DNA of 64,000 nucleotides from an uncultured delta proteobacterium (GTDB lineage Bacteria; Desulfobacterota; Binatia; Bin18), in assembly GCA_963733195.1 (NCBI GenBank), contig CAVTCR010000026.1, positions 32,001 to 96,000 of the forward strand, in the 5' to 3' direction. Below the pieces are notes generated by a model that was not told the origin of the DNA, made no database searches, and was given only the letters and a program-made list of their open reading frames with translations. The translations under genes were made by a program, and so were the position numbers. Of this stretch, positions 1 to 64,000 are shown one piece after another. How positions within the stretch are numbered: position 1 is the first letter of the stretch; every line of letters begins with the position of its first letter.

Positions 1-381
1 TCCTTCGATCAATGCGGTCGAACCCTTGAGATCAGCAAACAGGGCCGTGATGGTTTTCCGCTCACCCTCCATCAGCGAGACCGCACGAATCCGTTCGGCC
101 AGATGAGCAGGCGTCCAGCGGCTCGGGTCCTGGGTTTCGGTGTCCTCCTTTACCCCTTTATCCGTTATCCTTTTCCCCTTATCCTCTTCGGTGTTGCCGA
201 CCCACACCAGCATCTTGCCGTCTTTATCCACTGCCAGCTCTTTGATCTCGATGAGTTCTTCCTTGAGGGCATCAAGCACGTCATCGGTCAGGTCAAACTC
301 CAGCCTCAATGCCCGATACGAGACCCGTTCCTCGCGCTGGAGCCAAGCGAGCGTTTGCGCCACCACTTCAGAAAACTTCAT
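1..381 (-). CDS. Class III adenylate/guanylate cyclase domain protein, 5' part only (runs off the window)
   Basis: Manual translation from ATG at 381: MKFSEVVAQTLAWLQREERVSYRALRLEFDL...WTPAHLAERIRAVSLMEGERKTITALFADLKGSTALIEG. GERKxxTxLFADxxGST is the start of a class III cyclase domain. Not in the ORF track. Confidence 0.8.
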   Translation of the reverse strand, partial: MKFSEVVAQTLAWLQREERVSYRALRLEFDLTDDVLDALKEELIEIKELAVDKDGKMLVWVGNTEEDKGKRITDKGVKEDTETQDPSRWTPAHLAERIRAVSLMEGERKTITALFADLKGSTALIEG

Positions 382-551
382 GCACTGCCCTCATTCCCTA
401 GACGATCTTTTCTCACGATAGGCCTGTCATATTAACCCAGACACCGCAAGTAGCTGTGCGTGCTTTCTATCGCGGGGAGAAGGTACGCACGATTACGTAC
501 GCGCTTTGCCGCGCAACTTTTTCCCAACAAAATCCGAGGAGAAGTGCAAAC

Positions 552-3318
552 TTATCCCGTGGCTCCCAGACCGCTGGCGATGGCGTTGACGGTCAGCAGT
601 AGGGAAGGAAGCAAACTGGCTGCAGCTTCATGATTGCCGCGCTGGCGCATCCCGCGCCATTGGCGCAAAAGCGTGATTTGCTGACGGTGTAGAGTACGAA
701 GCGCATTCCTCCGCATTTGTGACATTCCGTGAATGTTCGGCCGCCGCTCAGCCAGTGGCCCGCCATAGACCTGCTCTAGCATCGTGCGTGTGCACTCGAA
801 CTCTGCAGTGATTTTCCCAAAAATACACTCCCGCAAGTTGGTATCTTCGATCAACAAGGCGTAGTCATGCATGACTTCAATATCTGCTGCCGCGATGCTT
901 GTTGCTGCGTTACTGAGAACGTAGTGCAACGGTGCCCAGAGATAGAGATAGTTTTGGACCTCGGTGAATTGCCGCGGATGTTGTGCCGCCAACGCTTCTA
1001 GCGCACTTCCCACTCCATACCAACCAGAAAGATAAAAACGCGCCTGTCCCCAACTAAAGACCCAAGGAATGGCTCGCAAATCAGCCAGCGTCGGTTGTCC
1101 GGTCCGACGCACTGGACGTGAACCTATACGGCTTTCTTCGATGACATCGATGGGTGTAGCCTGGCGAAAAAACGTCAGGAAGCCATCTGTCCGTAAGAGA
1201 CTCGTATACGTTTGGTAACTCCGCTCGGCTAGCCAATCCATTGTGTCTTCAAGCGTGTGTCGTGGCTCAGGACAATGCCAATCCAAAAGCGTGGCGCGGG
1301 TCACTCCTGCGAGTAACAATTCTAAATTGTATACGGCCATCATGCGATTGGCGTACTTCTGGGCAATAGTCTCTCCTTGTTCAGTCACACGGAGATTGCC
1401 ACTCAGCGCTGCGTGCGGCATGGACTTCACAAAGCGATGCTCCGGTCCCCCACCTCGACTCGGTGTTCCACCCCGTCCGTGGAAGAAGTGGATCTGGACA
1501 CCCGCCTCTCTGCCAACTCGTATCAATGCTGCCTGCGCGCGGTACAGAGTCCACAGGCTGGCAAAGATTCCTCCATCTTTGTTACTGTCGCTATAACCAA
1601 TCATCACTGGTTGTAGTAGGTGATCACTGCCAGTTTGGCGACGTTGCTCTTCTAAGCTGCGGCGAGTCATCGGATGCTCAAGAAAGACTCGCATAATCTC
1701 CGGACTACGCTGTAAATCATCAATCGTCTCGAAGAGCGGGACGACAGGCAAGCAGCAGGCAAGGCCCTGAGGTGTGTTGACGGTCAGTCCGACTTCACGG
1801 GCGAAGATATAGATGCTGAGCAAATCCGACGCGTTCCGGGTCATACTGACGATGAGAGCACCCAAGCCGTCTGGACCCCAGGTGCGGATGTGATCGACGA
1901 GGACTCGGTAGCTACTTAAGACCGCGTCGGCTTCTGCGCCTGCCTCCATGTCTACGCGGAGGAACGGACGTGGCGAAGTCAGTTCGTGGTTGAGGAACTC
2001 CAGTCGCTGCTCCTCATCCCACTGGGGAAAGTCGGCTCGCACTTGCCCTGCAGCAGTGAGTAGTTGAGCAATAGCGAGATCGTGGAAACGGCTGTTCTGG
2101 CGTAGATCTAAAGATGCCAAGTGAAAGCCAAAGGTTTGTACCACACGCATGACCGGCCACACTGCATGAGCAGCAAGGCGACCGGCTCCCACCTCAACGA
2201 GCGAATCGTAAAGCACGGAGAGGTCGTCCAATAGTTCAGCGGCACGTTGATAGCGCGTAGTATCACGCTCTTTGCGTCCATTCATAGGAAGCGATTGTCC
2301 AACCGGAAGCCGCGCCAACATCAGATTGACCATTTGTCGCCAGGATTCTTCTGGGTCCTGACCAATGGCCAGCTGTCCTCGCTCTCCAAGTTGTGTGGCC
2401 AGACGTGCAAGTGCATTGGTCAGGATGGGGGAGGCTGCTGAAAACGATCGGATAGACTTAACTGGTGAGCAAGCTCTAACAGTTGGTGTTGGAGTAGTTG
2501 CAAGGCATGTTTTTGTAAATCAGCCAACGTCTCTTGGGTGACTTCAGCCGTGACGAGTGGGTGTCCGTCACGGTCTCCCCCAACCCAAGTGCCGAACCGG
2601 AGCCGCGGTAAGCTCTGCGGAGAGCGGAGTAAGTCAGGATCAAAACCGCAATACTCCCAGGACTGTTGCAATCGTACATCCAGGACGGGGAGCACATCAG
2701 GAAAGACTGTGTACAGGTAGTGAATGATATTCCGACGTTCAGAGGCCACGTCAGGTTTTTGCAAAAAGATTTCGCCGGTTCGCCAGAGCAATGTCAGTAC
2801 TGCTTTGACTTCTTCTCGGATAACGTGCTGCTCGTACGGTGTCCATACCTGATTTTCGCGCTTGACCAATAAAAGATAGAGCTTGCGGTGATGCTCAAGA
2901 ACAATCGCACGTTTCGCTTCTGTGGGGTGCGCGGTGAGCACCAATGCGATCTGTATCTGAGGCAAAGCGGTAGCAATTTGCTCGTCGCTGATCCCACGCT
3001 CCTGGATCTGCTGGAGACATTGACCCCATAAGGCTTGCATCGCCGCCAATCCCTGCTCTGTTTCGGTGAGGCGTTGACGTTGTACGGCTGCGTTTTGTTC
3101 CACCATGCTCAGCAGCTGAAAAGCAATAGAGTACGCTTGAGAGAGTCGTTCTGAAGGGGGAAGATCGAGAGGAGGGTAGCACCGCCTTGCCAGGGAAGAT
3201 AATCGGCCAGGGTCTGTTCACCTTCCTCCTCAAGAACCTCACGAAAGCATTGCATCAAGAAACCGAGATCACGGTCAACCTTGTCAGGATCAATGACGAG
3301 AATACTGGAGAGAATCAT
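552..3318 (-). CDS. ppc: Phosphoenolpyruvate carboxylase, split into three ORFs by apparent frameshifts
   Basis: Motifs VLTAHPTEA, GTWVGGDRDGHP, VVPLFETIDDL, VMIGYSDSNKDGG, FHGRGG, LRAIPWVFSW across ORFs 3109-3318, 2420-3106 and 552-2333. Confidence 0.92.
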
Positions 3319-3356
3319 ATTGCGCTAATCAGAAAAAGAGGCAAATCACAAGGGTT

Positions 3357-3554
3357 TTCACCCTGAGCCCTTCGATAAACAGGATAAATTCCACGAAGGG
3401 TCTCTCAGAGATTCGCTCGACTCAGAACTCACAATACACTCCTGGTTCCAGCTTTCGCTGGAATGACGAAAACGACAAGCCCGTCATTCCGGGCAAGGCC
3501 GCAGCCGCGACCCGGAATCAGGAGAAACTGGATTCCCGCTTACGCGGGAATGAC
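3357..3554. repeat. Cluster of REP-like palindromic elements
   Basis: gtcattccgggc...cccggaatc...gattcccgcttacgcgggaatgac (3483-3554), plus a ccctgagcccttcgataaac..ggataaattccacgaag unit also seen at about 21350-21420. Confidence 0.75.
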
Positions 3555-3600
3555 GACCCGGGAGTCGCCCTCCGTTTCTGCTTCATGCTTAGCGCTCGCG

Positions 3601-6084
3601 CTATGATGACTCGCAATGGCTACTTTTAAAGAATCTAACCTTCAGCCCAATATCTTTGGCATATTCTCGGATAGTGCGGTCACTAGAAAATTTCCCCATC
3701 CGTGCCACATTCAAGATCGCTTTGTGTGCCCATCCAGCGACATCTTTGAATTCATTTCCGGCTTGTTCTTGCGTTTCGATATAAGAAGGAAGATCCGCCA
3801 AGTGAAAATATTCGTCCCCGTGTTCCACTAGCGCAGAATAAATCCAGCGAAACAGGTCCGGTTCCTCTCGACAAAAGCGATCTGAGTAGAGAGCATCCAT
3901 CACCCGCTTCAGCGCCGGATAGCGCTCGTAGTACTCTCGTGACTGATACGAGCCTTGCTGACGCATGGTTTGAATATCTTGGGCCTGGAGTCCAAAGATG
4001 AAGATATTTTCTCTCCCCACCTCTTCCATAATCTCGATATTGGCCCCATCCAACGTGCCGATCGTCAGCGCGCCATTAAGGGCAAACTTCATGTTGCCTG
4101 TGCCTGACGCTTCCTTGCCAGCAGTGGAAATTTGTTCACTCAAATCAGCCGCAGGGATAATTTTTTCTGCCAGAGAGACACGATAATCAGGAATGAACAC
4201 CACCTTGATCCAATCCCTGACGCGCCGATCGGTATTGATCACTCGTCCGACATTGTTGATCAGTTTAATGATTTGTTTGGCTGCCCAATAACCCGGCGCC
4301 GCTTTACCAGCGAAAATGTAAGTCCGTCGCACAGCCGGTGCTATATTGTCCTCGATGAGACAGAGGTATTCATGAATAATATGTAACACGTTGAGTAACT
4401 GCCGCTTGTATTCATGAATGCGTTTGACCTGGACATCGAACAGTGAATCCGGGTCTACGCTCACTCGGTTGAGGTCCTTAATGACAGAGGCGAGCTGGTC
4501 TTTGTTCGCGCGCTTGATGCGCATGAATTCTTGCTGGAACCCTTCATCCTGAGCGAAGGGAACCAAGGCGTTGAGAGCGTCGAGGTTGGTAATCCACTGG
4601 TCACCAATAGTCTCAGTCAGCAGGCGTGCGAGTAGCGGATTTGCCTGTTGTAACCACCGGCGCTGAGTAATGCCATTGGTTTTGTTGTTGAATCGTTCCG
4701 GCCACAGAGCAAAGAAATCAGGGACAAGCGCAGTTTTCACCAGTTCGGTGTGGAGTGCAGATACGCCATTCACTGAATGACTGCCAACCATCGCCAGGTG
4801 TCCCATGCGCACCTGTGGTTGCTCGCCTGCAGTAATAATGGACAGGTGGTTCATACGCTCGGTATCGTCAGGCCACATCGTAGATGCATGGTCGAGGAAT
4901 CGGCGATTGATCTCAGAGATAATCTGCAAATGCCGGGGCAAGACGTATTCAAAGAGCGACACCGGCCATTTTTCTAATGCTTCTGGTAACAGTGTGTGAT
5001 TTGTATAGCCACAGGTTTCCTGAGTGATCTGCCACGCACGTTCCCAGGGAAGGTTATTTTCGTCAATCAGCACGCGCATCAGCTCTGCGACCGTTACGGC
5101 GGGGTGGGTGTCATTGAGTTGAATCGCCACCTGAGCAGAGAAGTCGTCGAATGTGGTCGCAGTCTGCAAATATCGCTTGACAATATCCCGAATAGCGCAG
5201 GCCACCAGAAAGTATTCCTGGATCAGTCGCAACTCCTGGCCAGCAACGACAGTATCAGCAGGGTAGAGCACCTTGGTAATCGTTTCCGACGCGATCTTTT
5301 GCTCGACTGCTTTAATATAATCTCCGGCGTTGAAGATTTGCATGTCAAAGTCAGCTGAAGATTTGGCAGAATAGAGCCTGAGATAGTTCACTGTCTGGCC
5401 CCCATACCCGACAATTGGGAAATCATGGGGAACACCGATCAGGATTTTCCAATCCATCCACATGGGATTGTATTGCCCCTCACGGTCGAGGGTATGCTCA
5501 ATGCGCCCGTACACGGGAATCAAACAGGCTTCATCTGCGCGCTCGATTTCCCAAGGGGTTCCGTAGACAAGCCAGTTGTCCGGCCTTTCCCTCTGGTAGC
5601 CATTCGTAATCTCTTGCTGAAAGAGACCATACTCATAGTGAATGCCATACCCGTATCCTGGCATTCCCAACGTTGCCAGTGAATCTAAGAAACAAGCAGC
5701 TAAGCGACCGAGGCCGCCATTCCCAAGTGCAGCATCCCGCTCATTTCCCTCTACGTCTGCCAAATCTACACCGAAATCGCGCAATGCCTGTTCACACAAT
5801 TCATACAGACCAAGATTATCCAGGTTATTTCTGAGGGAACGCCCCATGAGAAACTCAATAGAGAGATAATACAATCGTTTCGCATTCGCCTGCTGATAGC
5901 GGGCTTCTGTCGCGAACATCTCATCCACTAAGATCTCCCGTACCGCCAACGCCACAGCTGTAAAGAGATCGTAGCCTGAGAGCTGCTTCCACTCTTTGCC
6001 TAGAGAGTAGCGCACATGGCGACGGATGGATTCTTGCAGAGTAGCAAGAGATACGCTCTCAGGTGCGCTTTTCTTCTCCGCCAT
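3601..6084 (-). CDS. glgP: Glycogen/starch phosphorylase
   Basis: LGNGGLGRLAACFLDS, QLNDTHP, VKRIHEYKRQLLN and PLP motif EASGTGNMKFALNG. Confidence 0.96.
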   Translation of the reverse strand: MAEKKSAPESVSLATLQESIRRHVRYSLGKEWKQLSGYDLFTAVALAVREILVDEMFATEARYQQANAKRLYYLSIEFLMGRSLRNNLDNLGLYELCEQALRDFGVDLADVEGNERDAALGNGGLGRLAACFLDSLATLGMPGYGYGIHYEYGLFQQEITNGYQRERPDNWLVYGTPWEIERADEACLIPVYGRIEHTLDREGQYNPMWMDWKILIGVPHDFPIVGYGGQTVNYLRLYSAKSSADFDMQIFNAGDYIKAVEQKIASETITKVLYPADTVVAGQELRLIQEYFLVACAIRDIVKRYLQTATTFDDFSAQVAIQLNDTHPAVTVAELMRVLIDENNLPWERAWQITQETCGYTNHTLLPEALEKWPVSLFEYVLPRHLQIISEINRRFLDHASTMWPDDTERMNHLSIITAGEQPQVRMGHLAMVGSHSVNGVSALHTELVKTALVPDFFALWPERFNNKTNGITQRRWLQQANPLLARLLTETIGDQWITNLDALNALVPFAQDEGFQQEFMRIKRANKDQLASVIKDLNRVSVDPDSLFDVQVKRIHEYKRQLLNVLHIIHEYLCLIEDNIAPAVRRTYIFAGKAAPGYWAAKQIIKLINNVGRVINTDRRVRDWIKVVFIPDYRVSLAEKIIPAADLSEQISTAGKEASGTGNMKFALNGALTIGTLDGANIEIMEEVGRENIFIFGLQAQDIQTMRQQGSYQSREYYERYPALKRVMDALYSDRFCREEPDLFRWIYSALVEHGDEYFHLADLPSYIETQEQAGNEFKDVAGWAHKAILNVARMGKFSSDRTIREYAKDIGLKVRFFKSSHCESS

Positions 6085-6100
6085 TTCCTAGGTCCTCGCT

Positions 6101-6442
6101 TTACTGTTGTTGGAACGCACGGATTGCCTCTGTTTGGGTTTCGAAGATGTGAAAAATCCGGTGCATGCGCACCAGCTCGAAAAGCGCGCGAACGGATTTT
6201 GACATACCACAGAGTTTCAAGTCCCCCCCTCTTGTCTGCATGTGTCGTAGACAAGACAATAGAGAGCCTAAGCCTGAGCTATCAACAAAACCTAACTGAC
6301 TGAGATCAAAAATGACCTGAGTGTGTTGCTCCAGCACTGGCGCGATCTCGCGCTTAAATTCTCCAGCCGTGCTCGCATCCAGTTGTGCCCCGACCAGCGC
6401 AATAATGGTGACATTATCGATGTACTCACACACCAGTTCCAT
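6101..6442 (-). CDS. STAS-domain anti-sigma factor antagonist (RsbV/SpoIIAA-like)
   Basis: DLSQLGFVDSSGLG phosphoacceptor motif; 113 aa. Confidence 0.9.
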   Translation of the reverse strand: MELVCEYIDNVTIIALVGAQLDASTAGEFKREIAPVLEQHTQVIFDLSQLGFVDSSGLGSLLSCLRHMQTRGGDLKLCGMSKSVRALFELVRMHRIFHIFETQTEAIRAFQQQ

Positions 6443-8068
6443 TTAACCCTCTCCCTCTTGTAATGGTTTCCGTTTTTTCACTAAACAGATGCAGTTACCT
6501 TGTTGTTCATCATGGGTATAGTACACTTCATCGACTGAGCGCGTGATGATGTAGACGCCAAAGCCGCCTTCACGCGACCCATCAAATACCGGCGGCCTCA
6601 CCATTTCGGGATTAAATACAACGCCATGATGAAAAAGCCGGATGATAATACGGTCGCTAAACGCCTCTGCAACAAGCTGAATAGGTTGGTCGCTGCGTCC
6701 CTGATACGCGTGTCGCATGATATTGCTGGCCGCCTCGGTCACTGCGAGTTCGAGCTGATCGACACCTTCTTTATCGAGTACGCGCGTCGTAAGATTCTGA
6801 CAAAATGTGCGGACGAATGTCCGAATCACCGGTAGTTGCCGTGCTTCACTACTTGTATGGAAATAAGCACGTGCGAGAGAGAAATCACTGTTGGTCTCCT
6901 CTACTGTGATGGCAACACAGGTCAGGTCATCTGTACAGGTTTCCGCACCAGAAAAAACGAGGACTGCCTCGCGGATCGTGTCGATCAACTGTGCTGGGTT
7001 TAGGTGGTGATATGTCTGGATTATTTTCATCAGACGCTCGACCCCAAAGAACTCGCCTGCTGGATTCCGTGCTTCCGTCAGTCCATCCGAATAAAAGACT
7101 AGGACATCGCCGACGGTGATAGGAAAAGACACTTGTTGATAGATTTCCTGCTCACTGAATCCTAACGGCATATTGTCGCCCTGAAGGAGGTCGCAGTCAC
7201 CGGTGTGACGACGGAAGTGAATGGTCTTGGTGTGTCCGCAATCGATGAGAGTGAGCCGATGTTGTCCCAAGTCGAGACGTGCATAACAGAGCGTGGCAAA
7301 CACGCCAAGGTCAATGAACTGCTTGGCCACCTCACGCTGGACCAGCATGACAATCTCTTCAGGCTCAGGAAGGGTGCTTCGCGCAGACGAGATGAGGAGA
7401 CGACTCAGCGCGCGAGGGAACGAACTCTTGAGCGCTGCTCCGAGCAACGCTGCTGGTACCCCTTTGCCCATTACGTCTCCGACGATGATATCGAAGCAAT
7501 GAGCACTGTGTTGGAAAAAGTCGAAGAAGTCTCCATCAACGTGTTGCGAAGGAAGAGTAAGGGCAGCGACTCGCGCTCCTTCCACATGATGTGGAAGCTG
7601 ACCGAAGAGTAGTGTTTGTTGAATCTTGGCGCCGATCTCAACCTCACGTTGATGTGCGTGCGCGAGTTGATCCAGCGAAGTTAGGAGCGCTGTTTGCAGA
7701 TCAAGAACGCGTTGACCGGTGCGGAGACGTACTTGGAGCTCTTGAGGATCAAAAGGTTTGGTCAAATAGTCATCAGCCCCAGCTTCCAGGCCGGCGATCA
7801 GATCTTCCTTACGATCCTTCGAGGTCAGCAGAATAAGATATGAATAGGGAGCTGTGTCTCGCTGTCGTACCCTGCGACAGACCTCCACTCCATCCATGCC
7901 TGGCATAAGCCAGTCGAGGATGACCAGCCTGGGTGCATCAGCAGCCTGCAACACCTGCCATGCCTCAGTGCCGTCACAGGTGCTTACGACCTCATGACCA
8001 GCTTTCACCAAAGCCGCGTGCAGCAGTCGGCGTGGAATGGAATCGTCGTCAGCAATCAAAATTTTCAC
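6443..8068 (-). CDS. Response regulator fused to SpoIIE/PP2C phosphatase and RsbW-like HATPase kinase
   Basis: REC (ILDWLMPGMDG, DYLTKPF); PP2C (GDFFD, GDVMGKG, YSDGLTEA, DDLT); C-terminal ELAVTEAASNIMRHAY...EGGFGV. Confidence 0.88.
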   Translation of the reverse strand: MKILIADDDSIPRRLLHAALVKAGHEVVSTCDGTEAWQVLQAADAPRLVILDWLMPGMDGVEVCRRVRQRDTAPYSYLILLTSKDRKEDLIAGLEAGADDYLTKPFDPQELQVRLRTGQRVLDLQTALLTSLDQLAHAHQREVEIGAKIQQTLLFGQLPHHVEGARVAALTLPSQHVDGDFFDFFQHSAHCFDIIVGDVMGKGVPAALLGAALKSSFPRALSRLLISSARSTLPEPEEIVMLVQREVAKQFIDLGVFATLCYARLDLGQHRLTLIDCGHTKTIHFRRHTGDCDLLQGDNMPLGFSEQEIYQQVSFPITVGDVLVFYSDGLTEARNPAGEFFGVERLMKIIQTYHHLNPAQLIDTIREAVLVFSGAETCTDDLTCVAITVEETNSDFSLARAYFHTSSEARQLPVIRTFVRTFCQNLTTRVLDKEGVDQLELAVTEAASNIMRHAYQGRSDQPIQLVAEAFSDRIIIRLFHHGVVFNPEMVRPPVFDGSREGGFGVYIITRSVDEVYYTHDEQQGNCICLVKKRKPLQEGEG

Positions 8069-8358
8069 CGTACCTGCTCCGTTCTGAACACTGCCAACGC
8101 CTGAGTAAGATGGGTAATCTCACTCTCCAGCTCAGCCCAGGCAGCTGCGGCGTGAGTCAAATCCCCACTCCGTCCGATACCTTCCAACTTGAGTGCCGCC
8201 TCGCGAGCCGCTTGCGCGCCAAAACTGCTTACTGCTCCTTTCACTGAATGTGCGGCCCGTTCAAGTGCTTTGCCATCACCGCGCGCAATTGACTGACGAA
8301 TCGAGTCTTGCATCTCCGGCGCCTCTGTGAAGAACAAATCAACAATTTCCTGTAGCAA
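8065..8358 (-). CDS. Hpt phosphotransfer domain, probably the frameshifted C-terminus of the upstream hybrid kinase
   Basis: AAHSVKGA Hpt motif. The same frame reads upstream as ...[13 protein letters not shown], continuing the kinase ERLL. Confidence 0.8.
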   Translation of the reverse strand: MLQEIVDLFFTEAPEMQDSIRQSIARGDGKALERAAHSVKGAVSSFGAQAAREAALKLEGIGRSGDLTHAAAAWAELESEITHLTQALAVFRTEQVR

Positions 8359-8371
8359 CTCGCGGTCACCT

Positions 8372-10621
8372 TCAACTCGATCCCAGGAGCCTCTCCTGGT
8401 TCAGGACCGTGGCAACTGATTTTGCTTCTTCATTCTGGACGTTGTGTCCTTCCCCTTGGGGCAAAGTGGCAACTGGTATCAGTTGCTTAATGACCTCGAA
8501 AAGTTTCTGGGACTGCAGAGGCTTCGAGAGATACGCGTCCATTCCTGCCGCCAGGCAGCGTTCGCGGTCGCCTTTCATGGCATGTGCCGTGAGTGCCACG
8601 ATGGGAATGTGTGTGCCCGTGGATTCCTCTCGCTGGCGGATGGCCTTGGTCGTTGCAATTCCGTCCATTTCTGGCATCTGTACATCCATCAACACCAAGG
8701 AAAAAGGTTCCTGTGCTAACGTAGCCAAGGCCTCCTTCCCGTTATTTGCAACGACAACCGAGTGTCCCCACTTCTCGAGCATCAGGACGGCAAGACGCCG
8801 ATTAACTGGATTGTCCTCTACCAGAAGAATATGGAGCACATATGGACTCTTGGGCAGAGCAGAAAGCGGAGAAAGAGAGGAGGCTCGTGTTGGTGCAGGG
8901 GTGTGATACAGAGCAGTCACAATAGCATTTAACAAGTCTGACTGTTTGATCGGCTTGGTCAGATATGAGGCAATGCCCAACTCCCGGCAACGGGCAGCAT
9001 CTTTCGGGTGACTTCCTGACGTTAACATCATGATCGTTGCTCGTGCCAAGGCTGGATTTTCCTTGATCAACTCAGCCACGGTGAAACCGTCCATATGAGG
9101 CATGTGAGCATCAAGTAACACCAGCGAAAACGGCGTCCCAGCATGGGCTGCCTGTTGCAACGTGGCTAGCGCTTCCTGTCCGCTCGCGACCACAGTTGGA
9201 CGCATGCCCCAGCTTGTTACCTGTTCTTTGAGGATACGTCGGTTGGTTGCGTTGTCATCGACAACTAACACCGGCAAGCCGGACAGGCTTTCTTGTTGAT
9301 ACAACGGTGGCGGTGTCGCATCTGCGCGGAGACCAAAACAAGCAGTGAAGTGAAACGTACTCCCGCGATTAACTTCACTTTCCACCCAGATAGAGCCAGC
9401 CATCATAGAAACCAGTTGTGAAGAGATCGCTAATCCTAATCCTGTGCCACCGAATTGACGGGTTGTAGAACTATCGGCTTGAGTGAAGGGACTAAAAATA
9501 AGTTTCTGCTTTTCCGCTGGAATTCCTATCCCGGTATCCGTCACAGCAAAATGTAGACGAACATCACTCTCAGTTTTCTGCTCGACCGTTACCTGCATGA
9601 CTACTTCGCCTTGATGGGTAAACTTAATCGCGTTGCCCACCAAGTTCACAACCACCTGGCGCAGACGCCCAGGATCGCCGAGTAAGGTATCCGGTACGTC
9701 CATGGGAATGTGGCAAGCGAGCTCCAACCCTTTCTTATGTGCACGGATCGCCAGCGCCTTGATCGCCACCTCAAGATCGTCGCGCAGATTAAAATCGATA
9801 GGATCAAGATCTAACTTTCCAGCCTCGATTTTAGAAAAATCCAGGATGTCGTTAAGCAACTCCAACAAAGAATTGGCTGAATCTTTGACTGTCGTCAGAT
9901 ACTCACCCTGTTCCGGCGTGAGATCCGTATCCAGCGCCAACTCCGTCATGCCGATAATGCCGTTCAGTGGCGTACGGAGCTCATGACTCATGTTGGCCAG
10001 GAACTCGCTTTTGGCGTTGGCGGCTGACTCGGCAGCGGCCTTGGCCTTTTGCAACTCCTCCTCCGCCTGCTTACGCTCAGTGATATCCTCAACCATTCCC
10101 TCGTAATACAGGAGCACAGCATTGGCATCGCGAACCGCACGAGCAGTTTCTGTGATCCAGATCACATGCCCGTCTCTGCGATACACCTGTGATTCAAACC
10201 CAGTTACTGTATTGTGTTCGTGTAGCAAGCGAATGAACTCAGCACGCCGAGACGCATCGACATACAGTTGCCCGCCGATGTCAGTCAGACTCGTCATCAA
10301 TTCTTCAGCGGTCTCGTAGCCATAAATCCGTGCCAAGGCTGGATTGACACTGAGATATTGTCCATCGGGTGTCGTTTGGAAGATTCCCTCAACGGCGTGC
10401 TCAAAGATGCTGCGGTATTTTGCCTCGGCTTGCCGGAGTTCCTTTTCCATCCGTTTGCGTTCGGCGATTTCTCGCGCCAGCATCGTATTGGTTTCTTCCA
10501 ACTCTACTGTCCAGCGATGCAATGCGACCGTGCGTGAGACTTTCCGTTGCGGCAGTTTCGCGAACGCACGAAATAGCCAACCGATTGCCTGTCGAGGTAA
10601 ACGGACCGGGGAATCTTCCAT
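8372..10621 (-). CDS. Hybrid sensor histidine kinase (PAS-HisKA-HATPase-REC-REC)
   Basis: PAS ([19 protein letters not shown]), [32 protein letters not shown] and two receiver domains. Confidence 0.93.
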
Positions 10622-10915
10622 TTAGCACTCCGAGTAAAAAAGCAACCCAAAAACAAGCTGCTGCTCAGGCAGCAGCTTAGGCTCGCTCTGCCTTTTCTCT
10701 AAGCAACTCTGACGCCGCCGTTTTGCGACCTCAAAATCGAGCCGAAAAAACTTGTGTAATGTCAGTATCTTACGAATGCAAAAGCGACTCCGGACAAAAC
10801 AAGAATTCTGCACGTCTTTGAGGCCACATATTCTTCGCAATTTGTGGCCCAGCCAAATCAAACCACCAAACATTGGGACAGTAGGGGCGAAGCTTTTGCC
10901 AACTGAGTACACAGC

Positions 10916-11116
10916 GGTCGTGATCCGGCTGAAGTCGAAAAGGCAATCTCCTTGCGTTCAGCGCAATTGAACGGACCGACAGAAGAGCTACGCCGTCAGA
11001 TTCAGATGCTCGCTGAGGTTGGGATTCGCCATTTTACGATCTCGCTCGCTCCGACTGAGCGAAAGCTTCTGAGCCGCTTTGCCAAAGAGGTGATGCCGGC
11101 GTTTCGCGAGACGTAA
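10916..11116 (+). pseudogene. C-terminal remnant of an LLM-class flavin-dependent oxidoreductase
   Basis: Translates GRDPAEVEKAIS...GPTEELRRQIQMLAEVGIRHF...LLSRFAKEVMPAFRET*, a typical luciferase-like C-terminus. No N-terminus is present. Confidence 0.6.
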
Positions 11117-11178
11117 GACCGAGTGGCGTTGCCGACGGTAGTGGAGGCCGCAGCTTTCTTGAAAGAGGAGATTTCCAC

Positions 11179-11505
11179 ATGACCCAAACCATGCAGGCAC
11201 TGTTTGTTGTTCCCGGTCCTGAGGGCGGGGTGTACGAAATCCGTCAAATCCCCGTGCCAACTCCAGGACCTGATGAGGTCCTCGTGGCTGTACGTGCTGC
11301 AGGGACTAATCGTGGTGAACTGCTTGCGCGTCCGCTTCTACGGTCCGACAATCCGGCAGCTAAACCGATGCGCCGGGTAGATGCACTTAAACCGGTACTC
11401 GACCGCACCTTCCCATTCGAGCGGATTGCCGAGGCGCATGCCTACATGCTCAGCGATGCCCAAATCGGGAAGATCGTGCTTACTCTCGGAGACCACACCC
11501 ACTGA
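11179..11505 (+). pseudogene. Internally deleted MDR/quinone oxidoreductase-like gene
   Basis: N-terminal PVPTPGPDEVLVAVRAAGTNRGEL is joined directly to C-terminal LKPVLDRTFPFERIAEAHAYM...GKIVL. The NAD(P)-binding core is missing. Confidence 0.7.
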
Positions 11506-11650
11506 GAGTTTTCTTTTTCTATAGAGACAACATACCAAGATGTAGGTTCTGAGCATACCGTGGCGGGCGCAGCCCGCCCTACGTGTTTTCGTGCGTTCCA
11601 GAGTAGGGCAGGCTGTGCCTGCCATCGTCAACTCCCTCATCTGAGCGTCT

Positions 11651-12121
11651 CTATAGCACGCCGAGCGTCTGATCAGGTGAAAGCTGGTATTCCGAACTCT
11701 CTAGCGAGCCAAGCTCGTTGGGATATTGTTCCTCAATCCTGCGCATTACCTCTCTCGCGTTGTAAACGGCCGGATGATCCGCATGCGCAACGACTCTTAT
11801 GTGCGCTGTCGCATAATAATTGCGTGGAAAGAGTCCAGCTTGAGCGAATAGATCACTAATGTCGAGGGTGTCCTGAGCAACCACGACGAAGTGCTCATAG
11901 CCAAGCTGGGTGGTTAATTGCGCACAGCGATACAGCAGAAACTGTTCGACCTTGTCGCGCGAGGTGTAATTATTACCTTTGAACCGTACGCGATAGGCCG
12001 TCTCAGCCAGGCGGAAATTGGTGTATCCACCAGTGAGGTTTTCGTGTCGATAGGCGGTAGCACAGCCCGCCAGCGGGATGAGCACAGCTATAAGCCCGGT
12101 CCACACGAGACGAGTCAGCAC
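11651..12121 (-). CDS. Putative lipoprotein (CC0125/CC1285-like)
   Basis: Signal peptide with lipobox LAGC; GGY...YRVRFKGNNYTS..V..FLLYRCAQLT..GY.HF pattern. Confidence 0.65.
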   Translation of the reverse strand: MLTRLVWTGLIAVLIPLAGCATAYRHENLTGGYTNFRLAETAYRVRFKGNNYTSRDKVEQFLLYRCAQLTTQLGYEHFVVVAQDTLDISDLFAQAGLFPRNYYATAHIRVVAHADHPAVYNAREVMRRIEEQYPNELGSLESSEYQLSPDQTLGVL

Positions 12122-12262
12122 TCACCAGCGTTCTCTCGGTTCTGCATAGTGCACCTTCCTCTTCAGATCCAGATAGCGTGAACCGATCATCAGGGCAAGG
12201 GAAGATGCCGATCGGCAGTGGTTTGTTTTCTTCCTTAGAATAAGAAGAAACTTTGCGATCTT

Positions 12263-12356
12263 TGTCATTCTGAGGAGCAACGCGACGAAGAATCTCTCAG
12301 ACCCAAGTGCGGAGGGGAGAGATTCTTCACTCCGTTGCGCTCCGTTCAGAATGACA
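12263..12356. repeat. REP-like palindrome (GTCATTCTGA...TCAGAATGAC)
   Basis: Terminal inverted repeats tgtcattctga/tcagaatgaca with internal gaagaatctc/gagattcttc arms. Confidence 0.8.
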
Positions 12357-12489
12357 TTTTTGTGGCGTCAGTGGCCAAACTGAACCACCATTTCTTCAAC
12401 GATGCCGGAAGTTAGGATGCCACAGTGTTAGAGGGAGGTATGTTTTGGTAGCGTGAGCTTTCTCGAATCTCTCGCAAAGGAACGTGAGC

Positions 12490-13640
12490 ATGGCAGACAA
12501 ACGTAAGTCTCGCAGGAAAGCAGGAAGAGCGTCGGACTTTGGGCCGCCAGAAGGAGGAGGCACTGTTCCCGGTAGCGCCGTCGCGTACCGGATTGCCACA
12601 TGACTACACCGTCGTTCTTGACGAGATTAAGCGTCGTATTCAGCAAGAGCGTCTGCGAGTTGTTATGTCCGCGAACTCGGCCATGGTGTTGCTGTACTGG
12701 GACATTGGTCAGATGATTCTCCAGCGACAAGACCACGCAGGGTGGGGCGCTAGGGTGATCGATCGCTTAGCCAAAGATCTCCGCGATGCTTTTCCTGATA
12801 CAAGAGGCTTCTCTCCACGTAATCTCAAATACATGCGTGCTTTTGCTGCGGCATGGCCGGATCGCGCAATTGTGCAAGGGCCGATTGCACAAATTACCTG
12901 GTATCAAAACCTCGCTCTGCTAGAGAAACTGAACCACGAGTAGCGACCGGCTCTGGTACGCTCGGCAGGCTCATCAAAATGGCTGGTCCCATAATATTCT
13001 CGTTCTTCAGGTCGAGAGTCGGGCTCATGAGCGCCACGGCAAAGCCATCACCAACTTTTCGACGACCCTCCCGCCTGCTGATTCCGATATGGCCGGTCAG
13101 ATCTTCAAGGACCCATACCTCTTCGATTTCCTTGGCACGGCTGACCCACGCCGAGAGCGTGAGGTCGAACAAGCGCTTGTTGATCACATCCAACGCTTCC
13201 TGCTAGAACTCGGAATTGGTTTCGCCTTTGTTGGTCGCCAAGTTCTACTTGAGGTTGGTGACCAAGACTTCCACCTCGACCTGCTCTTTTACCATTTGAA
13301 GCTCCGTAGTTATGTGGTTATTGAACTAAAAGCTGTACCGTTCGAGCCTGCATTTGTCGGTCAACTGAACCTCTATCTATCCGCAGTCGACGACCTCCTG
13401 CGTCATCCCGATGACAGACCTACTATCGGTTTGTTACTCTGTCGCTCCAAAAACAAAGTGGTGGTGGAGTACGCTTTACGGCATCTGAAACGACCAATCG
13501 GCGTTGCTCAATGGGAGACGAGCATCGTCAAGTCCTTACCAAAAGAGTTCGAGGGAATCTTGCCTACGGTAGAGGAAATCGAAGCGGAACTCGCCGAACA
13601 GTCCAAGAGGAGACCGCGGTCTCGACAAAGAAAGTCATAG
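12490..13640 (+). CDS. yhcG: YhcG / DUF1016 PD-(D/E)XK nuclease family protein (frameshifted)
   Basis: LYWDIG, GWGARVIDRLAKDL, GFSPRNLKYMR, KDPYLFDFL, FLLELGIGFAFVGRQ, DLLFYH, VIELK, GQLNLY. Confidence 0.88.
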
Positions 13641-13718
13641 AGCGAATGAGCAAGTAACCAATGCGCTTGTGACAAGGGTCGCGACGCGATTCCTGGCGCA
13701 CGCATCTCTATCATCAGA

Positions 13719-13789
13719 GTCATTGCGAGCGAAGCGAAGCAATCCTTGTATTCTGGAGATTGCTTCGTCGTACGACTCTTCGCAATGAC
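13719..13789. repeat. REP-like palindrome (GTCATTGCGAGCGAAGCGAAGCAATC type)
   Basis: Near-identical arms to the copy at 51541-51616. Confidence 0.85.
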
Positions 13790-14082
13790 CGGGTCCTCCG
13801 CAGGAGTTTGGCTGCACGTTCGCGCAGCTCAGCGGCTGGCGTATGCTCTTGAATCTCGCAGGTGATGGCGCTGACCTGCGCTTGGCCGACTTCATCCCCG
13901 GTGAAGTCAGGAGGATTGTAGAGGATCGGGACATGCCAGAGGTGAGCAGCGCTATCCAGTTCCGGTGTCCCAGCAGCAAATACACTTCCAACCTGGGACA
14001 GCAGAAACCGGTTGACTACCGCACGCACCTGTGGAGGTGAGAAAGAAGCTTGTGCCAGGGTTGATCTCTGTTGTTCGGCCAT
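13720..14082 (-). CDS. Hypothetical protein whose 3' end runs into the REP element
   Basis: ORF MAEQQRSTLAQ...ELRERAAKLLRR looks protein-like, then reads through the palindrome. Confidence 0.45.
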   Translation of the reverse strand: MAEQQRSTLAQASFSPPQVRAVVNRFLLSQVGSVFAAGTPELDSAAHLWHVPILYNPPDFTGDEVGQAQVSAITCEIQEHTPAAELRERAAKLLRRTRSLRRVVRRSNLQNTRIASLRSQ

Positions 14083-14466
14083 GATTTCCATTCCTGACAG
14101 ACCATCATGCAGGATCGTAGTCTACACGTTCCTCCGAAGCAACCTGATACCAAGATCACGAATGAAACGCTTCAGGAGAAGAACAAGCAGAACGGAACAA
14201 AGACAGGACAGAGTTTACATCTGCACTATCAGTTATGGAATGTCCTCCTGTTCCAATTGCTCTACGAGTTCATCTTCTGGTGTAGAGTGATTACCTGCGA
14301 TAAGGAACAGAGAGTGAGGATGCAGAGCCCGTTGAGTCGAGTCTAGCGGCGTTCCACAATGGCCGAGGAGTAGAGACCAGGGCTAGTTTCGTCTGGCGAG
14401 CAGTGTTCGAGGAAGGTTACCGTACTGCCACAGTGGCGGCTTTCGTCGGTTGCCCCGCTGCTACTG

Positions 14467-15585
14467 TCAGCTTCGTGCTGCAGAGACGCGGTTGCTTTTA
14501 AGATACAGCCTCCGAAGGTGATCGATTTCTTTGAGCCTATGAGTCTCTAAATCCTTGTATTTCCAGAAAGTCCACCCGTTGGTTTGGTAATAAGGGCGAC
14601 CATTGTGAGGCGGCCCGTTTACAGAGTTCCGTGCCATACCTCCAGCTACAGACAAAGATGTATACGTCTTGCCACTGAAGAGAACTGTTCCAGTAGACTG
14701 AACCATGGCAGAGAGACGGTTCCTCTTATACTCAACCTCTATTTCCAGAGGAGGGTGAATAAGTCCAGATTCTATGAGATCTGAGATCGTCACAGGAATT
14801 ACTGTGGGACTCTTCCTCCGTTTGGACTTTTCTCGCGCGCTAATCCTTTTTTCTCTCTTTTGCGAGGAATGCGTGAAACTGTTCACGCTTGGAGAGATGT
14901 TCCTCGTTGGGAACTCTACTCGAAGGTCCACCCTTTTGAGGGAGTTTCTAATGTCGCCTTGAGTTAGTCCGCTCGTTTTTTTGTGTAACAAACGAACAAA
15001 ACTTTCGTCTTGGCTTTTGACCAGACTTTCCAAAGATGCCCTGATTCGTCGGTCAATGAAATGGGCTTTCCATAAAGCATTGAGGCTTTTCTCCCTCATC
15101 TTTTCTTTGGAGAGCAGTTCAAGGGTTTCAACAACGTGCTCCTTTTGACTAGCATCAGAAATGCGAACAGTCCGAAATAGTTTCTCCTCTGCGTCCACTG
15201 GTGCGTGCGCATTATAGAGTCGATACTCATCTCCATTAGTGAGAACACACCATTCTACTCCTACCACTGTCGCATAGCCCAGAGTTTGGGAAATCCATTT
15301 GCGGTCGCTTAAAGAAGCATCTAACGCCTTGGCTTCTACAAAAAGACAAGGCACCCGGAGCAAGAAAAGAGCGTAGTCTACTGGGTTGTCTTGCGGCTTT
15401 CGTCTATATTCCAAGGACACTTCGTCGAGGTCTTCTAAATCCCATCCTTGGGCCGACAAGAGAGGATTGATGAGAGCCATCTTAGTATTCTGCTCACCAA
15501 TAGGCTCTCTTCTCTGGCGAATTCGTCCAATACTATCTCTTAAGCGTTGAACGGTGGATACTATAAACTCCCGTCGTGATTTCAT
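14467..15585 (-). CDS. Type I restriction enzyme HsdR N-terminal-like nuclease fused to a probable RAMA domain
   Basis: EQNTKMALINPLL..GWD, VDYAL, FVEAK, QTLGYA, LTNGDEYRLY (HSDR_N-like); C-terminal ISDLIESGLI...GKTYTSLSVAG...NGWTFW (RAMA-like). Visibly AT-richer than its flanks. Confidence 0.72.
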   Translation of the reverse strand: MKSRREFIVSTVQRLRDSIGRIRQRREPIGEQNTKMALINPLLSAQGWDLEDLDEVSLEYRRKPQDNPVDYALFLLRVPCLFVEAKALDASLSDRKWISQTLGYATVVGVEWCVLTNGDEYRLYNAHAPVDAEEKLFRTVRISDASQKEHVVETLELLSKEKMREKSLNALWKAHFIDRRIRASLESLVKSQDESFVRLLHKKTSGLTQGDIRNSLKRVDLRVEFPTRNISPSVNSFTHSSQKREKRISAREKSKRRKSPTVIPVTISDLIESGLIHPPLEIEVEYKRNRLSAMVQSTGTVLFSGKTYTSLSVAGGMARNSVNGPPHNGRPYYQTNGWTFWKYKDLETHRLKEIDHLRRLYLKSNRVSAARS

Positions 15586-16192
15586 CTCATCCTCTCCCCC
15601 TCACTGACCGCAGAAGGGGCAAGGCTTGTATGCCTGACGACTTCACATACTGTCAAGGGTGAGTTATCGACACGACAACTACGGAGTATTGGACTTGATC
15701 TTCGTTGTTTTCTTGATGTACCGACACAAAATGAAGAGCTGTACTGAGCCATCAGACAAACCGCCTCGTTTAAGCTGCTTTGGCAGGTACAGGCTCACTA
15801 GCGTGGCCTCGGAGGATATTCCATCACCTCGTCGTACATCATACGTACAAAGGCACAGAGGAACGCAAGACTCGCTGAACCTCTCTCAACATACATCCTA
15901 CGCCGCCTTTGGCCGTTTTGCACGACGTTTGCATATCGGACGTGGCGCCTACAGGCTACGGGCCAGTGCATAACTCTCTATGAGGGAAGTCAAGGCTACA
16001 TTCTTCGCTTTCCTAGCCCAAAGGTTGATGCCGTTAGATAAAAGAGCTTCAGTCTTGTAATCAAGCATCACGGGCGGTTATTGGGATTTTCGATAGCTAA
16101 CCCCTCTGCTATCGCCGCTTGATTAAGATTCGTGTCGGCTGAGATCAGTGTGAGCGGTGCAAGCCTGTACCCGCGCCGTTCGGTGTTCACAT

Positions 16193-17104
16193 CGTGGCTG
16201 CCTATCGTCAAGAGCTAGGGAAACGATTCCAGCTCTGGCGACGAGTGCACGAGTAAGTCGTAGCCGCGGAGCACGTGCAGGTATCTTGTATGACGAGGCT
16301 AAGTCCATTGCGCGTTAGGTTTCAACTCGGTGACGACGTCCTTATAGCGATTTTGAAGTGGGAGCGACCAATAGCCACAGTGCTGAAACCACCCCAGAAT
16401 GTCTTGCTGGGTGATCGACGAAAAAGCCGCGACTAACGCATCGAGTAAATCTGGTAAGGTGTGCGGTTTGAGGACGCGCAAGCGGGATTTCACTTGCGAC
16501 CAGCAGTTTTGGATCGGGTTCAGATCCGGAGAATACGTGGGGAGAAACAGGACCCACGCGCCCACAGCTTCAATCGCGTCCTCGATGTGATCGAGTTTAT
16601 GAAGCGGGTTGTTATGCATCAACACAATATCGCCGCGTTTGAGAGTGGGCACGAGCAGCTCTTCGACAAAGAACAGCATGGTTTCCCCATCAATTGCTCC
16701 GGGCACGCTCAAGCCGGTGCGGATGCCAGCGAGCCCAATCGCGCCGATCGTGGACACGTTGCCCCCACGATCACCGGGCACCTGATCGCAGACGCGTGGG
16801 CCGGGGTCAGCGCGGCCATAGCACCGGGTTAAGCCAAGAGTGCTGCCCATCTCGTCAATACAGAGGTAGTGGCCACTATCCCAGGCCCTCGTGAGTTGCC
16901 GAAACTGTTCGCGAGCCTTTTCGTCGCGCTCACTGGCGATGAGACTTTTTTTTGCGCGGGAGGTTCAAGACCTGTAAGTTACGAGAGATCGTGGAAAGAC
17001 TGACCGTGGCTTGGCATTTGTCAGTGAGGACCGTGCCGCGTCGACCTCGGATATCCGTGGCTGCCTATCGTCAAGAGCTAGGGAAACGATTCCAGCTCTG
17101 GCGA
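16193..17104. repeat. 49-bp exact direct repeat (16193-16241 and 17056-17104) with degenerate extension
   Basis: cgtggctgcctatcgtcaagagctagggaaacgattccagctctggcga occurs twice; gapped similarity continues about 100 bp downstream. Confidence 0.85.
16342..16955 (-). mobile_element. IS630-family transposase, truncated (DDE part only)
   Basis: KKSLIASERDE...IDEMG...FLPTYSPDLNPIQNCWSQVK; an A8 run at about 16945-16952 at the usual ORF1/ORF2 junction; tatagcgattttgaagtgg end. Catalytic positions look decayed (MHN for MDN, PIQ for PIE). Confidence 0.82.
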
Positions 17105-17389
17105 GAGGGCACGACTCCAGTCCTGGCCGCATAGCACCGTGCAGGGGCTATCTTCCTATGTCGTGGCTTGGTATTGGCCTTGTCTTCAACAAGGTGACAA
17201 CGCCCTATTTTACTTCGATCGTCCGCGCAAAGCGAAGAAGTAATGAAGGCCTGGCTGGCAGCCTAAGCCGGATGTCACGGATGACGATTATGTTTGCAGA
17301 TGAGGGGTCACCCATTCCATCGACGACTCGAATGTTGGACAGCACGGGCACCGGCCCGCGAGAGATCAGAGTGACATTAAGACGAAGAC

Positions 17390-18109
17390 CTAGGCGATGT
17401 GAGGCTTTCTTGGACGCCTAGCCTCGAACTGTCTCTTTTTCTCTATTACTGCTTTGGCGACTTCGAGATCTGTAGGTGCCCGGCTAGAGCCATCAGACGC
17501 GTCTGAATAACTGACGAACACCTCGTACACTTTGATCGCAAGAATAGCCAACTGCGTAGGGTTGCTCGGCACTACTCCCTCGGGGAAGCAATCAGCGTGC
17601 TCTCGTAGAAACGTTGCGGCAGCTTGTACCGCGGAATGCTCTTTGCGATCGATCTGCGCAGGGTAACTGAATTTCCAACGAAGTATGCGCCGATTGATCA
17701 GTTCTTTATCGTCACTGCCTGCCTCAATTCCGGCGGCGGGGAATACTCGACAATCGTAGTTGCGGCAGGTTTGCGGCCGATGCTCATAGATCGAACATTT
17801 GTCGTCCACCAGCATGGGGCAGCGTCCTTTTTCGTCGTAACCCAATAGAACATTACCCTTGGGCAGCCCCGGTGCGGGGAACAAAAGTTCATTCGGTATC
17901 CGGCTAAGGGTTTGGGATTCTTCTGGTCCGATGTGGATGAAGTAAGACGACCTACAGCAAGCGTTGCACTCGCCGCATGGCACGTTGATGCTGTCTTTTT
18001 CTACCTGCGCGTTCCGCGTGCGACGGAGCCAAGAAGAGAATCCACCAGCAGGCAGAGCTTGTTGCTTGGTGACATCCTCGACATCGAGCGGTTTTGTATC
18101 GTCGCTCAT
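17390..18109 (-). CDS. YkgJ family cysteine-cluster protein
   Basis: CGECNACC...CPML..KCSIYEHRPQTCRNYDC. Confidence 0.82.
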   Translation of the reverse strand: MSDDTKPLDVEDVTKQQALPAGGFSSWLRRTRNAQVEKDSINVPCGECNACCRSSYFIHIGPEESQTLSRIPNELLFPAPGLPKGNVLLGYDEKGRCPMLVDDKCSIYEHRPQTCRNYDCRVFPAAGIEAGSDDKELINRRILRWKFSYPAQIDRKEHSAVQAAATFLREHADCFPEGVVPSNPTQLAILAIKVYEVFVSYSDASDGSSRAPTDLEVAKAVIEKKRQFEARRPRKPHIA

Positions 18110-18358
18110 GGCTTCTGGTAGCGTAGTCCAAAACTCAACACAAGTCTGCTGGATATGCTCATTCACACATAAGGTGTGCAAGCCGGACCGCATGTCGAAT
18201 CAAGAATGTTTCGGTATCTGGAAACAGGAAGCCGCGGCGGCTCTGGGAAACCGCAACCTGATTGACCGGCGCATACGCTGGTTACTGGATTTCCATTTGT
18301 TCACATGTTTGTTGAAGTTTCTGTCTCAACGAGTGAGGAATACTGACCGGAAAACAAT

Positions 18359-19837
18359 CTATGCGGTTCTCGTTCTCCGTTTATTGTTGCGCGTTCTCTC
18401 GTCGTCATTGATGTGGACCTCTTCGTCTTTTCTCCGTGCGCGAAAATTCAACTTCACCGGAGTACCGAGTAAATCAAACGTCGCTCGCAACTGATTCTCG
18501 AGATAGCGCTCGTAGGCTGGGGTGATTCCTTCTGGTACGCCGGTGAACAGCACAAACTGCGGTGGTTTGGTTGCGACTTGGGTGACATAAAAAATCTTTG
18601 GTTGTTTGCCCTTGAAGCTTGGTGGTGGGGTGCGTCTGGTCCATTCCTGAAAGCTACGATTGAGCTGTGTCGTCGGCAGTTGCAGCGCATGGGCTTGTGC
18701 GACCTGCATGACGACAGGGAGCAGTTTGCTCAGTCGGGAGCCTGTCAACGCTGAAAGGAACACCACAGGGAGGGAGTTTGTAATAGGGATCGTATCGTGA
18801 AGATTCTGCAAGTAGCGCGCTTGATTCTTTCGTTCGGCAGGGACAGCATCCCATTTGTTGACGACCAGTATCAACGCCCGCCCGCGATCCCAGGCGTAAC
18901 GGGCGAGGCGTGCCTCTTGGTCGGTCATGCCCTCGACTGCATCGATGACCAACAGCCCGATCTCCGCCCGTTCGAGCGCTTTCAATGCAATGAACACACT
19001 CGCCTGTTCGATCCGCTCGTAAACCTTGGCCTTCCGCCGTGCTCCAGCCGTATCGACCAGCACAATCTGTTTACCGTCCCATTCGATGAGGCTATCAACT
19101 GCGTCTCGTGTGGTGCCGGGAGTAGAATCGACGATCGACCGTTCAAAGCCGACCAAGCGATTGAGGAGGGACGACTTACCAACATTCGGGCGACCAACAA
19201 TAGCGACGTGTAATGGGGTGTTGGGAGCTGAGGGCTGGGGGCTGGAGAGTTCAGGCTCGAAGCTTGAAGCTCGAAGCTTGGTGCTTGAATCCTTCTGACT
19301 CCAGGTTTCGGCGACTGCCTCCATGAGATCACTGACGCCGCGACCGTGGGCAGAAGAGATCGTGTAGAGTGGATCAAGCCCCAATGCAAAAAACTCTGTG
19401 GCGGCTGCTTCCTGTTTGTCTCCATCAATCTTGTTAACAGCAAAAAATGTTGGCTTGTCAGTGCGGCGGAGAAGATCGACCGCCTCTGCGTCCGCTGGGT
19501 TGAGCCCTTCGCGACCATCGAAAAGAAAGATAATCACATCTGCTTCGCTCATGGCGAGGCGCGTTTGTTCCTGGACCCGAGAGTTTAGTCCATCGGTATC
19601 CTGAAAATCGAGTCCTCCGGTATCAACCAGAAGCACCGGTTGCCCCTGCCACACAGCTTGAGCAAAATTGCGGTCGCGAGTGACGCCTGGTGTGTTATCA
19701 ACCACGGCTTTGCGTTGACGAAGCAGCCGATTAAACAAGGTTGACTTTCCGGCATTCGGTCGGCCAACAATGGCAACCACTGGTAAACGGGAGCTTGTGG
19801 CCGTCTGAGTTTCTGTCTGATGTAACGCCTGCGTCAT
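18359..19837 (-). CDS. der: Ribosome biogenesis GTPase Der (EngA)
   Basis: Two GTPase domains (GRPNAGKS / GRPNVGKS, DTGG / DTAG, NKID / NKWD) and a KH-like C-terminus. Confidence 0.96.
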   Translation of the reverse strand: MTQALHQTETQTATSSRLPVVAIVGRPNAGKSTLFNRLLRQRKAVVDNTPGVTRDRNFAQAVWQGQPVLLVDTGGLDFQDTDGLNSRVQEQTRLAMSEADVIIFLFDGREGLNPADAEAVDLLRRTDKPTFFAVNKIDGDKQEAAATEFFALGLDPLYTISSAHGRGVSDLMEAVAETWSQKDSSTKLRASSFEPELSSPQPSAPNTPLHVAIVGRPNVGKSSLLNRLVGFERSIVDSTPGTTRDAVDSLIEWDGKQIVLVDTAGARRKAKVYERIEQASVFIALKALERAEIGLLVIDAVEGMTDQEARLARYAWDRGRALILVVNKWDAVPAERKNQARYLQNLHDTIPITNSLPVVFLSALTGSRLSKLLPVVMQVAQAHALQLPTTQLNRSFQEWTRRTPPPSFKGKQPKIFYVTQVATKPPQFVLFTGVPEGITPAYERYLENQLRATFDLLGTPVKLNFRARRKDEEVHINDDERTRNNKRRTRTA

Positions 19838-19904
19838 AGTGAAAACTCTTCTCGTTCTTCAATAAGTTCTAGGAGACTCAGTCAGCGATGAGGTAGAGGG
19901 AAGT

Positions 19905-20043
19905 CCGTTTGCGCTGAGCTTGTCGAAGCACATCATAGCAAACCTCAGCTCATGCTATAGCGGAGTTCTCTTCAGTGCATATGTTGAACTACCGTTCGTC
20001 CTGAGCGCGGCCGCACTAGCGGCGAAGTCGAAAGATGAACGGT
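19905..20043. repeat. REP-like elements (ccgttcgtcctgagc...gtcgaa type)
   Basis: ctgagcttgtcgaagc and accgttcgtcctgagc...gtcgaaagatgaacggt; related to 46997-47082. Confidence 0.6.
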
Positions 20044-20159
20044 CACACCTACAATAGAAAACTTTTCTTGAGTCTTATAGCGCCTTTGCTTGCGCCTTTC
20101 TTCCCCCCCTCGCGCGTGCTATCGTCCGCCGCGATTTCATTCGCCAGATAGGAGGGGGC

Positions 20160-21293
20160 ATGGCAAAGGCAATCGAAGCATACACTGCCGTGGGCATTTC
20201 GCCGACAGTACGCGGCGTATTAAAGCGCCAGCAGATTAAAACCAACATCGAACATCTTCACGAAGTGTGTGCTGGAGCATGTTGGCTCTCTAGCTTGGCC
20301 CTTCCAGTACGACTTATTGTGATTCCAGAAGGAGCCTTACAGGGATTTACCGATGAGGTATTTGACTGGGATCACGAAAAGTATGCCGAGGAGATTGCCA
20401 TCGATATTCCTGGCCCCGAAACCGACATGCTCGGAAAGCTCGCCAAGGAGTTCAATGCCTACGTGGTAGCGACAGCGAAATCGCGTGAACCAGAATTTCC
20501 TGGATTATTTTTTAACAATGTTTTTATGCTCTCCCCACAGGGAAAGGTCATCCTCCGCCATCGAAAAAACTCTCCGCTCTTTCCTGTAGAACATTCTGTG
20601 TGTCCGCACGATGTATGGGACAAGTGGATCGAAATTCATGGACGCTCGCTGAATGCCTTCTTTCCTGTCGCCGATACTGACATCGGCAAGATCGGCATCT
20701 GCATGGCCAATGAAGGGTCGTATCCAGAACTCATTCGTGGCCTGGCCATGAATGGAGCCGAGGTTATTTGCCGACCAGCGTATCCAGAACCGCATGTGAG
20801 CAACGGTGCGTGGGAGATTCAGAACCGTGCGCGGGCGTTAGATAACACCTGCTACATGGTCGCGCCCAATCTCGGAACATACTATCTCTTGCCAGAATCG
20901 CCCCTACCGGTTGACACCTTTGGTGGTCACTCAATGATTGTCGATTATCGCGGACTGATCGTCGCCCGGCATGATTACGGTGCGGGTTCATCGTATTGTG
21001 GCGGTGTAATCGACATCGAAGCGCTGCGCGAGTTCCGGGCCCGTTCGCCCCTCATGAACTGGATGAAAGACCTGCGAACGGAAGTGATCTCGCTGATTTA
21101 CGAAAAGCCAATTTACCCGAAGAATTTATGGCTCAAACGGAAACCGATGCACCATGCGGAATACAAGACTGAGGTGATTGACCGACAGATTCAGCTGATG
21201 CAGGATCGCGGGGTTTTTACGCCACCGGCGAGAGGGGAAGCGGTACAGACTCGGTCAGCGAAAGTACAAAAAGTGAGTAAGAAAAAAAAATGA
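20160..21293 (+). CDS. Carbon-nitrogen hydrolase (nitrilase superfamily) protein
   Basis: IPEG, HRK, RGLAMNGAEVI, NRARALDNTCY and GGHSMIVDYRG motifs. Confidence 0.82.
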   Translation: MAKAIEAYTAVGISPTVRGVLKRQQIKTNIEHLHEVCAGACWLSSLALPVRLIVIPEGALQGFTDEVFDWDHEKYAEEIAIDIPGPETDMLGKLAKEFNAYVVATAKSREPEFPGLFFNNVFMLSPQGKVILRHRKNSPLFPVEHSVCPHDVWDKWIEIHGRSLNAFFPVADTDIGKIGICMANEGSYPELIRGLAMNGAEVICRPAYPEPHVSNGAWEIQNRARALDNTCYMVAPNLGTYYLLPESPLPVDTFGGHSMIVDYRGLIVARHDYGAGSSYCGGVIDIEALREFRARSPLMNWMKDLRTEVISLIYEKPIYPKNLWLKRKPMHHAEYKTEVIDRQIQLMQDRGVFTPPARGEAVQTRSAKVQKVSKKKK

Positions 21294-21342
21294 AGGGCGA
21301 GGTTGCCTCAATCAGGCTACAAGAGGTGAGCACATCAGGTCT

Positions 21343-21512
21343 GTTACCCTGAGTCCCCTTCGACAGGCTCCTCTCCCAGGACAGGCTTCGATAAACTCAG
21401 GATAAATTCCACGAAGAGTCTCTCAGAAAGACCTGTCCTGAGCCCTTCGTCAAGCTCAGGATAAACTCCGCGAAGCGAAGTCGAAGGATTCTTCGCTTCG
21501 CTCAGAATGACA
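21343..21512. repeat. Composite REP-like palindromic element
   Basis: ccctgag..cttcgacaggctc, cttcgataaactcaggataaa, gattcttcgcttcgctcagaatgac. Confidence 0.75.
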
Positions 21513-21568
21513 ACAATAAGTAGTCCCGTAAGAAAGTGTACGAATCTCGTTTGGGCCGATTTAGCGCG

Positions 21569-22075
21569 TCAATTGATGATGTACACCTTCCGCGAACGTA
21601 CGCCGAAACTTGTACACGCCTGAACCGAAGGTAAGAACAAGTCGAGTTTTTTCCCTTTGATCAGCCGCCCTGTGTCTTCAGCAATACGAACGCCAATTCC
21701 TTCAATCTCAAGTTTTGTCCCGAGCGGAATTACTCGTGGGTCAACTGCGACAGTGCGCTGATGGTGCGGCCGTGTTCCACTTGCGGTACGACCAGAGGAT
21801 TTAGCATATCGCGTATACGCGGTCATTTTGAAATAACCAAGGTGGCGGTGCGAGGTCGGTCTGCTCACAGCCGTGGGTTCCGGGGTGGCGGGGTAGCTTT
21901 TTGCCACGGAGGATTTTGCCAAGAGCGCCTTGTCCTCTTCGTGCTGCTTTTCTTGGGTGCTCTTTGCGTCCTCAGGTCTAACAGCGAGACTTCCCGGGAC
22001 TATCGTGCTCACGAGTGCACCGCTCACAAGACACGCTTTCACACATTTCGTGATCATGTTTTTCCTCCCGTGCAA
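21569..22075 (-). CDS. 3D-domain secreted protein
   Basis: MTAYT, TASG, VAVDPRVIPLGT, AEDTG..IKG..LDLF; N-terminal signal-like segment. Confidence 0.88.
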   Translation of the reverse strand: MHGRKNMITKCVKACLVSGALVSTIVPGSLAVRPEDAKSTQEKQHEEDKALLAKSSVAKSYPATPEPTAVSRPTSHRHLGYFKMTAYTRYAKSSGRTASGTRPHHQRTVAVDPRVIPLGTKLEIEGIGVRIAEDTGRLIKGKKLDLFLPSVQACTSFGVRSRKVYIIN

Positions 22076-22363
22076 CCGGCTGTTGCTGTGAAAGTTGTGA
22101 TCTCCTAGCGTGAGTAGCGCAACATGTCAAGGAAAAAAAGCGTCTGTTTGTGAGCAAGGGATGTGCCAAAATCGTACGGCAGATTAGTCACCAGAAGTGA
22201 GATTTTACCGGAGTTTCAAGAAAGACAAATGAAAACGGCGATGTACGAAAATTTACTAATTTGATAAGTATCTTTCGTGGCGTCGCATTTCTACCTTTAG
22301 ATAGATATCAGTTTTTTCGCAGGCCTCTTTTCTGTCGAAAAAAAGAGACATTACTGGTTGCGG

Positions 22364-24103
22364 TCACGACACCCCAAACCCGCGTACATTTCCGCAATCG
22401 ACGTTAATTAACGCTTGGCGCTTTTCTTCGCGCACGACTTTGAGTGCGCGCTTCAGTGCGGCAGGGAGTTCGTGTGGTGTGTGGACAACTTCGCCGTGTC
22501 CACCACAAGCCTGTGCAAACATTTCATAGGCGGGTTGGACGCCAAAACGCCCGAAGGGAAAATTTTCTGTACGTACCGCCCACCCTTGTGGATGCACGCC
22601 GCGGGTTGCCATCTGCGTAGCATTCCAGCCGCCGTTGTTACAGATGATGATTAAGATCGGGAGATTGTGCATAGCTGACACCATGTGACACGCGCTAGGA
22701 ACGCTAAAAATATAGGTGCCATCGCCGACAACGGAAATCACTGTTTTGTCTGGTGCGCCGAGTTTCACTCCCAGTGCACCACCAACGCCCCAACCAAGCC
22801 CGCCTGCAGGTGAGAAGCCAAGATACGATCCCGGTGTGTTGAACTCAATGTGACGTAGACTCAAATCATATTCGTTGACGAAGATCATACTGTCGTCTTT
22901 GAGCTGATTGAGACAGTGCGAGACCCATTCAAAGGTTAATATCTGCGCGCGGCCTTTCTCTTCTGCCTCGTGTTTCCAGGCCGTACGCTGCATATCGTGC
23001 TCTTTCTTCAATCGCTCGAACCGTTGGGCGATTTTTCCTTCGTGTCCGGGGCGAAGTTTCTGCAGAGCCGTCGTCAGCTGAGACACCGCCACCGCGGAAT
23101 CTCCGGTAATGGCGAGAGTGGTTGGGAATCCCCACACTGGATAGCGGCTGTGAAGTGGATCGACACCAATATGGATGACACGGGCGTCGGGGTTCACTTT
23201 GTGAACTGCTGGTGCCCAGGGAACGTCACAATCAATGACAACAATGACATCGGCTTTCGGAAGTAGGGTACCGGGTTCAAACCCTAAATGGAGTGGATGT
23301 CCAGCAGGAAAGTTCACGTGTGCAGCAAACGGATACTCGACCACAGGTAAGGCGAATGATTCGGCCAGCGTTACTAAGACTGGAACTGCTGCCACGTTAC
23401 GACCATAGGTCCGCGTAATAATCAGCGGATACTTTGCCTCTGCAAGTAGCGCGGCTGCTTCAGCGAGGCGATCAGGATCTGGAAAAGGGGTAGTGGTCGG
23501 CATAAATGCCGGGCCATCCTCATAGGTGAACTCAGAGTGAGGTTTGGCGAGTACTTCACGCGGGAATGTGAGATAGACTGGCCCTCGTGGTTCGCTCATT
23601 GCGATCGAAAACGCCCGGCGGATGACTGTCTCCAGTTGATCGAACGAGCGGAGTTCGTAGTCCCATTTGACGTATTCACGTACCATCGCCGCTTGATCGA
23701 ACGACTCCTGGGCCCAATGGATCAGGAGATCACGACTCCCAGGATTGCCTGCTTCGGTTATCGGGGTGCGACCGGCAGTCAACACAAGAGGAATGTTCGC
23801 GCGTGCGGCATTGATCAGTCCGCAGATCGCATTAGCCGTACCGACTGTGGTATGGACCATGGCCAGCGGCGGTTCGCCTGTCACTAAATGATAGCCATGC
23901 GCCATACTGATGGCGCAGAACTCGTGTGGCACTTGTATAGGGTAGGGAGTGGTTTTGCCTTCAGTGGCAAACTTGGCAAAGCCATCGATCAGCGAGGCGA
24001 AATCTGTCCCGGCATTCCCAAAGAAATACTTCACGCCCATTGCACGTAACAGTTCGAGATATGCTTGAGCGGTGTTTTCAACGGCAACAGTTTTTTGCGG
24101 CAT
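22364..24103 (-). CDS. Thiamine pyrophosphate-dependent enzyme (acetolactate synthase/benzoylformate decarboxylase-like)
   Basis: FGNAGTDF, PHE..A.SMAHGY and GDGTY...NNGGW ThDP motif. Confidence 0.88.
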   Translation of the reverse strand: MPQKTVAVENTAQAYLELLRAMGVKYFFGNAGTDFASLIDGFAKFATEGKTTPYPIQVPHEFCAISMAHGYHLVTGEPPLAMVHTTVGTANAICGLINAARANIPLVLTAGRTPITEAGNPGSRDLLIHWAQESFDQAAMVREYVKWDYELRSFDQLETVIRRAFSIAMSEPRGPVYLTFPREVLAKPHSEFTYEDGPAFMPTTTPFPDPDRLAEAAALLAEAKYPLIITRTYGRNVAAVPVLVTLAESFALPVVEYPFAAHVNFPAGHPLHLGFEPGTLLPKADVIVVIDCDVPWAPAVHKVNPDARVIHIGVDPLHSRYPVWGFPTTLAITGDSAVAVSQLTTALQKLRPGHEGKIAQRFERLKKEHDMQRTAWKHEAEEKGRAQILTFEWVSHCLNQLKDDSMIFVNEYDLSLRHIEFNTPGSYLGFSPAGGLGWGVGGALGVKLGAPDKTVISVVGDGTYIFSVPSACHMVSAMHNLPILIIICNNGGWNATQMATRGVHPQGWAVRTENFPFGRFGVQPAYEMFAQACGGHGEVVHTPHELPAALKRALKVVREEKRQALINVDCGNVRGFGVS

Positions 24104-24181
24104 AGGTGGAGTCCTGAAGGTGGGATCATCGGGTCAGGAAGAGCAAAGGATACCGACCCCTATTCCCTAATACTCTGGTCC

Positions 24182-25279
24182 TTAGTAGATGATAACGCTT
24201 CTCGCCACTTCGCCTTTTTCCATCCATTCGAAGGCGTCATTCACCTGTTCCAGCTTGATTCGTCGTGAGACCAATTCGTCGAGTTTGAGACGCTTATTCA
24301 TGTAGAGTTCGAGCAACCGAGGCATATCGACACTCGGACGGGCGGAGCCGTAGATCGAGCCTTTGAGGGTTTTTTCTTGCAGCAGGGAAAGGGCAGGTAT
24401 CATGACCATGTCGTCAGGCTTAGCGACGCCAACGACAACAGCCGTCCCACCTGGGCAGATCGAGTGATAGGCTTGCACGACGGTGTCTGCCCGGCCAATA
24501 ACCTCAAAAGCGTACTCCGCGCCTAATCCGTTGGTGAGGCCGAAAACTTGAGTGATCGGGTCGCCATCCGCAGGATTCACTGTGTGTGTGGCACCAAATT
24601 GTTTGGCGAGTGCTAGTTTCTTAGGATTGAGATCTACCGCGATGATCTTGTCTGCTCCCGCGAGTACTGCGCCTTGAACAACATTGAGCCCAACGCCACC
24701 ACAGCCGATCACCACCACACTTGAACCTGGTTCAACCTTAGCAGTGTTGATGACCGCGCCCACGCCTGTCATGACGCCACAACCGACCAGGGCAGCAGCT
24801 TCAAATGGAACATCCGAACGAATCGGTACGACGCCAGCCTCAGGAACAACGGCATATTCACCGAACGACCCCACACCAGTAAAGACGCGGATTTCCGTAT
24901 CGCCTTTATGCAGGCGACTAGTGCCATCGGGCAGATAGCCTTGCAGGATCGCCATGCTTCCGGTTTGGCAGAGTTGTGGACGACCAGTGACACAGTAGCC
25001 ACACTTTCCGCACGACGGACGCCAGGAGAGAATTACATGGTCGCCAGGTTGTACACTGGTCACATCAGCGCCGACTTCCTGGACGATCCCGGCACCTTCA
25101 TGCCCAAGCACCGCAGGTGGAGGAGGAAAGGGCAGGGTGCCGTTCATTACCGACAGATCACTATGACACACGCCACTGGCGGCAACTTTGACCAGCACCT
25201 CTCCGCGTTTGGGTTTGTCGATATCGATCTCTTCGATCTTCAGGGGAGCGTTGTGCTCGTAAAACACCGCAGCTTTCAT
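24182..25279 (-). CDS. Zn-dependent alcohol dehydrogenase (class III-like)
   Basis: GVCHSD, GHEGAG, structural Zn CGKCGYC...C, GCGGVG. Confidence 0.9.
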   Translation of the reverse strand: MKAAVFYEHNAPLKIEEIDIDKPKRGEVLVKVAASGVCHSDLSVMNGTLPFPPPPAVLGHEGAGIVQEVGADVTSVQPGDHVILSWRPSCGKCGYCVTGRPQLCQTGSMAILQGYLPDGTSRLHKGDTEIRVFTGVGSFGEYAVVPEAGVVPIRSDVPFEAAALVGCGVMTGVGAVINTAKVEPGSSVVVIGCGGVGLNVVQGAVLAGADKIIAVDLNPKKLALAKQFGATHTVNPADGDPITQVFGLTNGLGAEYAFEVIGRADTVVQAYHSICPGGTAVVVGVAKPDDMVMIPALSLLQEKTLKGSIYGSARPSVDMPRLLELYMNKRLKLDELVSRRIKLEQVNDAFEWMEKGEVARSVIIY

Positions 25280-25413
25280 GGTGCATCCCTCCTGTGCGAC
25301 TCTCGTTGTGCCCCACTATGGCACACGGGATATAACGAGAACAGCACAGGCGATGGTAATGTTGATGTGTCCCAGGTAGAACAGGCTTCCAGCCTGTAAT
25401 GAGGAGGAAAACT

Positions 25414-25959
25414 ATGCCCAAATTGACCAAAGCTGAAATGAGCGAATTTTTACAGGAACGCGGACACCTCGCCCGTATTGCGACGATCAACGCCGACGGC
25501 GCCCCAAGTGTGGTACCGGTGTGGTTTATCTGTGAGGACGGCAAGATCTTGATTACACCGCGTAAGTACTCGGCCTTTTACGCAAACGTCCAGCGCGACC
25601 CGCGTGTGGCGATTACCGTTGATGAAGAAGCTGGGCGCTATCGTAAAGTGTTGGTCGAAGGGAAAGCGGAGATTCTCTACACGCCGGGTCAGGATGACAT
25701 CTGGCGTGATACCTACCGTCGCATCTCGCGTCGTTACATCGATGATCAGTCAGCGGACTATTACATTACCGAAACGATCGACCAGCCTCGTGCACTGATA
25801 GGGGTAGAACTCACCAAAGCAAAAGTCACAACCTGGCGGATGCCGAAAGAAGGCGAAGCCTACACTGGCATTTGGCATAAGCGGTACTATGAGGAAGGCT
25901 CGAAGATGGGAGAAACAGGCGGAGGACGGGTGGTGCCGCGGCAAGCGGAAGTCAGTTGA
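25414..25959 (+). CDS. Pyridoxamine 5'-phosphate oxidase-like (PPOX class, possibly F420-binding) protein
   Basis: ARIATINADGAPSVVPVWF...NVQRDPRVAITVD; RBS gaggagg. Confidence 0.8.
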   Translation: MPKLTKAEMSEFLQERGHLARIATINADGAPSVVPVWFICEDGKILITPRKYSAFYANVQRDPRVAITVDEEAGRYRKVLVEGKAEILYTPGQDDIWRDTYRRISRRYIDDQSADYYITETIDQPRALIGVELTKAKVTTWRMPKEGEAYTGIWHKRYYEEGSKMGETGGGRVVPRQAEVS

Positions 25960-26029
25960 AGATTGGTTAGGCGGAGGGTTTAGTATTCGGGGGAAGACAC
26001 CTCAATAGTATCACCCTGAACCCTTTGCT

Positions 26030-26123
26030 TCCGCTCATCCTGAGCGTACGGGCGAAGTCGAAGGACGCTCAGGATAAACTGCGAAGGGTCTCCCTGAGAG
26101 ATTTTCGCTCCGCTCAGAATGAC
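26030..26123. repeat. REP-like palindromic element between convergent genes
   Basis: tcaccctgaacc...gctcaggataaact...gagattttcgctccgctcagaatgac. Confidence 0.7.
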
Positions 26124-26146
26124 AAGCCTGAGATGTTAGTGTGAGC

Positions 26147-27349
26147 TTACGCCGCGCACGACGCTGCTAGACTCGATAGCGCCACCTGACGACGTCCTTC
26201 ACGGACATCGTTGCGGTCAAAACCGTTAGTGAGATAGCTAAACGAGATTCCTGTTGCCGGATCGGCCCATGCGGTCTGGCCGCCGAAGCCAGGATGTCCA
26301 AACGACTCTGGCTGAATTGGTACGACCAAAGCCGCGTTTATTCGCATTGCCGTCGCCGCCGGCAATGGCAATGCCGAGCCCGCGATTAGCGAGCATACCG
26401 AGATACGGATCTTTGAGTTCGCCGGTACGAACGCGACGGGCTTCGCGTAACATCTCTGGCTGCCAAATCTGTTTGCCATCGTACGATCGTCCGTCGTTTA
26501 ACAGTGCTTGATAGAATAGTGCAATGTCACCGGCAGTAGTGATCCCGCCTGCCGACGGTGACCCTGCCATTCTCGTCGCGAGTTCATTGAGTTCAAGTAC
26601 GCCTTCTTCGCTAATCGCCGATACGCCACCACGCGGTGGTTTCATGCCCATTTTTGCATACTCTTCAGCAGTCATCGGCTGCCCAACCCAGCGCAGTTCA
26701 GCAACGCGCTTGTTCAGCTCCTCGGTGATCTTTACTCGCAAGATCGGGAATTCCAAGAGGTTCGGCGATACGGGTACGGACGAAATCGTGATACGCCTGT
26801 CCACTAGTACGTTCGACGATGTCGGCAATCGGCCAGAAGTTGGCAGAAATGTGATAGACAAATTTCTCGCCTGGTTTATGGTCGGTTTTCCACTGCGCGT
26901 ACCGTTCCGTGCGCCGTTTTTTATCAGCCCAATCTTTCTGCCAGTGCGGTGCATACGGAATGGCTGACGTATGAATGAGACATTGCTCGACGGTGATCGC
27001 GTCTTTGCCGTTGGTGCCGAACTCAGGCACGAATTTCACGATCGTGGTCGCCTATCTGCAGTTTCCCTTCCTGCATCAACATCCACGCCGAGGCTGCAGT
27101 GAACGCTTTGGTGGCAGACATGATGACGAAGAACGTCTCATTGGTGGCCGGTTTTTCAACGCCATCTTGGACAGCGCGACCAAAGGTCTGCATCGCTCCG
27201 ATCTTGCCATTACGGGCGATAGCAACCTGACAGGCAGGCAGAATGCCTTCTTTCACTTCACGTTCTGCACGTTCAAAGAGTGCTTGTACTTTCTGTGAAT
27301 CAAGCCCGACTTCCTCTGGGCTCTTAGCGAAAAAATGTGATGCTGGCAT
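26147..27349 (-). CDS. Serine hydrolase (beta-lactamase class C-like), multiply frameshifted
   Basis: SxxK (MSATKA), LIHTS, PGEKFVYH, FGHPGFGGQTAWADP spread over four ORFs. Confidence 0.82.
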
Positions 27350-27465
27350 GTGACTCTCCCTCCTTATGCTTATTGTTCTAAAGGTAGCTCTACCAATAGT
27401 TCGGACAAAAATCAGACGGCGATAACGCCATAAGTCCTCGCTATTCATCCCGTCATCAGTTAATT

Positions 27466-28508
27466 CTAAGGCACTAGGACCCCCCGGCCAGGCAGACGGC
27501 CCGCAATGAGATCGTGCATCGCTTCATTCACCTGGTTAAGCCGGTACTCACGAGTAGTGAGTTTTACTTGTCCTTGGGCCGCCAAGGATCATTAGCGCGG
27601 ACAGCTCGGAATAATTGCCGACCAGCGTGCCGACTACGCTGAACTCACTAAAAATCATGTCGATCGCCGGGACCTGCACGACTCCCGCCATAGCCAACGA
27701 CATAGTAAGTCCCGCCGCGCCGTAACATTGCCATGCCCTGGTCAGGCGTGCCCTTCTCGCCGACAAAATCGATCACCGCATCGGCTCCACCGTCAGTCAG
27801 GCGGCGAAGGTCATCCACTGCACCACGCCCGCCTAGCATGCGGTGTTGAAAGCCCATCTCTGCGGCGAACTGTAAGGCCGGTTCGGAAGTATCCACAATG
27901 ATAATCGTTCCGGCACACAGGCTGCGCAGCACCTGGGCGGCAATGTGGCCCAGCCCACCAAAGCCGATAATGGCAGCGGTCATGCCTGGCTTTAAGATTT
28001 CTGAGGCTTTGCGTGCTGCCCGGTAAGCAGTGAGACCAGCATCAGCATACGGTGCCACGGTTTTGGGCTCAAGATTGGCGGGCAGTTTAATCAACGAGCG
28101 CTCTTTGGTGTGCAGGAACTGGGCAAAGCCGCCATTATGGCTGATGCCTGGAAACCAACTATTCTGGCAGTGCATATCCTCACCACGCCGACAGGCCGGG
28201 CAGGTACCATCGGTGACCAAAGGATGGACAATCACCGGGTCGCCGGGTTTGACTGTCTTCACGTTCGTTCCTACCTCGTGGATCCAGCCAGCGTTCTCGT
28301 GGCCGAGAATATAGGGGAGGGGACGGTCTACTTTTGCGCGCCAGATGCCTTCGACAATATGCAAGTCCGTCCGACACAGTCCAGCTCCGCCAACACGAAC
28401 GATGACATCGTCAGGCTCGTGAATCTGTGGATTGGGAAGCTCTTCAAGTTGAAGAAGCTGTTCTCGTTTCAGCGTTTCATCGAATGCATGAAGTCGAGCT
28501 GCTTGCAT
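27466..28508 (-). CDS. NAD(P)-dependent Zn alcohol dehydrogenase (frameshifted near the 3' end)
   Basis: GGAGLCRTDLH, GHENAGW, ADAGLTAYRA, GFGGLG; C-terminus DLIAGRLPGRGVLVP* lies in a shifted frame. Confidence 0.88.
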
Positions 28509-28726
28509 GGCTTCTCCTTATATCTGCCGTATTCTTTTGTTGTCCTTGCGCGCCTCATACACTACAGGCCGGGCGTTCGTCAACGCAAAAGCACGGCTTC
28601 GATGCAACTCGTCACGGCAAAAACGTTGACAATACAGAAGCGTAATGCCAAGGTAAGCGCCGAAGTTTAGTCCAGAACGTGTAGCCCTGCTCGTGGCGAT
28701 ACGTAGAATGAGGAGGGGACCGGTTC

Positions 28727-29262
28727 ATGAAGAAAAATATCAATCGTCGTCAGTTCTTGCAGACGAGTGGTCTTGCTATTGCTGGCGCTGCTGTTGCTGG
28801 TACGACCGGGACACTACTGCTTGACCCGAGTGCAACTTGGGCAGTAGCAAAGGCAACACTCGATGACCATACGACTAAAACACTCGTTGTTATGTGTCGC
28901 CAGATCTACCCACATACAGTGATTGAGGATGCGGAGTATGCCAAGACTGTCGAAGGGTTTACGAAGAAGGCAAGTACCGATCCCAGCCTTTGCTCAGCTA
29001 TTGCGCGAGGGTGTTGCTACACTTGATGCCACTGCAAAAGGCAAATGGCTAGAGGTTAAAGATGAGGACAAGCTTCAAGTCTTAAAAAGTATTGCTGACT
29101 CGCCATTTTTCCAAACAGTGCGAGGGACATTGGTCGGATGCTGGTGGACCGTACAACCTGCCAACGGTGTGGAAGAAGTTCGGCTACGAAGGGTCTTCGT
29201 GGCAGTTGGGTGGGTATCTTGCTCGTGGCTTTGACGACATCAAGTGGTTGCCAAAGGAATAG
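28727..29262 (+). CDS. Tat-exported small subunit of a flavoprotein dehydrogenase (gluconate 2-DH subunit 3-like), frameshifted
   Basis: NRRQFL twin-arginine signal, RQIYPH, FFQTVRG, and VWKKFGYEGSS..GGYL.RGFDDIKWL in a shifted frame. Confidence 0.78.
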
Positions 29263-29276
29263 TGAGGGGAAGGATC

Positions 29277-30846
29277 ATGGCGAATTATGAATTAAAAGAC
29301 GATAGCGTGGTCGTCATCATCGGCTCTGGTGCGGGCGGTGGTACCCTGGCCAATGAATTGTGTCAGAAGGGAGTGAAGGTCGTTCTCCTTGAAGCTGGCA
29401 AACGCATTGAAATTAAGGATTTTGTCAATGATGAGTGGCCGATGTTCAACAAGATCGCCTGGCTCGATAAGCGGACTACTTCTGGGTCGTGGCGTGTCGC
29501 CAAGAATTTCCCCAATCTTCCAGCATGGACAGTGAAAGCTGTCGGTGGAACGACTGTACATTGGGCTGGAGCGTCGTTGCGATTTAAGGACTTTGAATTC
29601 AAAGCCCGCTCGACCTACGGTGAGATTGCTGGTGCGAACTTGCTCGATTGGCCAATCACACTTAGCTGATTTAGAGCCGTACTATGCGCGCGCTGAGGAT
29701 AAGATGGGTGTAACGGGGACCAATAGTATTCCTCGCTTGCCGGGGAACAATAATTTTAAGGTCCTTGCCGCTGGAGCGAAGAAACTCGGTTACAAGCAAG
29801 TCCACACTGGCAATATGGCGATTAACTCACAGCCGCGTGACGGACGTAGCGGATGTATGCAAATTGGCTTCTGCTTTGAAGGTTGTAAGAGCGGAGCAAA
29901 ATGGTCGACGTTGTATACGGAGATCCCCAAGGCCGAGGCGACAGGCAAACTTGACTTACGACCAGAGAGCCAGGTATTGCGTATTCTTCATAACGACAAA
30001 GGAAAAGTTTCTGGCGTTGTCTATGCCGACAAAAACGGCAAGCAGGTCGAGCAAAAAGCCCGGGTCGTCTGTGTCGCTGCGAACTCAATCGAAAGTGCGC
30101 GGCTGCTTCTCAACTCTTCCTCGAACACATTCCCAAATGGGTTGGCCAATTCTTCTGGACAGGTTGGGCGCAATTATATGCGCCATATGACTGGCAGCGT
30201 ATATGGCATGTTTCCTAACGAAGTGAATATGCACCGTGGCACGATAATGGCTGGGATTGTTGAGGACGAAGCGATCAATGATCCGAAGCGTGGTTTTGTC
30301 GGTGGCTATCATATGGAGACCATTTCACTTGGGTTGCCGTTCATGGCCGCGTTTCTTGATCCGGGAGCATGGGGACGCGACTTTACCGAGATGCTCGATC
30401 AATTTAATCACATGGCTGGCATGTGGCTGGTCGGTGAGGATATGCCGCGTGAGAGCAATCGCATCACGTTGCATGCAACTGAAAAAGACCAGTTTGGTAT
30501 GCCCATTCCTAACGTGCATTTTGATGACCACGACAACGATGTTGCAATGCGTAAGCACGCCTATAAACAAGGATCTGCAATCTACAGTGCGGTTGGCGCG
30601 ACGAAAAACTTTGAAACGCCGCCGTATCCTTCAACGCACAATTTGGGGACCAACCGCATGAGCGAGAAGTCGCGCGACGGTGTGGTGAACAAGTGGGGAC
30701 AATCCCACGATATCGCTAACTTATTTATTTCTGATGGCAGCCAATTTACGACCGGCGGGGCGTCAAATCCAACTTTGACGATTGTAACTCTTGCAATTCG
30801 GCAGGCTGAGTATATTACTGAGGCGATGAGTAAGCAGGATATCTGA
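29277..30846 (+). CDS. GMC family FAD oxidoreductase (one frameshift)
   Basis: IGSGAGGG, VGGTTVHW, ESARLLLNS, HNLGTNRM, NPTLTI. Confidence 0.9.
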
Positions 30847-30968
30847 ACGACTAAAGCATAATACGTAATAGCGTAATCCCCACCGCTCCCTTTACGTTTT
30901 ACGTATCTCTACTAGCCGGAATAGCCCATGGTCTCATCCAGGGCCATGGGTGTAGTAGGAGCGCGGCT

Positions 30969-31322
30969 CTACGACGCCGTAAACCCTTTCACGTATTTAA
31001 TCAGCGCACGAATTTGCTCATCGTTGAGAATTCCCTCATACGAAGGCATGAGCGGTGATTTCCCGACACTGGCGCCACCTTCCTTGAGGAGTTTCGTCAG
31101 ATACGCGGTATCCTTGCCTTTGAGGACAGTGGCCAAGTTTGCTGGCTTAGGTTGTAATACTTGAGCCGTTGGTCCGTCGCCTTTGCCCTCAGGACCATGG
31201 CACATGGCGCAGGTTTGGTCGTAGAGTTGCTTCGCTTCTTGCCCATAGGCAGCCTCGGCGGCAAGATAAATAAAAAAGACACTCGCAGTGACTAAGAGCA
31301 CTGGCTTCTGATACATCTTCAT
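30969..31322 (-). CDS. Monoheme c-type cytochrome
   Basis: Signal peptide, CAMCHG heme motif and distal SPLMP. Confidence 0.9.
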   Translation of the reverse strand: MKMYQKPVLLVTASVFFIYLAAEAAYGQEAKQLYDQTCAMCHGPEGKGDGPTAQVLQPKPANLATVLKGKDTAYLTKLLKEGGASVGKSPLMPSYEGILNDEQIRALIKYVKGFTAS

Positions 31323-32029
31323 TCATGTGTTCCCTTCAAAGACAGCAAGGATAATACACAAACGCTGACAATATAAACGAGGAAATGGGAAAACTAAAAG
31401 GGGGAAAGGCGAAACGGGGCAAAGGGGAAACGGAAAATAAAAAAAGCTCTAAACTACAGGCTGTAGGGAAAAACCAAACCGTTTGATCTACCCATCTCGC
31501 CGGCGCTCTCCCCAACGGCGCCGCCCCTGACTCCGCAGTGAAATGTCTGCCGGCCGGCTGACCGCCCCGCGACCGACCTTTGCCTGACGCTTCGTGCTTT
31601 TCCAGAGACGCTGCTATCTCTGTGGTTGAGCGCTCCTTCACGAAAATCCCTTTTACTCGTATAGGTGTGTGAGATCGGAGTGGTTCCGATTAACGTCCAG
31701 CGTACATCCTTGGCCGAGATATTGAAGAAGGCCGTCCCGTCTCCACACCACGTACCATAAAGAGCGCACAGTTTCGTTTCACCTGATCTTCCTGCCAGGT
31801 CAGACTGGGGCCAGCGCGCCAGCAATCCTTCCAACGCGATCATTGCTTCGAGCCGTGCTTAGCCTGCGCCCACGCAAAAATGGATGCGCTCTTCATAAAC
31901 GGCGACCATCGCCCGAGCCTCGTTCAGTGCGGAGCCGAAATCCTCTTCTAGGAACCCTTCGCGTCGGACAACGCGATGCTGCTTTCCTTGCGGCAAGTGG
32001 TGACCTCTTGAGGACGCGCGCACAAACCG

Positions 32030-33151
32030 CTAGAGCGTGAGCCCATAAAACTCCGCTACGTTATCGTGGAGAATCCAGTTCTTCTGATCCTCAGTGAGCG
32101 ACTGTGCGTGCGTGCGGAGGAGCTCCTGCGAATTCGGCCAGGTCGAATCGCTGTGCGGGAAATCATTCGCCCACATCAGGCGGCGCGGATTCAACATGCC
32201 GGCGCTCTTGAACGCCACCCAATCATCCTGGAAGGTCGTGTAGATATGCTCGCTGAAATACTCGCTCGGCTTCTTCGACAACTTGCTGGTCGTGAGCCAA
32301 TAGCGATGGCGGTCATAAGCATGGTCCATGCGGTACATGAAATGCGGGACCCAACCAGCGTCCGCCTCGACGCAGGCGATCCTGAGGTTGGGATGCCGCT
32401 CGAACACCCCACCGAAAATGAACATCCCCATGATGTCCTGATTGCCGCGGATGATTGAGAGGAAGGAGTTGATCTTCGGCCCGCGGGGAGCGACCGCGAT
32501 TCCTTCGCGCGACGTCAGAATATGGAAACTCAACGGCATTTGCAGCGCAATGGCCGCCTCGAAGAACTCATCATAGATCGGGCTGTCGTAGTCTTCCTGG
32601 ATCGGGAAGCCGGGCATCATCACTCCGCGCAGGCCCATCGCCTTCATCTTCTCGAGGTCCTTAATCCCTTCCTCAGGTGTCCGCATTGCGGTCTGGCCGA
32701 GCCCTAGCAGACGATCGGGATGGGCGCCGCAATACTCCGCGATCCACAGGTTGTAGGCGTCGAAGCAGGCCTTCTTGTAGTCAGCATCGGGATGGTTGCA
32801 CAGGACCATCCCGACGCTGGGATAAATGACCTCCGCGGCCACGCCGTCCCGCTCCTGGTCGGCCATGCGCGCCTCGGGGTCCCATCCCCCGCGATGGAGG
32901 TCTGTGAACTTGGCAAAACGCGCTGAGGTTGCCAAGCCCTCGGCGGAAACGCCCGCTGCCGCGACGAGTCCCATGGGGATGGTCTGCTGCATCCCGTCAA
33001 TCACGTACGAGTCGCCGCTTTTGTCTTGCCACTCAACGTGCGGCGCAATGTCCTTGTACTTTTTGTCGATCCGTGCCGTGTACGTGTCCGGCGGCTCCAT
33101 AATGTGAGAATCCGAGGAGATGATGGGTTTGTTGATGACGCTGTTTGCCAT
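32030..33151 (-). CDS. Amidohydrolase family protein (Amidohydro_2)
   Basis: ISSDSHIMEPP, SFHI, VEADAGW, MWANDFPHSDSTWP. Confidence 0.9.
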   Translation of the reverse strand: MANSVINKPIISSDSHIMEPPDTYTARIDKKYKDIAPHVEWQDKSGDSYVIDGMQQTIPMGLVAAAGVSAEGLATSARFAKFTDLHRGGWDPEARMADQERDGVAAEVIYPSVGMVLCNHPDADYKKACFDAYNLWIAEYCGAHPDRLLGLGQTAMRTPEEGIKDLEKMKAMGLRGVMMPGFPIQEDYDSPIYDEFFEAAIALQMPLSFHILTSREGIAVAPRGPKINSFLSIIRGNQDIMGMFIFGGVFERHPNLRIACVEADAGWVPHFMYRMDHAYDRHRYWLTTSKLSKKPSEYFSEHIYTTFQDDWVAFKSAGMLNPRRLMWANDFPHSDSTWPNSQELLRTHAQSLTEDQKNWILHDNVAEFYGLTL

Positions 33152-33276
33152 GCTTCGCTGCTCCTTTCTTCAACTGCTCAGCCGCCTCGAATACTTGATA
33201 GGCGTGCCTGCATTATTTTATTTCAAATCTTCTCCAAATCGAGCTAGTTCATAGGTATAACTAAAAGTGGAGCACC

Positions 33277-33930
33277 TCACCGGGTGTCGTGCTCGAGCCG
33301 TACTGAAACTGGCGCTCGGTCTTCAGCTACATGCAGCGGAGCCGGCATCGCCCGCGCGTGATGCGAACGGTAGCTGCCAATGAGGATTACTTGCGCTAGG
33401 CCGCGACCGACGTTGCGCCAACGGTGTGGCGCGATACTCTTGTAGCGCACGCTGTCACCGACCCGCAGTTCAAACACGCGGTCACCGATGATGAGCTCGA
33501 TCCGGCCTTGGATACAAATGAGCAGCTCTTCGCCTCGGTGCGTGACGGTATCGGGCCCGCTGTCCTGCCCGGGCGGGATGAAGAATTCGTACGCGTCGAA
33601 TTCGGGATCGCGAAGATCACCGGCGAGGGATTCAACACGCACGCCGTTCCGCGCCTGCACCGTCCGCCGACCGCGCGCCGGACAATAGCTTATGTCCAGC
33701 TCACCCGTGTCCTCGCCAATCAGGAAGCTCACGCGCTTGCGCAGGCCATTCGCGACCTTGGACAGGACCGACAAGGAGGGCACCATCTGCCCAGCCTCGA
33801 TCTTCTGGATCGTGCTAACCGCCACCCCGCACCGCTGAGCGAGCTCCTGCAACGTCCAGCCCGCTTCCTGGCGGGCCGCGCGCACCCGTTCCGCAAGAAC
33901 CGCTTCAGTGGAAGCTCGATTATCCGTCAT
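33277..33930 (-). CDS. XRE-family HTH transcriptional regulator with cupin domain
   Basis: RVRAARQEAGWTLQELAQRCGVAVSTIQKIE; HRGEE...PHRWRN cupin. Start is more likely at MTDNRA than at the longer ORF start. Confidence 0.85.
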   Translation of the reverse strand: MTDNRASTEAVLAERVRAARQEAGWTLQELAQRCGVAVSTIQKIEAGQMVPSLSVLSKVANGLRKRVSFLIGEDTGELDISYCPARGRRTVQARNGVRVESLAGDLRDPEFDAYEFFIPPGQDSGPDTVTHRGEELLICIQGRIELIIGDRVFELRVGDSVRYKSIAPHRWRNVGRGLAQVILIGSYRSHHARAMPAPLHVAEDRAPVSVRLEHDTR

Positions 33931-34666
33931 GATGAGCGCTTGTGAGCGCAGCTCCTGTTTCCAATATGCGTATACTTGTGCGTGTATCGGATTTTCCAAT
34001 CCACCTACGGATATGAGCGTATCAGAAAACAGGACCACGTCAATAAGGAAGCCAGGCTCGTGCACTCGGGGTGTCTCAATCCGGGCCTGGCCGAAGGACG
34101 TGTTAATCCCGAGCTCGGGATACATACGTGTCTCGGTGTACCTCAATTATGAATATAACTATTAGTGAATATCAACGTGAGAAAATACGAAAGTGATCAG
34201 CAGCTACCTATTTACGAAGCTTCACCTACAAGGCGTTTATCGGACATTTTGTGAGAGGAACGAGTTTGAGAGGTCAGTCTGAGCCTCGTTATACGGTTCC
34301 GGTGCAAATGTAGAGTCGAGCTGATAGTTATGCAGTATAAGCTTATTTCACGAGGATTCTGCTGAGCTATTCAAAGGTCGTCACTTTAATTCCGAGATCA
34401 TCACTCTCTAGATTCTGCCACGCTTACGAGCACCCACGTCTCGCGCTCTACTTTTCTGGAAACTGCCCACGCAAAGAGGAAAAATCCCGTATTCCCTGGG
34501 CGATTCCTTTACCACTAAAATAACTTGTTCGCCTCAGCATACGGGATCGTATCTTCTGTGATCGCTTTGTAAGTGCCAGTTTCCATATGAGCGTGTGATG
34601 ACTACCTGAGGACGGAACACACCACAGGCTGGCGGTTGGCTGGCACGCCAGGAAAGGACACGAAAC

Positions 34667-34894
34667 ATGGGAACGAGGCAAGACCGTGAAGGGGACGGAG
34701 AAAACGCGGCCGCGCAACGCCGGATTGAGGAGCTGCGCGGTGAGCTCGAACGAAAACACAATGAACTGGACGGGCTGCTGCTGCGCAGTGAAACGCTGCA
34801 CCCGAGTGCCTACGGGGCGCTGCAGGGGCAGTTGGAAGAGGAGATTGAGAAGCTGCAGGCGGAACTCAAGAGCTTGACCGCAGTGGCCGGATAA
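34667..34894 (+). CDS. Small coiled-coil hypothetical protein
   Basis: RBS aggaaagga before ATG; heptad-rich, helical 75 aa. Confidence 0.5.
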   Translation: MGTRQDREGDGENAAAQRRIEELRGELERKHNELDGLLLRSETLHPSAYGALQGQLEEEIEKLQAELKSLTAVAG

Positions 34895-35705
34895 ACAGGG
34901 ACCAGCCGCCGGTGACACTGTGCGGGTGGTATCGGAAGGTGGCGGTCAGCGAGGAAGGGGAGCTGGAGACCACCATCCTGTGAAAAGTCGGTCAGTGACA
35001 AATGTGTATGGGAAGCTATTGGCACACTGCTCGGTAAAGGGTTGACCGTATGTCTGCGCTCACAAAGCAAGACTGGAATCCTCCGCTGGGACGAGAGCAC
35101 TGAGTGTCCAGGTCGTCACTCCCCAACTCTCGTCAAGTTTAGTCGCGGCCATAAGCCACACCTGATCGTTCACAGCGGGGAATTCGTGCAGTATCCTCAA
35201 CCATGCGGAACAGAGGCGACTCTTGCGGAACGGTCGTCCCACGGAGCACAGCGACCGGCGTCACGCGGACGAGCGCATGGAAAAAGGGCGGCTCCCCCAG
35301 GCTCATGCCCACTGGGAGGACGTCCGTCAGGCGGCCGGTAAAGACCAACGGCGATTGCGTGAATACATTGGTGCTCGTCATCTCCATCGTCGTCATACGT
35401 TGCTCCGGTAGTGAGGGGGGCGCGAACATACTGCAATCACCGGGTTTGCTCTCCGAGCCAGGTTCCCCACCGGACGCAAGTAGAGCACGGAGGCAGGAGG
35501 AGATGGCCCGCGCTGAGTCCACAGCGTCTACGAGCACAACGCTGGTCTGACCATGAAGGGTCATATGATGGAATAGAGCCGAGATACGAGAGACAGTTGA
35601 ACCCTCAGCTCGGGGTTAACAGAGATTCAGCGATGGCCTCAGACCCCTAGACTCTTAGACTCTTCTTCCCATTTCCCCATTTATCCTTTCCCCTCTGCTA
35701 CACCC

Positions 35706-35735
35706 TTGACAGCAGACGGTCTCTAATCGCATAAA
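35706..35735 (+). promoter_or_regulatory. Putative sigma70 promoter of the CuMMO operon
   Basis: TTGACA-N18-CATAAA about 90 bp upstream of the first gene. Confidence 0.45.
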
Positions 35736-35824
35736 GGGCATGCAATTATAGTTGGTTAGGCGAGTTTTTACTGTGGAGTCCGAGTCATTTGGATGTGCAT
35801 GGCAAGCTTTAGATTATTCTATTC

Positions 35825-36400
35825 ATGATGACAATGATCGTTGGTTTGATAATGGGTTCGACAGCTTGGGCACATCGCGATCGAGGACCTGATGATCCAT
35901 GTCGAAAGCAGATAGGAGATTCGCTATTGCACATCACACTCTACCAACCGCACTTTGATCCTGATGCTGAGTATTGCGAAGAGGTTCCGCGTGCAGGGAG
36001 GACAGTGGTGGTAGTAGATGTGACTGCTGGTGAATTGCGGCAAGTTCCAATCAGTGTGGAAATGGTAGCTCAGTAGTGAATCTGGGCAGTCGCGTTCGGT
36101 GTCTGTCGCTTCCGGCAAAGATATTGGATCGAGGGATGGTAGATTCTGAAGTGGTTTTGGACGAGGGCAACAATTACGTTGCTGAGGTTGTGGTTGACCT
36201 GGGGGCCGGAAAGGAACCGCAGAAATTTTCCTTTCCTATTCAAGTGGATCCATGGTATACCGCAATGGTGAAACCGGCATTGATGGTTCGTTGGGTTGCT
36301 CCTAGTAACGGTAATTTCGGTGATTCGTTATCAGATGAGTTCTCGACAGCAGGAAGAGATGTCAGTAGGCAAAAGAAGGGTACGCCGAGTAGCAAATTAA
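35825..36400 (+). CDS. PmoD/AmoD-like copper-binding accessory protein (two apparent frameshifts)
   Basis: Signal peptide ending AWA-H; DPC...IG..LLHITLYQP.....EYCEEVP..G.TVVVVD....LR..P, the PmoD/AmoD pattern. C-terminal TM helix VGLLLVTVISVI; stop at 36400 directly before the next RBS. Confidence 0.72.
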
Positions 36401-36412
36401 GGAGGGTTCTAT

Positions 36413-37270
36413 ATGGCACAGTCACAAGTGGTGCGGCAGACGCCACGAGAAAATGGCCACAGTACAACCACGACTGGGTATTCCGCCAAACCGACAGGCT
36501 GGATGGTTGGGTGGAAGTCGTTGTTTGTCAGCTGCGCGATCATTATGGCAGCGAACGTGTTCCTCTGGTTCTGGAATTACGCCTATATGTTCACGGCCGG
36601 GTTGAACTCGGCGAGTCCAGAGTTCACCTATTATTACCGGTCGCTCTTTTGGGGCGAGGTCATCACGTTAGGCTTGTTTACCGGTATATGGTTTGGCTGG
36701 TTGATTAGAACAGGCCGTGAGATGGTCGGGCAACCGTGCGAGCGTGCGGAAGAGGTGCGACGAATCGCGGTTCTCTGGAGCTTGATTGGCGCTACGAGCC
36801 TCTGCGTGTATCTGATGGCTAGCTTCTGGCCGAACTGGGACGGATCATGGCATCAGACAATGGTGCGCGATACTGCGCTTACCCCGACGCACATCCCGAT
36901 GTTCTACTTCTTCTTCCCGTTGTCGGTAACTTTGGCTTTAGGCTCATACATCTACGGACGTTTTCGTATTCCCGCGTTATATGCCAAAGAGAAGGGATTT
37001 CCGTGGTCGTTCTTCCTGTTGATTAGTGCTGCGGTGCTGGAATGCATGACGGTTGCTGCCAATGAGTGGGGGCACAGCCTGTGGATTTCTGAAGAGATTT
37101 TCTCGGTCCCCTTCCACTGGCCGTTCGTTGTGTACGGCTGGCTAGCTAGCGGTATGTTTGCGGTGTGGGGCGAGACGATCATCCGCTTGTTCGAGATTGA
37201 AAAGGCTGAAGAAGCCGCGACCTCAGGGACGTCAGGCGCGTCGTTGCGTCAGCAGGCGGTCACAGACTAA
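36413..37270 (+). CDS. pmoC: Copper membrane monooxygenase subunit C (PmoC/AmoC family)
   Basis: AGLNSASPEF..YY, DGSWHQTMVRDTALTPTH (CuC D/H/H) and NEWGH..W..EE.F..PFHW (CuD N/H/H). Confidence 0.93.
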   Translation: MAQSQVVRQTPRENGHSTTTTGYSAKPTGWMVGWKSLFVSCAIIMAANVFLWFWNYAYMFTAGLNSASPEFTYYYRSLFWGEVITLGLFTGIWFGWLIRTGREMVGQPCERAEEVRRIAVLWSLIGATSLCVYLMASFWPNWDGSWHQTMVRDTALTPTHIPMFYFFFPLSVTLALGSYIYGRFRIPALYAKEKGFPWSFFLLISAAVLECMTVAANEWGHSLWISEEIFSVPFHWPFVVYGWLASGMFAVWGETIIRLFEIEKAEEAATSGTSGASLRQQAVTD

Positions 37271-37380
37271 GGATAATGAAGAATGTGGAATGGAGAATGA
37301 AAAATTCAGAGCGAAACGTTCTGAACTCTTCGTTCGTTTTGTATTTTTCACATTCTTAATTCTTCATTCTTAATTTTTAA
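37271..37380. repeat. Inverted arrays of degenerate heptamer repeats between subunits C and A
   Basis: aatgaag/aatgtgg/aatggag/aatgaaa followed by cattctt/aattctt/cattctt/aattttt. Confidence 0.65.
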
Positions 37381-37401
37381 TTAGACAGAGAGGATCGCCT
37401 C

Positions 37402-38206
37402 ATGGCAGCAGGGACAACAACAGTAACTGACATTGCCGATGCCGCCGAACGGCAAAAACGGCTGGAACTCAAAGCACTCCTGAACAAGGAGTACAAGTGG
37501 ATTGATCGCAGCTGGGATATCGTCTTCTGGGTAACGGCGATTTTCGTGGTCGCCGGTGCAGCGGATATCACGAAGCAGTTGTTCGCCGGTGACTGGGACT
37601 TCTGGACAGATTGGAAAGATCCCCAGTGGTGGCCGGTGGTTACCGCTTTTGCCACCATCATCATTCCCTCTGCTCTGCAATATATCCAATGGGCAGCGTG
37701 GCGCTTCCCGACAGGTGCGACATATACATCCTGTTGTTTCTTTCTTGCAGCCTGGGTTGGACGCTACTTTAATTGGCACATTGCAGAAGCCTATCCGATG
37801 AACTTCGTGTGGCCTATTTCCACGATATGCGCAGGGATCATTCTCGACTTCACGTTGATGAAGACAAAAAGTTTCCTCATCACGTCTTTTGTCGGTGCGC
37901 ATCTCTGGGCAGTGCTTAGTGTGGGCGTACAATTATGTTCCGCTAGCTCCCTTTCTACAGCCTGCGATGTTCATGGACCATGTTTTGACGCTCGCTGACG
38001 TCCAAGGCATCGTCTACATTCGATCGCAGACGCCAGAGTATCTGCGACTCATTGAGCGTGGCGCATTGCGAAGTTTTCTGGGTGAGACTCAGTACGTTTC
38101 GTTAGCCTTTGCTGGGACTGCGGCTTTCGCTGGATACTGGATTGGCCAGTTCATTGGTCGGTATCTCGCTGTGTGGCCGATCCGACGATACCTGAAGACT
38201 CTCTAA
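37402..38206 (+). CDS. pmoA: Copper membrane monooxygenase subunit A (PmoA/AmoA family), one frameshift near 37920
   Basis: GDWDFWTDWKD.QWW, RFPTGAT, RYFNW, YPMNFVWP, LADVQG..YIRSQTPEYLRLIERGALRSF. Confidence 0.92.
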
Positions 38207-38221
38207 GAACATAAAGTACGC

Positions 38222-38615
38222 ATGGGGAAACGGATGAAAACCCGACTGGCCGTACCATCTCGACACACCTGGCTGATACATGTGACCATGTTGGCCTGCA
38301 TGTTCGTGCTGCCTGCACTAGCACACGCACACGGTGGGATGGGACCTGATGAAATTGGCCCACCTATTGGCACCGCAGGGTTGATCGGTTTTGCCAGCTA
38401 TTGGGTGGTGATGCTGTGGCCTTCAAGAAAGAAGAAAGATGAGCTCACAGACTGGACCCAACAGTCAACACCCTGACGCTGCAGCGAATGACCTGGACGC
38501 CCACGCAAGAGAAAGAACCCTCGTGTGAAGCGGATTCCGCATCTGCGTAAGGTCGAGGCGGGCGCGACAGATTTCTAGCGACCAGCCCGCGAGGAGGAAA
38601 GCGAGCGATGGATAG
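38222..38615 (+). CDS. Small membrane protein between subunits A and B (signal peptide, His-Gly-Gly N-terminus, one TM helix, basic tail)
   Basis: LPALAHA-HGGMGPDEIGPP...IGFASYWVVMLWP-SRKKK. The ORF stops at 38476, but basic coding-like sequence (RPRKRKNPRVKRIPHLRKVE...RRKASDG*) continues in shifted frames to overlap the B start. Confidence 0.6.
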
Positions 38616-39856
38616 GAAGCTTTTGACAATCCTCATGACACTGGCTCTTGTGGTAACAGTCAGTGTCTCGAAAGTATTCGCTCATGGGGAAGCTGGTGAC
38701 GAACCGTTCCTTAAGAACATGACCACTGCGTTTTATGACGTATCGGTCTCACCTACGGAAATCGAGGTCGGTCAACCAGTAACAGTAACGGGAACAGTCA
38801 AAATTCTCGAGACTTGGCCGCACACACTTGAGGCACCCGAGCTTGCTGCGATCGTTCCCGTAGTTCCGGGGCCTGTATTCGTCATGAAAGACCGGACTAT
38901 CAATGACCAAGCCTCGGTAGGTTCGTTTTTTGCCGAGAAGGGTGGGATTTATCAGTTTAAGATGACACTCCTCGGCAAAGAGCCTGGAAAATGGCATGTC
39001 CATCCAGGGATCGCGATCAGTGGAACCGGAACGCTGGTTGGGCCTGGTGAATGGGTCAACGTGAAAGCCAGCGCGACGAAATTTGAGTTTCCTGTGACAG
39101 TTGCTCAATGGGCAGACAGTTGAACTCAACACCTACGGTGGCCAGTTCGTGTGGTGGTGGTCGTTCGCCGGATTTCTCCTTGGGATGGCGTGGATGGTGT
39201 ACTGGACATTCACGAAACGAACAGTGACAAACCTTGCGGTGACGATGCAACTTCCGGTGAACGATGACGGACCTGACATTGGTCTCATCACGCCACGTGA
39301 CCACATGTGGATGAATGTCATCGCTGGCCTGACCATAGCGCTCCTGATCGTTGGCTGGACCTACTCAGCAACCCAATATCCAGTGCGATGGCCGCAGCAG
39401 ACCGACTGGATTACCCCGCGTCACATTTCCTCGGGAGACAAGATGGCCGAGGTACATGCAGGCGGAGCCACCTACGATGACGGAACCGATACGTTAGTGA
39501 TGAAGCTCCAAGTCAAGAACACTACAGCCAGCGCGCTTACTCTTAACCGTGTTGTTATCGGGATGGCGACATTCGTGCCGGGCGGGGAAGCGGAACAGGC
39601 GAAAGCTGGACCGCGCGATTTCGTCGGACCGCTCGAAGTGGAACCAAAAGGTGAGATTGCTCCGGGTGAGACGAAAGATCTGACATTGACGATCGCGAGC
39701 AAGATTTTCAGTACGGCACGATTGATCCCGCTGAATGATCCGCAGCAGTTTGTTGCGGCGCTCTTACGCTTTGAGAACGCCCAAGGCGGTCAGCAGTTAG
39801 TGACAGTGCGTTCGGGCGTCGTGCCGACCCAGTTCCGTGGACAGTTCTTGCCATAA
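38608..39856 (+). CDS. pmoB: Copper membrane monooxygenase subunit B (PmoB/AmoB family), one frameshift near 39100
   Basis: Signal peptide then HGE (N-terminal His), PGPVF, WHVHP...GPGEWV (CuB His brace), two TM helices and second cupredoxin domain (IAPGETK, RL). Confidence 0.92.
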
Positions 39857-39864
39857 TCTTGCGA

Positions 39865-39887
39865 AGGTGGGGAGAAAATCCCCACCT
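39865..39887. terminator. Hairpin between subunit B and the convergent VOC gene
   Basis: aggtgggga-gaaaa-tccccacct perfect 9-bp stem. Confidence 0.5.
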
Positions 39888-39966
39888 CGTCAAGCTGCCA
39901 AGAGTAAACAGCGCTTCATTTTTCCTTACTTTCTCTGCTTTCCCCTTAGCCTTTAGCCTATTTCCC

Positions 39967-40440
39967 TTAATATCCGGTTGTGACCTCAACCAAAATGTCA
40001 TCTGGGTCTCGCACGTAGACCGACCCTGCGGTTTCTGTGCCATGCAAAGAATACGGTACGTGCTTTTCCTTAAGTGTCGTCAGGATCGCAGAGAATTTTT
40101 CTGAAGTGGCCTTGAGCGCGACATGATGCATACTGCCGACGCCTCGGACCGTTCGTGCCGGCCCTTTCTCGGGGAAATCGAAAAACGCTAACTGGTTGCC
40201 ACCGCCCATATCGAGAAAGATATGGGTAGACGTGGGTTCGTCACGGTTCGCCATAATCTTGCTGAGGCGCATGCCGAGGACCTCAGTGTAGAAACGGATA
40301 GTCGTATCAAGGTCTGAACAAATCAGCGCGAGATGATCGACCCCGCCAGTGTTGACAGCTTGAGGCGTTCCCTCGTCGGTGGATAGATAGCGTTGTTTGA
40401 GTTCTTCACGACGGGCCTGGTACATACTCAGGTCTGACAT
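39967..40440 (-). CDS. VOC/glyoxalase family protein
   Basis: GVDHLAL...FYTEVLGM...MHHVAL...SVYVRDPDDILVE. Confidence 0.88.
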   Translation of the reverse strand: MSDLSMYQARREELKQRYLSTDEGTPQAVNTGGVDHLALICSDLDTTIRFYTEVLGMRLSKIMANRDEPTSTHIFLDMGGGNQLAFFDFPEKGPARTVRGVGSMHHVALKATSEKFSAILTTLKEKHVPYSLHGTETAGSVYVRDPDDILVEVTTGY

Positions 40441-40726
40441 AGCATTCTCCTACTGTTGCTTCACTCGCTACGGGTCTGATGCCCGAAGCTTGCTGCGAGG
40501 TTCTTCACTATTCCTCGCTCTTTTTTTGTTTGTCAACTGCAGATAGATACTGGCTGACCTCCGCGGTAGACTTTCATTCCGAGTTGCGGCTGCGGCCTCA
40601 GATCTGGAACGGCTCGATTGTGACCCTCTGTCCGCCCCAACCTTAAACGCTGCCTCATGAGGTTCTGCTGCAGCACCTGGCAATGCAAACTTGCCCTGTT
40701 GCGCAAGTCAGGATAAACCTCCCCCG

Positions 40727-42495
40727 ATGTTTATTCGTCGTGTTTTGACATTCATACTTTTTATGGTGATGTTGATGGCTGCTGTGCTGCTCGTGCCAGC
40801 TGCATGGCTTCCGCAATCGTGGCAATCTTATTACGCCGCATGGTTTGGTGAACCCTCGTACGAGGCTCCGCCCAGCAGCCAAAAAGTCGCCATTCCTCCA
40901 GCTGAACCATTTTGCCCGGACCTGCATCCTGAGTGGCGCAAAGCGCAGGAGATCGACGGTGTGACGATTGACGAGTCACTTGCTTGTTCTCCTGATAATC
41001 CGTGGGCCATTGCTGCGTTTGTCAAAGGGACGAACAACGTGTCGATGGACACGTTGATGAAATCTGGCTTAGCGACCGATGCGGTCGTGATGGGCGAAGA
41101 TAAAGATGGCGATGGTGATCCTGATGTCGTCACCATCAAGCTAGAAGTTGCGGAATTCAACGGACGCTCGCCCGATATGTCTGAAGTCATTCCTGCGTTT
41201 TTATCGCTCCGGGTATTCAACCGGGATTGTGGGTGTTTGCGCCAAAGATTGCCGGGATGGCAACAAAGAATGCAGAGACAGTAGAAGCGAACGAATTCCT
41301 ACGTGCGCCGTCGCCGGTGATCCGCGTTGAACAAGGTGACACCGTGCAAGTGATTCTTGAAAATACGCACTATTTTCCGCATACGATACATTTTCATGGG
41401 GTCGATCATCCTTATTCACATCATGAAGGCCATGGCAACGACGGAGTACCAGAAGCAAATGAACTGCCTGTGATGCCTGGCGAGAGCCGTGCGTATGAAT
41501 TTTCGCAAATGGCTCAGTCAGCGATGCATACTGGACATGGGGAAGTCGATCCCGGCAGACGTCGCACGTTCGAGATGGCACCACGGCATCCAGGGACGAT
41601 GTTCTATCATTGTCACGTGCAACCGCAGCATCATATTCACATGGGGTTACAGGGGATGTTTGTGGTCGAGGAGAATCGCCCGAACAATTGGGTGCAGACG
41701 TTAAATATTGGTGCCGGTCACGTCCGTCATCCTTCCGTGGCGGTGCGCGAGAAATATGTGCGTGAGTATGATCTCCATTTTCAGGATATCGATAGTCAAC
41801 TGAATGATCTGATCAAAAGTACGAACGACCCGCGGGTGTTAGAGAAGCGGATGAATCGGCAGTATAACATCACAAAGCGTAGCGCCAATTACTTTCTGCT
41901 CAATGGGAAATCTTTTCCATATACATTTCGTGATTCGTTGGTAGTCGTCGAACCGAACGAGAAAGTAAAATTGCGCGTGCTCGCTGGTGGTGAGGAAGGG
42001 CTATCGCTTCACCCCCATGGCCATAAAGTAAAAATCACGCACTATGATGGCGTGGAGCACAATCCTGTAGCGCAAATTACGCGCGACGTTGTGTGGCTCA
42101 GCATGGCCCAGCGGGTGGACTTAGAACTCAACACCACGAATGACGGTTTACATGGCACTGGCGATGGTGTGTGGTTTCTTCACGACCACAAAGAGCGTGC
42201 GTTTACAACTGACGGAATGCATCCTGGTGGCAGTGCTACTGCGATCGTGTATCGATCCTATCTTGATGAACGTGGCTGGCCAAAACTGCAAGGCGTCGAT
42301 TGGTCATTGTTCTTTACTCCACAGTATTATCGGCGTGAGATTCCAGTGTGGACAACCTATGATCCGACCGGCATGTTTGGCGAACCCGGCCCTGCGACCT
42401 CGCGTCTCGGACGGTTTATCTTGCTTGGTTTTGTTGTCGGCGCGCTCCTGGGATGTTTGACTGTCTTGCTACTATCATTGCGAAAACGTGCGTAA
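40727..42495 (+). CDS. Membrane-anchored two-domain multicopper oxidase (frameshift near 41200)
   Basis: HTIHFHG, FYHCHVQPQHHIHMG (type 1 Cu in domain 1), LHPHGH and WFLHDH; N- and C-terminal hydrophobic segments. Confidence 0.87.
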
Positions 42496-43213
42496 GGCGG
42501 ACGTGATGTGGTTCATAGTGCTGCTGTTCTTTGCTCTTTTTGTTCCATCGCGAACTATAGAGGCGCAACCTGCGACGGAGAACCTCACTCCGGCAGACTC
42601 AGGCCATGCTCACCACCAACACCAGGCTGCCTCTCATGAACACCACGGCATGCAGATGGACATGGGTGGCATGGTGATGAATGAGAATCATGACCAACTG
42701 CCGCGGGACTGTGGCAGGATTGCTGGAGAACAAAAAATTACAGTCCATGCTGGCAGGAAGTACGCGCAGCAGTTCAACGGCACGATGTTCGCGTACGATC
42801 AGCACGAATGGGATGTTGCTCCGTGCACGAAAGTGACTGTGACGTTGGAGAATGAAGATACTGTGCGTCATCAATGGATGCTGCACGGATTGCCACGCTA
42901 TCTTCATGCCGAGGGCATGTTTCATCTCGAAGTCAACGGACGAGGGAGTAAGAGTGGAACGTTTATCACACCGGGTGCGAAGAAAACCTACCTTGTTCAC
43001 TGTGATGTTGCCCAACACATGGAAAAAGGCATGAAGGCCCAGCTGAAAGTTGGCGGAGGCGATGGTAATCTGCCAAGTATTCCTGGTATTACCGGGGCTC
43101 GTTACCCAGAAACATATTCGGGTGCACGAGTTGGATGGGGTACGTGGATAATTCTTCTTCTGTGTCTGTTTAGTGCTGCTTTGACTGTACGTGGGTTGAG
43201 ACGGTGGGAATAA
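42488..43213 (+). CDS. Cupredoxin-like copper protein with His/Met-rich N-terminus and C-terminal anchor
   Basis: HAHHQHQAASHEHHGMQMDMGGM; HQWMLHG; HCDVAQHMEKGM type 1 Cu motif; overlaps the oxidase stop. Confidence 0.8.
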   Translation: MRKADVMWFIVLLFFALFVPSRTIEAQPATENLTPADSGHAHHQHQAASHEHHGMQMDMGGMVMNENHDQLPRDCGRIAGEQKITVHAGRKYAQQFNGTMFAYDQHEWDVAPCTKVTVTLENEDTVRHQWMLHGLPRYLHAEGMFHLEVNGRGSKSGTFITPGAKKTYLVHCDVAQHMEKGMKAQLKVGGGDGNLPSIPGITGARYPETYSGARVGWGTWIILLLCLFSAALTVRGLRRWE

Positions 43214-43215
43214 AG

Positions 43216-43245
43216 CGTAGGGGCGACCGGCCGGTCGCCCCTACG
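43216..43245. repeat. GTAG-type REP palindrome
   Basis: cgtaggggcgaccggccggtcgcccctacg, a perfect palindrome directly upstream of the RAYT. Confidence 0.85.
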
Positions 43246-43261
43246 AAGGAGATGAGGGTGA

Positions 43262-43882
43262 TTGAAAAGATTTGAGAAACATAATCGTCGGTCTGTACGA
43301 CTGTCTGGGTACGATTATAATCAGCCAGGAATGTATTTTGTCACAATCTGTACCGTGAATTGCGAGTTGTTGTTTGGGGAGGTCGTGGGAGGGAAGATGG
43401 TAATGAGCGAGTGGGGAGGGGAGGTAAACGCATGTTGGCAAGCGATAAACGCCCATTTCCGACACGTAGAATTGGATGAATTCCAGATCATGCCGAATCA
43501 CCTACACGGGATATTAACCATTGCCCAGAGGTATGAGGAGGCTCCCTCGGTCGTAGGGGCGCAGCATGCTGCGCCCCTACAGCGAAATGTGATCTCTCCA
43601 AATGTCCATCCGGGCTCACTAGCGGCGATCGTCCGCTCCTTCAAATCCGCGGTTTCTGCACACGTCAACCTCCTACGTCAAACCCCTGGTACCCCCGTTT
43701 GGCAACGCAACTACCACGAACACGTCGTTCGCGACGAAAACGATCTTCATCGAATTCGTGAGTACATCCAAACGAATCCCTTGCGCTGGGAACTGGATCG
43801 TGAGAACCCCAAGCGGCGAGGTGAAGATGAATTCGACAAATGGTTTGAGGGAACCACACAGCAAAAGAAGAATCGTCCGTAG
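43262..43882 (+). mobile_element. REP-associated tyrosine transposase (RAYT, Y1 HUH)
   Basis: RRSVRLSGYDY...YFVTICT, IMPNHLHGI (HUH), VRSFKS, WQRNYHEHVVR, YIQTNP..W. Confidence 0.9.
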
Positions 43883-43896
43883 CGTGCGTCGTTACC

Positions 43897-45032
43897 TCAC
43901 TCCCTCATCCCTATCACGTTGAAGGTAGGTACAGGGTTACGGAACCCCTTAAGAGAAAGTTCTTCTGTGGGTTCAGCCTCTACCAATCCTCTACCGCCGT
44001 ATAAACTCGTTGACTAATGAGGATTTGTCCACCCTGAGCTTTATCACACAGGCGAGCAGCGAGATTCGTCACTGGACCTATCGCACCATAATCAATGCGG
44101 CCTTCAAATCCGATCATTCCCAGAGTGGCATACCCTTGGGCGATACCGACCCCGAAACCCAGATGATGTCCGCGTTTTCGCCACCTCTCGATTAACTCAC
44201 TCATCTGCTGCCGCATGGCAATAGCCATCTGCACAGCCTGTACGGCATGGTCTGGACAAGGGAGGGGGTCGTTGAAGAAAACCATCAAGCCATCGCCGGC
44301 AAAGCGCTCAAGTGTACCCTCGAAGCGGAAGATCTGGGTCCCCAGAGTGCTGTGATACTCTCGCAGAACTCCCATTACTTCTTCGGGCTCGGCTATTTCA
44401 GAGAACGCCGTAAACCCTCGCAGGTCGCAGAAGACGACAGTGATCTCTCGTCGGTGGCTCTCCAGGAGTTTCTCTCCTCCCGCAGAAACAACGAGTTCGG
44501 CCAGCTGCGGAGAGAAAAACCGCTTCAGCCGTCCGACGCGTTCCAGTTCAGCGAGTTGCTCTTCTACCCGTTGTTCGAGTGTCCGGTTCCAGTCTGCCAA
44601 CTGCGTCGACTGCGTTTCAAGGTGCGTGGCTTGCTCCTGGACCGTGTCGTGGAGCGCTTTGATCCGCAGCATCGACTTGACCCTGGCGACCAGGGCCGCT
44701 TGGTCTATGGGTTTCGTCAAATATTCTTCGGCGCCCGCCTCCAGACCAGCGACGACATCCTTTGAGTCCGCCTTGGCCGTGACCAGAATGATTGGCATGA
44801 AGGGGAGAGAGGCGTCTGCTTTGAGGTGGCGACAGACGTCGATCCCATCTATCTTAGGCATCATGATGTCTAGCAAGATCAAGTCTGGTTGTTGGGCTGT
44901 CGCAACTGCCAGGGCTTCCTCACCGTTAGTCGCGGTGAGGATCTCATAACCGTGGACACTCAAACGGGTCTGGAGAATATCCAGGTTCATTGGTTCATCA
45001 TCTACGATGAGAATGCGTGGTGGGGTTCTCAC
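43897..45032 (-). CDS. Response regulator-adenylate/guanylate cyclase fusion (frameshift near the 3' end)
   Basis: REC plus VVFCDLRGFT, GDGLM, VTNLAARL; LSLKGFRNPV in a shifted frame. Confidence 0.9.
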
Positions 45033-45393
45033 GGTAGATACTCGCGAACTTTGGCCAACAGCGCGCGTGGACTGAAAGGTTTTGAGACATAGGCATCACA
45101 ACCAGCCTCGAACGCTTTGACGTCGTCCCCGCTCAGCGCATACGAGGTCACAACAATGATCGGGATGTGACGGAGCGTAGGGTTGGCTTTAATTCGCCGC
45201 GTCGCTTCGTAACCATCGAGCCCAGGCAGTTGGATGTCCATGAGGATCAGGTCAGGAACGTGGGTTTCGGCTGCCGCCACGCCGGCTTCTCCTGTCACTG
45301 CCTCAATGATTTCATAGCCAACACTTGTGAGCAGATCCGCACAATGCGCCGGTTATCCTCTTCGTCCTCGACAACCAAAACCCGCTTGCTCAT
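45029..45393 (-). CDS. Single-domain response regulator (DivK-like), frameshifted
   Basis: [17 protein letters not shown]...[15 protein letters not shown]...KPFSP. Confidence 0.85.
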
Positions 45394-46908
45394 GTCGCCT
45401 CCCTTTGCTGTTCGACACGAACCGGCAGCGTGAACCGGAAGGTCGAGCCGTTCCCCATGCTTGATTCCACCCAGATACGTCCGCCATGCAGCTCGATAAT
45501 TTTTTTGGCGATGCTCAGACCAAGGCCGGTGCCACCCTTTTTTCGGGTACTCGAACTGTCAGCCTGGTGGAATTCCTCGAAGACTTTCTGCTTGATCGGC
45601 TTCCGCGATCCCTGTCCCAGTGTCAGACACCGCGACCACAAATGTGCCGTTCTCTGAACTCACCTGTACGCCGACCTTGCCGACCTCAGTGAATTTGATG
45701 GCATTTCCCACAAGGTTCGTGAGCACTTGCGTGATGCGTTGCTCATCGCCTTTACCCACTGGCAAGTCAGGCTGTACGTTTACGTTCAAGACGAGCTGTT
45801 TCTCCGCTGCCAGTGGTTCCACAGCTGTGTAGACGGTCTGCACAACCCCTGGCATCGAATAATCAGCGAGAGAGAGCGTCAGCCGTCCTGCCTCAATCTT
45901 GGAGAGGTCCAGGACGGCGTTGATCAGGCCGAGGAGACGATGGCCGCTTTGTTGTATGCGCTCCATGATCTCTTTGATTTTCTCCGGTACCTCGCCATAA
46001 ATGCCGTCCATAATAAGTTCGGTATAGCCTTGGATGCCATTGAGGGGAGTGCGCAGTTCGTGGCTCATGTTAGCGAGGAATTGGGATTTGTGACGGTTCG
46101 CAGCCTCGATCTGCTGATAGAGTTGCCTCAGCTCTTCGTTCATGCGGTTCAGATTGGCCGCGAGGGTGCCGAGTTCATCCCGATTTGGCACCTCAACTCG
46201 ATGAGAGAAGTCACCCGTGGCGATCTGCCGGAGTTGCACGTCCATTTGCTTGACTGGTCCAATCAGCGACCACGAGATCGCGTAGCCGAGGATGAGAGCC
46301 AAGCCGATGCTCCCAACTGCGAATCCGATGATCACCCAACGAGCAGTGAGGTACGCAGCATGGCTGACCTCGACGCGTGCCACCATATCAGATTCGGCCT
46401 TGTTCACGAGCTCATTGGTGAGGCGCTCGAGGCGGTCTGCCAAAGGGCTTGCCTTGGCAAGTTGTAGTTCTCGACCTTCAGCGACCTTCCCGCCACGGAT
46501 CAATTCGACGACAGTGGTCACGACCTGAATGAACTGGGTATACTCTTGCTGGACCCGGTCGAACAACTCAACCTCATCCTGCTCCACGAACTGGAGCCGG
46601 TCGAGGTCATAGCCAAATTGATTGAGTTGGCGAAGCGTTGCTTCGAGCGTCCGCTCATCCGGCGCCAAAAGAGTCGAGGCAACGCTGTAGAGCTGTCCGG
46701 TGGTGTCGTGCTGGAGCTGGCGGTAAGCGGCGATCTTGCGGTGGAGTTCCACCATCTCCTCGGCGCGGCGGTTCGCTTCGCCCAGCACATGAAGGCCAAT
46801 GACTCCAACCATTATGAGCAGCACCACCATAGCCAGGAAAGCCGCCAAGAGCTTGGCGTGGACAGTGGCTGGGATGCGTGCGACCAGTCGAGGCAACCAG
46901 TCTGTCAT
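45390..46908 (-). CDS. Membrane sensor histidine kinase (4-helix sensor, HAMP, HisKA, HATPase), frameshifted near the 3' end
   Basis: Two TM helices, [37 protein letters not shown]. Confidence 0.9.
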
Positions 46909-46996
46909 CGTGGGCTTTACTTAAGAATTTCTAAATACGATCGTTCCAGATGTTCATGCTTCTACCAGTTTTTTCATCCAGTCCATTGAGTATCGC

Positions 46997-47082
46997 CGTT
47001 CACCCTTCGACAATTCAGGGCGAACGGGGTAATGGGTGCGGGAAGAAAAACCGTTCGTGCTGAGCCTGTCGAAGCACGAACA
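46997..47082. repeat. REP-like element
   Basis: ccgttcacccttcgacaattcagggcgaacgg...ccgttcgtgctgagcctgtcgaagcacgaac. Confidence 0.7.
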
Positions 47083-47104
47083 GCTAGTGGCACGATTGAA
47101 TTCG

Positions 47105-48135
47105 TCAACCCTTCTTCCTTTCTGATCTCATTGAGAAAGCGCCAGTCGGTACCCTCGGCGATGATCTTCTGTGGGCTGCTCTTGATCATCCCCACCTCAT
47201 GGAGGCGCAGGGCGTAGAAGCGTACGGTGTCCTCAGGGTCGTACTCCCGCCACTTGCCATAGGGGATCTCCTTCAGCGTCTGGAGGGCGTGGTCGTAGCT
47301 TGTCGTGAAGCCCTTGTCCACAAGAAGCCGGGCGGCCCGTTCTGGTTCCAGCGCACAGATTCGGTTCGCTTTCAGAATGGCGCGCAGCGCCCGCTTGGTG
47401 GCCACCGGATGCTTCCGGACGAAGTCTCGATTCCCGACCACCATGCAGCAGAAGTACTGGGACCAGGGCCGGTCCTGCGTGGCGTTGACCACCACGTGCA
47501 CGTGATCCATCTGCTTCGCCCGGAGTTCCTGCGGTTCCGGTGGGAAGCCCAGAAAGGCATCGATCTTCCTGTCGGCGAGGAGCTGCATCGCCTCAGCCGA
47601 GGGGTATGTCGACCCAGTGGATGTCCCTGCGGGGGTCCAGGCCCACATACGCCGCAATGCTGGCGAGGAAGACGTGCTGGGGGGACCCCAGCTCGAGCAC
47701 GGCGACGGTCTTCCCCTTCAAGTCGTGGATCGCGCGGACTCGCTCGGTCCCGAACAGCTCGAAGCAGCCGACGTGGCCCCCCGCCAGGATAACGATCTGG
47801 GTCCCCCGCATCCACCCGGATGATGACCGGCGCGGCGAATTGCATGCTGATGTTAGCCTCGCCAGAGGCCAGGGCCGACTCGACCCCTGACGGTTTCCCC
47901 TTTCTTGACGTATTGCACCTCGGTGAACCCCTCGCTCCGCAACAACTCTTCGGCCACATACTGCGGCGCTTCGCAGATGCCGCGTGGGTATCTGGACCAA
48001 CCTGAGCGTCGTCGTCTCCGGAGGCGGCTCCGCGGCGAGCGGCTCGGGTTTCAGGCCAAGAAGTCCCGCGGTTCCCGCCAGGGTCATCCCCAGGAACTCT
48101 CGCCGGCTCCAGCCTTCAGCTTGTCGCTTGTTCAT
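47105..48135 (-). CDS. SsuA/THI5-like ABC substrate-binding protein, Tat signal (frameshifted)
   Basis: SRREFL, AEPPPETTTLRL, GHVGCFELF, DLKGKTVAV, DRPWSQYFCC, HPVATKRALRAILK. Confidence 0.82.
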
Positions 48136-48143
48136 GGGACACC

Positions 48144-48644
48144 TCAATCCGGCCAGAATTCACTGTCCATCACCTGCTCTACGGTAAATGGACAATGAAT
48201 TGGGAAGATCTCTCCACTCAGTCCGGTCTCGTCAATCGCATCGGCCCGAGCGGCTACGTATTCATCCTCAAGCATTTGGGGGATATATCCCGTCAAGCTC
48301 GGACTATCGCGCAGGAGTTTTTGGATCTCGATTCGTCCGTTACGAATAGACTGCCGCCAGGAAGCTCCGCGTTTCTCTGACTGAGAGCGCCATTTGAGCA
48401 GATGCAGTGTAACGTTCCGAAGGTGGCTCTCTAATGCCCGACGCTCACGTTTCCCCATGTCCTCTAGCTCCTCCGCGAGATGCGCAATATCAACCTCTGC
48501 AAAACGTCGCTGCCGCAGCAGCGCGGCGGTCATCATCGTCCAGGCGTAGAAATCCTCGTCATACAAGCATAACTCGGAGTGACGTGTGGTAGCGGCTGTA
48601 CTCATGAGAAGATGTCTCCCCTCTGATGTTTCTTGCTGCTTCAC
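48144..48644 (-). CDS. DUF29 family protein
   Basis: LYDEDFYAW...LAEELEDMGKRE...LHLLKW...SW...SPSL...ETGL..FP..CPF. Confidence 0.88.
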   Translation of the reverse strand: MKQQETSEGRHLLMSTAATTRHSELCLYDEDFYAWTMMTAALLRQRRFAEVDIAHLAEELEDMGKRERRALESHLRNVTLHLLKWRSQSEKRGASWRQSIRNGRIEIQKLLRDSPSLTGYIPQMLEDEYVAARADAIDETGLSGEIFPIHCPFTVEQVMDSEFWPD

Positions 48645-48709
48645 TGTACGCTTTTTCTTCTTTTCCGACTATTCCTCGAGCGTGCATCGTGCGAGCATGA
48701 TGCTCACGC

Positions 48710-49730
48710 TTATCCCTTCAACTCTTTCTTAATCTCATTGAGAAAGCGCCAGTCAGTGCCCTCAGTAATGATCTTCTGCGGGCTGCTCTTGATCATCCCA
48801 GCTCTCATGCAGGCGTAGGGCATAGAAGCGCACCGTATCTTCGGGGTTGTACTCTCGCCACTTGCCGTAAGGGATTTCTTTGAGCGCCTGGAGGAGGATG
48901 CTCGTAGTTGTCTGTGTAGCCCTTGCCTATGAGAAGCCGGGCAGCCTGCTCCGGCTCGCGGCCGCAAGATCCGCCCCCTTCAGAATCGCCCGCACTGCCC
49001 GCTTGGTGGCCACCGGATGCTTGCGCACGAACTCCCGGTTCCCGGCTACTATGCAGCAGAAATACTGCGACCAGGGTCGGTCGAGCGTGCCGTTGACCAT
49101 CACGTGCCCGATATGCTTCGTCCGCAGTTCCTGTAGTTCTGGCGGAACGCCCATGAAGGCGTCGATCTTCCCCTCGGCGAGGAGCTGCATCGCCTCAGTT
49201 GGGGAATGCGTCACCCAGTTGATATCCTTCTGGGGGTCCAGGCCCACGTAAGCCGCCATGCTGGCGATGAAGGTGATAGGGCCACTTCGCAGCTCGGGCA
49301 CGGCAACAGTCTTCCCTTTCAGGTCGCGGACCGCGCGGACCTGATCGGTCCCGAACAGCTCAAAGCAACCGATGTGGCCCCCCGCTAAGATAACGATCGG
49401 GTCCCCCGCGTCTAGCCGAATGACGGCATCCGGTACGAAGCACATGTTAATGTTAGTCTCGCCAGAGGCCAGAGCTACCTCAAACTCGCGGGCGCCTTCT
49501 TTCTTGGCGTATTGCACCTCGGTAAAGCCCTCGTCCCGCAGGAGTTGTTCGGCCACGTACTGGGGGCCTGACAGAGGTCGCCGGGGTCGTGCCAACCTGA
49601 GCGTCGTTGTCTCCGGCGGCGGCTCCGCGGCGAGCGGCTCAGGTTTCAGCCAAGAAGTCCTGCGGTCCCGGCAAGGGCCAAACCCCCAGGAACTCCGCCG
49701 GCTTAAGCCTTGAGGGTGTCGCTGATTCAC
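48710..49730 (-). CDS. Second SsuA/THI5-like substrate-binding protein paralog (frameshifted)
   Basis: Same motifs as 47105-48135; ends GTDWRFLNEIKKELKG*. Confidence 0.82.
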
Positions 49731-49907
49731 AGGGGGCTCCTTTTCCTTTCTGTCTGTCCTGCCATATGTTTCCCCAGTTTATTGATTCCTCTTCTGATGT
49801 CATTCAGTGTGAGGAATTATCCTGCCAAGGAGCAAAGTCTGTCAATAACAAAGAGGGTTTCTTTGATGGCCAAGCTCCTTACTAAATATCCCTGGCTGCT
49901 TCGTGTT

Positions 49908-51017
49908 CTAGCGCCAGAGTGACTTCTGTACGTACCGCCGCATCTGTTTCTCGGTCACGATGGTGCTGCAAAGCGTCTCTTGCTGATGTTCTGCGAACTG
50001 TCCCAACGCCCACGCAGCGTGACTGCGGACTAACGGTTCTGGGTCGTGCAACGCGGTCTGCAAAGAAGGGATCGCTTCGGGATTCCCACTATTGCCAAGC
50101 GCGATCGCGACGTTGCGCAACAAACCACGACGTTTTGTTCGGCGAATAGCACTACGACCAAAGCGAGTACGAAATCCGGCTTCGTCAAGCGCTATCAAGT
50201 TCTGTGAGTGAAGGAAATAGTTCCTCAACGAGTTCTTCTCGTGGCTGGGAAAACTTTTCGTTCCACGGACATACTTCTTGGCACACGTCACAGCCAAAGA
50301 TCCAGTTGCCCATTTTCGGGCGTAATTCGTGCGGTATTGCTCCTCGATGTTCAATCGTGAGATAGGAGATGCAGAATGGGGCTTTGAGGATATAGCCTTC
50401 TCGAATGCCCCAGTCGGACAATCTGTGAGACAACGTGTACATTTGCCACAATGCGCCTGCGGGATGCCTTCTCCTTCAAGTTCAAGACTCACAAGGATTT
50501 CTGCGAGAAAGAACCAAGAGCCGACTCCTTTACGCAGTAACATGGTGTTCTTGCCAAACCAGCCAAGTCCGCTGCGATACGCCCATTCGCGCTCGAATAA
50601 CGGACCGGTATCGACATACGGTCGTGCCCAGAGACCAGGGACTGTTTCGTGGAGACATGTCACAAGTGTGTTCAGCTTGGCCTGAATAGTTTCGTGATAG
50701 TCGACTCCCGCGGCATAGGCGGCAATCCTCCCGCGTAACTCAGATCGCCAGTCAATCTCTGGTACACGAGGTGGGGAATACGGATAGCCTAGGCAAATGA
50801 CGCTTTTGGCTTGGGGAAAAGGGAGGGCTGGATCAATGCGACGTTGTGGATCGCGGGCAAGATACGTCATTTCTCCTGCATGTCCCTGTGCTAGCCAATT
50901 AGTGAAAAATTGTTCGCGGGGAAGGGGAGAGAGCCGCACAAACCCACACAATGTAAAGCCTAACGCTGCGGCCTGGCTCTGAATCTGCTTTTCCAGCGAC
51001 ACAGTTTTGTGTAGCAT
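49908..51017 (-). CDS. queG: Epoxyqueuosine reductase (frameshifted)
   Basis: [63 protein letters not shown]. Confidence 0.9.
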
Positions 51018-51104
51018 GGAAGACTAGGGTGGAAAAAGGGATTGACTCCCTGAGAGCAAAACCTTATCTCTAAAGACAGTCCGATTGTTCGTGAGGAGGA
51101 CAGA

Positions 51105-51500
51105 ATGTCGCACGAAGCGCACGAAATGCACGAAGAAGAACTGCAAATCAAAGCCCCTGAGGGGGTTCCACTACTTTTGACCGATGAGGCCGTAGAAAAA
51201 GTGAAAGAAGTCATGAACAGAGAAGGACTGAAGGACGGCGGGCTGCGCGTCTCCATCGTCGGCGGTGGTTGCTCTGGATTTCAGTACAATCTCGGCCTTG
51301 ATGACAGCCCGCGGGAAGATGACATGATCATTGAACAGGGTGGAGTCAGGCTGTTCGTTGATCCGATTAGCCAACAGTATGTGTATGGCACGACCATCGA
51401 TTATGTGAACGGCTTACATGGCGCTGGGTTCAAATTCGTTAATCCCAATGCCGCTCGCACCTGTGGCTGTGGGTCGTCGTTCTCGACCGAAGGGGAATAA
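51105..51500 (+). CDS. erpA: Fe-S cluster carrier protein (IscA/ErpA/HesB)
   Basis: GGGCSGFQY and NPNA..TCGCGSSF. Confidence 0.88.
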   Translation: MSHEAHEMHEEELQIKAPEGVPLLLTDEAVEKVKEVMNREGLKDGGLRVSIVGGGCSGFQYNLGLDDSPREDDMIIEQGGVRLFVDPISQQYVYGTTIDYVNGLHGAGFKFVNPNAARTCGCGSSFSTEGE

Positions 51501-51540
51501 CCTTTACCCTAGGAGCACATCTGCGACCTTAACGTACCAT

Positions 51541-51616
51541 GTCATTGCGAGCGAAGCGAAGCAATCTCATTTCCAAGACAGAGATTGCTTCGTCGCCTAC
51601 AGCTCCTCGCAATGAC
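51541..51616. repeat. REP-like palindrome
   Basis: gtcattgcgagcgaagcgaagcaatctc...gagattgcttcgtcg...ctcgcaatgac. Confidence 0.85.
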
Positions 51617-51728
51617 ACTTCCTTCTCAGTTTGCGAACGCGACCTAATCCTTTTTCTCTTTGAGAGAAAGTTCGATTGAAGAGCAGGGAATCTGGGCATG
51701 GATAATCTCCATGCCTTTTTGTTTGTTT

Positions 51729-52379
51729 ATGTCTCGTTTTATCCACCTGATCTTTGATCTTGATGGGACATTGGTCGATACCAAGGCCGATCTGGCTGCG
51801 GCAACAAATTACATGCTGCAAGCGCTCGATTTACCGGCACTGACCGTGTCGCAGGTCGAGCATTACATTGGTGATGGCGCTCGAGTGCTAGTTGAGCGTG
51901 CGCTCGGACCGAACCACAGCTTCCTTGTTGATCAAGGTCTTGCCATCTTTCTAGAGTATTACTCCGAGCATTTACTTGCCCACACGCGACCCTATGAAGG
52001 TATCGAAATTCTTCTCGAAGACGCACAAGCACATGGCAGGGTACTCTCGATACTGACGAACAAACCCGAAGCACCAAGCCGTGCGATCCTCTCAGGCTTA
52101 GGAATCGCGAAGTATTTTATGGCGGTTATTGGTGGTGACACACTTCGAGTGAGGAAACCAGACCCACAAGGCATTATTTATTTGCAGCAGTTGACGGGAA
52201 TTCCACTTGAGCAAACCCTGCTTATTGGTGATTCACGGATTGATGTGGAAACCGGCAGAGCCGCAGGGATCGCAACGTGTGGGGTCACATGGGGATTTGG
52301 TGCGGAGGGCTTGGTGACGACTCCGCCTGAATTCGTTGCCTCCTCGGCAAAGGAATTGCGGCAGGTAATCTTCGGATAG
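51729..52379 (+). CDS. gph: HAD hydrolase, phosphoglycolate phosphatase-like
   Basis: FDLDGTLVDT, LTNKP, KPDP, IGDS..D. Confidence 0.82.
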   Translation: MSRFIHLIFDLDGTLVDTKADLAAATNYMLQALDLPALTVSQVEHYIGDGARVLVERALGPNHSFLVDQGLAIFLEYYSEHLLAHTRPYEGIEILLEDAQAHGRVLSILTNKPEAPSRAILSGLGIAKYFMAVIGGDTLRVRKPDPQGIIYLQQLTGIPLEQTLLIGDSRIDVETGRAAGIATCGVTWGFGAEGLVTTPPEFVASSAKELRQVIFG

Positions 52380-52380
52380 G

Positions 52381-52495
52381 AAAATCAAAAAGCAAAAGGC
52401 AAAGATCAAAAAGCAAAAATAAAGAATAGAACCGTCTTACTTTTCTGTCGTTTTCGTTGTTCTTATTCTTAATTCTTCATTTTTCATTCTTCATT
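52381..52495. repeat. Heptamer repeat arrays between convergent genes
   Basis: caaaaag/caaaagg/caaagat/caaaaag then tattctt/aattctt/cattttt/cattctt. Confidence 0.6.
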
Positions 52496-52499
52496 GCCG

Positions 52500-53372
52500 C
52501 TAATCGCGGCGCAGCCACTCCGCCATCCTTACTGCTTCGACGGTTTCCTTCACATCGTGTGCTCTGATGATATGCGCACCGTTGTAGACGGCGATGGCTG
52601 CGCAGGACAAAGATCCGACAAGACGATCCGCAGGGTTCGGTTGATTGAGAATCTTGCCAATAAACGACTTGCGCGAGACGCCGACGAGTAACGGGAATCC
52701 TAACTCTCGTAAGTCAGCAAGGTCGCGAAGCACGACTCGATCCCATTCGTGCCATGGGATGTCTGGCTGACGAAAGAAGCCAACGCCTGGGTCGAGTACG
52801 ATGTGGTCACGGATAATGTTCGCCCGTGCCGCAATCTGGAGACTGTCTTCTAACGCAGTACGAACGCGGTGCATTGGGGTGCCTTGCTGCGGCGTGGTTT
52901 CGCTTGCCATGAGGACAACTCCAGCATTGGCCGTGGCAACGACTTCAGCCATCTGTGGGTCGAACTTCAATCCTCCAACATCGTTGATGATCGTGGCTCC
53001 GGCAGCGAGTGCCGCACGAGCAGGAACGGCACGTTTGGTGTCGGCTGAAATAGGAATCGAGACGTGGGAGGCGATTGCACTTATCGCGCGTGTCAATCGC
53101 TCACTTTCTTCTTCTGCAGAAATTGCAGTTTTTAGGTAGGGAGCGGTGGACATCGCCCCAACGTCAATGATATTTGCTCCTGCATTGACCATGGCCTGCG
53201 CAATGTCGGTGAGGCGCTCGAGTTGGGTCTGTACAGAGCCCTGGTAGAATGACTCCGGACTGACGTTTAGTACGGCCATGACCCGGACTGGAACTCCATC
53301 ACCGATTTCGAGCCCAGCGAGTTGTGACTGCTGTAATGGGGAAACGCTACGCATGCTGATGCAGTGTGGCAA
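52500..53372 (-). CDS. folP: Dihydropteroate synthase
   Basis: LNVSPESF, ISADT, IINDV, VLDPGVGF, GVSRKSFIG, IIRAHDV. Confidence 0.88.
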   Translation of the reverse strand: MPHCISMRSVSPLQQSQLAGLEIGDGVPVRVMAVLNVSPESFYQGSVQTQLERLTDIAQAMVNAGANIIDVGAMSTAPYLKTAISAEEESERLTRAISAIASHVSIPISADTKRAVPARAALAAGATIINDVGGLKFDPQMAEVVATANAGVVLMASETTPQQGTPMHRVRTALEDSLQIAARANIIRDHIVLDPGVGFFRQPDIPWHEWDRVVLRDLADLRELGFPLLVGVSRKSFIGKILNQPNPADRLVGSLSCAAIAVYNGAHIIRAHDVKETVEAVRMAEWLRRD

Positions 53373-53477
53373 ATTTTTCTATACGAGGGAATGAGGAGTC
53401 TTGCAGGGTGCTTTTTTGCGTTGCGAGTCTGTAGCTTTTCTTCTACACTGCCAGAGCCATAACAGAGGAGAAAATTC

Positions 53478-54098
53478 ATGATTAAGCTCTATGACTTTCC
53501 ACAGAGCCCATATTGTCAGAAAGTTCGTCTCGTTCTTACGGAAAAAGATCTTTCCTACGACAAGGTTTTTGTCGACTTATTCAAGAACGAGCAAAAGAGT
53601 GCCGAGTTTTTACGCTTAAACCCGTATGGTAAAGTGCCAGTGCTAGTAGATGAGGATGAGATCGTCTACGACTCGACGATGATTAATGAGTATCTTGAAG
53701 ATGAGTACCCGCATCCGCCGTTGATGCCCGAACAGTCCGGTGCGAAAGCGCGAGTCCGGATGTTGGAAGATTTTGCTGATAACTCGTTTACCGCGCAGGG
53801 CGGGTTCTTAGCTGCCGAGTTACGGAAACCTGCGGAACAAATTGACCAAGATCGTGTGCAGCGTTATCGGGCTGATCTGGTCCGGGTGTTGGAATTTCTC
53901 GAACGACATCTTGAGGGCAAAGAGTACATGAGCGGGGTGTTCTCTGTTGCAGACTTGGCGTTCGTACCACGGTTGTTACAGATTCCCAAGCTAGGAGTTG
54001 AGATTCCAGCACGTTTAATTAACGTGCTGGCCTGGAGTGAGCGCATCAAACGCCGCCCGTCAGTCAAACATCTGCAGCAAGAACTCGGATTAGTGTGA
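53478..54098 (+). CDS. Glutathione S-transferase family protein
   Basis: SPYCQKVR, LNPYGKVPVL, DS..INEYL, FSVADL. Confidence 0.9.
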   Translation: MIKLYDFPQSPYCQKVRLVLTEKDLSYDKVFVDLFKNEQKSAEFLRLNPYGKVPVLVDEDEIVYDSTMINEYLEDEYPHPPLMPEQSGAKARVRMLEDFADNSFTAQGGFLAAELRKPAEQIDQDRVQRYRADLVRVLEFLERHLEGKEYMSGVFSVADLAFVPRLLQIPKLGVEIPARLINVLAWSERIKRRPSVKHLQQELGLV

Positions 54099-54141
54099 CA
54101 CGACAGGTCCGGTTGTTGTCCGAGGAGAAAGAGAGGGGCAT

Positions 54142-54792
54142 ATGGTAGACCTGCCGTCGATTATTCCTATTTTCCCGCTCCCGAACGTAATCCTGTTTCC
54201 GCAAGTGATGTTGCCGCTGCATATCTTTGAGCCACGCTACCGCCGCATGGTGCGCGACGCGGAGACGCAAAGTCCGCCATTAATCGGCATGACACTCCTG
54301 CGCGGCAATTGGCAGGAGCAATACGAAGGAACGCCTGACATTTTCCCGATCGGTTGTGTCGGGGAAATGGTCCGCGTCAATCCGTTGCCTGATGGACGTT
54401 TTAATATCCTGCTGCAAGGGGTGCGCGAGTTTCAAGTTCTCGAAGAATCTGTCACTAAGAGTTATCGTGAAGCGAAAGTCGAATGGCGTTCATCTATGCG
54501 GGCATCGCTCGCGGACGGAGACCGTTCGCAGTTGCGTCGGCTTCTTGAACGCTACTTGCGGAATAATGAGAAAGTGCAGCAGTTTCTCACCGACCAGTCG
54601 ATTGAAGACGAATTTCTGGTGAACTTTTTCGCGTTCCACTTGGACTTTATGCCGATCGAAAAGCAGGGCTTGCTAGAAGCTGCGACGTTACCAGAACGGG
54701 CCGAACGCCTGTGCGATATGCTTGATTTTAAGCTCAGTGAGACACAGTGGACTGACGGGGCAAGTGGTTCAGGGAAAACGCGATTACACTAA
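54142..54792 (+). CDS. LON peptidase substrate-binding domain protein
   Basis: PIFPL..VILFP...LPLHIFEPRYR.MV, DGRFNI..G. Confidence 0.87.
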   Translation: MVDLPSIIPIFPLPNVILFPQVMLPLHIFEPRYRRMVRDAETQSPPLIGMTLLRGNWQEQYEGTPDIFPIGCVGEMVRVNPLPDGRFNILLQGVREFQVLEESVTKSYREAKVEWRSSMRASLADGDRSQLRRLLERYLRNNEKVQQFLTDQSIEDEFLVNFFAFHLDFMPIEKQGLLEAATLPERAERLCDMLDFKLSETQWTDGASGSGKTRLH

Positions 54793-54798
54793 ACTGCC

Positions 54799-54826
54799 TT
54801 GACAAAGCGATCTTGCCCCATATAGT
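54799..54826 (+). promoter_or_regulatory. Putative sigma70 promoter upstream of nuoI
   Basis: TTGACA-N16-TATAGT. Confidence 0.45.
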
Positions 54827-54866
54827 GGACGCAAAAAACGCTACATCTGACGCATAGATAGGACGC

Positions 54867-55454
54867 ATGAGACGTAAACAAGAAATGACGTTGGGGGAAC
54901 GGCTGTATGTCCCGGAGATAGTTCGTGGACTTACGGTGACTCTGTTCCATTTTTTCCGCAATCTTTCTCTGCACCTCGCCCATTTCCTGGGCTTTGCCGA
55001 GGAAACCAAAGCTGCTTACACGACACAGTATCCCGAAGAGCGTAAGCAATATCCTGATACCTATCGTGGGAGCCATCGCTTGACGTTGAAAGAGGATGGT
55101 TCGGTGCGGTGTACGGCATGCTTTCTGTGCGCGACTGCCTGTCCGGCAAACTGTATTCATATCGAAGCTGGCGAACATCCTGACCCGACAGTCGAAAAGT
55201 TTCCTGTGCGTTATGAGATCGACACCTTGCGCTGTATCTACTGTGGTATGTGTGTCGAAGCCTGTCCTTGTGACGCTATTCGCATGGACACGTTCGTGCA
55301 TCCACGGATCTGGGGATTCTCACGCACGGACTTTATTGAGCCGAAGGAAATCCTGATGGGACGCTCACGCACGCTGGCAGAGGGTGGGCGTGATTCGGTT
55401 ATGGTCGAGATGCTGGAAAGTTACCAAGAAGCTGAACGTAAATCGCTTGAATAG
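54867..55454 (+). CDS. nuoI: NADH-quinone oxidoreductase subunit I
   Basis: QYPEE, YRG.H.L, CTACFLCATACP and RCIYCGMCVEACPCDAI. Confidence 0.88.
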   Translation: MRRKQEMTLGERLYVPEIVRGLTVTLFHFFRNLSLHLAHFLGFAEETKAAYTTQYPEERKQYPDTYRGSHRLTLKEDGSVRCTACFLCATACPANCIHIEAGEHPDPTVEKFPVRYEIDTLRCIYCGMCVEACPCDAIRMDTFVHPRIWGFSRTDFIEPKEILMGRSRTLAEGGRDSVMVEMLESYQEAERKSLE

Positions 55455-55492
55455 TAACCGGGAATACTGCTGAGAATAGGGATAAAAGAATT

Positions 55493-56677
55493 ATGGCTAA
55501 GACGTACAAACAGCTCATGGAAGAAGCACGCAAAGCGATTCCAGAGGTCTCAATTGACGAAGTCAAGAATCGTGTAGAGCGCGGTGAAAATTGGACACTG
55601 CTCGACGTGCGAGAACGAGAGGAATACCGCGAAGGGCATCTTGAAGGAGCGATTTCACTCCCGCGTGGTTTCCTCGAAATGCGAGTTGAAGAAGCGGTTG
55701 CTGATAAGAGTAAGCCGATCATTGCCTACTGCGCAGGTGGGGTGCGTTCACTCATTGCTGCGCGGACCTTGAAAGAGATGGGATACGAAAACGTCGTGTC
55801 TATGTCCGGTGGCTATACAGCATGGAAAAATGCTGGTCACAAATGGGTTGCGGATCGGCAGTTTACACAAGAGCAAATTACCCGTTATGCGCGTCACTTC
55901 ACGTTACCTGAAGTGGGCGAGAAAGGACAAGCAAAGCTGCTCGAAGGCAAGGTCCTTTGCATCGGTGCCGGAGGACTTGGATCTCCTGTGGCTTTTTATC
56001 TTGCGGCTGCTGGGGTCGGAACGATCGGTATCATCGATAACGATGTCGTCGATATGAGCAACCTACAGCGACAGATCCTCCACACCAACGATCGGGTTGG
56101 CATGCCGAAGGTTGAATCTGCACAGAAGACACTGAACGCTCTGAACCCAGATGTCAAAGTGATTCCTATCAATGAGCGCCTGTCGTCAGAGAATGTCATG
56201 CGCATCATCAAGGACTTCGACATCGTTATTAATGGGTGCGACAACTTCCCAACACGCTATCTCATCAACGATGCCTGTGTGATGGCCAAGAAGCCGTTAG
56301 TTGATGGCTCGATCTTTCAGTTCGAAGGGCAAGCTACAGTATTCTACCCCGAACGCGGGCCATGCTACCGTTGCCTATTCCCTGAGCCGCCACCACCAGG
56401 AGCTGCTCCAAGCTGTGCAGAAGCAGGCGTGCTCGGTGTGCTTCCTGGTCTCGTAGGCTGCGTGCAAGCATTAGAAGCGATGAAACTGATTCTCGGGGCC
56501 GGGAGACCGCTAATCGGACGGATGATGCATTTCGATACTCTCAGCTCAGAAGTTCGTGTGCTCAAACTGCGTCGTGATCCGAATTGCCTGGTGTGTAGTG
56601 ATCATCCCAAAATTACAGAGCTGATTGATTACGAAGAATTTTGCGGTCTGCGTAACCCGAGCGCGGCACATTCGTAG
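55493..56677 (+). CDS. moeB: Rhodanese-MoeB fusion (molybdopterin synthase adenylyltransferase/sulfurtransferase)
   Basis: N-terminal rhodanese (YCAGGVRS), RYARH, GAGGLG, SNLQRQ, PCYRC, SCAEAGVLG. Confidence 0.9.
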   Translation: MAKTYKQLMEEARKAIPEVSIDEVKNRVERGENWTLLDVREREEYREGHLEGAISLPRGFLEMRVEEAVADKSKPIIAYCAGGVRSLIAARTLKEMGYENVVSMSGGYTAWKNAGHKWVADRQFTQEQITRYARHFTLPEVGEKGQAKLLEGKVLCIGAGGLGSPVAFYLAAAGVGTIGIIDNDVVDMSNLQRQILHTNDRVGMPKVESAQKTLNALNPDVKVIPINERLSSENVMRIIKDFDIVINGCDNFPTRYLINDACVMAKKPLVDGSIFQFEGQATVFYPERGPCYRCLFPEPPPPGAAPSCAEAGVLGVLPGLVGCVQALEAMKLILGAGRPLIGRMMHFDTLSSEVRVLKLRRDPNCLVCSDHPKITELIDYEEFCGLRNPSAAHS

Positions 56678-56816
56678 ATACACTCGTCCCTCATACGTCT
56701 TGCCAATTCCTGCTGGGGGACATTTAATAATGCGGTGATGGTAGTGATGGACTGAATGATCGATAGGGCACGGTACGCCGTGCCCTTTGTTTTTTACCGT
56801 CTAGGAGTAGTACGCT

Positions 56817-58670
56817 GTGGCTGCAACACAAGAAGTTATAAATCTGCAAACGCTTGCTCGCAAACTGCGTATCCATTCTCTGCGTGCAACCGCAGAAGCT
56901 GGTTCTGGGCACCCGACCTCATGTCTCTCGGCTGCTGACTTAGTCTCTGCGCTGTTTTTTCACACGATGCGCTTTGATCCGAAGAATGCCGCACATCCTA
57001 ATAACGACCGCTTTGTCCTCTCCAAAGGCCATGCTGCGCCGGTATTATACGCGGCACTTGCAGAGGCGGGTGTATGGCCTGTCGAGCAGTTGCTGACCTT
57101 GCGCAATTTGACGAGTGACTTGGAAGGACATCCCACGCCACGGATTCCATGGGTGGATGCGGCAACTGGTTCGCTTGGGCAGGGGCTCTCGGTTGGGGTT
57201 GGTCTAGCGCTCAACGGTAAATATCTGGAGAAGAGTGACTATCGCGTTTATGTGTTGCTGGGCGACGGTGAGATTGCCGAAGGCAGCGTGTGGGAAGCGG
57301 CGGCTTTGGCGACACACTATCGACTCGACAATTTGGTTGGCATTATCGATGTCAACGGACTTGGGCAAAGCCAGCGGACAATGTACAACCACGATACAAC
57401 CGTCTATCACAATCGGTTCGCGGCTTTTGGTTGGCACACCGTGACCGTCGACGGGCATGATATGCCAGCGATTGTTGCTGCACTCGATCAAGCTCGTGAT
57501 GTGAAAGATCGCCCGACCATGATTGTCGCCCGAACCTTGAAAGGGAAAGGCGTCTCTTTTCTTGAAGATCGCGAAGGCTGGCATGGTAAACCCCTGAAGA
57601 AAGGCGAGGAATTAGACAAAGCCCTCAGTGAGCTACCACTGAATGGAAGTGGTACTACTGTAAAGATTGCAGCTCCGACTGGAGCACAGTCTCGTTCCTC
57701 ATCGATGTCCGTACCGTTTCCAGCGCCTGAGTACAAACTCGGTGATAAGGTTGCAACCCGCTCAGCCTACGGGACTGCGTTGGCAAAACTTGGGACCGTG
57801 AATCCCAACATTGTTGCGCTTGATGGCGACACCAAGAACTCGACATTTGCTGAGAAGTTTCTTGCTGTGCACAAAGACCGCTATTTTGAGAGTTTTATCG
57901 CCGAACAGAATATGGTCGGTGCGGCAGTTGGTCTTGCTGCGTGCGGGAAGATTCCTTTCGTGTCGACGTTTGCAGCTTTTCTAACGCGAGCATTCGATCA
58001 TATGCGCATGGCAGCGATCTCTGGTGTGGCAATCAAATATGCCGGATCGCATTGTGGAGTCTCAATTGGTGAAGATGGCCCCTCACAAATGGGGCTTGAA
58101 GATATCGCCATGATGCGTGCTATTCCGCACTCAACGGTCCTCTATCCGAGTGATGCCGTGTCTGCTGAACGGTTAGTTGCTGCGGCAGCGAATCTCAAAG
58201 GGACGACCTATCTCCGGACTTCACGGCCAGCGACGCCAGTGCTGTATGCCAACAACGAAGAGTTTCCTGTCGGTGGAAGCAAAGTGCTACGATCGAGTAC
58301 TGATGATCGGATGACGATCGTTGCCGCGGGAATAACCCTCCATGAAGCGCTTTCTGCGTACGAGACACTGAAAGCGGCAGGAATCAACGTCAGAGTGATT
58401 GATGCTTATTCGGTGAAACCGATCGACGCACAAGGCCTTCTTGCCGCTGCCGCACAGACACGAAACACGATTCTTGTCGTTGAAGACCACTACTACGACG
58501 GCGGGCTGGGCGATGCGGTGCTCAATGCCGTTGCGACGCACGGCATCCAGGTTCACAAACTCGCAGTGACCGAAGTGCCTCGCTCCGGCAAGCCGGAAGA
58601 ATTACTTGACGCATACGGCATCAGCGCACGACGGATTGTGGAGAAGGTGAAGGGCCTAAGCGGCAAATAA
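56817..58670 (+). CDS. tkt: Transketolase
   Basis: GSGHPTSC, LSKGHAAP, TGSLGQG, GDGE...N, IAEQNM, GEDGPSQM. Confidence 0.92.
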   Translation: MAATQEVINLQTLARKLRIHSLRATAEAGSGHPTSCLSAADLVSALFFHTMRFDPKNAAHPNNDRFVLSKGHAAPVLYAALAEAGVWPVEQLLTLRNLTSDLEGHPTPRIPWVDAATGSLGQGLSVGVGLALNGKYLEKSDYRVYVLLGDGEIAEGSVWEAAALATHYRLDNLVGIIDVNGLGQSQRTMYNHDTTVYHNRFAAFGWHTVTVDGHDMPAIVAALDQARDVKDRPTMIVARTLKGKGVSFLEDREGWHGKPLKKGEELDKALSELPLNGSGTTVKIAAPTGAQSRSSSMSVPFPAPEYKLGDKVATRSAYGTALAKLGTVNPNIVALDGDTKNSTFAEKFLAVHKDRYFESFIAEQNMVGAAVGLAACGKIPFVSTFAAFLTRAFDHMRMAAISGVAIKYAGSHCGVSIGEDGPSQMGLEDIAMMRAIPHSTVLYPSDAVSAERLVAAAANLKGTTYLRTSRPATPVLYANNEEFPVGGSKVLRSSTDDRMTIVAAGITLHEALSAYETLKAAGINVRVIDAYSVKPIDAQGLLAAAAQTRNTILVVEDHYYDGGLGDAVLNAVATHGIQVHKLAVTEVPRSGKPEELLDAYGISARRIVEKVKGLSGK

Positions 58671-58828
58671 TGTAGCGGAAAGAAGCTTGGCGTAGGGAGA
58701 GTGCGAGTAGTCATTCTCCGTGTAGGCGGGAATCCAGGCTTTTCAGCAATGTTGGACACGGTGTGCCGTGCCCAGACTATTGCTATCTGCATTGACGATC
58801 TTGCTGCCCGGTTCAATAGGCAAGTGGC

Positions 58829-59518
58829 TCACTCTGCGCCAAAGTCGTTCAGGTCGAGTGTTAATGCCATTTTCTCAAACCCAGCGTAGTAAATCGGCTG
58901 GCCTAATTCACGAAACTTACGCTCAAAATCCGTAAGAATTGGCTTACCTCTCTTGTTGACGTGATCGCGTTTCCACGGGAACTGTTGCAGTTCAGGGACA
59001 TTATTGAACTGCTGCACGATCTTGACGAAATACTCCTGTACGTCTGAAGCAAGAAGAATCTTTCCTCCGGGTACGAGTGTTTGCGTGAGGGCTGTGGCGA
59101 AGTCGTCGTGAAACAATCGTCGTTCGTGATGCCGCCGTTTCCACCATGGGTCAGGAAAGTAGAGATGGTAGACGGAAACCCCGCCAGGCCACAGCGGCGT
59201 GCGTATCAAGCATCTCATGTCCGCATGGATCGCTCGGATATTTGCTGGTCCGTCGCGTTCGATCAGATACGCTAGACGAAACGCGCGGCGTTTGCAGATT
59301 TCCACGGCAAAAAAATTGCGCTCTGGCGTATGCTGGGCATGAGCGAGCAGAAACGCGCCTTTGCCAGGGCCAATTTCGACTTCAACAGGGTGGTCATTGC
59401 CAAAGATGTCTTGCCATCGCACTGTTGGTGCTGAGGAGGTCGGAGACGTGTTCATAGGGACGAGAGGTTTTGTATACTGCTTTGTAGCTGTGCTCCTTGA
59501 GTGCGAAGGATCTCTCAC
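58829..59518 (-). CDS. trmB: tRNA (guanine-N7)-methyltransferase
   Basis: VEIGPGKG, FPDPWWKRRH..RR, TDFERK. The true start may be 59455. Confidence 0.88.
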   Translation of the reverse strand: MRDPSHSRSTATKQYTKPLVPMNTSPTSSAPTVRWQDIFGNDHPVEVEIGPGKGAFLLAHAQHTPERNFFAVEICKRRAFRLAYLIERDGPANIRAIHADMRCLIRTPLWPGGVSVYHLYFPDPWWKRRHHERRLFHDDFATALTQTLVPGGKILLASDVQEYFVKIVQQFNNVPELQQFPWKRDHVNKRGKPILTDFERKFRELGQPIYYAGFEKMALTLDLNDFGAE

Positions 59519-60246
59519 GTAAGGACGCGCCCTCCATCAACATGAAATACTGACCCAGTGCTGTAGTCAGACCCGGCAATGAACGCCACCAACTCTGCCA
59601 CTTCCTTTGGGGTACCCATGCGTTTCACCAACGTCTTGTTAATCTCTCGTTGACGTACGTCTTCGGGAGTGTCGTCCTGAAACAGGACCGGACCAGGAAC
59701 AACGGCATTGACCATCACTTTTGGTGCTAATTCCATTGCTAATCCTTGTGTGAGGGTAAGCACGCACGCTTTCGCAACCGAGTACGGAACATAATCGATC
59801 CACGGGCGCAATCCGGCCACGTCTGCCATGTTGATAATATGGCCGGAGCCCCAGTCATACATGCGTAGCCCAATCTTCTGTGCGCACATAAACGTTCCGG
59901 TAAGGTTAGTGTCGATCACGCGCTCAATCTCTTCTGCCGTGAGCGTCTCGATTGGCGTACGATAAAACACTGAGGCATTGTTCACCAAGATGTCAATACG
60001 TCCAAACCGTACGATAGTGGCTTCGATCATGCGTTCAACCTCAGCCTCTTGGGTGATGTTTGCCTGGAGTGCGATCGCTTCATGGCCGGCTGCGAGTAAC
60101 TCACGAACGGTTTCCTCGGCTTCCGCTTGAGAGGCATGGTAATGAACGACGAGGTGACAGCCTCGATTGGCAAGCGTGTGGACAATGGCTTTCCCGACGC
60201 GTTTCGCGCCACCGGTGACAAGGGCGACTTTTCCGTTCAGATTCAT
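59515..60246 (-). CDS. SDR oxidoreductase, pteridine reductase/FolM-like
   Basis: TGGAKRVG, NNASVF and YxxxK (YSVAK); GAKRVG and NNAS are typical of PTR1/FolM. Confidence 0.78.
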   Translation of the reverse strand: MNLNGKVALVTGGAKRVGKAIVHTLANRGCHLVVHYHASQAEAEETVRELLAAGHEAIALQANITQEAEVERMIEATIVRFGRIDILVNNASVFYRTPIETLTAEEIERVIDTNLTGTFMCAQKIGLRMYDWGSGHIINMADVAGLRPWIDYVPYSVAKACVLTLTQGLAMELAPKVMVNAVVPGPVLFQDDTPEDVRQREINKTLVKRMGTPKEVAELVAFIAGSDYSTGSVFHVDGGRVLT

Positions 60247-60358
60247 AAATTGAGTAACGAGTAATAAGTAACGAGTGATGGGTGATGAGCAATATGTGAT
60301 GATCTTGCTTTACGAACCACGTTTCACACATCACTCATCACGTATCACGTGTTGCGTG

Positions 60359-61102
60359 TTATGTCCTCAGCGGATCATGTTGCGGCTGTAGGATGATTTC
60401 TGTCGGGCAGACTCGTAGAGAAGCCACGGCAACAGAATATACTGCCTCTGCCACATCATCCGGGCTGATCATCTTATGGCGATCGATACGGCGATTGGGG
60501 GGAATGAGGGTAGTGTCTACGTAGCCGGGACATACCGTACAGACTTTAATGCCGTACTCACGAACTTCTTCAAATAAAGATTGGCTGAACCCACGTACGC
60601 CAAACTTTGCCGCTGCATAGGCTGATTCTCCAGCTTTTCCGCTGAATCCAGCAAGGGAACTGATGTTGACGATAGTTCCTTTACGGCGTTCGATCATTGT
60701 CGGAAGGACGAGTCGAGAGAGGTACATAGTAGCCCATAAATTTACCCGCAGTGTCCATTCCCAATCCCGTAGTTGAGCTTTGACTACTGGAGTGCGTGGT
60801 GTGCCGCCACCGGCATTATTGACGAGAATATCGATGTGTCCAAACCGCTCTAAGATGACTTGTACCAATGCTTCGAGCTGTTGGTCGTTTGTTACATCGG
60901 TAGGCATGACCAGAGTCTCGGACGCACTCTGTTGTATCAGCGCTGCCACCGCATGAAGATCGGCAATCGTTCTCGCTGCTAAGACAGTCGTGGCACCAGC
61001 CTGAGCGAAACGGAGTGCAACTGCACGGCCAATACCGCGACTAGCACCAGTAATAAGGGCGACGTTTCCTTCAAGCTGTGCGTTCATCTGCTGACTTCTC
61101 AT
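60359..61102 (-). CDS. SDR family oxidoreductase
   Basis: TGASRGIG, NNAG, YAAAK. Confidence 0.88.
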   Translation of the reverse strand: MRSQQMNAQLEGNVALITGASRGIGRAVALRFAQAGATTVLAARTIADLHAVAALIQQSASETLVMPTDVTNDQQLEALVQVILERFGHIDILVNNAGGGTPRTPVVKAQLRDWEWTLRVNLWATMYLSRLVLPTMIERRKGTIVNISSLAGFSGKAGESAYAAAKFGVRGFSQSLFEEVREYGIKVCTVCPGYVDTTLIPPNRRIDRHKMISPDDVAEAVYSVAVASLRVCPTEIILQPQHDPLRT

Positions 61103-61264
61103 AGCATGCCCTTCAGTTCTCCACAGGTCCTGCCGATGACTCAATGAGAGGAGGCGAAAATTATAAAGTAAGGGTGGTGTCTTTCTCAAAGCCACTGAAA
61201 AAATTGCACCCTGGTAACTTCCTCTCAACATTGCGGAAACACAACCTCTGAAAGAATACTGCCG

Positions 61265-61765
61265 ATGGGCTTGTTCCAAACGCTCTATCAATTTTTGCAT
61301 CCAAATGAGCTTCGTGATGCGGTACGGAAATCGTATCGTGAGCACCGTCTCCACTCATCTCTTCCGGTCGAAACTCCCCCTCATCGAGCCGGACTCTATG
61401 GTGCTTTACGAGAGAGTTATAGTGTACGCGGGAAATCGGTAAGTGAATTGTATCTGTGGGCAGAACTTACCCCGTTCCTGCTTATGACTGAAGATACTGC
61501 CTGTGAGGCGTTAGCAGAATATGTCGTATACCAACAGATTCCTTCACGGGCGCGAACGGTGTGGCTGACCAAGGTACTTAGTGCTGTTTTGTGTTTGCCC
61601 GCACTTTCGAAAAGTTCTCCTCGAACTATGGCTTCAATGGCCATGATTAAAAATGTGGCGTGGTGCAAGCTGTTGGAGGATGGTGTACGAGGTTTGTTAG
61701 AGCAAGAGGTGAAAGAACTGAACAACGCCCTTGAAGATAGCAAACTTCCCCTGCCACAGGACTGA
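61265..61765 (+). CDS. Hypothetical protein
   Basis: 166-aa ATG ORF filling the gap; helical and protein-like, no motif recognised. Confidence 0.55.
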   Translation: MGLFQTLYQFLHPNELRDAVRKSYREHRLHSSLPVETPPHRAGLYGALRESYSVRGKSVSELYLWAELTPFLLMTEDTACEALAEYVVYQQIPSRARTVWLTKVLSAVLCLPALSKSSPRTMASMAMIKNVAWCKLLEDGVRGLLEQEVKELNNALEDSKLPLPQD

Positions 61766-61893
61766 GCAGTATCACTACACCGAAGTTCTCTCTGCTTTTT
61801 CGTTGATTTGTCAGAGTGTGTCCGCTAGTATCCAAGCCGCGCAAACTTCCTTATGCGCGAGATCCACTCCACAATCACGGAAAAGGAGGATGT

Positions 61894-62673
61894 ATGGCTT
61901 ACGAGTATGCCATCTACGAGAAAAAGGGACATGTTGCGACGATTACCATGAATCGCCCCGCAGTGATGAACTCCGTGCACCCACCGGCTACAGCCGAGTT
62001 GTCAGGGATTTGGGACGATGCCATTGCGGATGAGAATGTGTGGGTAGTCATTCTTACCGGTGCCGGCGATAAAGCCTTTTCTGCCGGCAACGATCTCAAG
62101 TATACCGCAACAAAAGGGTTCCCTTCAGGACCGCGTCCGAAGGGCGGATTTGGTGGTCTGACGGATCGCACGGATATCTGGAAACCACTGATTGCCGCAG
62201 TGAATGGCTTTGCTTTGGGTGGTGGGTTCGAGATGGCACTGTCTTGTGACATCATTATCGCTGCTGATCATGCACGCTTTGGTTTACCCGAACCTCGTGT
62301 TGGGCTAGCGGCACTCGCTGGTGGTGTTCATCGGCTCCCACGGCAGATGCCGGAAAAGATTGCGTTAGGGTACATGCTGACCGGTCGACATATGACCGCC
62401 CAAGAAGCCCATCGGTGGGGAATTGTTAATGAAGTGGTGCCGTTGAAGGATTTGATGACAACGGCAGAACGATGGGCCAATGAAATCCTTGAATGTGCAC
62501 CGCTCTCTGTTCGTGCCACGAAGCAAGCGGCGATGATGGGACTTGGCCTACCTTTAGCTCAGGCCCTTGCCGGTCACTATCCAGCGATTCAGCAGATGAT
62601 GTCGTCTGAAGATGTGAAAGAAGGGCCAACGGCGTTCGCAGAAAAACGTAAGCCGAATTGGAAAGGGAAGTAG
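61894..62673 (+). CDS. Enoyl-CoA hydratase/crotonase family protein (CaiD-like)
   Basis: AFSAGNDLK, IAAVNGFALGGGFE, FGLPEPRVG, AFAEKRKPNW; RBS aggagga. Confidence 0.9.
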   Translation: MAYEYAIYEKKGHVATITMNRPAVMNSVHPPATAELSGIWDDAIADENVWVVILTGAGDKAFSAGNDLKYTATKGFPSGPRPKGGFGGLTDRTDIWKPLIAAVNGFALGGGFEMALSCDIIIAADHARFGLPEPRVGLAALAGGVHRLPRQMPEKIALGYMLTGRHMTAQEAHRWGIVNEVVPLKDLMTTAERWANEILECAPLSVRATKQAAMMGLGLPLAQALAGHYPAIQQMMSSEDVKEGPTAFAEKRKPNWKGK

Positions 62674-62718
62674 GAGTGAGGATTTGGGAGTTAGGGTTTG
62701 TAAAAAAGAGGACAAGGA

Positions 62719-63183
62719 GTGAACAAATATCAGTACTCTTCCTCGAAATCCCAAATCCTAAAGCCCAACTCCCATGTGTCTACGCTCCGCGTTCGTTACG
62801 CCGAGACCGATCAAGCCGGAATGGCACACCATTCGGCTTTCCTGCCCTGGTTCGAGGTCGGTCGTGTTGAGTTATTACGTAGCCTTGGCAAACCCTATCA
62901 GGAATTTGAAGCCGAAGGGTTATATTTCCCGGTACGAGAAGTCTTTTGTCGCTATTGGATGCCTGCACGTTTCGATGATCTCTTGCATATTGCTACCACG
63001 GTGGAAGACGTCGGTGGCGCAAGTGTACGGTTTGGCTACCGTATCATACGCGAAGCCGATGAGGTTCTGATTGCCGAGGGCTCGACCCTTCATGCTTGTG
63101 TGGATGAGACAGGAAAAGTGAAGAGGCTTCCTCTTTCAGTCAGGGTAATGTTGGCCGGAACGGGCGTGAGGCCTAATTCTTGA
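62719..63183 (+). CDS. Acyl-CoA thioesterase (YbgC/4HBT family)
   Basis: RVRYAETDQAGMAHH..F..WFEVGR, PARFDD. Confidence 0.87.
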   Translation: MNKYQYSSSKSQILKPNSHVSTLRVRYAETDQAGMAHHSAFLPWFEVGRVELLRSLGKPYQEFEAEGLYFPVREVFCRYWMPARFDDLLHIATTVEDVGGASVRFGYRIIREADEVLIAEGSTLHACVDETGKVKRLPLSVRVMLAGTGVRPNS

Positions 63184-63718
63184 CGATTCGGAGTTGATCG
63201 CGGTAGTGCTTCTGCACTCGGCGTAGAAAGGCATGGGTTTCTGGCCATTGATAATCTGGATAGGTATACACAAAGGGATGAAACTCGCCATGATAATACA
63301 AGAGGGTGACTTCGGCATAAATCCCATGCGATAGATACAGACGATGCGCCTGATCCTTCGTGGAAGCAAGCACGAGTTTTGTGGCGTCAACATACCCTGG
63401 GTCGAGATTCACGCGACGAGGAGATGTTGGGCTCTCGCCCTCTGAGAGTGATGTTTCTAGTGCGTTCGTCGCGAGTTTGATACTCGCCAAGGCATCTGGC
63501 GCAATCAGCGTTTCAAACGTTATAAATTTCCGCAGTAAGTTTTCTCCCATCTCCTTGCGATAATAATTAGTCATATTCCAGGGAAAGGTCTCGCTTTCGA
63601 GGTCGACGAGGCCATATTGCGACTGCAGGTGTGTGATACTTAGCGAAAAGAACGCTGGATCGCTACTCAAAAGAGCAACAAACAGTTTGACTGGTTTTGG
63701 AGAAGTGGGAAGGCCCAT
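63173..63718 (-). CDS. DUF4416 family protein
   Basis: T.YY..EMG..L.R, K..TN..E, R.VNLDPGY, LASTK...HR.YL..GIYAE, TYPDY. Confidence 0.85.
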   Translation of the reverse strand: MGLPTSPKPVKLFVALLSSDPAFFSLSITHLQSQYGLVDLESETFPWNMTNYYRKEMGENLLRKFITFETLIAPDALASIKLATNALETSLSEGESPTSPRRVNLDPGYVDATKLVLASTKDQAHRLYLSHGIYAEVTLLYYHGEFHPFVYTYPDYQWPETHAFLRRVQKHYRDQLRIVKN

Positions 63719-63724
63719 ACTTCA

Positions 63725-63855
63725 TTGAAAAAGGGGGAAATGGGCAAATGGGGAAAAGGTAAAACGGGAAAAAACGAGAGGAGTCGATCTTCTTATTCCC
63801 CTATTTCTCTTTTTATCCGTTTCCCCTTTTATCCGTTTCCCCTTTTCTTCCCCTC
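63725..63855. repeat. Purine-rich / pyrimidine-rich inverted short-repeat array
   Basis: ggggaaatgggcaaatggggaaaagg... followed by ...ttttatccgtttcccc repeated twice. Confidence 0.6.
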
Positions 63856-64000
63856 AGTCCGAGCAGTCGGTCATACACAACATGCGCAACCTCGTCTTTG
63901 CTCATGATTGGCAAGGTTTCCATTCGTTCGCTGCGATCGATAAGGGTTACGATGTTGGTGTCATGCGCAAAGCCTGCACCTTCTTGAGTCACATCATTGG
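63813..64000 (-). CDS. coaBC: C-terminus of bifunctional CoaBC (partial)
   Basis: Manual translation NDVTQEGAGFAHDTNIVTLIDR...LPIMSKDEVAHVVYD, a typical Dfp/CoaBC C-terminus. Confidence 0.82.
   Translation of the reverse strand, partial: NDVTQEGAGFAHDTNIVTLIDRSERMETLPIMSKDEVAHVVYDRLLGLRGRKGETDKRGNG

What the first reader, a model, noticed from the sequence alone, without database searches (positions are those of the whole stretch)
35825..39856. Deeply divergent copper membrane monooxygenase operon with atypical order D-C-A-orfX-B
Seen: complete homologs of the pMMO/AMO C, A and B subunits, co-oriented, with a PmoD-like gene first and an extra ORF between A and B. Established: canonical pmo/amo/hmo operons are contiguous CAB (ABC for pxm), with pmoD/amoD usually downstream. 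Normally near-invariant motifs are altered (C: PNWDGSWHQ for TEQDGTWHQ; A: ADITKQL for YHIHAML). Inference: this may be an uncharacterised CuMMO clade with a different substrate, in an organism that is neither a classical methanotroph nor a nitrifier, and standard pmoA/amoA primers would probably miss it.
Basis: partly seen in the sequence, partly recalled or inferred. Interest (0 to 1): 0.92.

Follow-up and report, generated by a model that had tools for sequence, protein, structure and literature searches.

The report
Binatia copper monooxygenase operon, already described
This is a real copper membrane monooxygenase gene cluster of an uncultured soil bacterium (class Binatia) whose unusual gene order is normal and already published for that group, and whose broken reading frames are most likely assembly errors.

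Summary
Window 35825-39856 (+) carries a PmoD-like gene, then C, A, a small ORF X and B of a copper membrane monooxygenase (CuMMO). A multicopper oxidase and a cupredoxin protein follow, to 43213.

It is not a new clade. The genome is a Binatia MAG. D-C-A-X-B is the standard layout there: X lies between A and B in 70 of 73 related loci. Binatota CuMMOs with a "CAxB" order and pmoD were published in 2021.

Subunit A is about 41% identical to the characterised mycobacterial hydrocarbon monooxygenase (HMO). It sits in a well-supported multi-phylum clade that also holds cultured Carbonactinospora, Caldinitratiruptor and Lentzea. That clade shares the "ADIT" replacement of the PmoA His-x-His motif. 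All CuB, CuC and CuD copper ligands are invariant.

In this assembly D, A, B, probably X, and the oxidase are interrupted by single-base indels. rpoB, rpoC, EF-Tu and DnaK are broken in the same genome. Read through, the subunits keep 397 of 398 clade-invariant residues. The breaks are therefore most likely assembly errors.

The substrate is unknown; a short-chain hydrocarbon is the best guess. Interest is modest.

The parts
35825..36400 (+). pmoD-like gene: signal peptide, periplasmic cupredoxin-like domain with N-terminal His and two invariant Cys (Cx9HxnC class), C-terminal membrane helix. Read in three frames here because of single-base insertions near 36074, 36101 and 36287.
   Evidence: Searches give the frames. 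Searches show the insertions against 3 relatives. One search gives the 40-row alignment with invariant H30, D37, C39, H49 and C64. Searches give the fold (pLDDT 87; best match 6cpd PmoD). One search gives the PmoD family definition.
36413..37270 (+). Subunit C, intact, 285 aa, preceded by an AAGGAGG ribosome-binding site.
   Evidence: AmoC, 151 bits. CuC ligands D142/H146/H159 and CuD ligands N216/H220/H234 aligned to PmoC and invariant in 29 rows; 90.5% identical to the same-genus genome G002.
37402..38206 (+). Subunit A, split into 37402-37998 and 37889-38206 by one extra base near 37916.
   Evidence: the halves are 97.7% and 91.7% identical to G002; the ADIT motif.
38222..38476 (+). ORF X: signal peptide ending ...AHAHGG, a short periplasmic stretch (GPDExGPP), one membrane helix (YWxVxLWP), and a basic cytoplasmic tail. 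The tail is cut short here (84 aa against mostly 111-133 aa in relatives; full range 77-319 aa) after an indel region near 38443.
   Evidence: 36-row alignment; no Pfam family; 436 homologues, all unnamed or 'hypothetical'.
38608..39856 (+). Subunit B, split into 38608-39123 and 39101-39856 by one extra base near 39099.
   Evidence: the CuB ligands (N-terminal His after the signal peptide, plus the HVH pair) align to PmoB and are invariant in 28 rows.
40727..42495 (+). Membrane-anchored multicopper oxidase (about 590 aa in relatives), split here into 40691-41284 and 41227-42495 by one missing base near 41199.
   Evidence: best PDB relatives are the two-domain multicopper oxidases 3g5w and 2zwn; found downstream of B in 33 of 80 related loci.
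42488..43213 (+). Cupredoxin-type (blue-copper-like) protein with an N-terminal signal or anchor and a C-terminal membrane helix. It overlaps the end of the oxidase gene.
   Evidence: Cu-oxidase_2, weak; the orthologue hits Cu-oxidase_2 at 21.4 bits and SoxE at 19.4 bits; 74% identical to G002; co-occurs with the oxidase.
39967..40440 (-). Oppositely oriented glyoxalase/VOC-family gene lying between B and the oxidase. It is absent at this place in G002, so it is probably not part of the system.
   Evidence: Glyoxalase, 56 bits. G002 has gaps across about 39873-40700; in G002, B and the oxidase are adjacent.

Best explanation
The locus is the ordinary CuMMO operon of the family Binataceae (class Binatia, formerly Binatota). 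Its order is pmoD-like, then C, A, X and B. In this lineage a multicopper oxidase and a cupredoxin protein follow.

Inferred mechanism: C, A and B form the usual membrane complex, which uses copper and O2 to hydroxylate a small hydrophobic substrate. A short-chain alkane or alkene is the most likely substrate. This rests on the enzyme's weak grouping with mycobacterial HMO and on what the literature says; it is not shown.

The PmoD-like protein, the oxidase and the cupredoxin protein probably deliver or handle copper or electrons in the periplasm. X may be a small membrane partner of the enzyme. These roles are inferred from anatomy and conserved gene order only.

The reading-frame breaks in D, A, X, B and the oxidase are most likely single-base errors of this assembly, so the organism probably has a working operon.
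For: Identity. Pfam hits for C, A and B lie far above their cut-offs. All nine accepted copper ligands align to solved pMMO chains and are invariant in the clade: CuB is three His, CuC is Asp plus two His, CuD is Asn plus two His. The ligand sets are as stated in PMC13058606 and PMC8262859.

Lineage. The 80 closest C-subunit loci (66-89% identity) mostly carry Binatia, Binataceae or 'Deltaproteobacteria' MAG titles. The type-1 A gene (70% identity or more) occurs in 35 of 201 genomes sampled across the class, 22 of them among the 24 other genomes of the same family.

Layout. X lies between A and B in 70 of 73 loci. D lies upstream of C in 60 of 80 loci. The oxidase lies downstream in 33 of 80.

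Literature. CAxB order, pmoD and an HMO/BMO-like placement are published.

Tree. win_A lies within the Binatia type-1 group (support 99). That group sits inside a 38-row clade (support 99, stem 1.31), which is a weak sister (support 55) to the NBB4 and M. dioxanotrophicus HMO genes.

Frameshifts as artefacts. Of 115 orthologue-like long genes of a same-genus genome, 17 are frame-broken in this genome. That is 19 junctions in 159.7 kb, 13 of them net +1. The broken genes include rpoB (twice), rpoC, EF-Tu and DnaK. A GMC oxidoreductase and a histidine kinase elsewhere in the window are also split. Read through with X at the breaks, A, B, C and D keep 397 of 398 clade-invariant columns. The A gene is unbroken in the other 34 genomes that carry it; one of these copies is cut by a contig end. 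Environmental contigs 88-99% alike lack the extra base at about 36290, 37915/37918, 38441 and 39099 wherever they cover those places.
Against: The break density in the operon is about 7-9 in 7.4 kb, roughly 1 per kb. That is about eight times the genome-wide estimate of 0.12 per kb, so local decay cannot be excluded. Two other stretches of the window (about 28.7-30.8 kb and 45.0-46.9 kb) also show breaks close together.

The indels are not in long homopolymers, which is not the commonest error type.

No reads of the source sample could be examined. The four runs found hold only 5-6% of the sampled words and come from relatives.

No substrate is shown for any member of this clade. The sister relation to the characterised HMO is weak (support 55, quick tree), and A is only 41-42% identical to HMO-type genes. 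'Hydrocarbon' is therefore an inference.
Confidence: 0.75

Rival explanations
1. The operon is a recently inactivated pseudogene cluster. The single-base indels are real mutations, and this organism has lost its CuMMO.
For: There are seven to nine indels in about 7.4 kb, against about 0.12 per kb in 159.7 kb of other coding sequence. They are not in long homopolymers. A foreign gene on the opposite strand sits between B and the oxidase.
Against: rpoB, rpoC, EF-Tu and DnaK are also frame-broken in this assembly, so indel errors certainly occur. Read through, the subunits keep 397 of 398 invariant residues, and A is 96% identical to its nearest relative. Neutral decay long enough to collect 7 or more indels should also have produced many amino-acid changes; that expectation is my inference. 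C is fully intact.
Confidence: 0.13
2. The enzyme is a particulate methane monooxygenase, and these Binatia are methanotrophs (possibly consumers of atmospheric methane).
For: Murphy et al. note that 5 of 9 Binatota genomes with this type of pmoA also carry a methanol dehydrogenase homologue. Genes of this kind are annotated as pmo, and Binatia were called putative methanotrophs in PMC11264602. All copper ligands are kept.
Against: Scores against the pMMO/AMO equivalog models are about half the cut-offs. A is 37-42% identical to every other type compared. The enzyme does not group with the pmo/pxm-like rows in the tree. A 2026 preprint finds the 'Putative pmoA Binatales' clade among hydrocarbon monooxygenases and not with verified pmoA; the missing methane-processing modules it describes were stated for the TUSC-bearing MAGs. 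I did not test methylotrophy genes in this genome.
Confidence: 0.1
3. The enzyme is an ammonia monooxygenase.
For: The best NCBIfam models by score are the bacterial AmoA, AmoB and AmoC models. A multicopper oxidase and a cupredoxin protein lie next to it, as discussed for archaeal ammonia oxidisers (PMC9038741).
Against: Those scores are far below the equivalog cut-offs: 166 against 319 for C, 136+63 against 290 for A, and 156+99 against 336 for B. No paper seen proposes nitrification for Binatia. I did not search this genome for hydroxylamine-oxidising enzymes.
Confidence: 0.02

Closest known systems
Binatota/Binatia CuMMO: the 'Actinobacteria/SAR324-type' of Murphy et al. 2021 (PMC8262859) and the 'Putative pmoA Binatales' of bioRxiv 10.64898/2026.02.02.703227
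   Same: Same lineage. Same CAxB order with a hypothetical gene between A and B, pmoD present, and conserved PmoB His33/His137/His139 equivalents.
   Different: Nothing essential differs. The passages I read give no position for pmoD, no description of X, and no mention of the ADIT motif or the oxidase/cupredoxin module. The supplements were closed and may cover these points.
Mycobacterial hydrocarbon monooxygenase hmoCAB (Mycolicibacterium chubuense NBB4 plasmid pMYCCH.01)
   Same: A three-subunit CuMMO outside the pMMO and AMO groups, and the weakly supported nearest characterised group in the A tree. Characterised HMOs act on C2-C4 alkanes, alkenes and chlorinated alkanes, according to PMC12533140.
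   Different: A is only 41% identical, C 32% and B 31%. In NBB4, C, A and B are contiguous, with no gene between A and B and no upstream D. NBB4 A keeps the first His of the motif (YHLN), where this clade has ADIT.
Particulate methane monooxygenase (M. capsulatus Bath, Methylocystis; PDB 1yew, 3rgb, 3rfr, 7s4h)
   Same: Same three folds by sequence (E 1e-39 to 1e-50) and all CuB, CuC and CuD ligands.
   Different: The equivalents of PmoA His38, His40 and His168 are Asp, Thr and Leu. NCBIfam equivalog cut-offs are not reached. An extra gene X lies between A and B.
PmoD/AmoD copper proteins (Fisher et al. 2018, PMC6189053; PDB 6cpd)
   Same: Signal peptide, periplasmic cupredoxin-like domain with two invariant Cys, C-terminal membrane helix, and a gene next to CuMMO genes. 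6cpd is the best fold match.
   Different: The motif is Cx9HxnC, not the CuA-forming Cx7MxHxnC. The gene lies upstream of C rather than downstream of B. An invariant His follows the predicted signal-peptide cleavage site. There is no Pfam or NCBIfam hit.
Small extra membrane subunits of archaeal AMO (AmoX, AmoY, AmoZ), as an analogy for X only
   Same: Small, single-pass membrane proteins encoded with CuMMO genes and long overlooked (PMC13058606).
   Different: No sequence relationship was found. X has no family and was seen only with Binatia-type loci.

Membership tests
Copper membrane monooxygenase (CuMMO) superfamily | Three subunits matching Pfam AmoC (PF04896), AMO (PF02461) and Monooxygenase_B (PF04744) above the gathering scores | tested here: met
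   C scores 151 bits, the A halves 126 and 57.5 bits, and the B halves 137.5 and 107 bits; the intact orthologues score 189 bits (A) and 249 bits (B).
Copper membrane monooxygenase (CuMMO) superfamily | CuB ligands in B (three His; His33/137/139 of M. capsulatus PmoB) | tested here: met
   One search gives the alignment to 6cxh and 3rgb. One search shows H43, H147 and H149 invariant in 28 rows. The window itself has ...FAHGEAG and ...KWHVHPG.
Copper membrane monooxygenase (CuMMO) superfamily | CuC (Asp + 2 His) and CuD (Asn + 2 His) ligands in C | tested here: met
   One search gives the alignment to 3rfr, 3chx and 4phz. One search shows D142, H146, H159, N216, H220 and H234 invariant in 29 rows, including the window's own C.
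Copper membrane monooxygenase (CuMMO) superfamily | Open, full-length genes for all three subunits | tested here: not met
   In the sequence as given, A and B are each split once. I judge these to be assembly errors. That is an inference, not a demonstration.
Copper membrane monooxygenase (CuMMO) superfamily | Copper- and O2-dependent hydroxylation activity | not testable with these tools
   No biochemical data exist for any member of this clade in the papers read.
pMMO/AMO proper (NCBIfam equivalogs TIGR03078/79/80, NF041557, NF041640, NF041641) | Score at or above the curated equivalog cut-off | tested here: not met
   C scores 166 against a cut-off of 319, the A halves 136 and 63 against 290, and the B halves 156 and 99 against 336.
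Characterised actinobacterial HMO clade (NBB4 type) | Nesting with hmoA of M. chubuense NBB4, and a contiguous hmoCAB order | tested here: not met
   A is 41% identical. It forms a separate clade with support 99 and stem 1.31, and is only a weak sister (support 55) to NBB4. NBB4 has no gene between A and B.
Binatia HMO-like CuMMO (published Binatota type with CAxB) | Encoded in Binatia genomes, C-A-x-B order, pmoD present, CuB His residues kept | tested here: met
   Direct comparison with the sequences used in the papers was not possible, because the supplements were closed.
PmoD/AmoD family | Signal peptide, periplasmic domain with two strictly conserved Cys, C-terminal membrane helix (Fisher 2018) | tested here: met
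   One search shows C39 and C64 invariant in 40 rows. One search shows a helix at 4-22, a beta domain, and a helix at 156-204. One search gives 6cpd as the best hit.
PmoD/AmoD family, CuA-forming subclass | Cx7MxHxnC motif | tested here: not met
   the motif is C39-x9-H49...C64, the class reported to bind copper without CuA features.

The most novel reading that the evidence does not exclude
The 'ADIT' CuMMOs form a functionally distinct enzyme type with a substrate other than the C2-C4 alkanes of mycobacterial HMO. The type spans Binatia and also Carbonactinospora, Caldinitratiruptor, Lentzea, Dormibacterota and others. It is defined by Asp/Thr in place of both PmoA motif histidines. In Binatia it has recruited X, a single-pass membrane protein with an N-terminal histidine, as a fourth subunit. 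It has also recruited a dedicated periplasmic copper/electron module: a Cx9H-type PmoD, a membrane-anchored multicopper oxidase and a cupredoxin protein.
Probability: 0.2. Interest if true: 0.6.

Novelty: new member of a known kind. Interest (0 to 1): 0.3.

Why it matters
Binatia are widespread in soils, and their CuMMO genes are routinely annotated as pmo. This feeds claims of unconventional methanotrophy. The present case adds no new enzyme class, but it sharpens what is testable.

- The type-1 enzyme keeps every accepted copper ligand.
- It carries a clade-wide signature (ADIT) that separates it from HMO, pMMO and AMO.
- It has close relatives (62-67% identity in A) in named, apparently cultured bacteria, in which substrate range could be measured directly.
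- It comes with a conserved small membrane protein and copper-protein module that nobody seems to have examined.

The case also shows that frame breaks in this assembly should not be read as gene loss.

Tried and rejected
1. A complex prediction of X with C, A and B gave 'no answer' (median score 0.16, mark 0.32). It is not evidence either way.

2. The Protein Atlas search for X gave best scores of 0.77, below any useful level.

3. Sequencing runs: four holders from three studies, each with 5-6% of the sampled words. No RNA holder was listed, so nothing can be said on expression. Laying them showed contigs of relatives (88-99% alike), not the source sample. They cannot settle whether the indels are real in this strain.

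4. A search for a second copy of A or B in the genome found none.

5. I tried to find syntenic regions of the whole window in four relatives, to count frame breaks outside the operon. Synteny outside the operon is poor, so I dropped this approach. I relied instead on 400 kb of a same-genus genome.

6. The Rfam scan of 33000-44000 found no RNA family.

7. The literature search for Carbonactinospora or Caldinitratiruptor together with CuMMO terms listed no paper among the 25 shown that holds either organism name. The listing covers only the held library.

8. Rejected: that the altered motifs disable the enzyme. They lie outside the CuB, CuC and CuD ligand sets.

9. Rejected: that the order D-C-A-X-B is peculiar to this genome.

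Supplementary files of papers were closed. Murphy et al.'s Extended Data and Fig. S1 may already describe pmoD position, the 'x' gene or residue conservation.

Full report
**What is there.** On the + strand of window 35825-43213 lie seven co-oriented genes. Pfam recognises subunit C (36413-37270, intact, 151 bits). It recognises subunit A in two pieces (37402-37998 and 37889-38206, which meet at profile position 148). It recognises subunit B in two pieces (38608-39123 and 39101-39856, which meet at profile position 140). The gene before C and the 84-aa ORF between A and B have no Pfam or NCBIfam family. Downstream lie a multicopper oxidase in two pieces (40691-41284 and 41227-42495) and a cupredoxin-type protein (42488-43213). 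The genome is a 6.95-Mb, 87-contig MAG, 93% complete. It has no second locus for A or B.

**Whose genome.** The 80 best relatives of the C subunit in species-representative genomes are 66-89% identical. Most are titled Candidatus Binatia, Binataceae or, under older naming, Deltaproteobacteria MAGs. A few bear other labels (Klebsiella pneumoniae, Enterobacteriaceae, Methylomirabilota, Verrucomicrobiae, Thermodesulfobacteriota, Proteobacteria), which I take to be submitters' mislabels of MAGs. PF02461 is found in 21 of 24 other genomes of the same family. In a sample of 201 genomes of the class, the type-1 A gene (70% identity or more to the same-genus copy) is found in 35. Of these, 22 are among the 24 same-family genomes other than the window's own, and the rest lie in three other families. 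It was not found in the remaining 16 families searched.

**The layout is the rule, not the exception.** In same-genus and same-family genomes every gene of the cluster is intact and in the same order. Across the 80 loci the commonest orders are D-C-A-X-B-D-MCO-CUP (25 loci), D-C-A-X-B (18) and C-A-X-B (17). X lies between A and B in 70 of the 73 loci that hold both. A D gene precedes C in 60 of 80. The oxidase follows in 33 of 80. Of the 40 loci that have B but no oxidase, 37 still have at least 2.7 kb of sequence after B. Murphy et al. 2021 (PMC8262859, passages read) already report Binatota CuMMO genes as CAB, CAxB or CAxxB, where x is a hypothetical protein. They report pmoD in 5 of 11 genomes, conserved His33/137/139 of PmoB, and an affiliation with actinobacterial/SAR324 bmoA-like genes or with TUSC. 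A 2024 paper and a 2026 preprint (passages read) likewise place 'pmoA' of Binataceae/Binatales near butane and hydrocarbon monooxygenases and leave the substrate open. A 2025 paper lists Desulfobacterota_B (Binatota) among HMO carriers.

**How divergent it is.** A is 41-42% identical to the HMO-type genes on Mycolicibacterium, Mycobacterium and Rhodococcus plasmids, and 38% to a Methylomagnum pxmA-like gene. It is 37-39% identical to a second CuMMO type present in many of the same Binatia genomes, and 40% to a third, TUSC-like type. NCBIfam equivalog scores are about half their cut-offs. Yet the A subunit has many relatives at 54-91% identity: 199 proteins at E <= 1e-10 among 866 candidates, of which 120 are listed. 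These include proteins that their sources name as Caldinitratiruptor microaerophilus (67%), Carbonactinospora thermoautotrophica (62%), Lentzea sp. (64%), Dormibacteraeota, Egibacteraceae, Actinomycetes and Acidobacteria MAGs.

I built a 49-row tree (quick search, SH-aLRT support only, midpoint root). I chose the rows myself: 9 type-1, 6 type-2, 2 TUSC-like, 3 plasmid references, 8 named proteins, and those of every fifth listed protein that were at least 240 aa and not already among the named rows. The window's A sits inside the Binatia type-1 group (support 99). That group sits inside a 38-row multi-phylum clade (support 99, stem 1.31 changes per site). This clade is only weakly (55) sister to the NBB4 and M. 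dioxanotrophicus HMO pair. The tool warned that the long branches of the type-2 and TUSC/pxm rows meet, so that part of the tree is unsafe.

**Active-site anatomy.** Against solved pMMO chains, C keeps Asp-x3-His...His (CuC) and Asn-x3-His...His (CuD). B keeps the His that follows the signal peptide and the His-x-His pair (CuB). All nine residues are invariant in 28-29 clade members. The ligand sets are as given in PMC13058606 and PMC8262859.

In C the residues before the Asp differ (PNW against TEQ). In A the equivalents of M. capsulatus PmoA His38, His40 and His168 are Asp, Thr and Leu. The ADIT motif is shared by all type-1 rows examined, including the Caldinitratiruptor, Carbonactinospora, Lentzea and Dormibacteraeota proteins. 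NBB4 HMO has YHLN, type 2 has PHVS, and the TUSC-like and pxm rows have FH(I/L)H. It is therefore a signature of this clade. What it does is unknown.

**The accessory genes.**
- D proteins (40 rows, both the upstream copy and the second copy found after B in many genomes) share a signal peptide. They have an invariant His directly after the likely cleavage site, Asp37, Cys39-x9-His49, Cys64 and a C-terminal helix.
- The model of the same-genus D (pLDDT 87.1, pTM 0.70) has a beta-sandwich between two helices. Its best PDB match by far is the PmoD soluble domain 6cpd (E 1.3e-8, 25% identity). The next hits are antibody domains at E >= 7e-5. This meets Fisher et al.'s definition of PmoD, but in the Cx9HxnC class, which bound copper without forming a CuA site.
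- X (36 rows) has a signal peptide ending in Ala-His, then Gly..Gly-Pro-x-Glu-x-Gly-Pro-Pro, one helix with invariant Tyr-Trp...Leu-Trp-Pro, and a variable basic tail. A profile search finds 436 proteins. All are unnamed or 'hypothetical', and the only organism named among the 120 listed is Candidatus Binatus.
- The oxidase's best solved relatives are the two-domain multicopper oxidases 3g5w and 2zwn. That 3g5w comes from Nitrosomonas is my recollection, not in the output.

Roles for D, X, the oxidase and the cupredoxin protein in copper supply, electron supply or complex stability are inferences from conserved neighbourhood only.

**The broken frames.** Against three relatives the window has single extra bases near 36074, 36101, 36287 (D), 37916 (A), 38565 (X-B spacer) and 39099 (B). 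It has an indel region near 38443 (tail of X) and one missing base near 41199 (oxidase). None is in a long homopolymer.

To see whether this is peculiar to the operon, I took all 161 ORFs of at least 300 aa from 20 stretches (400 kb) of the same-genus genome G002 and searched them against this genome. I kept only queries whose best hit was at least 65% identical; the other 46 were dropped. That left 115 orthologue-like genes. Of these, 17 are read in more than one frame here. There are 19 junctions in 159.7 kb (0.12 per kb), 13 net +1 and 6 net -1. The broken genes include rpoB (two junctions), rpoC, EF-Tu, DnaK and a PcrA/UvrD-like helicase. Elsewhere in the window a GMC oxidoreductase (29244-29669 with 29545-30846) and a histidine kinase (45559-46908 with 45390-45641) are split too.

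Read through with X at the breaks, A, B, C and D keep 397 of 398 columns that are invariant in their clade alignments. The one change is Val to Leu in A. Among the 35 genomes of the class sample that carry type-1 A, only this one has it split. Contigs from four public runs (three studies), 88-99% alike, leave out one letter at 36290, 37915/37918, 38441 and 39099 where they cover those places. They come from relatives, not from this strain.

Against the artefact reading, the operon's break density is about eight times the genome-wide figure. I put assembly error at about 0.85 and true decay at about 0.13.

**Primers.** The recalled A189f primer matches perfectly at 37588-37605, the GDWDFW codons. 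The recalled reverse primers A682r and mb661r have no site in the gene within three mismatches.

**Verdict.** The interpretation as a novel, atypically ordered clade is not. This is a further member of the published Binatia HMO-like CuMMO group, in its normal gene order, in an assembly with indel errors. The following remain unexamined in the passages I could read: the ADIT signature shared with cultured Actinomycetota and Caldinitratiruptor, the X family, the Cx9H PmoD placed first, and the oxidase/cupredoxin module. These justify a modest score, not a high one.

Noticed in passing
window 29244-30846 (+) and 45029-46908 (-): A GMC oxidoreductase and a (hybrid?) histidine kinase are each split over two or three overlapping frames. 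These are the same kind of break as in the operon. A small Tat-signal protein at 28727-29234 also looks split.
   Followed up: partly
window 1-400, 3440-3620, 13719-13789: Short stretches that match dozens of places (75-93% identity) in each of four related genomes. They are a family of dispersed short repeats or a very common conserved segment, not identified.
   Followed up: no
window 43262-43882 (+): ORF with a weak IS200-like Y1 transposase hit (E 1e-4, just under the Pfam cut-off), directly after the cupredoxin gene. It may mark the edge of the conserved block.
   Followed up: no
L005-L010, L018 (genomes G009, G015, G017, G019, G021, G023): Many Binataceae carry a second, even more divergent CuMMO (type 2). 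Its A is 37-39% identical to type 1, sits on a tree stem of 2.02, and has the motif PHVS. Its C-A-B genes have no detected X. Its place among known clades was not determined.
   Followed up: partly
L003 (G026), L004 (G024): A third CuMMO type scores 350-380 bits on Pfam AMO and has the FH(I/L)H motif. It is probably the TUSC-like type of the literature. In L004 it too is preceded by a PmoD-like gene (31% identical to the window-type D).
   Followed up: partly
window 37588-37605: Perfect 18/18 match to the widely used forward primer A189f (recalled from memory) inside this very divergent A gene.
   Followed up: yes
L034-L086 (28 loci), after subunit B: A second PmoD paralogue (25-29% identical to the upstream D of G002; N-terminus AHGG instead of AHRDRGP) lies between B and the multicopper oxidase in 28 of 80 loci. 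It is absent from the window and its genus.
   Followed up: partly
record titles (e.g. L024, L026, L028, L062, L068): Several MAGs carrying this Binatia-type operon are titled Klebsiella pneumoniae or 'uncultured Enterobacteriaceae' in the public records. These are probably submitters' taxonomic mislabels.
   Followed up: no

Follow-up and report, generated by a model that had tools for sequence, protein, structure and literature searches.

A copper membrane monooxygenase operon of a Candidatus Binatia bacterium from a lineage without most of the proposed tricopper-site residues

What chemistry is to be expected of a copper membrane monooxygenase (CuMMO) in which most residues of the proposed tricopper site are replaced, and is such an enzyme a peculiarity of one organism? 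The question is raised by a locus in the window, the whole 64,000-nucleotide stretch of DNA analysed here. By its predicted gene products, this locus is a CuMMO operon with the order PmoD-like/xmoC/xmoA/x/xmoB from an uncultured Candidatus Binatia bacterium. It is followed downstream by genes for a multicopper oxidase and a cupredoxin-like protein (Table 1).

Gene content and copper-site residues

The Pfam families AmoC (PF04896), AMO (PF02461) and Monooxygenase_B (PF04744) are encoded together in the order C-A-x-B, as in the CuMMO superfamily. All matches lie above the curated cut-offs, with the E-value given in Table 1 for the C subunit, 2.9e-36 and 2.5e-15 for the A subunit, and 8.9e-40 and 1.5e-30 for the B subunit. 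The paired values reflect genes divided between two open reading frames, which cover Pfam AMO positions 7-148 and 148-232 and Monooxygenase_B positions 1-140 and 140-379. The PmoD-like gene had no match in Pfam or NCBIfam; its intact orthologue in the same-genus genome G002 (225 aa stop to stop, 52.6% identical to the window by tblastn) matches PmoD of PDB entry 6cpd with an E-value of 6.5e-8. Gene x likewise gave no match in Pfam and NCBIfam searches, and is 63% identical over 125 aa to a 122-aa frame of G002, with three stops within the match. The cupredoxin-like protein is 73.8% identical to a G002 frame, and its Pfam match has an E-value of 0.0015 in the window and 0.00021 in the G002 orthologue. 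The repeat element of the pmoC-pmoA spacer has 17 further matches on 13 other contigs of the same genome (blastn), and contigs from other samples end in this spacer, at 37345-37383.

Table 1 Features of the CuMMO operon and its downstream neighbours, in window positions
Feature	Coordinates	Strand	Description
PmoD-like copper protein gene	35825..36400	+	predicted AWA|H mature N-terminus; frame changes at two places, near 36076 and 36290
pmoC-like gene	36413..37270	+	285 aa, intact; Pfam AmoC 4e-44
pmoC-pmoA spacer	37271..37401	.	contains A+T-rich palindromic repeat element
pmoA-like gene	37402..38206	+	two frames: 37402-37914, then 37916-38206
gene x, small conserved membrane protein	38222..38608	+	between pmoA and pmoB; predicted AHA|H mature N-terminus
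pmoB-like gene	38608..39856	+	two frames: 38608 to about 39096, about 39101 to 39856
multicopper oxidase gene	40691..42495	+	two frames; one base missing near 41200; Pfam Cu-oxidase_3, _2, Cu-oxidase
cupredoxin-like gene	42488..43213	+	adjoins multicopper oxidase, neighbourhood conserved; weak Cu-oxidase_2 match

The proposed tricopper site (site D, or CuE) comprises PmoA His38, Met42, Asp47, Asp49 and Glu100 (PMC9145241). Using phmmer, we aligned the window PmoA fragment to Methylococcus capsulatus Bath PmoA (1yew_B and others); query residues 34-172 correspond to chain residues 17-155 without a gap, at an offset of 17, and E-values against PDB pMMO/AMO chains range from 3e-26 to 5e-29. His38 is replaced by Asp55 (codon GAT, 37564-37566), His40 by Thr57, Met42 by Gln59 and Glu100 by Ala117 (codon GCC, 37750-37752). 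Asp47 and Asp49 are retained as Asp64 and Asp66. Asn103 is replaced by Gly120, and Arg104 is kept as Arg121.

The PmoC residues were aligned to Methylocystis chains, not to the Bath chain, with the Bath ligand numbering taken from PMC12576850. Where the window has PNWDGSWH...TPTH, the Methylocystis chains have TEQDGAWH...TPSH. As Methylocystis D129/H133/H146 differ in number from Bath D156/H160/H173 by 27 throughout, Glu154 corresponds to Asn141 in the window, and the CuC ligands are kept as Asp143/His147/His160. The CuD ligands are retained in the motif NEWGH...PFH, where Asn217/His221/His235 correspond to Bath Asn227/His231/His245. Counting PmoC Glu154, which we take to be a further residue of the proposed tricopper site, only Asp47 and Asp49 of the set are retained in the window. 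In PmoB, aligned to chain 3rgb_A, the CuB ligands His33, His137 and His139 are retained as His26, His130 and His132; the CuA positions are occupied by Ala41 and Lys65, so that the histidines of CuA are missing. The sites in PmoA and PmoC all fall within 36820-37790, and those in PmoB at 38683-39003.

These HMMER alignments to solved pMMO chains bear out what a sequence-only reading of the locus had claimed by eye, namely that PmoA His38, His40, Met42 and Glu100 and PmoC Glu154 are replaced while PmoA Asp47 and Asp49 remain, as do the CuB, CuC and CuD ligands. The window proteins belong to the same three-subunit fold family as M. capsulatus Bath pMMO and bacterial AMO (PDB 1yew, 3rgb, 7s4h, 7ev9, 9cl6) and share their CuB, CuC and CuD ligands, but differ from them at all the replaced positions, Asn103 included, and at CuA.

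Frameshifts in five genes

The PmoD-like gene, pmoA, gene x, pmoB and the multicopper oxidase gene are frameshifted in the window. The sequence-only reading had not mentioned these frameshifts. In pmoA there is one extra base near 37912-37916, where the window has CTTAGTG and the same-genus genomes G001 and G002 have C-TGGTG. Past this break the protein is 91.7-95.8% identical to G001 and G002, and the DNA 76-79%. The pmoB break lies at about 39096-39102, in a gene that forms a single 441-aa frame in both G001 and G002, and the multicopper oxidase forms a single 595-aa frame in G002 that matches window frame 2 and then frame 1. In these two genomes pmoA, pmoB and the multicopper oxidase gene each occupy a single frame. 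An intact pmoA orthologue, P0002, encodes 267 aa at 94% identity.

Breaks of this kind recur throughout the genome. Eight of the nine RND transporter loci are in 2-5 pieces, and class I tRNA synthetase genes on two contigs (C31 and C70) are either divided or interrupted by stops. Within the window, a GMC oxidoreductase and one histidine kinase are truncated relative to their Pfam profiles. Because essential tRNA synthetases and 8/9 RND loci are split as well, the frameshifts in the five genes most likely stem from indel errors in a noisy assembly rather than from gene decay; in an assembly so full of indels, a broken gene is not to be taken for a biological feature.

The opposite reading, in which the operon is genuinely a cluster of pseudogenes in the strain, with true lesions and a copy that yields no enzyme, strikes us as improbable. 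It would account for the lesions of indel type, of which there are about seven or more within about 6.7 kb, spread over five genes, in a genome where a search found pmoA at one locus only. In addition, P0001, from a second assembly (93% identical), shifts frame at the same pmoA codon, a break that would be compatible either with a systematic error hotspot or with a real shared lesion. Against decay stand the essential genes and RND loci broken alike elsewhere in the genome, the out-of-frame downstream parts that keep 92-96% protein identity at 76-79% DNA identity, and the single extra T's that account for several of the changes.

Other data from outside this assembly bear on only part of the operon. 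The sequencing runs checked each contained 6% or less of the words from 36400-42500, and the contigs assembled from four runs, short and mostly 90-99% identical, nowhere span 37913, 39098 or 41200. In gene x, these contigs lack one base at 38441/38443, two at 38493 and one at 38567, which at about 90% identity is weak evidence. Compared with G001 and G002, the first 20 kb of the window showed scattered matches only, alongside many dispersed repeats.

Programmed +1 frameshifting was also considered for pmoA and pmoB, both breaks needing a +1 shift. We rejected it: the same-genus orthologues are unbroken, the two contexts have no motif in common and the genome is broken throughout.

Orthologues and known systems

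To place the substitutions, we surveyed 113 distinct PmoA sequences from 166 loci. The pattern (D/N)-T-(Q/L) at positions 38, 40 and 42 was found in 105 of them, always together with Asn in PmoC; this proportion does not represent the frequency among all CuMMOs, because the loci were retrieved by means of peptide patterns derived from the D-T-(Q/L) clade. Over the six PmoA sites (positions 38, 40, 42, 47, 49 and 100), the 105 sequences read DTQDDA (53), DTLDDS (26), DTQDDT (8), DTLDDT (6), DTLDDA (5), DTLDDQ (5), DTLDDE (1) and NTLDDT (1), and the remaining eight, which form the outgroup, read HSMDDA (6) and HHMDDQ (2). The Glu100 position of the D-T-(Q/L) lineage accordingly holds Ala, Ser, Thr or Gln, with Glu in one sequence. 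In PmoC, Asn occupies the Glu154 position in 105/113, with Glu solely in the eight outgroup sequences, and the site string is NDHHNHH in 104/113, plus one truncated sequence. The CuC and CuD ligands are retained in 112 of the 113 PmoC, and the PmoB histidines (HHH) in all 113. Pxm, for its part, retains His38 and Glu154 and has Ala at Met42.

Orthologues therefore do share the substitutions, a check that the sequence-only reading had proposed, and with 105/113 sharing the PmoA pattern and 105/113 the PmoC Asn, these are not sequencing noise. Within the D/N-T-Q/L set, the replacing residues are themselves conserved (Asp55 in 104/105, Thr57 and PmoC Asn141 each in 105/105), which makes this a replacement rather than decay. 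The word "loss", used in the earlier reading, goes too far: our tree is unrooted, and the absence may be ancestral, since passages of Diamond et al. 2022 (PMC9038741) present the D-sites of AmoA/AmoC as conserved in bacterial lineages alone and lacking in the archaeal sequences treated there.

In this quick IQ-TREE of PmoA, the 106 D/N-T-Q/L rows group together in a single clade (SH-aLRT 96). The window falls inside it, in a Binatia subclade of 83 rows (SH-aLRT 99), adjoining locus L030 at 96% identity; the loci nearest to the window carry titles of Candidatus Binatia, Binataceae or 'Deltaproteobacteria' MAGs. Clade members come from Binatia, Actinomycetota (cultured Nocardioides and Lentzea), Chloroflexota, Rokubacteria and Dormibacterota, and the cultured carriers of the pattern are Nocardioides luteus BAFB, Nocardioides sp. 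NPDC051685 and Lentzea sp. NPDC051838.

This lineage is already known. Passages of Murphy et al. 2021 (PMC8262859) name it the "Actinobacteria/SAR324 bmoA-type" and give the Binatota type a CAxB order and conserved PmoB His33/137/139; in a preprint, 'putative pmoA Binatales' sequences are placed among hydrocarbon monooxygenases, apart from verified pmoA (10.64898/2026.02.02.703227). The window agrees with the bmoA-type/Binatales CuMMO in taxon, clade, gene order with gene x, upstream PmoD-like gene and PmoB histidines, and nothing essential differs, although the window copy, unlike the published type, is frameshifted in its assembly. It is a member of this published hydrocarbon-type lineage. 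Its pattern is ordinary there, since the tricopper-site residues are absent throughout. Judged from the aligned sequences, this absence is the defining state of a whole CuMMO lineage with cultured members and is not peculiar to the window enzyme. The main-text passages on this type in the two sources do not discuss the tricopper-site positions of PmoA/PmoC, and a search of non-subscription main texts found no paper joining the tricopper site with butane monooxygenase, CF8 or CuMMO.

A close known system is the Nocardioides-type membrane-bound butane monooxygenase. Nocardioides sp. CF8 oxidises C2-C4 alkanes, not methane (Hamamura 2001 and Sayavedra-Soto 2011, as related in passages of PMC8262859). 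The D-T-(Q/L) clade includes N. luteus BAFB, Nocardioides sp. NPDC051685 and Nocardioides MAGs; CF8 would belong to it by description, and was absent by name among the 80 loci listed in each of three scans. The type shares the PmoC Asn and the CuB, CuC and CuD ligands with the window, and between the PmoA fragment of the window and Lentzea PmoA P0051 the identity is 69%. The type differs in phylum, in having Leu at position 42 (Gln in the window) and Ser or Gln at position 100 (Ala in the window).

HmoCAB of Mycolicibacterium chubuense NBB4 (plasmid pMYCCH.01, NC_018022.1) is likewise a CuMMO, in CAB order, with the CuB, CuC and CuD ligands present. Like the window enzyme it is without Glu100 (Gln) and His40 (Asn), but it retains His38, Met42 and PmoC Glu154, with Ser at Asp49. 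Its H-N-M...Q pattern with HmoC Glu thus contrasts with D-T-Q...A and Asn, and HmoA, which shares 41% identity with Lentzea P0051, sits on a long branch outside the clade. We therefore rejected NBB4 HMO, a different type, as proof that the D-T-Q variant is active. Because site pattern and clade both differ, results from this enzyme, which is used for CuMMO mutagenesis, are not transferable to the D-T-Q type.

Catalysis, substrate and the replaced site

Taken together, we consider it highly probable that the locus is a bmoA-type Binatia CuMMO operon with catalysis at PmoC copper, a structural polar patch, a small non-methane substrate and indels of assembly origin. Oxygen activation and substrate hydroxylation would occur at the PmoC copper site or sites, as is now favoured for pMMO and AMO. 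The polar patch between PmoA and PmoC would serve as an interface, structural or hydrogen-bonded, rather than as a copper cluster, and the substrate would be a small hydrocarbon or related compound (a C2-C4 alkane, possibly acetone) rather than methane. For pMMO itself, a 2025 quantum-refinement study gave no support for tricopper-site copper in the sole structure that models it there (PMC12576850).

That the enzyme is instead a true methane monooxygenase, acting for example on trace methane as a natural pMMO without tricopper ligands, seems very unlikely. The CuB, CuC and CuD ligands are all retained, and a methanol dehydrogenase homologue is reported for 5/9 Binatota genomes with this type in passages of PMC8262859. 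However, the sequences fall short of the NCBIfam equivalog cut-offs for canonical pMMO/AMO: PmoA orthologue P0002 scores 205.6 against 290 (AmoA_BACT) and 178.6 against 318.15 (CH4_NH3mon_ox_A), and window PmoC 166.4 against 319 and 145.6 against 280.6. In our tree the enzyme also clusters with the Nocardioides-type sequences, a type credited in PMC8262859 with oxidation of C2-C4 alkanes, not of methane, and the preprint's separation of Binatales sequences from verified pmoA points the same way.

We give equally little credence to the idea that Asp55, Thr57, Gln or Leu59, Asp64 and Asp66, with PmoC Asn141, make up a remodelled functional site with a chemistry unlike that of pMMO, which could bind a hard metal ion or relay protons or water to the PmoC copper site. 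The near-invariance of Asp55, Thr57 and Asn141 fits such a site, as do the co-occurrence of the PmoA and PmoC changes across clades, the pairing of His38 and Met42 with Glu in 8/8 surveyed outgroup sequences and in NBB4 HMO, and the three carboxylates that would now face the patch. Yet co-variation on one deep branch amounts to a single evolutionary event, and the variation at positions 42 (Gln/Leu) and 100 (Ala/Ser/Thr/Gln/Glu) argues against a precise ligand set. There is likewise a slim chance that Asp-x-Thr with Asp64/Asp66 and PmoC Asn141 is more than a lack of the tricopper ligands, namely a re-engineered PmoA-PmoC polar site that arose once and helps to set the lineage's non-methane substrate range; this would be a hard-metal site or a proton/water relay to the CuC/CuD centre.

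The suggestion that this enzyme is a natural test of the pMMO active-site debate holds in part. The pattern is as described, but the test is weak and confounded, because the lineage is linked to C2-C4 alkanes, the substrate is probably not methane and copper at the tricopper site found no support in the quantum refinement of the one structure that has it modelled (PMC12576850).

What the locus does bring out is a widespread CuMMO clade that retains the CuB, CuC and CuD ligands without the tricopper-site His, Met and Glu (Glu100 being kept in one sequence), a clade-wide pattern that fits the present view of catalysis in PmoC. Since cultured Nocardioides and Lentzea strains carry the motif, the idea of a re-engineered site is directly testable, and N. 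luteus BAFB and Lentzea sp. permit such work without recourse to uncultured Binatia.

Copper-site residues of the window enzyme

We aligned the PmoA fragment of the window to the solved chains of Methylococcus capsulatus Bath using phmmer, which gave a gapless match with an offset of 17. The tricopper residues are His38, Met42, Asp47, Asp49 and Glu100 in Bath numbering, and are described as conserved in methanotrophs (PMC9145241; papers are cited here and below from excerpts). In the window, Asp55 replaces His38, Thr57 replaces His40, Gln59 replaces Met42 and Ala117 replaces Glu100, and Asp47 and Asp49 are retained as Asp64 and Asp66. The density modelled as CuE in structure 7ev9, for which copper is considered unsupported, is surrounded by His38, Met42, Glu100, Asn103 and Arg104 (Yuvaraj et al. 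2025, PMC12576850). Arg104 alone is retained in the window, Asn103 being Gly120.

Bath numbers for PmoC rest on the ligand lists of PMC12576850 and on the Methylocystis chains, whose numbering differs from that of Bath by 27 throughout. Where these chains have TEQDG, the window PmoC has PNWDG, so that Glu154 becomes Asn141; the CuC ligands (Asp143, His147 and His160) and the CuD ligands (Asn217, His221 and His235) are all retained. PmoB keeps its CuB ligands as His26, His130 and His132. The two CuA histidine positions, which we take to be His48 and His72 of Bath PmoB, are Ala41 and Lys65. The sequence-only reading, which had proposed loss of tricopper-site residues with the CuB, CuC and CuD ligands kept, was thus correct in its residue statements for all three subunits.

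Operon organization and frame breaks

The window carries a copper membrane monooxygenase (CuMMO) operon whose C, A and B subunits score well past the Pfam cut-offs, and its pmoA locus is the sole one in the genome (contig C26; assembly of 6.9 Mb in 87 contigs, 93% complete). Binatota CuMMOs occur in CAB, CAxB or CAxxB order, with pmoD in some genomes (Murphy et al. 2021, PMC8262859).

Features of the operon region and repeats in the window, with positions on the same-genus contig L015
Feature	Window position	Strand	Remark	L015 position (strand)
GMC flavoprotein oxidoreductase and Tat-signal small subunit	29545-30846			10577-12720 (-)
PmoD-like gene	35825-36400	+	PDB 6cpd homology of its orthologue	9249-9923 (-)
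pmoC	36413-37270	+	Pfam AmoC
pmoC-pmoA spacer	37271-37401		131 nt; palindromic element
pmoA	37402-38206	+	Pfam AMO
gene x	38222 to ~38608	+	no family match	7030-7395 (-)
pmoB	38608-39856	+	Pfam Monooxygenase_B
pmoB-multicopper oxidase gap	39841-40687
glyoxalase/VOC-family gene	39967-40440	-	between pmoB and multicopper oxidase gene
multicopper oxidase gene	40691-42495	+
cupredoxin-like gene	42488-43213	+
short dispersed repeats	1-400, 3347-3618, 11560-11625, 12256-12356, 13719-13789

The PmoD homologue matches PDB 6cpd through its G002 orthologue (E 6.5e-8) and has an extra C-terminal membrane segment; it gave no Pfam or NCBIfam match. Gene x encodes a conserved single-pass protein with a predicted His-first mature end (..ALAHA|HGGMGPDE..) and a basic C-terminal tail, RPRKRKNPRVKRIPHLRKV. 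The 595-aa multicopper oxidase and the cupredoxin-like protein lie downstream of the operon both in the window and in the same-genus genome G002, where the gap after pmoB is only ~130 nt. The GMC and Tat-subunit pair immediately precedes the operon in G002; in the window it lies ~5 kb upstream. The A+T-rich palindromic element of the spacer (AAGAATG...CATTCTT arms) has 17 further matches on 13 other contigs of the genome, and contigs from other samples end exactly at 37345-37383. With blastn, the dispersed repeats match 16-82 times within the window genome and many more times in G001 and G002, both of the same genus.

The window pmoA and pmoB each span two frames, with junctions at Pfam positions 148 and 140, which the sequence-only reading overlooked. 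In G001 and G002, PmoA (270-271 aa), PmoB (441 aa) and the multicopper oxidase (595 aa) are single frames, each matching the window in two. The PmoD-like gene has two frame changes, and gene x has three in-frame stops within a 63%-identical match. In several breaks one surplus T is present, and in another a base is missing. Such breakage is genome-wide: eight of nine RND-transporter loci are in 2-5 pieces (one is single-frame), and class I aminoacyl-tRNA synthetase genes on contigs C31 and C70 are split or contain internal stops (example sites: C37:19006-22087, C12:22913-25993, C31:21728-23334, C70:111478-113035). The window GMC oxidoreductase, whose N-terminal part is absent from the frame, and a histidine kinase are shorter than their Pfam profiles. 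Past the pmoA break, the protein is 91.7-95.8% identical to its same-genus orthologues, with DNA at 76-79%. Because of this protein identity and the genome-wide breakage, we read the operon breaks as probable assembly indels. P0001, a 93%-identical PmoA from another assembly, shifts frame at the same pmoA codon and again further on, so this shared break may reflect a true lesion or else a hotspot of systematic error. Fragmented genes in this genome are not to be interpreted as pseudogenes.

Distribution of the residue pattern

A protein search gave 194 relatives out of 286 candidates, and A-D-I-T was present in 12/12 relatives examined. We then surveyed 113 distinct PmoA from 166 loci (the relatives' loci and two collection scans, many loci being the same contig twice), leaving out the window genome (L001-L002), same-genus contigs treated separately (L015-L016) and unrelated matches (L017-L026). 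The scans were seeded with peptide patterns of the bmoA-type clade, and the counts therefore describe the neighbourhood of that clade, not frequency among all CuMMOs. At positions 38, 40, 42, 47, 49 and 100, the patterns were DTQDDA (53 sequences), DTLDDS (26), DTQDDT (8), DTLDDT (6), DTLDDA (5), DTLDDQ (5), DTLDDE (1), NTLDDT (1), HSMDDA (6) and HHMDDQ (2). Orthologues thus share the substitutions, as D/N-T-Q/L in 105/113 PmoA and Asn at the Glu154 position of PmoC in the same 105. Glu is found only in the eight with HSMDDA or HHMDDQ. The three PmoB histidines are present in 113/113, and as His33, His137 and His139 are reported as conserved in Binatota CuMMOs (PMC8262859).

HSMDDA marks a second CuMMO paralogue carried by some Binatia genomes. 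The HHMDDQ type, with far higher Pfam AMO scores (350-380 bits), may be TUSC-like. Both types of second CuMMO (L005-L010 and L003-L004, in relatives G009-G026) retain PmoC Glu154, and His38/Met42 and Glu154 therefore co-vary across types.

In an unrooted PmoA tree from a quick IQ-TREE search, 106 D/N-T-Q/L rows form one clade (SH-aLRT 96) on a long stem. Within it, 83 rows make up a Binatia subclade (SH-aLRT 99); the clade also holds a group of Actinomycetota, among them Nocardioides luteus BAFB, Nocardioides sp. NPDC051685 and Lentzea sp. NPDC051838, as well as Chloroflexota, Rokubacteria and Dormibacterota rows. The window PmoA adjoins that of locus L030 (96% identity). One of two published Binatota PmoA clades groups with bmoA of Nocardioides CF8, Mycolicibacterium, Rhodococcus and SAR324 (PMC8262859), and "putative pmoA Binatales" has been grouped with hydrocarbon monooxygenases (2026 preprint, 10.64898/2026.02.02.703227). 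A search of the main texts of openly accessible papers yielded no discussion of tricopper-site positions in this clade.

Among characterised enzymes, HmoA of Mycolicibacterium chubuense NBB4 has H-L-N-Q-M at 38-42, Ser at 49 and Gln at 100, and its HmoC retains Glu154, unlike the window PmoC with Asn. HmoA falls outside the bmoA-type clade and shares 41% identity with the Lentzea protein. The mutagenesis published for HMO (as cited by PMC10432482 and PMC13058606) hence concerns a different type of site. Methylomagnum PxmA retains His38 and His40, with Ala at 42 and Thr at 100, and the aligned Nitrosomonas europaea AmoA retains His38, His40, Met42 and Glu100. The full ligand set therefore belongs to canonical pMMO and AMO, and would seem to erode stepwise across the superfamily, with the bmoA-type clade as the most complete case. 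NBB4 HmoCAB is encoded on plasmid pMYCCH.01 (L181, NC_018022.1); CuMMO operons also lie on plasmids in Mycobacterium dioxanotrophicus and two Rhodococcus strains, and 3/5 plasmid matches in that search were typed mobilizable.

Possible function and meaning

Catalysis would take place at the PmoC copper site(s), with CuB in a structural or electron-transfer role. The D-sites of AmoC/AmoA are reported as dispensable for catalysis, with conservation limited to bacterial lineages (Diamond et al. 2022, PMC9038741). The PmoD-like protein, protein x, the multicopper oxidase and the cupredoxin may serve copper handling or electron transfer. Clade kinship and the upstream GMC and Tat-subunit pair suggest a small hydrocarbon or acetone as substrate; Nocardioides CF8 oxidises C2-C4 alkanes and not methane (PMC8262859).

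The sequence-only reading had seen in this enzyme, provided it is active, a natural test of the pMMO active-site debate, an interpretation that holds in part. The residue pattern of the enzyme is real, but it is shared lineage-wide and represents replacement, not decay. As a test of that debate the enzyme is weak. The window operon is a further member of an already known CuMMO lineage.
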